From an uncultured Verrucomicrobiales bacterium (lineage in GTDB: Bacteria; Verrucomicrobiota; Verrucomicrobiia; Verrucomicrobiales; DEV007): a stretch of 16,427 nucleotides of DNA. A program made the translations under genes and the position numbers. Location of the stretch: positions 1-16,427 of the forward strand of contig CALKOM010000019.1 of the NCBI GenBank assembly GCA_938091905.1, in the 5' to 3' direction. Below are positions 1 to 16,427 of this stretch, piece by piece; within the stretch, counting starts at the first letter, position 1, and every line of letters begins with the position of its first letter. The notes under the pieces are model-generated. The model made no database searches, had not been told where the DNA came from, and saw only the letters and a list, made by a program, of their open reading frames with translations.

Positions 1-141
1 CACCGCATCACGTCGGGAAAGATTGAAGGATTCAACAATCTTGTTTCAAGAGTGGTGCATCGGGCCTGCGGAATCACTAACATGGATTACGCATGGTTGA
101 AATTTCGGCAGCTCTCCATCCAGCAAACTTGACGGAGCGCC
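1..141 (+). mobile_element. 3' end of an ISL3-family element (transposase C-terminus, stop at 130-132, probable right end ...GGAGCGCC)
   Basis: Frame 1 reads HRITSGKIEGFNNLVSRVVHRACGITNMDYAWLKFRQLSIQQT*, matching the ISL3 C-terminal pattern (xTSGxxEGxNNxxxxxxxxAxG...Y..LK). It is followed by GGAGCGCC, like ISL3 ends. Partial at the window edge. Confidence 0.8.
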
Positions 142-193
142 GGAGTTTTTTGGATTGCTGGGTGAAAGCGTGAAATAGATCTTAATTGAAAGT

Positions 194-261
194 TGGAGCC
201 CGTCCAATCCCTATCAGTTCGGCGAATCTGACCCCATAAACGAAAAGCAATTTACTAGCAG
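194..261. repeat. Dispersed ~70-bp element, copy 1
   Basis: TCCAATCCCTATCAGTTCGGCGAATCTGACCCCATAAACGAAAAGCAATTTACTAGCAG (203-261) aligns by eye with 2829-2895 and 6190-6260. Confidence 0.9.
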
Positions 262-1006
262 TCAGTCGATTGTGCAGAAGATACGGGTATTCAGGGTTTT
301 CTGGCGCGGCTTTTGTCGTGCTGGGCTTACAGTAGATGGCTTTGATTCCAAGGTATTCCATCATCTTCCCTGCCGTCCATCGGCTCATGTGATAATCGTT
401 TCTTGCTAGCACGACTCCTAGTTGGCGTGCTCCCATCGTGGGATCCTTTGCATGGATCATCGGAATCAAATCTAACGCTTCTTTATAGACGGACTTTGGT
501 TGCCATGGCGCGGACACTTGGACTTTAGCCGGTTACGATTGACTCCAAGAAGCTCACATTGGCTGCGGGTGCTAAGCTGAGGATGATCTGTTTCCAGCAT
601 GGCTTTTCTCATGGTTCTATCCCCAGCTCCTTGCACTTTTTTACCAGAAACTCCTTCTCAACGACCACTCGACCTAAGGTTCGTTCCAGCGCGTCCGTGC
701 GTTCTTTCTCCTCGTCAATCTCATGGCTCTTGGCGTTCTTCCTCTCAAAGAGAGCTACCTTCGGAGAGTAGTTCTTTCTTCCACCCCGTGACGTGTGAGG
801 GCGCTAGCTTGTGCTCTCCAGCAATCTCGTTGATGCTACTGAGGCTTTTCGCGGCCTCAAGGGCAACACGGAATTTGAATCGTGCTGAGTGGGTTCGTCT
901 TTTGTTACGTCTTGGCATTTCTGTGTAGGCTTAATGTTGGTTTCTTTACCCACCAGGAATCCTTAACCAAGTCTTCAGATTGGCTCCGTTTTGACCAGCC
1001 ACCTCA
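262..1006 (-). mobile_element. Degenerate, truncated IS3-family element (left IR, frameshifted orfA, 5' part of orfB)
   Basis: The minus strand starts TGAGGTGGCTGGTCAAAACGGAGCCA at 1006 (TG-type IS3 end). orfA 918->609 reads MPRRNKRRTHSARFKFRVALEA...WKKELL / FERKN...LERTLGRVVVEKEFLVKK (frameshift near 750). orfB ATG at 612 overlaps the orfA stop and reads MLETDHPQLSTRSQCELLGVNR / GARQL...LGIKAIYCKPSTT...YPYLL. The DDE domain is absent because the ORF is cut at the repeat. Confidence 0.85.
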
Positions 1007-1100
1007 GCTTCACACTCAATGATCACGTTTCAAAACCTGTAACTCTTCGCTTTGATCTTACAGGTGGAGGAAAAATCTACGCCTGCAGTTCGGTCGGGTA
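1007..1100 (+). pseudogene. Possible C-terminal fragment of a gene interrupted by the IS3 element
   Basis: LNDHVSKPVTLRFDLTGGGKIYAC resembles the 'GKPVRLRFxLxxxKLY' C-terminal segment of PVC glycoside-hydrolase-like proteins; begins right at the IS end. Confidence 0.3.
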
Positions 1101-1285
1101 TTCTGGGAGTGACCTCTCGGCCGTTAGAAACCATTCGCCTCACCGTGTGTTTCCAACACACCATTATAAAAAAGTACTGAGCCTCTTCCGCTATGCCGCA
1201 ATAATCGTCTTCTCCTAACTTGGATAAAGCAGCTTCCTACTAGCAACCTAGAATCTATCCTGATAGGGAGTACTAAAGCAGATTC

Positions 1286-2512
1286 ATGAACCCTAGAAAG
1301 ATTTTCCTCCTAATCACTCTGATACTTTTTCCCGTTCTGAATGCCGCGAAGGCGCCCAACGGTAAGGAGTTCCCAGCTCATTGGGGTGACCCACCGCTTC
1401 GCCAAACCAGAGACTTGCGCCCCTTGCCTGGCGGCTATGGACGTGGCAGTGGCACCCTAGCCAAGTGGATTCAGCAAAACCTCGACAAAGACAGCTCCAG
1501 TAAGGGCACATTAACCCCTCTTAAAGCTGGGGTTCGCTTGGCTGTCACCCGCGCCAAAACACCCATTACGATTGATGGGAATCTCGACGAATTCGCGACA
1601 GCCGTTTGCACTCCGGTCGAGTATTTCCATCCGGACCAGAACAATCGGCCAGCTCAGTTTTTCTATCTCTGGGACAACGATGCCTTCTACGTAGGGCTGC
1701 GGACTCTAGACGAAAAAATCTTTTCGCCTGTCGATCCTCTTTGGGAGGGAGATGCCGTTGAATGGTATTTTGATACACGCCGAGATTCCACCTTCCGTGA
1801 TCAGAAATGGGGAAAGGGAGCCGTCCATTGTTTTTGGACGGCTATGAAAAAAGCTGAGCTTAACCCACGCTTTTGTCTTCGCCCTGGCTATCTTGATGCC
1901 ATTGCAAAAACTGGCGTCGAGGTAAGCGCCCGCCGGTGGGAACGAGGTTTGGAAGTGGAGTTCAAGTTACCTTGGGTGAACTTTCCTAACTTTACGCCAA
2001 AGATAAATGAGGTTATCGGGATCGATGCAGAATTATCCTACAGTGACGGTTCTCAGAGGTCCTATCGAAGCTTTATCTTTGGGAGTCCACTATCGGTCGC
2101 TCAGCCGGGCAACTTGGCACGCGTCCAACTTGTCGATACCCTTCAGGAAGACCACTGGGCACAATGTATGCCAGTGATGATGCCCATTCGAATCGACACA
2201 GCATGGTCTCAAGGAGGAAAGCCAAAAGTTCAAGCTCGCATTGCGCTGCCAGTAAATCATTTAGAAAAGATTGGAAAGATCATGTTTCGAGTATCCGATT
2301 TATCAGGAAAGTTGCTAGGTGAATTTGAAGCGAGAGAAACAGAAATACTCGGATCAGACCCCAATTTCTCGAGGAAGATTACGACTTGGCCAGCGGATCT
2401 AACCGCGCCCGGAAGCTATACTGCGATTGCCGTGATTTATGATAAAAAGGGAAAGGAACTTGGACGAGTTGCTCCACGATTAGTCAGTGTTAATATGAAA
2501 CAAGGTTATTGA
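1286..2512 (+). CDS. Secreted protein with a CBM9-like/DOMON-like sugar-binding domain and a small N-terminal module
   Basis: 408-aa ORF with signal peptide MNPRKIFLLITLILFPVLNA-A; CBM9_1-like motifs ITIDGNLDEF, WDNDAFYVG, WEGDAVEWYFD, VEFKLPW. Confidence 0.8.
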   Translation: MNPRKIFLLITLILFPVLNAAKAPNGKEFPAHWGDPPLRQTRDLRPLPGGYGRGSGTLAKWIQQNLDKDSSSKGTLTPLKAGVRLAVTRAKTPITIDGNLDEFATAVCTPVEYFHPDQNNRPAQFFYLWDNDAFYVGLRTLDEKIFSPVDPLWEGDAVEWYFDTRRDSTFRDQKWGKGAVHCFWTAMKKAELNPRFCLRPGYLDAIAKTGVEVSARRWERGLEVEFKLPWVNFPNFTPKINEVIGIDAELSYSDGSQRSYRSFIFGSPLSVAQPGNLARVQLVDTLQEDHWAQCMPVMMPIRIDTAWSQGGKPKVQARIALPVNHLEKIGKIMFRVSDLSGKLLGEFEARETEILGSDPNFSRKITTWPADLTAPGSYTAIAVIYDKKGKELGRVAPRLVSVNMKQGY

Positions 2513-2592
2513 TTGGCCAAAAAAATGTTAACAGGGAAAAGGCTCAACCAGGAATTCGAATTTGATTTAAAGAGCATTTACAAGGGCCTTCA

Positions 2593-2815
2593 TTACTCTC
2601 CTCCAGACAAGTCCCAGCACCGAATCCCCTTATCGTCGCGGCAGTATACTCGCTGGTTTGCTAGAGCGGGATGTGATCAAACTAAGAGGCACCCTGACAC
2701 AGTGTGCGTGGGATCAATAATACTCATGCGAGACACCTCGTGATATTTCTTCGGTGATAGCTCGGCCACGATCATCTCACCGTGGTCGTTGCAAATGAGT
2801 GTTCGCCCCAAAGGT
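2593..2815 (-). pseudogene. C-terminal fragment of a PQQ-like/BamB-type beta-propeller protein with an internal nonsense codon
   Basis: Reads RTLICNDHGEMIVAELSPKKYHEVSRMSIIDPTHTVSGCLLV*SHPALANQRVYCRDDKGIRCWDLSGGE*. The TGA at 2677-2679 replaces the W of the typical 'VWSHPA.AN..Y.RND..I.C..L' terminus. The 5' part is lost near repeat copy 2. Confidence 0.75.
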
Positions 2816-2828
2816 TCATGATGGACGG

Positions 2829-2895
2829 CTGAACTCCCTCCAATTCCTAGCAATGAGGCGAATCTGACCCCATAGACGAAAAGCAATTTCTAACA
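2829..2895. repeat. Dispersed ~70-bp element, copy 2
   Basis: CTGAACTCCCTCCAATTCCTAGCAATGAGGCGAATCTGACCCCATAGACGAAAAGCAATTTCTAACA. Confidence 0.9.
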
Positions 2896-2898
2896 TTA

Positions 2899-3586
2899 AC
2901 ACTTCTCGCCCTGCGCCAATCCCTCGAAGCATGGCATTTCCACCAAAAGCTCATGGCCGACTGTGACGAGCAGATCACCGAGCACATGAGTGCTCTCGAT
3001 GACCAGGAAGAAGAGCCCTCGCCTCCATCGAACAAGAAGGGTAACAAGGCTCCCGACGAACCGATGCGCCAGCACCTCTTTGCCAAGTTTGGAGTCGATC
3101 TCACCGCCATGGAAGGGGTAGGCATCCAGACCGTTCTGGCGTTCCTGAGCGAAGTCGGCACCGACGTGGGCAAGTTCGCAACCGCGGAACACTTTGGTTC
3201 GTGGCTGGGGCTGTGCCCCGACAATCGCATCACCGGCGGACGCACCCTAGCGTCCCACACCCGCAAGGTCAGCAACCGCAAGGTCAGCAACCGCCTCGCC
3301 ACGGCCCTGCGCATGGCCGCCCAGTCATTTCATCGATCGAAATCCTCTTTGGGTGACTGGTTCCGCCGCATCCGCGCCAAGCTTGGGACCAAAGCCGCCG
3401 TCACCGCCGCCGCACACAAACTGGCCCGCATCCTCTACGCCATGGTCAAACACCGCACCCCCTTCGACTCCGACCGCCTCGGCAATCCCGAACAAAGTCG
3501 CGCAAGAAAAGAGCGCTTCCTGCACGGCCAAGCCGAGCAACTTGGGTTCACCTTGACTCCGGTAGAGGGGGAAGTTTCATAAGAGT
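2899..3586 (+). mobile_element. 5'-truncated IS110-family transposase (Transposase_20 domain only; stop 3580-3582)
   Basis: LLALRQSLEAWHFHQKLMADCDEQI...GVDLTAMEGVG...SEVGTDVGKFATAEHFGSWLGLCPDNRITGG...NRLATALRMAAQS...KAAVTAAAHKLARILYAM. The N-terminal DEDD domain is missing and homology starts right after repeat copy 2. Confidence 0.9.
3261..3294 (+). repeat. 15-bp tandem duplication inside the IS110 ORF (RKVSN x2)
   Basis: CCGCAAGGTCAGCAA CCGCAAGGTCAGCAA CCGC. Confidence 0.95.
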
Positions 3587-3764
3587 CGGCGGACGGACTG
3601 ACCGTCTACTCAACCGGCAGCAGCAAGAATTGGGACGACGAGACTGAATGCTGGTTGGAGAGCCACTGGCGCTTTCAGCCACTCGGCATCCCCTGGCAGG
3701 CAGTGCAGAGCGTCGAAGCGGGCTCCGCCGAGCGCCGCCTTCCCGCGCCCCCCCTGAAGCAACG

Positions 3765-4115
3765 ATGAACCCACCAGCCGCCGACGCTCTGGTCATTCGG
3801 CTCGCCGTGGAACCCTCGATCAACCTCAACGACTATTACTTCTCGTCACAGGGCTACGAAAAGGCGGATCTCATCGGCCTCTCGCGCGAGGAATGGAACG
3901 AAAGCGACCTCTTCAGTCACATCTGTGTCCCTCGGAAAGATCTCACCATCGATCTGCTGGATGCACTCGACCTCGTCACCACACTTTCGGAGCAACATCG
4001 CGAGACCTCCCGACGGGAAAACCAGGGCTATGAACTTCCCGAGCCTCGTCGGCATAAGGCAAATGCCCTGACCCGTTGGCTGCTGCGTTGCCTAAAAAGG
4101 CGCCTCAAGGAATAG
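3765..4115 (+). CDS. Hypothetical protein (~116 aa; ORF open from 3648)
   Basis: Protein-like composition from ATG 3765; no recognised motif; convergent with the glutaminase. Confidence 0.5.
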   Translation: MNPPAADALVIRLAVEPSINLNDYYFSSQGYEKADLIGLSREEWNESDLFSHICVPRKDLTIDLLDALDLVTTLSEQHRETSRRENQGYELPEPRRHKANALTRWLLRCLKRRLKE

Positions 4116-4125
4116 CCCACACGAT

Positions 4126-4155
4126 CACGCCACGCCACGCCACGCCAGGCCAGGC
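4126..4155. repeat. Pentanucleotide microsatellite (CACGC)x4 (CAGGC)x2 between convergent genes
   Basis: Direct reading. Confidence 0.85.
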
Positions 4156-4161
4156 AGGGGT

Positions 4162-5982
4162 TCAAGCCTTCAGCGCCCCAACCTCTAGATTGCTGCGGCG
4201 CAGGCGATCGATATTCAGTAGTAGAATGTTGCGCATCACCTTGCCGTGGATCTCAGGAAACTCCTGCTGCAACCGAGACAGGTTGTCGACCGATAGCGTG
4301 TAGCAGGTAATCGCCTCGCCGGCCCAGACATCGGCAGAACGCCTGCTACCATCGACGACGGCGATGTCGCCAAAACAAACGCCGGCGCCGAAGGAACTGA
4401 TTCGACGCTTACTCTCCGAGTCCTCGCCGACGCGATGGAAGATACTCACCGAGCCTTTGGCCAAGAGGTAAATCTCGTCCGGCTTATCGCCCTGCCGGAT
4501 GACGCGCGAACCCGCCTTCAGCCCAACCATTTCCAACATGCCCTCGATCGTCGACAACTCGGCTGCCGTGAGGTCGCGGAACAGGTCGAAGTCGTGAAAC
4601 GGCACCAGCTCATCGACCAGAGGGCGGTCGACATGGGCGGCGATGATTTCATCTTCACAGGCTTCCAGTGCGACATCGAGATCCTTGTAGAATCGCACCC
4701 CGCCCTCGAGCCCGGAAAAGCGTTCGTGATCTACCCGATGGCCCTGGTCGACGATCACCAAGCGTTTACCGGAATCGACCAATTGCTTGGTCATCGACAA
4801 GAGCAGGCCCAACGTGGCCTCATCAAAGAGTCCGACCCGATTGAGATCGAACACGAAGACCTCGGTCTCGTCCGCGCGCTCGGTGGTCGCCCGAATGACT
4901 CGCTCGAGAGCCGAAAAGAAGATGTCCCCCTGCAACTCGATCACTGCGACCACGGCGCCGTGCTCCCGAACCGCGTCGTGATGGACCTTACGACGCTGGC
5001 AACGGGAGCCCACATGCGACAGGTTGTAGATCCGCCGAATGACCTGGTCCGAGATCACTGGCACATTGAAGAGGTGCAAATTAAATCGTCTTGAGAGCTC
5101 ACTGAAGACCCGCATGCCACGCACGCTGTTGCCTTTTGGGTCGAGGCGAGGCGAAAACACCGCCACTCCGAGTTGCCCCGGCAGCACGCCCATCACGCCT
5201 CCACCGACGCCGCTCTTCGCCGGCAGGCCGACAGTGAAGATCCACTCACCGGAGTAGTCATACATGCCACAGGTACTCATCACGCTGAGCACTCGCTCGA
5301 TGTTGGACGACTGAAGCACCCGCTCGCCGGTCAACGGATTGACCCCCCCGTTCGCGAGGCAGGAAGCCATCACCGCAAGATCACGACAGCTCACGAGGAT
5401 GGAACACTGCTTGAAGTAGACCTCGACCGCTTCCTCCACCGGATCGTCGAGCATCTCGAAATTTCGCAACAGGTTGGCGATGGCTCGATTGCGAAAACCT
5501 GTCGTACTTTCCGAACGGTACACTGAATCATCGACCGGCAAATCTCGACCCGCGAAGCGGGAGTAGTGCTCAAGGATCCGACCGAAGCGTTCATCAAAGC
5601 CCTCGCCCGAAACCATCCCCGTCGAAGCGATCGCCCCGGCGTTGATCATTGGATTGAGAGGGCGCCCAGTCTCCGGGTCGAGACTGATCGAATTGAAGGC
5701 TTCACCCGACGGTTCGACACCGATGCGCTTTTCGACGACCTCGATACCGTGCTCGTCCAACACCATGCCATAGGTGAAAGCCTTCGAAATCGACTGGATG
5801 GTGAACTCCTGAAGGGAGTCTCCCACCTGGTAGCAATGCCCATCCGTTGTGAAGACCGAAATGCCAAAGGACTCCGGGTCGACATTGGTCAGTTCCGGAA
5901 TGTAATCCGCAAGTTCGCCTTCTTTGCAGTCCCGGTAGTGCTGGAACAGCTCCTCGATGATTAGTGAAATGGTATTGTCCAT
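4162..5982 (-). CDS. glsA: Glutaminase A fused to STAS-like and cyclic-nucleotide-binding domains (ORF open to 6033; ATG 5982 preferred)
   Basis: Motifs GELADYIPEL, FTIQSISK (catalytic S-x-x-K), VEPSGEAFN, NPMINAGAI, GMYDYSG, PAKSGVGGG, SPRLDxKGNSVRG. Then IELQGDIFF...FVFDLNRV (STAS) and VIRQGD...IYLLAKGSVSI...FGDIAVVDGSRRSADV (cNMP). Confidence 0.95.
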   Translation of the reverse strand: MDNTISLIIEELFQHYRDCKEGELADYIPELTNVDPESFGISVFTTDGHCYQVGDSLQEFTIQSISKAFTYGMVLDEHGIEVVEKRIGVEPSGEAFNSISLDPETGRPLNPMINAGAIASTGMVSGEGFDERFGRILEHYSRFAGRDLPVDDSVYRSESTTGFRNRAIANLLRNFEMLDDPVEEAVEVYFKQCSILVSCRDLAVMASCLANGGVNPLTGERVLQSSNIERVLSVMSTCGMYDYSGEWIFTVGLPAKSGVGGGVMGVLPGQLGVAVFSPRLDPKGNSVRGMRVFSELSRRFNLHLFNVPVISDQVIRRIYNLSHVGSRCQRRKVHHDAVREHGAVVAVIELQGDIFFSALERVIRATTERADETEVFVFDLNRVGLFDEATLGLLLSMTKQLVDSGKRLVIVDQGHRVDHERFSGLEGGVRFYKDLDVALEACEDEIIAAHVDRPLVDELVPFHDFDLFRDLTAAELSTIEGMLEMVGLKAGSRVIRQGDKPDEIYLLAKGSVSIFHRVGEDSESKRRISSFGAGVCFGDIAVVDGSRRSADVWAGEAITCYTLSVDNLSRLQQEFPEIHGKVMRNILLLNIDRLRRSNLEVGALKA

Positions 5983-6069
5983 GCGTCGGCAGGTCTCGGC
6001 TAACAGGGCCATCGGCTTTCCGATTGGGCCCACAACCCACCCCCAGCATGACGGACCTTGCCGTTATCC

Positions 6070-6095
6070 AAAGCACAGAAAGCACAGAAAGCACA
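6070..6095. repeat. 9-bp tandem repeat AAAGCACAG x~3 upstream of glsA
   Basis: Direct reading. Confidence 0.9.
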
Positions 6096-6189
6096 ATTCG
6101 TACCGTACGCCGCTGCCGCCCGGCGACTACTCTTCCTCGAGATCGAGGAAGTCGCTCACCTTCAGCATGTAGCCAACACCGACTGTTCA

Positions 6190-6260
6190 CTGAACCCCCT
6201 CCAATCCCTAGCACAATGCAGCGAATCTGACCCCCTAGACGAAAAGAATTTTCCTAGCAG
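6190..6260. repeat. Dispersed ~70-bp element, copy 3
   Basis: CTGAACCCCCTCCAATCCCTAGCACAATGCAGCGAATCTGACCCCCTAGACGAAAAGAATTTTCCTAGCAG. Confidence 0.9.
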
Positions 6261-6395
6261 TTCGCTATTCCGGATGCGATCGGAGTGCGGCTTGAAATAC
6301 CAGTGGTGTTGCAGGAAGACGGCGGCACCTATTTCGTCGAGGTAAGTAATGCCTCGGGAAGCGATCGTAGTCGAAATATCCGTCTAACGACCACA
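6261..6395 (+). pseudogene. Fragment of an immunoglobulin (I-set-like) domain gene
   Basis: FAIPDAIGVRLEIPVVLQEDGGTYFVEVSNASGSDRSRNIRLT matches the second half of Ig domains (IPGAT..L.I..V...DxGxYxVxVSNxxGS.xS); starts immediately after repeat copy 3. Confidence 0.65.
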
Positions 6396-6534
6396 GCACT
6401 CCCCGTAAGTTTTCCAGATGAAGCACAACCCAAAATTGAACCCTGGCAGGCCCGCTATCGGCAGCTTCGACCGGGTGGATTCAGAGTTGGACATGCGCGG
6501 AACCGTGCCATGGTAGCGCTAGTTTCGCTCGTCC

Positions 6535-7023
6535 ATGCAAGAAATCCCTTACAATCACCAGCGCGGCAACATCCCGGCATCGATATCGATGATCCCCTTG
6601 TTTGCCCAGCTTAAGGAAGCCACTCTCGAGGAACTTCTCGGACACGCCAGCATCGTGCAGCTGGACGCCGGTGAGACCTTCCTCAAAGAAGGTGGGCGGG
6701 CGACAGGGCTGTTCATCATCCTTAAAGGTAAGTTCGAGGTCTCAAAAAACGGGCGAGCCGTGGCCACCCTGGCGAAAGCTGGCGAACTCTTGGGCGAGAT
6801 GAGTTTCATTTTGAACCAACCGCACCAAGCCAACGTCACCGCCAAAAGCCAAGCGACCGTTTTCAAAATCGATTCCCACGTGATGGACGCGCTGCCCGAT
6901 GATCACTACGACCATTTTCAGGGCACGATGTATCGCTACCTCACCAAGCTTCTTGCCGAGCGCTTGATGAAGACCTCGGAGCAGTTGACCAGGTCGCAGT
7001 CCGAGGACATCTACTACCTCTAG
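6535..7023 (+). CDS. Stand-alone cyclic-nucleotide-binding (Crp-like, no HTH) protein
   Basis: IPLFAQL...GETFLKEG...LFIILKGKFEV...GELLGEMSFI...ANVTA followed by a C-helix LAERL; 162 aa, ending before any HTH. Confidence 0.9.
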   Translation: MQEIPYNHQRGNIPASISMIPLFAQLKEATLEELLGHASIVQLDAGETFLKEGGRATGLFIILKGKFEVSKNGRAVATLAKAGELLGEMSFILNQPHQANVTAKSQATVFKIDSHVMDALPDDHYDHFQGTMYRYLTKLLAERLMKTSEQLTRSQSEDIYYL

Positions 7024-7176
7024 ACCCGACGTCGCTTTTCCCTGTGGGACCTGAGCTTTTGTAGGGCTCATCGACTCCCAGCCCGCTCCAACCTGAATAA
7101 AACGTCAGTTAAAGAGGCCAATTTCGGTCGCCAGGTGACTTTTTCTCCCGATGGGTCTACCGTAGGCTCTTCTACC

Positions 7177-9090
7177 ATGGCCTTGCGTCCCGACAGTACC
7201 TCTCATTTTCGAGTGACCGCCCTCCTGCTCCTCGCGCCTGTCTGCAGTGGCCATGAGCTTTCCATAGAAGCTGGCTCAGAGGCCGTCTCCCTTTCTTGGC
7301 AGCCCACATCAATCACACCAGTGGGGCGGACCCCAATCTACCCAGCGTACGAATTGCAGCGCAGTCACGATCTCGCGATCTGGGAAACGGTTCTGAGCAC
7401 CCAAGACAACCCCCTAAAGGCGCCTGCGGAGCGAGTCGAACTCGTCCACGACCTCATTCCAAATGGGCCCACCTTTTTTCGCCTTCGATTCCAGACAACC
7501 TTGATGGGCACCGATCTATCGGGGGCCGATCTTCAAGACAGTCCTTTGGGAGGCATCGATTTTTCGGGCGCCGACTTGGCCGGCGCGGCATTGCAGAACG
7601 CCCGTCTGACGGGTTCCAATCTCACGTCGGTTGACCTTCGCGGGGCGAACCTTGAAGGGGCCGATCTCAGCGAGGCGATCCTCTTCGATGTCCTGATCGA
7701 TGACCAAACGATCATCGACGCCGAAACTCGACGCCGGATTGAAGGAGCCGACGTCGAAACCAGCATCGTGATCAACGAAGTCCGGGCCTCGGGAGATGAT
7801 GAGATCGAGCTCTACAACCGGGGCGGGATCGAGGTCGATCTCTCAGGTTGGCAAATCGCCGATGAGCGCAACGATCCCTACGTGATCCCTGAAGGTTCAA
7901 ACCTTGCGGCTGGCCACTACCTGGTCCTTGTCAAAGGAACGCATCATGCCTTCGGCCTGGGCGGGGCTGATTCCGTGACGCTCCGTTCTCCAAGAAAGAC
8001 GGTGGACCATGTGGTCTGGGCCTCGGGCGCAGCCAACACGTCTTACTGCCGCATCCCCAGCGGTAGCGGAGCGTTTCGGCCCTGCTTCCAGGCGACCATG
8101 GGGGCGCAAAACCTCGACGACCTCACCACGACCATTATCAGTCCCATCTGGATCGCCGGAGGTGTCCAAGGCAGTGCCCGTGGCACCCAATTTGATGAAC
8201 CCAACGAGTTGACCTTTGATCAACAAGGCAACCTTTGGGCGGGCGATGTGGACAACTTGCGCGTGCAAGTTTTCGATGCGGACGGCAACTTCGTAACGGT
8301 TGTTGGTGGAGCTGGCGAAGGTCTTGGCCAATTTGTTGAGCCCTTAACCGGCAAGCAGGGCCCTGAGGCCATTGCGGTGTCGACCGACAATCAGGTCTAC
8401 GTCGTCGATCGCGGCGGCGCCAAGATCAACGTCTACGATGGGGAAGCCTTTTCACCCCTTCGGGAAATCCGAAGCGATCAGTTCATCGACCCGACAGGCC
8501 TCTCCCTTAGCACTGAAGGCATCCTCTACGTCGCCGATCAAGGCAGCGACCAGATTCACCGTGTGGATACCGAGGGCCAGTATCTGGGCGTCCTCCAATT
8601 TTCCCAAGACGACGGTGTCACGCCAGTGCTGGCGAAAACGGAGACGCTGGGATTGGATGAGAGTCGTGATTGGCTCTTTGCCAGTTCAGAGGACGCCTCG
8701 AGAATTGAGATCTTCCAACTCTCGACGGGCTTGTGGACGGGCAACCATTTGGTCGAGTTGCAGTCTGGCAGCGTTCCCGAACCCGGTCGGGTCGTGGACG
8801 ACGTGGAGGGCTTTGCCATCGACACCCTGAATAACTTGGTCTTTGTCTCGGATGAAGACAACGGTCGCATCCTGATTCACAACCTGGATGCCAAAAGCGG
8901 CCTAACGGACCCCGACACCAACTTTGCCTTCCTCAGCGCCTTCGGTAGGTTGGGCAGCCAAGAGGGCGAATTTCTCTCGGCCGACGGGATCGCTGTCATG
9001 CCCGAAACCGATCGGTTGGCCGTTGCCGACCAAGGCAACTATCGCATCCAAGTGTTCAAACTCTCCGACATCATCGCTACCCTTCCATGA
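7177..9090 (+). CDS. Secreted multidomain protein: pentapeptide repeats, lamin-tail domain, NHL/6-bladed beta-propeller (ORF open from 7135)
   Basis: Hydrophobic leader; TDLSG ADLQD...ADLAG AALQN ARLTG SNLTS VDLRG ANLEG ADLSE; IVINEV...DEIELYNRG...VDLSGWQIAD (LTD); FDEPNELTFDQQGNLWAGD...RVQVFD and VADQGNYRIQVF (NHL). Confidence 0.9.
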   Translation: MALRPDSTSHFRVTALLLLAPVCSGHELSIEAGSEAVSLSWQPTSITPVGRTPIYPAYELQRSHDLAIWETVLSTQDNPLKAPAERVELVHDLIPNGPTFFRLRFQTTLMGTDLSGADLQDSPLGGIDFSGADLAGAALQNARLTGSNLTSVDLRGANLEGADLSEAILFDVLIDDQTIIDAETRRRIEGADVETSIVINEVRASGDDEIELYNRGGIEVDLSGWQIADERNDPYVIPEGSNLAAGHYLVLVKGTHHAFGLGGADSVTLRSPRKTVDHVVWASGAANTSYCRIPSGSGAFRPCFQATMGAQNLDDLTTTIISPIWIAGGVQGSARGTQFDEPNELTFDQQGNLWAGDVDNLRVQVFDADGNFVTVVGGAGEGLGQFVEPLTGKQGPEAIAVSTDNQVYVVDRGGAKINVYDGEAFSPLREIRSDQFIDPTGLSLSTEGILYVADQGSDQIHRVDTEGQYLGVLQFSQDDGVTPVLAKTETLGLDESRDWLFASSEDASRIEIFQLSTGLWTGNHLVELQSGSVPEPGRVVDDVEGFAIDTLNNLVFVSDEDNGRILIHNLDAKSGLTDPDTNFAFLSAFGRLGSQEGEFLSADGIAVMPETDRLAVADQGNYRIQVFKLSDIIATLP

Positions 9091-10031
9091 ACCAGCCAAT
9101 CCATCGTCTTACTACCCTTCTCGTTTCGAGCGCGCTCCTACTGGCTAGTTGTGGCCCCAAGAGCAATCCCGACCTCACAAGCACACCTCAAAGCTCGCCG
9201 GATCCCAATACGCCCTCCGCCGAACCCAACCCGGCCCCGAATAGCGAAACCGCGATCGAGCTCAGTTTTGGCGTCTATTCGTCCGATAAACCGACGGAGA
9301 TGATCAAACAGTTCCGCCCTACTCTGGACGCGCTTGAGGCAATCGTGAGTGAGAAGCTGGGCAAGACCCTCGACATCCGCATGGAAGTGGCCGCGACGTA
9401 TGAAACGGGTATTGATAACTTGGTCGACGGTAAGGTCGATCTCTCACAACTGGGACCAGCCTCTTACATCACCGCAAAGAAACGGAACGAAGGGCTCTCG
9501 ATCGTCGCCATCGAGAGCAAGGGAGGCACGAAACAGTTCTCTGGGGTGTTTTGCGTCGCCGAGGCCAGCCCCATTCAATCGGTGAGCGAATTGAAGGGCA
9601 AGACCTTCGCTTTTGGAAGCGAGCTTTCAACCATTGGTCGCTATCTCTCCCAAGAATATCTCATGGATAACGGCGTCAAAGCTTCCGACCTGGGCCGCTA
9701 CGAATACCTTGGGCGCCACGACAAAGTCGGCGCCGCGGTCGGCTTGGGAGCTTACGACGCCGGCGTCCTCAAAGAAGGCACTTTCAAAAAGCTTGTCGCG
9801 GGAGGGACGGAGATTCGAGAGATTGCGCGCTTTCCCAACGTTACCAAACCCTGGGTGGCCCGGGCTGGTCTGGACGAGTCCCTGCATGAGGTGCTGCGAG
9901 CAGCCCTCGTCCAAATGGAAGATAGCGAAGCACTGGAAGCGCTTCGAGTAGACGGATTTCTCGAGGGTGAGGACGCTGATTATGCGCCCATCAGAACATC
10001 CATGGATCGCAACGACGCTTTCTTTCAATAA
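9087..10031 (+). CDS. PhnD-like (phosphate/phosphonate-type) substrate-binding lipoprotein
   Basis: Lipobox LLLAS-C, Pro-rich linker, VDLSQLGPASY, SPIQSVSELKGKTFAFG...STIG, YLGRHDKV...V..G..DAG. ATGA overlap with the upstream gene. Confidence 0.9.
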   Translation: MNQPIHRLTTLLVSSALLLASCGPKSNPDLTSTPQSSPDPNTPSAEPNPAPNSETAIELSFGVYSSDKPTEMIKQFRPTLDALEAIVSEKLGKTLDIRMEVAATYETGIDNLVDGKVDLSQLGPASYITAKKRNEGLSIVAIESKGGTKQFSGVFCVAEASPIQSVSELKGKTFAFGSELSTIGRYLSQEYLMDNGVKASDLGRYEYLGRHDKVGAAVGLGAYDAGVLKEGTFKKLVAGGTEIREIARFPNVTKPWVARAGLDESLHEVLRAALVQMEDSEALEALRVDGFLEGEDADYAPIRTSMDRNDAFFQ

Positions 10032-10084
10032 GGAGCGTTTCTGCTCGGCTCACGCTCCTCAGAGCGTTCTGATCATCAACATAT

Positions 10085-12496
10085 ATGCCCCTTGAGCCTT
10101 TAGAGCCTAGTAAGGAGGAAACCGTGGTTGCTCCTCAGCGCAGCACGACCGTGAATCGGCTCTCGCTGTGGGTCCACGCGGTTGTCATGCTCAGCCTGGC
10201 CATGGTGGTGGTGTCTATCATCGCTGGCCGAATGGTACGCCAAGACGAACAGCGTTACCTGACGGCTACCTTAAAGGAGCAGACCGCTGGCTTGGTCTCG
10301 ATCCTTTCGGCAGTTTCTGTGGACGCCATCATCAGCAGTGACGTCCCCGTCCTGCAAACGATCGTCGAGGCGGTAGCCTCCAAACATGCCAGCATGATCT
10401 CCTTGAACATTTCCAACGCCTCCGGCGGGACACTCCTGGCGTGGGAACGGCCTGGTGTCAATCCCGACGAACGCATCGCTTTTCAAGAACCTGTGATGTT
10501 TGAAGGGGAAAACTTCGGAACCATCGCCGTCCAGTTGGACGCGGAACAGGCATCTCGGCGTATGGACCAGAAAGTGGGTAACATGCGCCTCATCTCTCTC
10601 GGCTCACTTATACTCCTCGGCCTAACCGCACTGGCGTTGGTGAAGTTCTTTTTCTTGCGTCCAGTGGAACACATCGACCAGGGCCTGACTGAGCAGCGCG
10701 AGGGGAAACCCGAGAGCCATGTGCACCTCTCGGGCCTCGCCGCCAAAGAACTGGTCCGCCTGGGAGACTCCGTTAATGCCTTGGGAGTGGCACGACGTGA
10801 ACTCAATCTCTCTCACAAAAAACTCGAACAGTACAACAAGAATCTTGAAGAGCAGGTCGAGCATCGCACGGCAGCCCTGGCGGCAAGCATGGAGGAGGCC
10901 GAACGAGCGAACGAGTCCAAGAGCGAGTTCTTGGCCAAGATGAGCCATGAGCTGCGCACCCCTCTCAACGCCATCATTGGTTACAGCGAGATGCTCCAGG
11001 AAGAGGCAGAGGAAACGGAAGAGGGTGACGTTTTTGTCCCTGACTTGCAGAAGATTAACGGAGCAGGCAAACACCTACTCGGACTCATCAACGACATCCT
11101 CGATCTCTCGAAAGTAGAGTCGGGCCGCATGGACCTTTATCTGGAAGAGTTCGACATCAAAGAGATGGTCGACGATGTCGCGGCAACGGTCTACCCACTC
11201 GTCGAGAAGAACGGCAACCGCTTGGCCATCGATTGTCCAGATTTCGCCAGGCCCATGCGTTCAGACGTCACCAAGATCCGCCAGAACTTGCTCAATCTGT
11301 TGTCCAACGCGAGCAAGTTCACCAAGGACGGCGAGATCCGCCTCGGTGTGCGCATCGATCCTCCTCATAGCGTTGATTCCAACGGGCAAGACACCGAGTC
11401 TCGCATCTCCTTTGTCGTCACGGATTCCGGGATTGGCATGACGAACGAGCAGACCAAAAGGATCTTCGATCCCTTTAGCCAGGCAGATGCGTCCACGACG
11501 CGCACCTACGGCGGCACGGGACTAGGACTGGCCATTACCAAAAAGTTTTGCGACCTGCTTCAGGGAAGCATCGCCGTCCAAAGCGAACTGGGAAAAGGAT
11601 CCACCTTCTCGATGTGCCTACCCTTGCGACTTAGCGATGCCGCTCAAGGGAGCGCCTCGCTCGCGGATAGCCAGGTGCAGCCTCCTGAAACTTCTGCCGA
11701 TGAGTCCAGTGAGAGCGCAACCATGACAAAGGTGCTGGTCATCGACGACGATGCCACAGTCCATGACCTGATGGGCCGCTTCCTCCCAAAGAGAGGCTAC
11801 ACCGTCATCGCAGCTACGAGCGGTGAACAGGGATTGGAAAAGGCCAAACAATGCCAACCCGATATCATCACGCTCGACGTCATGATGCCCGGTGGGATGG
11901 ATGGATGGGCCGTACTCGCCGCCCTGAAATCCGACCAAGACCTCGCGCTCATTCCCGTCATCATGCTCACCATTACTGACAACCGGAACCTTGGCTTTGC
12001 CTTGGGAGCGTCTGACTACCTTGCCAAGCCGGTCGATCGCGATCTCTTAACACGTACACTGCGCAAGTGTCAGGACGAGTTCCAACCCCAACAAGTTCTC
12101 ATCGTGGAAGATGACGCGGCCACGCGAGAATTGCTGAGCCGCTCCATTAAAAAAAGAGGGTGGGAAGTGTTGGAAGCAGAGAATGGCGTGGACGCCATCC
12201 GTCTTCTCGAGGAACATGATCCTAGCCTGGTCTTGCTAGATCTCATCATGCCGCAAATGGACGGTTTCGAGTTCCTCGCCCGCCTCAAAGACCGAAAGGA
12301 AAGCAAGGCCATTCCCGTCATCGTACTCACTTCAAAGGATCTTACCGAAGAGGAACGTAGCCGCTTGAACGGGTCCGTCCAGCGCGTCGTCTTGAAGGGA
12401 TCCCAAGATCATTCCGAAGTCTTGCAAGACCTCAGCCACCTCCTCGCTCAGTGGAGTGAACAAGGCCCTGGAGCATCCGACTCGACGGATGCCTGA
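10085..12496 (+). CDS. Membrane-bound hybrid sensor histidine kinase (TM-periplasmic-TM-HAMP-HisKA-HATPase-REC-REC)
   Basis: Two TM segments; H-box SHELRTPLNAIIG; N-box NLLSNASKFT; G1 DSGIGM; F-box FDPFSQAD; G2 GGTGLGL; REC1 VIDDD..LDVMMP..KP; REC2 IVEDD..LDLIMP. Confidence 0.95.
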   Translation: MPLEPLEPSKEETVVAPQRSTTVNRLSLWVHAVVMLSLAMVVVSIIAGRMVRQDEQRYLTATLKEQTAGLVSILSAVSVDAIISSDVPVLQTIVEAVASKHASMISLNISNASGGTLLAWERPGVNPDERIAFQEPVMFEGENFGTIAVQLDAEQASRRMDQKVGNMRLISLGSLILLGLTALALVKFFFLRPVEHIDQGLTEQREGKPESHVHLSGLAAKELVRLGDSVNALGVARRELNLSHKKLEQYNKNLEEQVEHRTAALAASMEEAERANESKSEFLAKMSHELRTPLNAIIGYSEMLQEEAEETEEGDVFVPDLQKINGAGKHLLGLINDILDLSKVESGRMDLYLEEFDIKEMVDDVAATVYPLVEKNGNRLAIDCPDFARPMRSDVTKIRQNLLNLLSNASKFTKDGEIRLGVRIDPPHSVDSNGQDTESRISFVVTDSGIGMTNEQTKRIFDPFSQADASTTRTYGGTGLGLAITKKFCDLLQGSIAVQSELGKGSTFSMCLPLRLSDAAQGSASLADSQVQPPETSADESSESATMTKVLVIDDDATVHDLMGRFLPKRGYTVIAATSGEQGLEKAKQCQPDIITLDVMMPGGMDGWAVLAALKSDQDLALIPVIMLTITDNRNLGFALGASDYLAKPVDRDLLTRTLRKCQDEFQPQQVLIVEDDAATRELLSRSIKKRGWEVLEAENGVDAIRLLEEHDPSLVLLDLIMPQMDGFEFLARLKDRKESKAIPVIVLTSKDLTEEERSRLNGSVQRVVLKGSQDHSEVLQDLSHLLAQWSEQGPGASDSTDA

Positions 12497-12549
12497 TCGA
12501 ATTTTCAACCATTGAACAGCCCGTTTAGATACCAACCACACATTCGCTG

Positions 12550-12915
12550 ATGAGCAAAATCCTACTGGTGGAAGACAACGAATTGAATCGCGATATGTTA
12601 TCGCGCCGCCTCAAGCGCCGCGATTTTGAAGTCGTCATGGCCTTCGACGGCGAGGAGGGCATCCAGATGGCCTCCGACGAACAGCCCGATCTCATCCTCA
12701 TGGACATGAGCCTGCCCAAAATTGATGGTTGGGAAGCCACACGGACCCTCAAGGCCAACCCGGAGACGGCCTCCATCCCAGTAATCGCGCTTACCGCCCA
12801 CGCCATGAAGGAGGACGAGCAAAAAGCAAGGGATGCCGGTTGCGATGACTACGATACCAAGCCCGTGGATTTTAAACGTTTGCTAGGCAAAGTGAATGCC
12901 TTTCTCAATCCATAA
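12550..12915 (+). CDS. Single-domain response regulator (DivK/CheY-like)
   Basis: ILLVEDN, PDLILMDMSLP, IALTAHAM, DYDTKPVDF; 121 aa. Confidence 0.95.
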   Translation: MSKILLVEDNELNRDMLSRRLKRRDFEVVMAFDGEEGIQMASDEQPDLILMDMSLPKIDGWEATRTLKANPETASIPVIALTAHAMKEDEQKARDAGCDDYDTKPVDFKRLLGKVNAFLNP

Positions 12916-13128
12916 GACTATGGCTAGCCCACCCTATGGGAGTAAAAACGGCGGTCGCCTAGCGGCCAACCGCCCTGCCGTGATATTCTTTGATGGCTTT
13001 CGATGAAGCATCAAGGGAATGGTGATATGGGCGAAGAGCCATGCACCAATCGGCCGGAGTCACATCACCGATAGACTCCACCAAAAAATCTGACGGCAAG
13101 GGCTTCTAATTCAGTCCCCGCTTGTTAA

Positions 13129-13330
13129 CCATTCACACGACCCACCCTTCTCCTCGCTTTCCTGGCCACCATGCTTTCCGTTGCCGTGGCAGAAGATGAC
13201 AAGGAAAAGGCCGCCAAAGAAGAGGCCTTTGACGTTGAGGTGGCGATCACAGGCAACGACCAAATGCAGTTCGACAAGAAAGCCTTCACAGTCGACGCTG
13301 GAAAGAAGGTCAAACTCACCTTCAAGAACA
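13129..13330 (+). pseudogene. N-terminal fragment of an azurin/cupredoxin-like exported protein
   Basis: Signal-like PTLLLAFLATMLSVAVA, then VAITGNDQMQFDKKAFTVDAGKKVKLTFKN (azurin GNDQMQF motif). Cut at 13331 before the copper ligands. Confidence 0.75.
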
Positions 13331-13655
13331 TGATCAAAACCCTGAAGATGAATGCCGTTTCTTCTAGGGAACTTGCCGCGAATATCTGAAGCGTTTGAAG
13401 AGAGAATTTCTCCGGTTGTTTGGCTGCAAGCAAGCTAGCTAAAAAATGCGAATGAAGAAGAAAAAATTTCCCGAGGAAGAGATTATCGCCGTCTTGAAAG
13501 AGGGCGATTCCGGAATAGCGACACCTGAGTTATGCTGTAAACGCGACATCATTGCGGCACCTACTACCGATGGAAGTCGAAGTATGGAGGCACAGAGATC
13601 AGTGACGCCAAGAGGCTCAGGGCCCTTGAGGAAGGGAATTGCCGCCTGCGCAAAG
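13331..13655 (+). mobile_element. IS3-family (IS407-like) remnant: probable left IR plus frameshifted orfA
   Basis: TGATCAAAACCCTGAAGATGAATGCC at the azurin breakpoint. From 13452 it reads MKKKKFPEEEIIAVLKEGDSGIATPELCCKRDI / TYYRWKSKYGGTEISDAKRLRALEEGNCRLRK. No orfB. Confidence 0.85.
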
Positions 13656-13773
13656 CTGAAATCAGCTTTGCGTGGCCAAGAACAACCGATGGGCCTTGAC
13701 GACGGCTACTGATCCAAGCTTGCTTTCACTTGCCAAGCGCGCCCCATGGCCGTTTAAGATAGTCGGCAAGTTC

Positions 13774-15339
13774 ATGTCCGATTCACCCGCCTCTACTTCA
13801 TCGAGCCTCAAGCACGATCTGCGGACGCCGCTCAATCACATCATTGGTTACGGTGAGATGCTCATCGAGGAGCTCGAGGACGGCGACGACACTTCGGGCT
13901 TGGCGCCAGATTTACGCAAGATCCACAGCGCCGGGCGGCGTTTGCTTGGCGTGGTCCACGAGCTATTTGATGAGAGCATTCCGGAGTCGGACCGCCTCAA
14001 TGAAACGCGACTTCACCAGGAAGTACGCACGCCGATCAACCAGATCATCGGCTATGTGGAACTACTCCAGGAGGAGGCCGAGTCCATTGAGGAGGCTTTC
14101 ATGGAAGATCTCGGCAAGATCCATGCAGCCGCCCACCGTCTGCTAGACCTCGTGCTTACCCACTTCGGCGACGGGCGCTTCCCTGTAAGCGCCGCCGAAC
14201 GCGTCGAGCAGCGAGCCCCTACTACTTTTACCACTCGCACCGAAAGTGAGAGTAGCGGCACCCAGCAGGCCCGCCGCCAGGGAGCTCCCTCTGCGGGCCG
14301 ACTCCTGGTAGCCGACGACGATCCCGACAATCGAGAAATGCTGGCCCGGCGCCTTCAGCGCCTCGGCCACGAGGTCGAGACCGTGGCCAATGGTAAGGAT
14401 GTCATCGAGCGCGTGCGCTCAGGCGGCATCGATCTCCTCTTGCTCGACATCGTCATGCCCGAAATGGACGGCTACGCCGTTTTGGATCATCTCCGGATCA
14501 ATCCCCCACCCGACTTCTTGCCCATCATCGTGCTCTCGGCCTCGGACGATTCCTCGCGGGTGGCTAAGTGTATCGAGATGGGTGCCGAGGACTACCTTCC
14601 TAAACCTTTCGATCCCCTTCTCTTGCAGGCGCGCATCGAGTCCAGCCTGGAAAAGAAGCGTTTCCGGGATCGGGAAGCCACCTACCTGAAAACCATCAAG
14701 AAGGAGAAACAGCGGGCCGATGATTTGTTAGCCGTTATCCTCCCCTCCGCCGTGGCAGCCGAACTCAAGATGCGCGGACACGTCAAGCCTCGGCGCATGG
14801 AAAGCGTTTCCGTCCTTTTCACCGACATCGTGGGCTTCACCACCTACTGCGAACACCGCGATCCCGAGACCGTGCATCGCGACCTGCAAGAGTTGGTGGA
14901 GACCATGGAGGACGTGGCCACTGCGCACGGCATGGAGAAGATCAAGACCATTGGCGATGCCTTCCTCGGAGCGTGCGGCCTCCTCACCTTCACCGACAAC
15001 CCCACCCGCGATGCCGTGCAATGCGGTCTCGCCATGATCGAAGGCGCCGAACAACTACTCACTCCGTGGAAGATTCGCGTCGGGGTGAACACCGGTCCCG
15101 TGGTCGCCGGGGTCGTCGGACGGCAAAAGTACCAATACGACATTTGGGGCGACACCGTGAACACCGCCGCACGCATGGAATCGCAGGCCACGCCGGGCAC
15201 TGTCTGCGTCAGCGATGCCACCTACGAGCTCGTGAAGTCAGATTTTAAAGGCAAGTCCCTGGGCACCCCTGAGATCAAGGGCAAGGGCACCATGGAACTG
15301 TTCGAGATCACGGGGATGTCCAATGCGGAACCGTATTAG
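13774..15339 (+). CDS. Class III adenylate cyclase with two N-terminal HisKA/DHp-like repeats and a REC domain (ORF open from 13672)
   Basis: HDLRTPLNHIIGY and QEVRTPINQIIGY; REC LVADDD..LLDIVMP..YLPKPF; cyclase VLFTDIVGFT, KIKTIGDA, GVNTGPVVAGVVG, YDIWGDTVNTAARMES. K and D occupy the ATP-specifying positions. Confidence 0.95.
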   Translation: MSDSPASTSSSLKHDLRTPLNHIIGYGEMLIEELEDGDDTSGLAPDLRKIHSAGRRLLGVVHELFDESIPESDRLNETRLHQEVRTPINQIIGYVELLQEEAESIEEAFMEDLGKIHAAAHRLLDLVLTHFGDGRFPVSAAERVEQRAPTTFTTRTESESSGTQQARRQGAPSAGRLLVADDDPDNREMLARRLQRLGHEVETVANGKDVIERVRSGGIDLLLLDIVMPEMDGYAVLDHLRINPPPDFLPIIVLSASDDSSRVAKCIEMGAEDYLPKPFDPLLLQARIESSLEKKRFRDREATYLKTIKKEKQRADDLLAVILPSAVAAELKMRGHVKPRRMESVSVLFTDIVGFTTYCEHRDPETVHRDLQELVETMEDVATAHGMEKIKTIGDAFLGACGLLTFTDNPTRDAVQCGLAMIEGAEQLLTPWKIRVGVNTGPVVAGVVGRQKYQYDIWGDTVNTAARMESQATPGTVCVSDATYELVKSDFKGKSLGTPEIKGKGTMELFEITGMSNAEPY

Positions 15340-15389
15340 AAAGCGATAGGGATCTCATACAAAGGCGCGAGGACACCAAGGATTGCCTA

Positions 15390-15547
15390 TTGGGAAGAGC
15401 TTCAGTGCGTAGCATGTCCAGGAATTCTGCGCCGGCTGGACCATCTTCTTGCACCACCCAAATGATCCGGGCGGCCCGTGATAATGATAAGGCTCCGGCG
15501 AACAGCCAGACTAATAGTATTGTAACAAATCGATGGTATTTCTTCAT
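15390..15547 (-). pseudogene. 5' fragment of an exported protein gene (signal peptide only)
   Basis: MKKYHRFVTILLVWLFAGALSLSRA-ARIIWVVQEDG is a signal peptide plus ~25 residues; the frame then runs into the cyclase 3' end. Confidence 0.45.
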
Positions 15548-15570
15548 GGTTGTGAATGGGTTTTCAGGGT

Positions 15571-15813
15571 TCAGGTCCAGGCGTTCTTCTTGATACCTTT
15601 GCCTATCGCCCAGATCACTCTGATACTCAGAGCGCCCGGCTGGTGGGGAGCGCACTTCATGGCAACTTCCAGCTCATCTAAGCTGGCGTTCTCGAAGTTT
15701 GGCTCTGTTTTGGCTCTGTTTTGGCTCTGTGACAGCACGCCCTACAGGCCCAGCCTGCAGATCTTTAGTGAAAGTACAAGAACTAAATCAGAAAACTTTT
15801 GAGAATCGCTCTA
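15571..15813 (-). mobile_element. Possible IS630-family remnant (left end plus transposase N-terminus)
   Basis: The minus strand begins TA-GAGCGATTCTCAAAAG (TA-flanked, IS630-like end). The reading frame ...EPNFENASLDELEVAMKCAP...IRVIWAI resembles IS630 transposase N-termini from memory only, and is disrupted by an 11-bp triplication. Confidence 0.4.
15698..15730. repeat. 11-bp tandem repeat TTTGGCTCTGT x3
   Basis: Direct reading. Confidence 0.95.
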
Positions 15814-15919
15814 GAACGACAGAACCCTGACAGAGGTCCAAGCAGTCTGTCAATGGCTCGAAAAACAATCATCCTACAGGAAGTGGACGAGAATTTATGG
15901 TATCCTAATATTGATGCAA

Positions 15920-16427
15920 TCAAGCCACCTTTAGCACACCTGTGCTATCAGCAATGCGGTCCATTTTGACGCCCATGGTTTGCGCCATGGTGAGCCAGAG
16001 ATTGGCAATCGGCGTGCCTTCTGGTGATTGAACATGGCGATCGGTTGCAATCGCACCGCCAACTCGGCCAGCCACCACCGTCGGCAGATCGGTGTAGATG
16101 TGCAGCTCACCACTACTCAATCCAGAGCCCAAGGTAAATATCATGTTGGCTATCATGATATTTACCTTCGCCTTCTTCAATCGCATCCATCTTTGCCACC
16201 AGATGCACGAACTGTAGGATGTGTAACTTATCCAATTGCTCCAACTCTTTGCGCACGTCTTCTTTGCCCTGGGCATGGCTCACGCCATGATGCTGCACTG
16301 GCTTTTCAAACAAGCCATGCACGGTGAGCGGTGCGCTCCAACGTTCAGGCCCTGACATTAACGTCGCCAGCCGAGTCAGGTCTGTTTGCAAGGCCAAGAT
16401 CATCAAGTCCCCCATCACCTGGATGAA
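15920..16427 (-). pseudogene. DUF1552 (HXXSHH) family protein C-terminus, frameshifted near 16150
   Basis: Frame A: MGDLMILALQTDLTRLATLM...HHGVSH...KMDAIEEGEG. Frame B continues NMIFTLGSGLSSGELHIYTDLPTVVAG...TPIANLWLTMAQTMGV...ADSTG*. Partial at the window edge. Confidence 0.85.

Follow-up and report, generated by a model that had tools for sequence, protein, structure and literature searches.

A sensor, hybrid kinase and receiver encoded with an adenylate cyclase that opens with two DHp modules: an apparently widespread signalling cassette in an uncultured Verrucomicrobiales bacterium, with a glutaminase as possible output

KinA, Spo0F, Spo0B and Spo0A form the sporulation phosphorelay, which runs from kinase through single-domain receiver and DHp-type phosphotransferase to regulator. 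CyaC-type cyanobacterial adenylate cyclases carry a receiver (REC), a histidine kinase, a second REC and a cyclase in a single polypeptide. In the TorT/TorS and LuxP/LuxQ systems, periplasmic binding proteins are co-sensors of the kinase. Relays of the Spo0 type are also described as Pak-SdrG-PhyT-PhyR and as kinases-MrrA-PhyK-PhyR (PMC5898713, PMC5964349). AioX and ArrX are periplasmic binding proteins at the start of a signalling system (PMC5908839). Enzymes with cNMP domains under cAMP include the mycobacterial acetyltransferase cNMP-GNAT and the Bdellovibrio EAL phosphodiesterase Bd1971 (PMC10187061, PMC6717892).

Here, we analysed a window of 16,427 nucleotides from an uncultured Verrucomicrobiales bacterium, in which 18 ORFs were scanned with Pfam for domains and NCBIfam was also run. 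Every domain call of an earlier sequence-only reading was recovered at the same place with Pfam and NCBIfam. That reading had also noted the lack of a DNA-binding regulator, and none of the 18 ORFs had a DNA-binding output domain in Pfam; the sole helix-turn-helix match among them was HTH_21, below threshold, in a fragment of an IS element. The plus-strand operon begins with a 162-aa protein (6535–7023) whose only Pfam domain is cNMP_binding. Four homologues were found, each of 162 aa, and the cassette alignment showed its phosphate-binding cassette to be non-canonical, with His replacing the phosphate-binding Arg. Further inside the operon lies a 651-aa protein with pentapeptide repeats, a lamin-tail domain and an NHL propeller (7135–9090, plus strand; Pfam). 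It is probably exported, judging from a signal-peptide-like N-terminus, and its gene overlaps the start of the binding-protein gene by 4 nt.

The binding protein is a PhnD/PtxB-like lipoprotein (9087–10031, plus strand; Phosphonate-bd PF12974, E = 1.6e-48), and at its N-terminus a lipoprotein signal can be read, with a lipobox cysteine as its last residue. Its scores fell below the NCBIfam cut-offs both for PhnD (100.1 vs. 261.1) and for the Pi/phosphite/phosphonate subfamily (98.9 vs. 112.05), so the phosphorus or oxyanion cue and the P-to-N link suggested earlier were not supported. Among solved structures, its closest relatives were the phosphonate-binding protein 5jvb (1.9e-22), PtxB, ArrX (3.4e-6) and an AioX-like protein (6e-5). 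No ABC permease or ATPase was detected in the 18 scanned ORFs (Pfam), and we propose from the sequence that this protein, having no transporter partner, is a co-sensor of the kinase. As in AioX/AioS, ArrX, TorT/TorS and LuxP/LuxQ, a transporter-less binding-protein gene stands directly upstream of a membrane kinase. However, the protein resembles AioX/ArrX only weakly (E 1e-4 to 3e-6), and the output here is a cyclase, not a transcription factor.

The hybrid histidine kinase (10085–12496, plus strand; HisKA, HATPase_c and two REC in Pfam) is laid out as TM, periplasmic loop of ~120 aa, TM, DHp, ATPase, REC and REC (Pfam and sequence), with its H-box His288 at 10946–10948. Its top NCBIfam match was TorS, at 330 bits, well under the cut-off of 676.5. 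It is followed by RR121, a single-domain response regulator of 121 aa (12550–12915, plus strand; one REC in Pfam, acceptor Asp52). An Hpt domain was absent from the kinase and from every window ORF scanned (n = 18; Pfam). The cyclase ORF spans 13672–15339 (plus strand; REC and Guanylate_cyc in Pfam). Because 119 of 120 homologues among the matches listed are 490–556 aa long, translation probably begins at the ATG at 13774.

We compared this locus with the 80 loci listed for the cyclase-alignment search, whose fetched DNA totals 1.25 Mb; none listed exceeded 48% identity, and orthologous verrucomicrobial neighbourhoods lie outside this sample. The architecture of DHp module(s), REC and cyclase was found at 22 of the 80 listed loci, from several phyla. 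An RR121 orthologue was present at 21 of these 22 (E 1e-36 to 3e-55), the lone exception being L001, where the contig holds 2 nt upstream of the cyclase. An adjacent hybrid kinase of the window's family occurred at 14 of the 22 (phmmer E ≤ 2e-109); beyond these, L018 has the kinase as a split copy and L077 a truncated REC-REC at the contig edge. On Sinorhizobium (S. meliloti) pSymB, four consecutive genes encode a DUF3365 protein, a hybrid kinase (917 aa), a REC protein (121 aa) and a cyclase (520 aa). Between genomes, the sensor is the sole cassette part that varies: it is Peripla_BP_5/6 at L013 and NMT1_3 at L028, and at other loci Tll0287-like (L026, L030, L033, L039), H-NOX (L020), CHASE8 (L011) or PAS-GAF (L048). 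Across phyla RR121 is 59–72% identical to the window protein; in these genomes the figure for the DHp region is 22–33%.

The window genes at 9087–15339 (plus strand) are one copy of a signalling cassette that is widespread and has apparently not been characterised. It is highly probable that the binding protein, hybrid kinase, RR121 and cyclase form a functional unit. The sequence-only reading had drawn binding protein, hybrid kinase, receiver and REC-cyclase as one unit, and this was supported by a gene order that repeats across phyla with the sensor swapped. The worry that their linkage is accidental is removed by the same gene order for the half from binding protein to cyclase.

RR121 and the cyclase are separated by a spacer of 858 nt (12916–13773) with gene fragments and lower G+C, which dips to 0.51. 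This stretch of probable debris between the cyclase and the operon stands against our main reading. At other loci with both genes on the strand of the cyclase, receiver and cyclase adjoin or overlap in every case in which their distance was read. Since only the sensor varies between genomes, the gap appears to have been inserted later and does not point to accidental linkage; the spacer is probably a secondary insertion splitting receiver from cyclase. The IS debris reported here earlier corresponds to weak matches: an IS3-orfA-like fragment (13446–13712; partial Pfam match HTH_Tnp_1, E = 0.054) and a cupredoxin-like fragment (13138–13389; partial Pfam match, E = 0.002).

The C-terminal part of the cyclase (14614–15339, plus strand, stop codon included) consists of a linker helix (281–322) and a class IIIa catalytic domain (340–515; Pfam E = 9e-48, Foldseek match 5o5l at E = 8e-20). 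PDB sequence matches of the cyclase start at residue 299–307, AC9 and Rv1625c among them. A Lys/Asp pair is the rule for adenylate specificity of class III cyclases. The window protein has the adenylate-type Lys/Asp pair and all catalytic residues, and alignment A1 shows no variation at the metal-binding Asp351 and Asp395 or at Lys391, Asp456, Asn463 and Arg467. The receiver lies at 14299–14613 (plus strand), with acceptor Asp225 (Pfam, invariant A1 columns and model).

What is new here is that two DHp (HisKA) modules of the kinase type open the cyclase, which has no ATPase domain; Pfam finds no HATPase_c in it, and the two HisKA stretches had been missed by the earlier reading. Module 1 (13789–13965, plus strand; helices 6–36 and 44–64; Pfam HisKA and model) has its H-box His14 at 13813–13815. 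Module 2 (14002–14166, plus strand; helices 77–101 and 107–131; Pfam HisKA) has Gln82 at the H-box position (14017–14019), where 33 of the 35 other A1 sequences have His, and this missing histidine counts against our main reading. The modules are 49% and 48% identical, respectively, to the DHp of the kinase, and their profile matches the DHp domains of HK853, GacS/RetS and DivL. AlphaFold2 predicted residues 1–131 as four helices (pLDDT 81, pTM 0.70); the four-helix-bundle reading stems from this prediction, made for a monomer and hence biased towards packing within one chain. A Foldseek search with the model of the DHp region gave no match at E ≤ 0.001. Like CyaC, the protein is a class III cyclase governed by two-component domains, and in both a region carrying an H-box precedes REC-cyclase. 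It differs from CyaC in having neither HATPase_c nor a REC at the N-terminus, in that kinase and additional receiver are encoded by genes of their own, and in that module 2 and REC are joined by only ~40 residues, predicted to be disordered.

The pathway could be broken in this genome, the insertion having uncoupled the cyclase and the His-to-Gln change in module 2 being decay. The 858-nt spacer with its fragment-like ORFs and G+C dip and the Gln82 of the window would agree with this. However, the ORF of the cyclase is undamaged, His14 and all invariant residues of the catalytic and receiver domains are still in place, and a 99%-identical 521-aa cyclase in public data represents 18 member sequences. 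We regard such a breakdown as quite improbable.

At least one H-box His was present in all 53 family members examined: both in 36, that of module 1 only in 3 and that of module 2 only in 14. The phosphorelay of the sequence-only reading had named no second histidine, and the tandem DHp modules offer a candidate. The chance that a DHp module of the cyclase is a built-in histidine phosphotransferase seems to us about even. We infer the following phosphotransfer steps. The lipoprotein, an exchangeable sensor, would report to the periplasmic loop of the kinase, which would autophosphorylate at His288. The phosphoryl group would move to a receiver Asp, either Asp52 of RR121 or one in the kinase's own REC, then to His14, the last H-box histidine remaining in the ATPase-less DHp bundle of the cyclase, and from there to Asp225. 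The state of Asp225 would act, via the long linker helix, on the dimeric catalytic domain of class IIIa, setting its activity and thereby cAMP synthesis.

The kinase might also phosphorylate the cyclase REC directly, a second histidine then not being needed. The DHp modules would in that case carry no phosphate and be a docking or phosphatase surface; RR121~P might act allosterically on the cyclase, like DivK~P on the pseudokinase DivL, or the DHp might dephosphorylate the cyclase's receiver. The DHp profile does match DivL and RetS, which work by DHp contacts rather than kinase activity, and 17 of the 53 sequences lack the His of one module, either through a change to Gln, Arg or Tyr or because the module itself is missing. 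The H-box E/D-x-x-T is a phosphatase motif, and its Thr is retained in both window modules (A1). The extreme conservation of RR121 would suit a multi-partner binder. However, both histidines were lost in none of the 53 sequences, which is unexpected of a pure docking surface, and the cassette has no other His to accept phosphate from the kinase REC domains. We consider it rather unlikely that the modules are such a docking or phosphatase surface and carry no phosphate.

The phosphotransferase reading resembles Spo0F/Spo0B/Spo0A and SdrG/PhyT/PhyR in that it runs from a kinase to a single-domain receiver, then to a DHp-type module that has His but is inactive as a kinase, and ends in a protein joining receiver and output. 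However, the candidate phosphotransferase consists of two DHp hairpins in tandem, lacks any ATPase-like domain and is fused to the terminal regulator, and the kinase is a hybrid with two REC domains of its own. The predicted output is cAMP synthesis instead of transcription or partner switching.

The cAMP would then be read post-translationally, and the most plausible local receptor is a protein with glutaminase A, STAS and cNMP_binding domains (4162–6033, minus strand; Pfam Glutaminase E = 3e-121; TIGR03814, glutaminase A, 369.8 vs. an NCBIfam cut-off of 255.4). Its ORF has 623 aa, and the start is likely M8 at 6012, giving 616 aa; a database protein of 616 aa is 100% identical. The phosphate-binding cassette is canonical for cAMP (Gly-Asp...Arg-Ser-Ala; cassette alignment). 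Like cNMP-GNAT and Bd1971, it is an enzyme fused to a cyclic-nucleotide-binding domain, on which the messenger would act post-translationally; it differs from them in being a glutaminase, with STAS between the catalytic and cNMP domains. In the literature searched, we found no paper joining glutaminase, STAS and cNMP.

Recurrent linkage of this fusion with the kinase and cyclase, as the earlier reading envisaged, was found once among the 80 listed loci and hence at one of the 22 family loci. At this locus (L033, Tropicimonas aquimaris, distant and of a different phylum), glutaminase-STAS-cNMP, Tll0287-like sensor, kinase, RR121 and cyclase follow in this order on one strand, the glutaminase 69 nt upstream of the cassette. 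The two glutaminases are collinear and 44% identical over 604 aa. No glutaminase was found in the fetched DNA of the other 21 related loci, and the L033 copy is the sole glutaminase ORF of any kind in the 1.25 Mb. Genes with cNMP domains and other outputs occurred at 11 of the 80 listed REC-cyclase loci, and any cNMP-domain gene at 3 of the 22 family loci (L033, L040, L017). In the window, the glutaminase is divergent from the operon and 501 nt away from it. The intergenic region contains the third copy of a dispersed repeat of ~75 nt (6191–6261, plus strand; repeat families D2/D5 of the search, and alignment), reported earlier and verified here; the window holds three copies in total, and this one had no Rfam match.

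It is possible, if doubtful, that the cassette is real and the glutaminase is not its dedicated output, their adjacency having come from mobile-remnant rearrangement and the cNMP domain reading the cell's general pool of cyclic nucleotides or another ligand. The dispersed repeat between them, the IS110/IS3 fragments elsewhere in the window (Pfam/NCBIfam), the divergent orientation and the 21 family loci without glutaminase are in line with this. The glutaminase-STAS-cNMP architecture is also widespread by itself: Glutaminase and cNMP_binding were present in all 25 sampled representatives of ~600 aa, and Pfam also matched STAS in 17 of these. In addition, all 5 sampled proteins of ~740 aa had the STAS-cNMP module joined to a SulP transporter. 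However, L033 has the enzyme on the same strand next to the cassette in another phylum, with another sensor, and it is the lone glutaminase of the listed loci. The proposed action of cAMP on the glutaminase is favoured by the canonical cassette and the L033 arrangement, and disfavoured by its rarity in the family and its separated, divergent position in the window. We tentatively retain the glutaminase as the output of the window cyclase, at somewhat less than even odds.

Taken as a whole, a conserved cassette, a relay through the cyclase and cAMP read by the glutaminase are our best explanation, to which we give a probability of roughly 50%. If the glutaminase link is true, the signal may steer nitrogen metabolism without gene regulation.

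Six-frame open reading frames (ORFs) of the window were scanned with Pfam and NCBIfam, and among the 18 ORFs every element named in the sequence-only reading was found. On the minus strand, both databases identified a glutaminase carrying STAS and cNMP-binding domains (4162-6033). On the plus strand, Pfam identified cNMP162, a 162-aa protein with a cNMP domain alone (6535-7023); a PhnD/PtxB-like binding protein (9087-10031), whose lipoprotein signal was read from the sequence; a membrane hybrid kinase with HisKA, HATPase_c and two REC domains and no Hpt (10085-12496); RR121, a single receiver of 121 aa (12550-12915); and REC fused to a class III cyclase (13672-15339). None of the 18 ORFs has a DNA-binding output domain, as that reading had also claimed. 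The plus-strand genes are tightly packed. The gene after cNMP162, 111 nt away, encodes a 651-aa pentapeptide-repeat/lamin-tail/NHL-SGL propeller protein (7135-9090), which lies within the sensor operon, overlaps the start of the binding-protein gene by 4 nt and could be a further periplasmic sensor component. The gaps from binding protein to kinase and from kinase to receiver are both 53 nt, and that from receiver to cyclase is 858 nt. The glutaminase gene is divergent from cNMP162, 501 nt apart.

This 501-nt gap contains the third of three same-strand copies of a repeat of about 75 nt (180-262, 2816-2898 and 6191-6261). Over the aligned repeat families, the copies share 74-83% identity with the reference copy, and their flanks are dissimilar. 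Copy 1 overlaps an IS3-like HTH_21 mobile-element fragment (182-517, minus strand; sub-threshold, E 3.4e-4), and copy 2 is just upstream of an IS110-family transposase truncated to its C-terminal part (2953-3582, plus strand; model positions 201-343 of 343). The repeat has no Rfam match and could represent either a MITE or a solo IS end. A fourth copy near 13300-13600 was not supported by alignment. G+C content is 0.48-0.50 up to about position 2500 and 0.55-0.61 beyond it. A 408-aa ORF at 1286-2512 (plus strand) has a CBM9-like carbohydrate-binding domain (E 3e-8) and appears unrelated to the signalling genes. Rfam and tRNA scans of the window gave no match, and its promoter-like (2 vs. 3.3 expected) and terminator-like sites (8 vs. 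10.8 expected) were uninformative.

A class III cyclase needs two metal-binding Asp residues, a transition-state Asn and Arg, and an ATP-selecting Lys/Asp pair. The window cyclase scored 162.7 bits with PF00211 (Guanylate_cyc), whose cut-off is 21.9, and Asp351, Asp395, Lys391, Asp456, Asn463 and Arg467 are invariant columns in A1, an alignment of 36 cyclase homologues that includes the window protein. The model of the catalytic domain matched 5o5l (Foldseek E 8e-20, TM-score (target) 0.81) and resembles Rv1625c-type class IIIa cyclases. By domain and residues the protein is a class III (IIIa) adenylate cyclase, predicted to synthesize cAMP. Its REC domain (Pfam, 95.6 bits), with Asp225, Ser255 and Lys277 invariant in A1, is a terminal receiver that has an acceptor Asp and is fused to an output.

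Pfam also found two HisKA stretches in the cyclase, which the sequence-only reading had overlooked. A CyaC-type protein has a kinase core fused to the cyclase, whereas the window polypeptide has no ATPase domain (no Pfam HATPase_c match at E ≤ 0.01), and this type is ruled out. The GcyB/GcyC guanylate cyclase system of Rhodospirillum centenum was set aside; in the available part of its description the non-catalytic subunits are annotated as hypothetical and offer no domain match to the cassette. HisKA, REC and cyclase occurred together in 120 of the 120 homologues listed, so the architecture is taken as native; the few with source names are from Akkermansiaceae, Verrucomicrobiaceae or Verrucomicrobiota. 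Because 119 of these 120 are 490-556 aa long, the true start of the cyclase is probably ATG 13774. In the full-length model, four helices come first, then a disordered linker (residues 136-170, low confidence), REC, a helix of 42 residues and finally the catalytic domain.

The two HisKA stretches correspond to tandem DHp modules, each sharing 48-49% identity with the DHp of the neighbouring kinase. Searched against the PDB as a profile, they matched DHp domains from HK853, GacS/RetS and DivL. AlphaFold2 folded residues 1-131 into four long helices (pLDDT 81, pTM 0.70). Foldseek with this model found nothing at E ≤ 0.001, and since the best matches were only generic up-down four-helix bundles (E 0.02), the model has no specific fold link to Hpt or Spo0B. 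We then surveyed the H-box His in 53 sequences, namely the 36 in A1 and the 18 in a second alignment of cyclase homologues (A2), with the window counted once. Both modules kept the His in 36 sequences. It was present in module 1 only in three (the window, with Gln82 in module 2, and two others with Arg) and in module 2 only in 14 (11 with Gln and one with Tyr in module 1, and two without module 1). No sequence lacked it in both modules. Such a pattern, in which one His is enough and none is never seen, fits two hairpins acting as one putative phosphate-carrying bundle. A serious rival is that the modules serve as a docking or phosphatase surface in the manner of DivL, whose DHp domain is among the profile matches; the retention of at least one His in all 53 sequences is the observation to be set beside it.

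Transfer of phosphate from a hybrid kinase to a terminal receiver needs a second His. The kinase has HisKA (H-box at 10946), HATPase_c and two REC domains. Because the cassette, comprising sensor, kinase, RR121 and cyclase, has no Hpt domain and does have DHp modules that keep at least one His in all 53 sequences, we propose a route through the DHp of the cyclase. Phosphate would first be placed on kinase His288, would pass to a receiver Asp, either of RR121 or of the kinase's own REC, then to cyclase His14 in module 1, and from there to Asp225. Phosphorylation of Asp225 may activate the cyclase dimer via the linker helix. As in Spo0B/ChpT-type phosphotransferases, there is a DHp-like hairpin with a His and without an ATP-dependent autophosphorylation module. 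However, proteins of that type are stand-alone homodimers with a degenerate ATPase-like domain, whereas the window module is fused to REC-cyclase, has two hairpins per chain and has no ATPase-like domain. The Spo0F-Spo0B-Spo0A relay is one of the closest analogues. The others, judging from the available parts of the sources, are the Pak-SdrG-PhyT-PhyR and MrrA-PhyK-PhyR relays (PMC5898713, PMC5964349).

The conservation of the cassette was explored by a genome scan with the cyclase alignment, which gave at least 80 loci, mostly from other phyla and of no more than 48% identity; the 80 listed are poor for orthologues and good for deep conservation. DHp module(s), REC and cyclase were combined in 22 of these 80. 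With phmmer, an RR121 orthologue was recovered in 21 of the 22 (E 1e-36 to 3e-55), the exception being L001, where only 2 nt of contig lie upstream of the cyclase. An adjacent hybrid kinase of the window's family was present in 14 of the 22 (E ≤ 2e-109). Beyond these 14, L018 has a split copy and L077 a truncated REC-REC at the contig edge; L016 has a weaker kinase only, and L012 and L017, with ample flanks, have the receiver and no window-family kinase. The same four genes are consecutive on pSymB of S. meliloti. RR121 is exceptionally well conserved: proteins from Gemmatimonadota, Verrucomicrobiota, Alpha- and Gammaproteobacteria share 59-72% identity with that of the window (mean column identity of the alignment, 77%); the DHp region is 22-33% identical in the same genomes. 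In L001, the gene immediately after the Planctomycetota cyclase encodes a group II intron reverse transcriptase/maturase (2359-3681, minus strand).

Wherever receiver and cyclase are encoded on one strand and their spacing was read, the two genes abut or overlap. The 858-nt spacer of the window shows a G+C dip and weak partial matches to cupredoxin and IS3-type orfA, and probably entered an ancestral operon at a later time. It had been cautioned that the linkage of these genes may be accidental; for the kinase-to-cyclase half this is not so, given RR121 in 21 and the kinase in 14 of the 22 listed loci. The half of the claimed pathway that runs from binding protein through kinase and receiver to cyclase is strongly supported and sharpened by the recurrence of the cassette across phyla.

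Four cyanobacterial loci (L006-L009; Microcoleus, Laspinema) combine an RR121 orthologue (E ~1e-50) with a 360-aa REC-cyclase that has no DHp modules; this indicates that the near-invariant receiver is older or wider than the DHp fusion. The order in the three Microcoleus loci is a kinase ORF of more than 1200 aa, the receiver, and the cyclase directly downstream.

The sensor part is not conserved, because phmmer over the 80 listed loci gave no match to the binding protein and none to the kinase N-terminus. Sensors among the listed loci vary by genome, and include Peripla_BP_5/6, NMT1_3, Tll0287/DUF3365 haem-Cache, H-NOX, CHASE8 and PAS-GAF. In L048, an SGL propeller gene is found some 1.5 kb upstream of the kinase. 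In Pseudaminobacter soli (L020, 7715-12024), an H-NOX (HNOB) gene precedes the cassette, which suggests that the relay also exists in an NO-to-cAMP form.

The binding protein of the window belongs to the broad Pfam family PF12974 (Phosphonate-bd) and falls short of the NCBIfam equivalog and subfamily cut-offs, scoring 100.1 against 261.1 for TIGR03431 (PhnD) and 98.9 against 112.05 for TIGR01098. Its nearest solved relatives are phosphonate or phosphite binders, and more distant ones include ArrX and AioX. In the available part of the source, ArrX and AioX are described as binding proteins at the head of a kinase pathway (PMC5908839). With these two among the solved relatives, a co-sensor role is well precedented. 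As in AioX/AioS, a binding protein predicted to be exported is encoded 53 nt from the kinase, and ABC transporter components, permease and ATPase genes included, are absent from the 18 ORFs. The phosphorus cue proposed earlier is unsupported at these scores, and so is the interpretation as a P-to-N link.

On the output side, the glutaminase matched TIGR03814 (glutaminase A) at 369.8 against a cut-off of 255.4, its Ser-x-x-Lys catalytic motif is visible, and the region aligns with the glutaminase of L033 (Tropicimonas aquimaris). A functional cNMP domain has a phosphate-binding cassette with Gly-Glu/Asp and Arg-Ser/Thr-Ala. That of the glutaminase is canonical (Gly-Asp...Arg-Ser-Ala), and the L033 enzyme also has these residues. 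cNMP162, though the first gene of the operon, is a doubtful nucleotide binder because the cassette Arg is replaced by His; three of four homologues also have His, and the fourth has Pro.

Within Verrucomicrobiales, the three-domain glutaminase is a conserved protein (30 close matches, 48-59% identity over the regulatory half). Representatives of about 600 aa contained Glutaminase and cNMP_binding in 25 of 25 sampled, with Pfam STAS in 17, and the family is diverse, forming at least 25 clusters when grouped at 50% identity. A search for solved structures found none covering more than one part of the enzyme. In tblastn against plasmids, none of the 370 matching records covered at least 80% of the query, and no three-domain form appeared. 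The STAS-cNMP module was also found on SulP transporters in five of five sampled proteins of about 740 aa. Seven sampled proteins (P0193, P0204, P0222, P0225, P0244, P0233 and P0310) are SulP-family transporters ending in a glutaminase-type STAS-cNMP module, two of them with an N-terminal MCP signalling domain.

Only one glutaminase ORF of any kind occurs in 1.25 Mb of DNA from the listed loci: that of L033, which is three-domain, 44% identical and collinear. It is followed on the same strand, after 69 nt, by genes for a Tll0287-like protein, kinase, RR121 and cyclase. The recurrent linkage of glsA-STAS-cNMP that had been proposed as a check is thus seen in L033, but as a single case among 80 listed loci, and the recurrence is thin but striking. 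By rough reasoning from this single case, with no computed probability, we infer that the linkage is unlikely to be due to chance. Gating of the glutaminase by cAMP from the cyclase, with the canonical cassette and the L033 neighbour in its favour, is plausible only, and we rate it tentatively, somewhat short of an even chance.

cNMP-domain genes were present in 11 of the 80 REC-cyclase loci listed, so local pairing of cyclase and receptor is common and the receptor is variable. Such genes lie beside REC-cyclases at L040 (8165-8851), L046 (9332-9856), L047 (11117-11695), L053 (862-2457), L078 (10759-12291) and L017 (1-1542). In L040, a POPDC-like 229-aa ORF begins directly after the cyclase ORF. 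Stand-alone cNMP proteins (175-193 aa) adjoin betaproteobacterial cyclases, and the neighbours also include MscS-type channels that carry a cNMP domain at the C-terminus.

The most far-reaching interpretation, to which we give a probability of roughly one in five, is that of a widespread, unnamed cassette with a new built-in histidine phosphotransferase. A single chain would carry a pair of DHp hairpins, derived from kinases, that pack as a pseudo-dimeric four-helix bundle in which one His is enough. This module would be joined to an adenylate cyclase under receiver control and would take its input from a near-invariant single-domain receiver. The cAMP produced would, in two or more distant lineages, be wired without a transcription factor to an allosterically gated glutaminase, and an extracellular cue would tune glutamine hydrolysis within seconds.

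The system combines known kinds, namely a phosphorelay, a receiver-controlled class III cyclase and a cNMP-gated enzyme. In the open literature, with subscription journals outside the search, we found no conserved Hpt-less, DHp-based phosphorelay-cAMP cassette, and no relevant paper on a cNMP-domain glutaminase or on the glutaminase-STAS-cNMP family, which is a diverse enzyme family in its own right. To our knowledge, few cNMP-gated bacterial enzymes are known so far. Two-component phosphorelays and cAMP signalling are each well known from textbooks, and the cassette is a new link between them that, being present in model rhizobia (S. meliloti pSymB), is directly testable there. Its H-NOX, haem-Cache and binding-protein inputs suggest a general adaptor from any signal to cAMP. 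If the glutaminase link is true, cAMP in bacteria would exert post-translational control over a central nitrogen enzyme.
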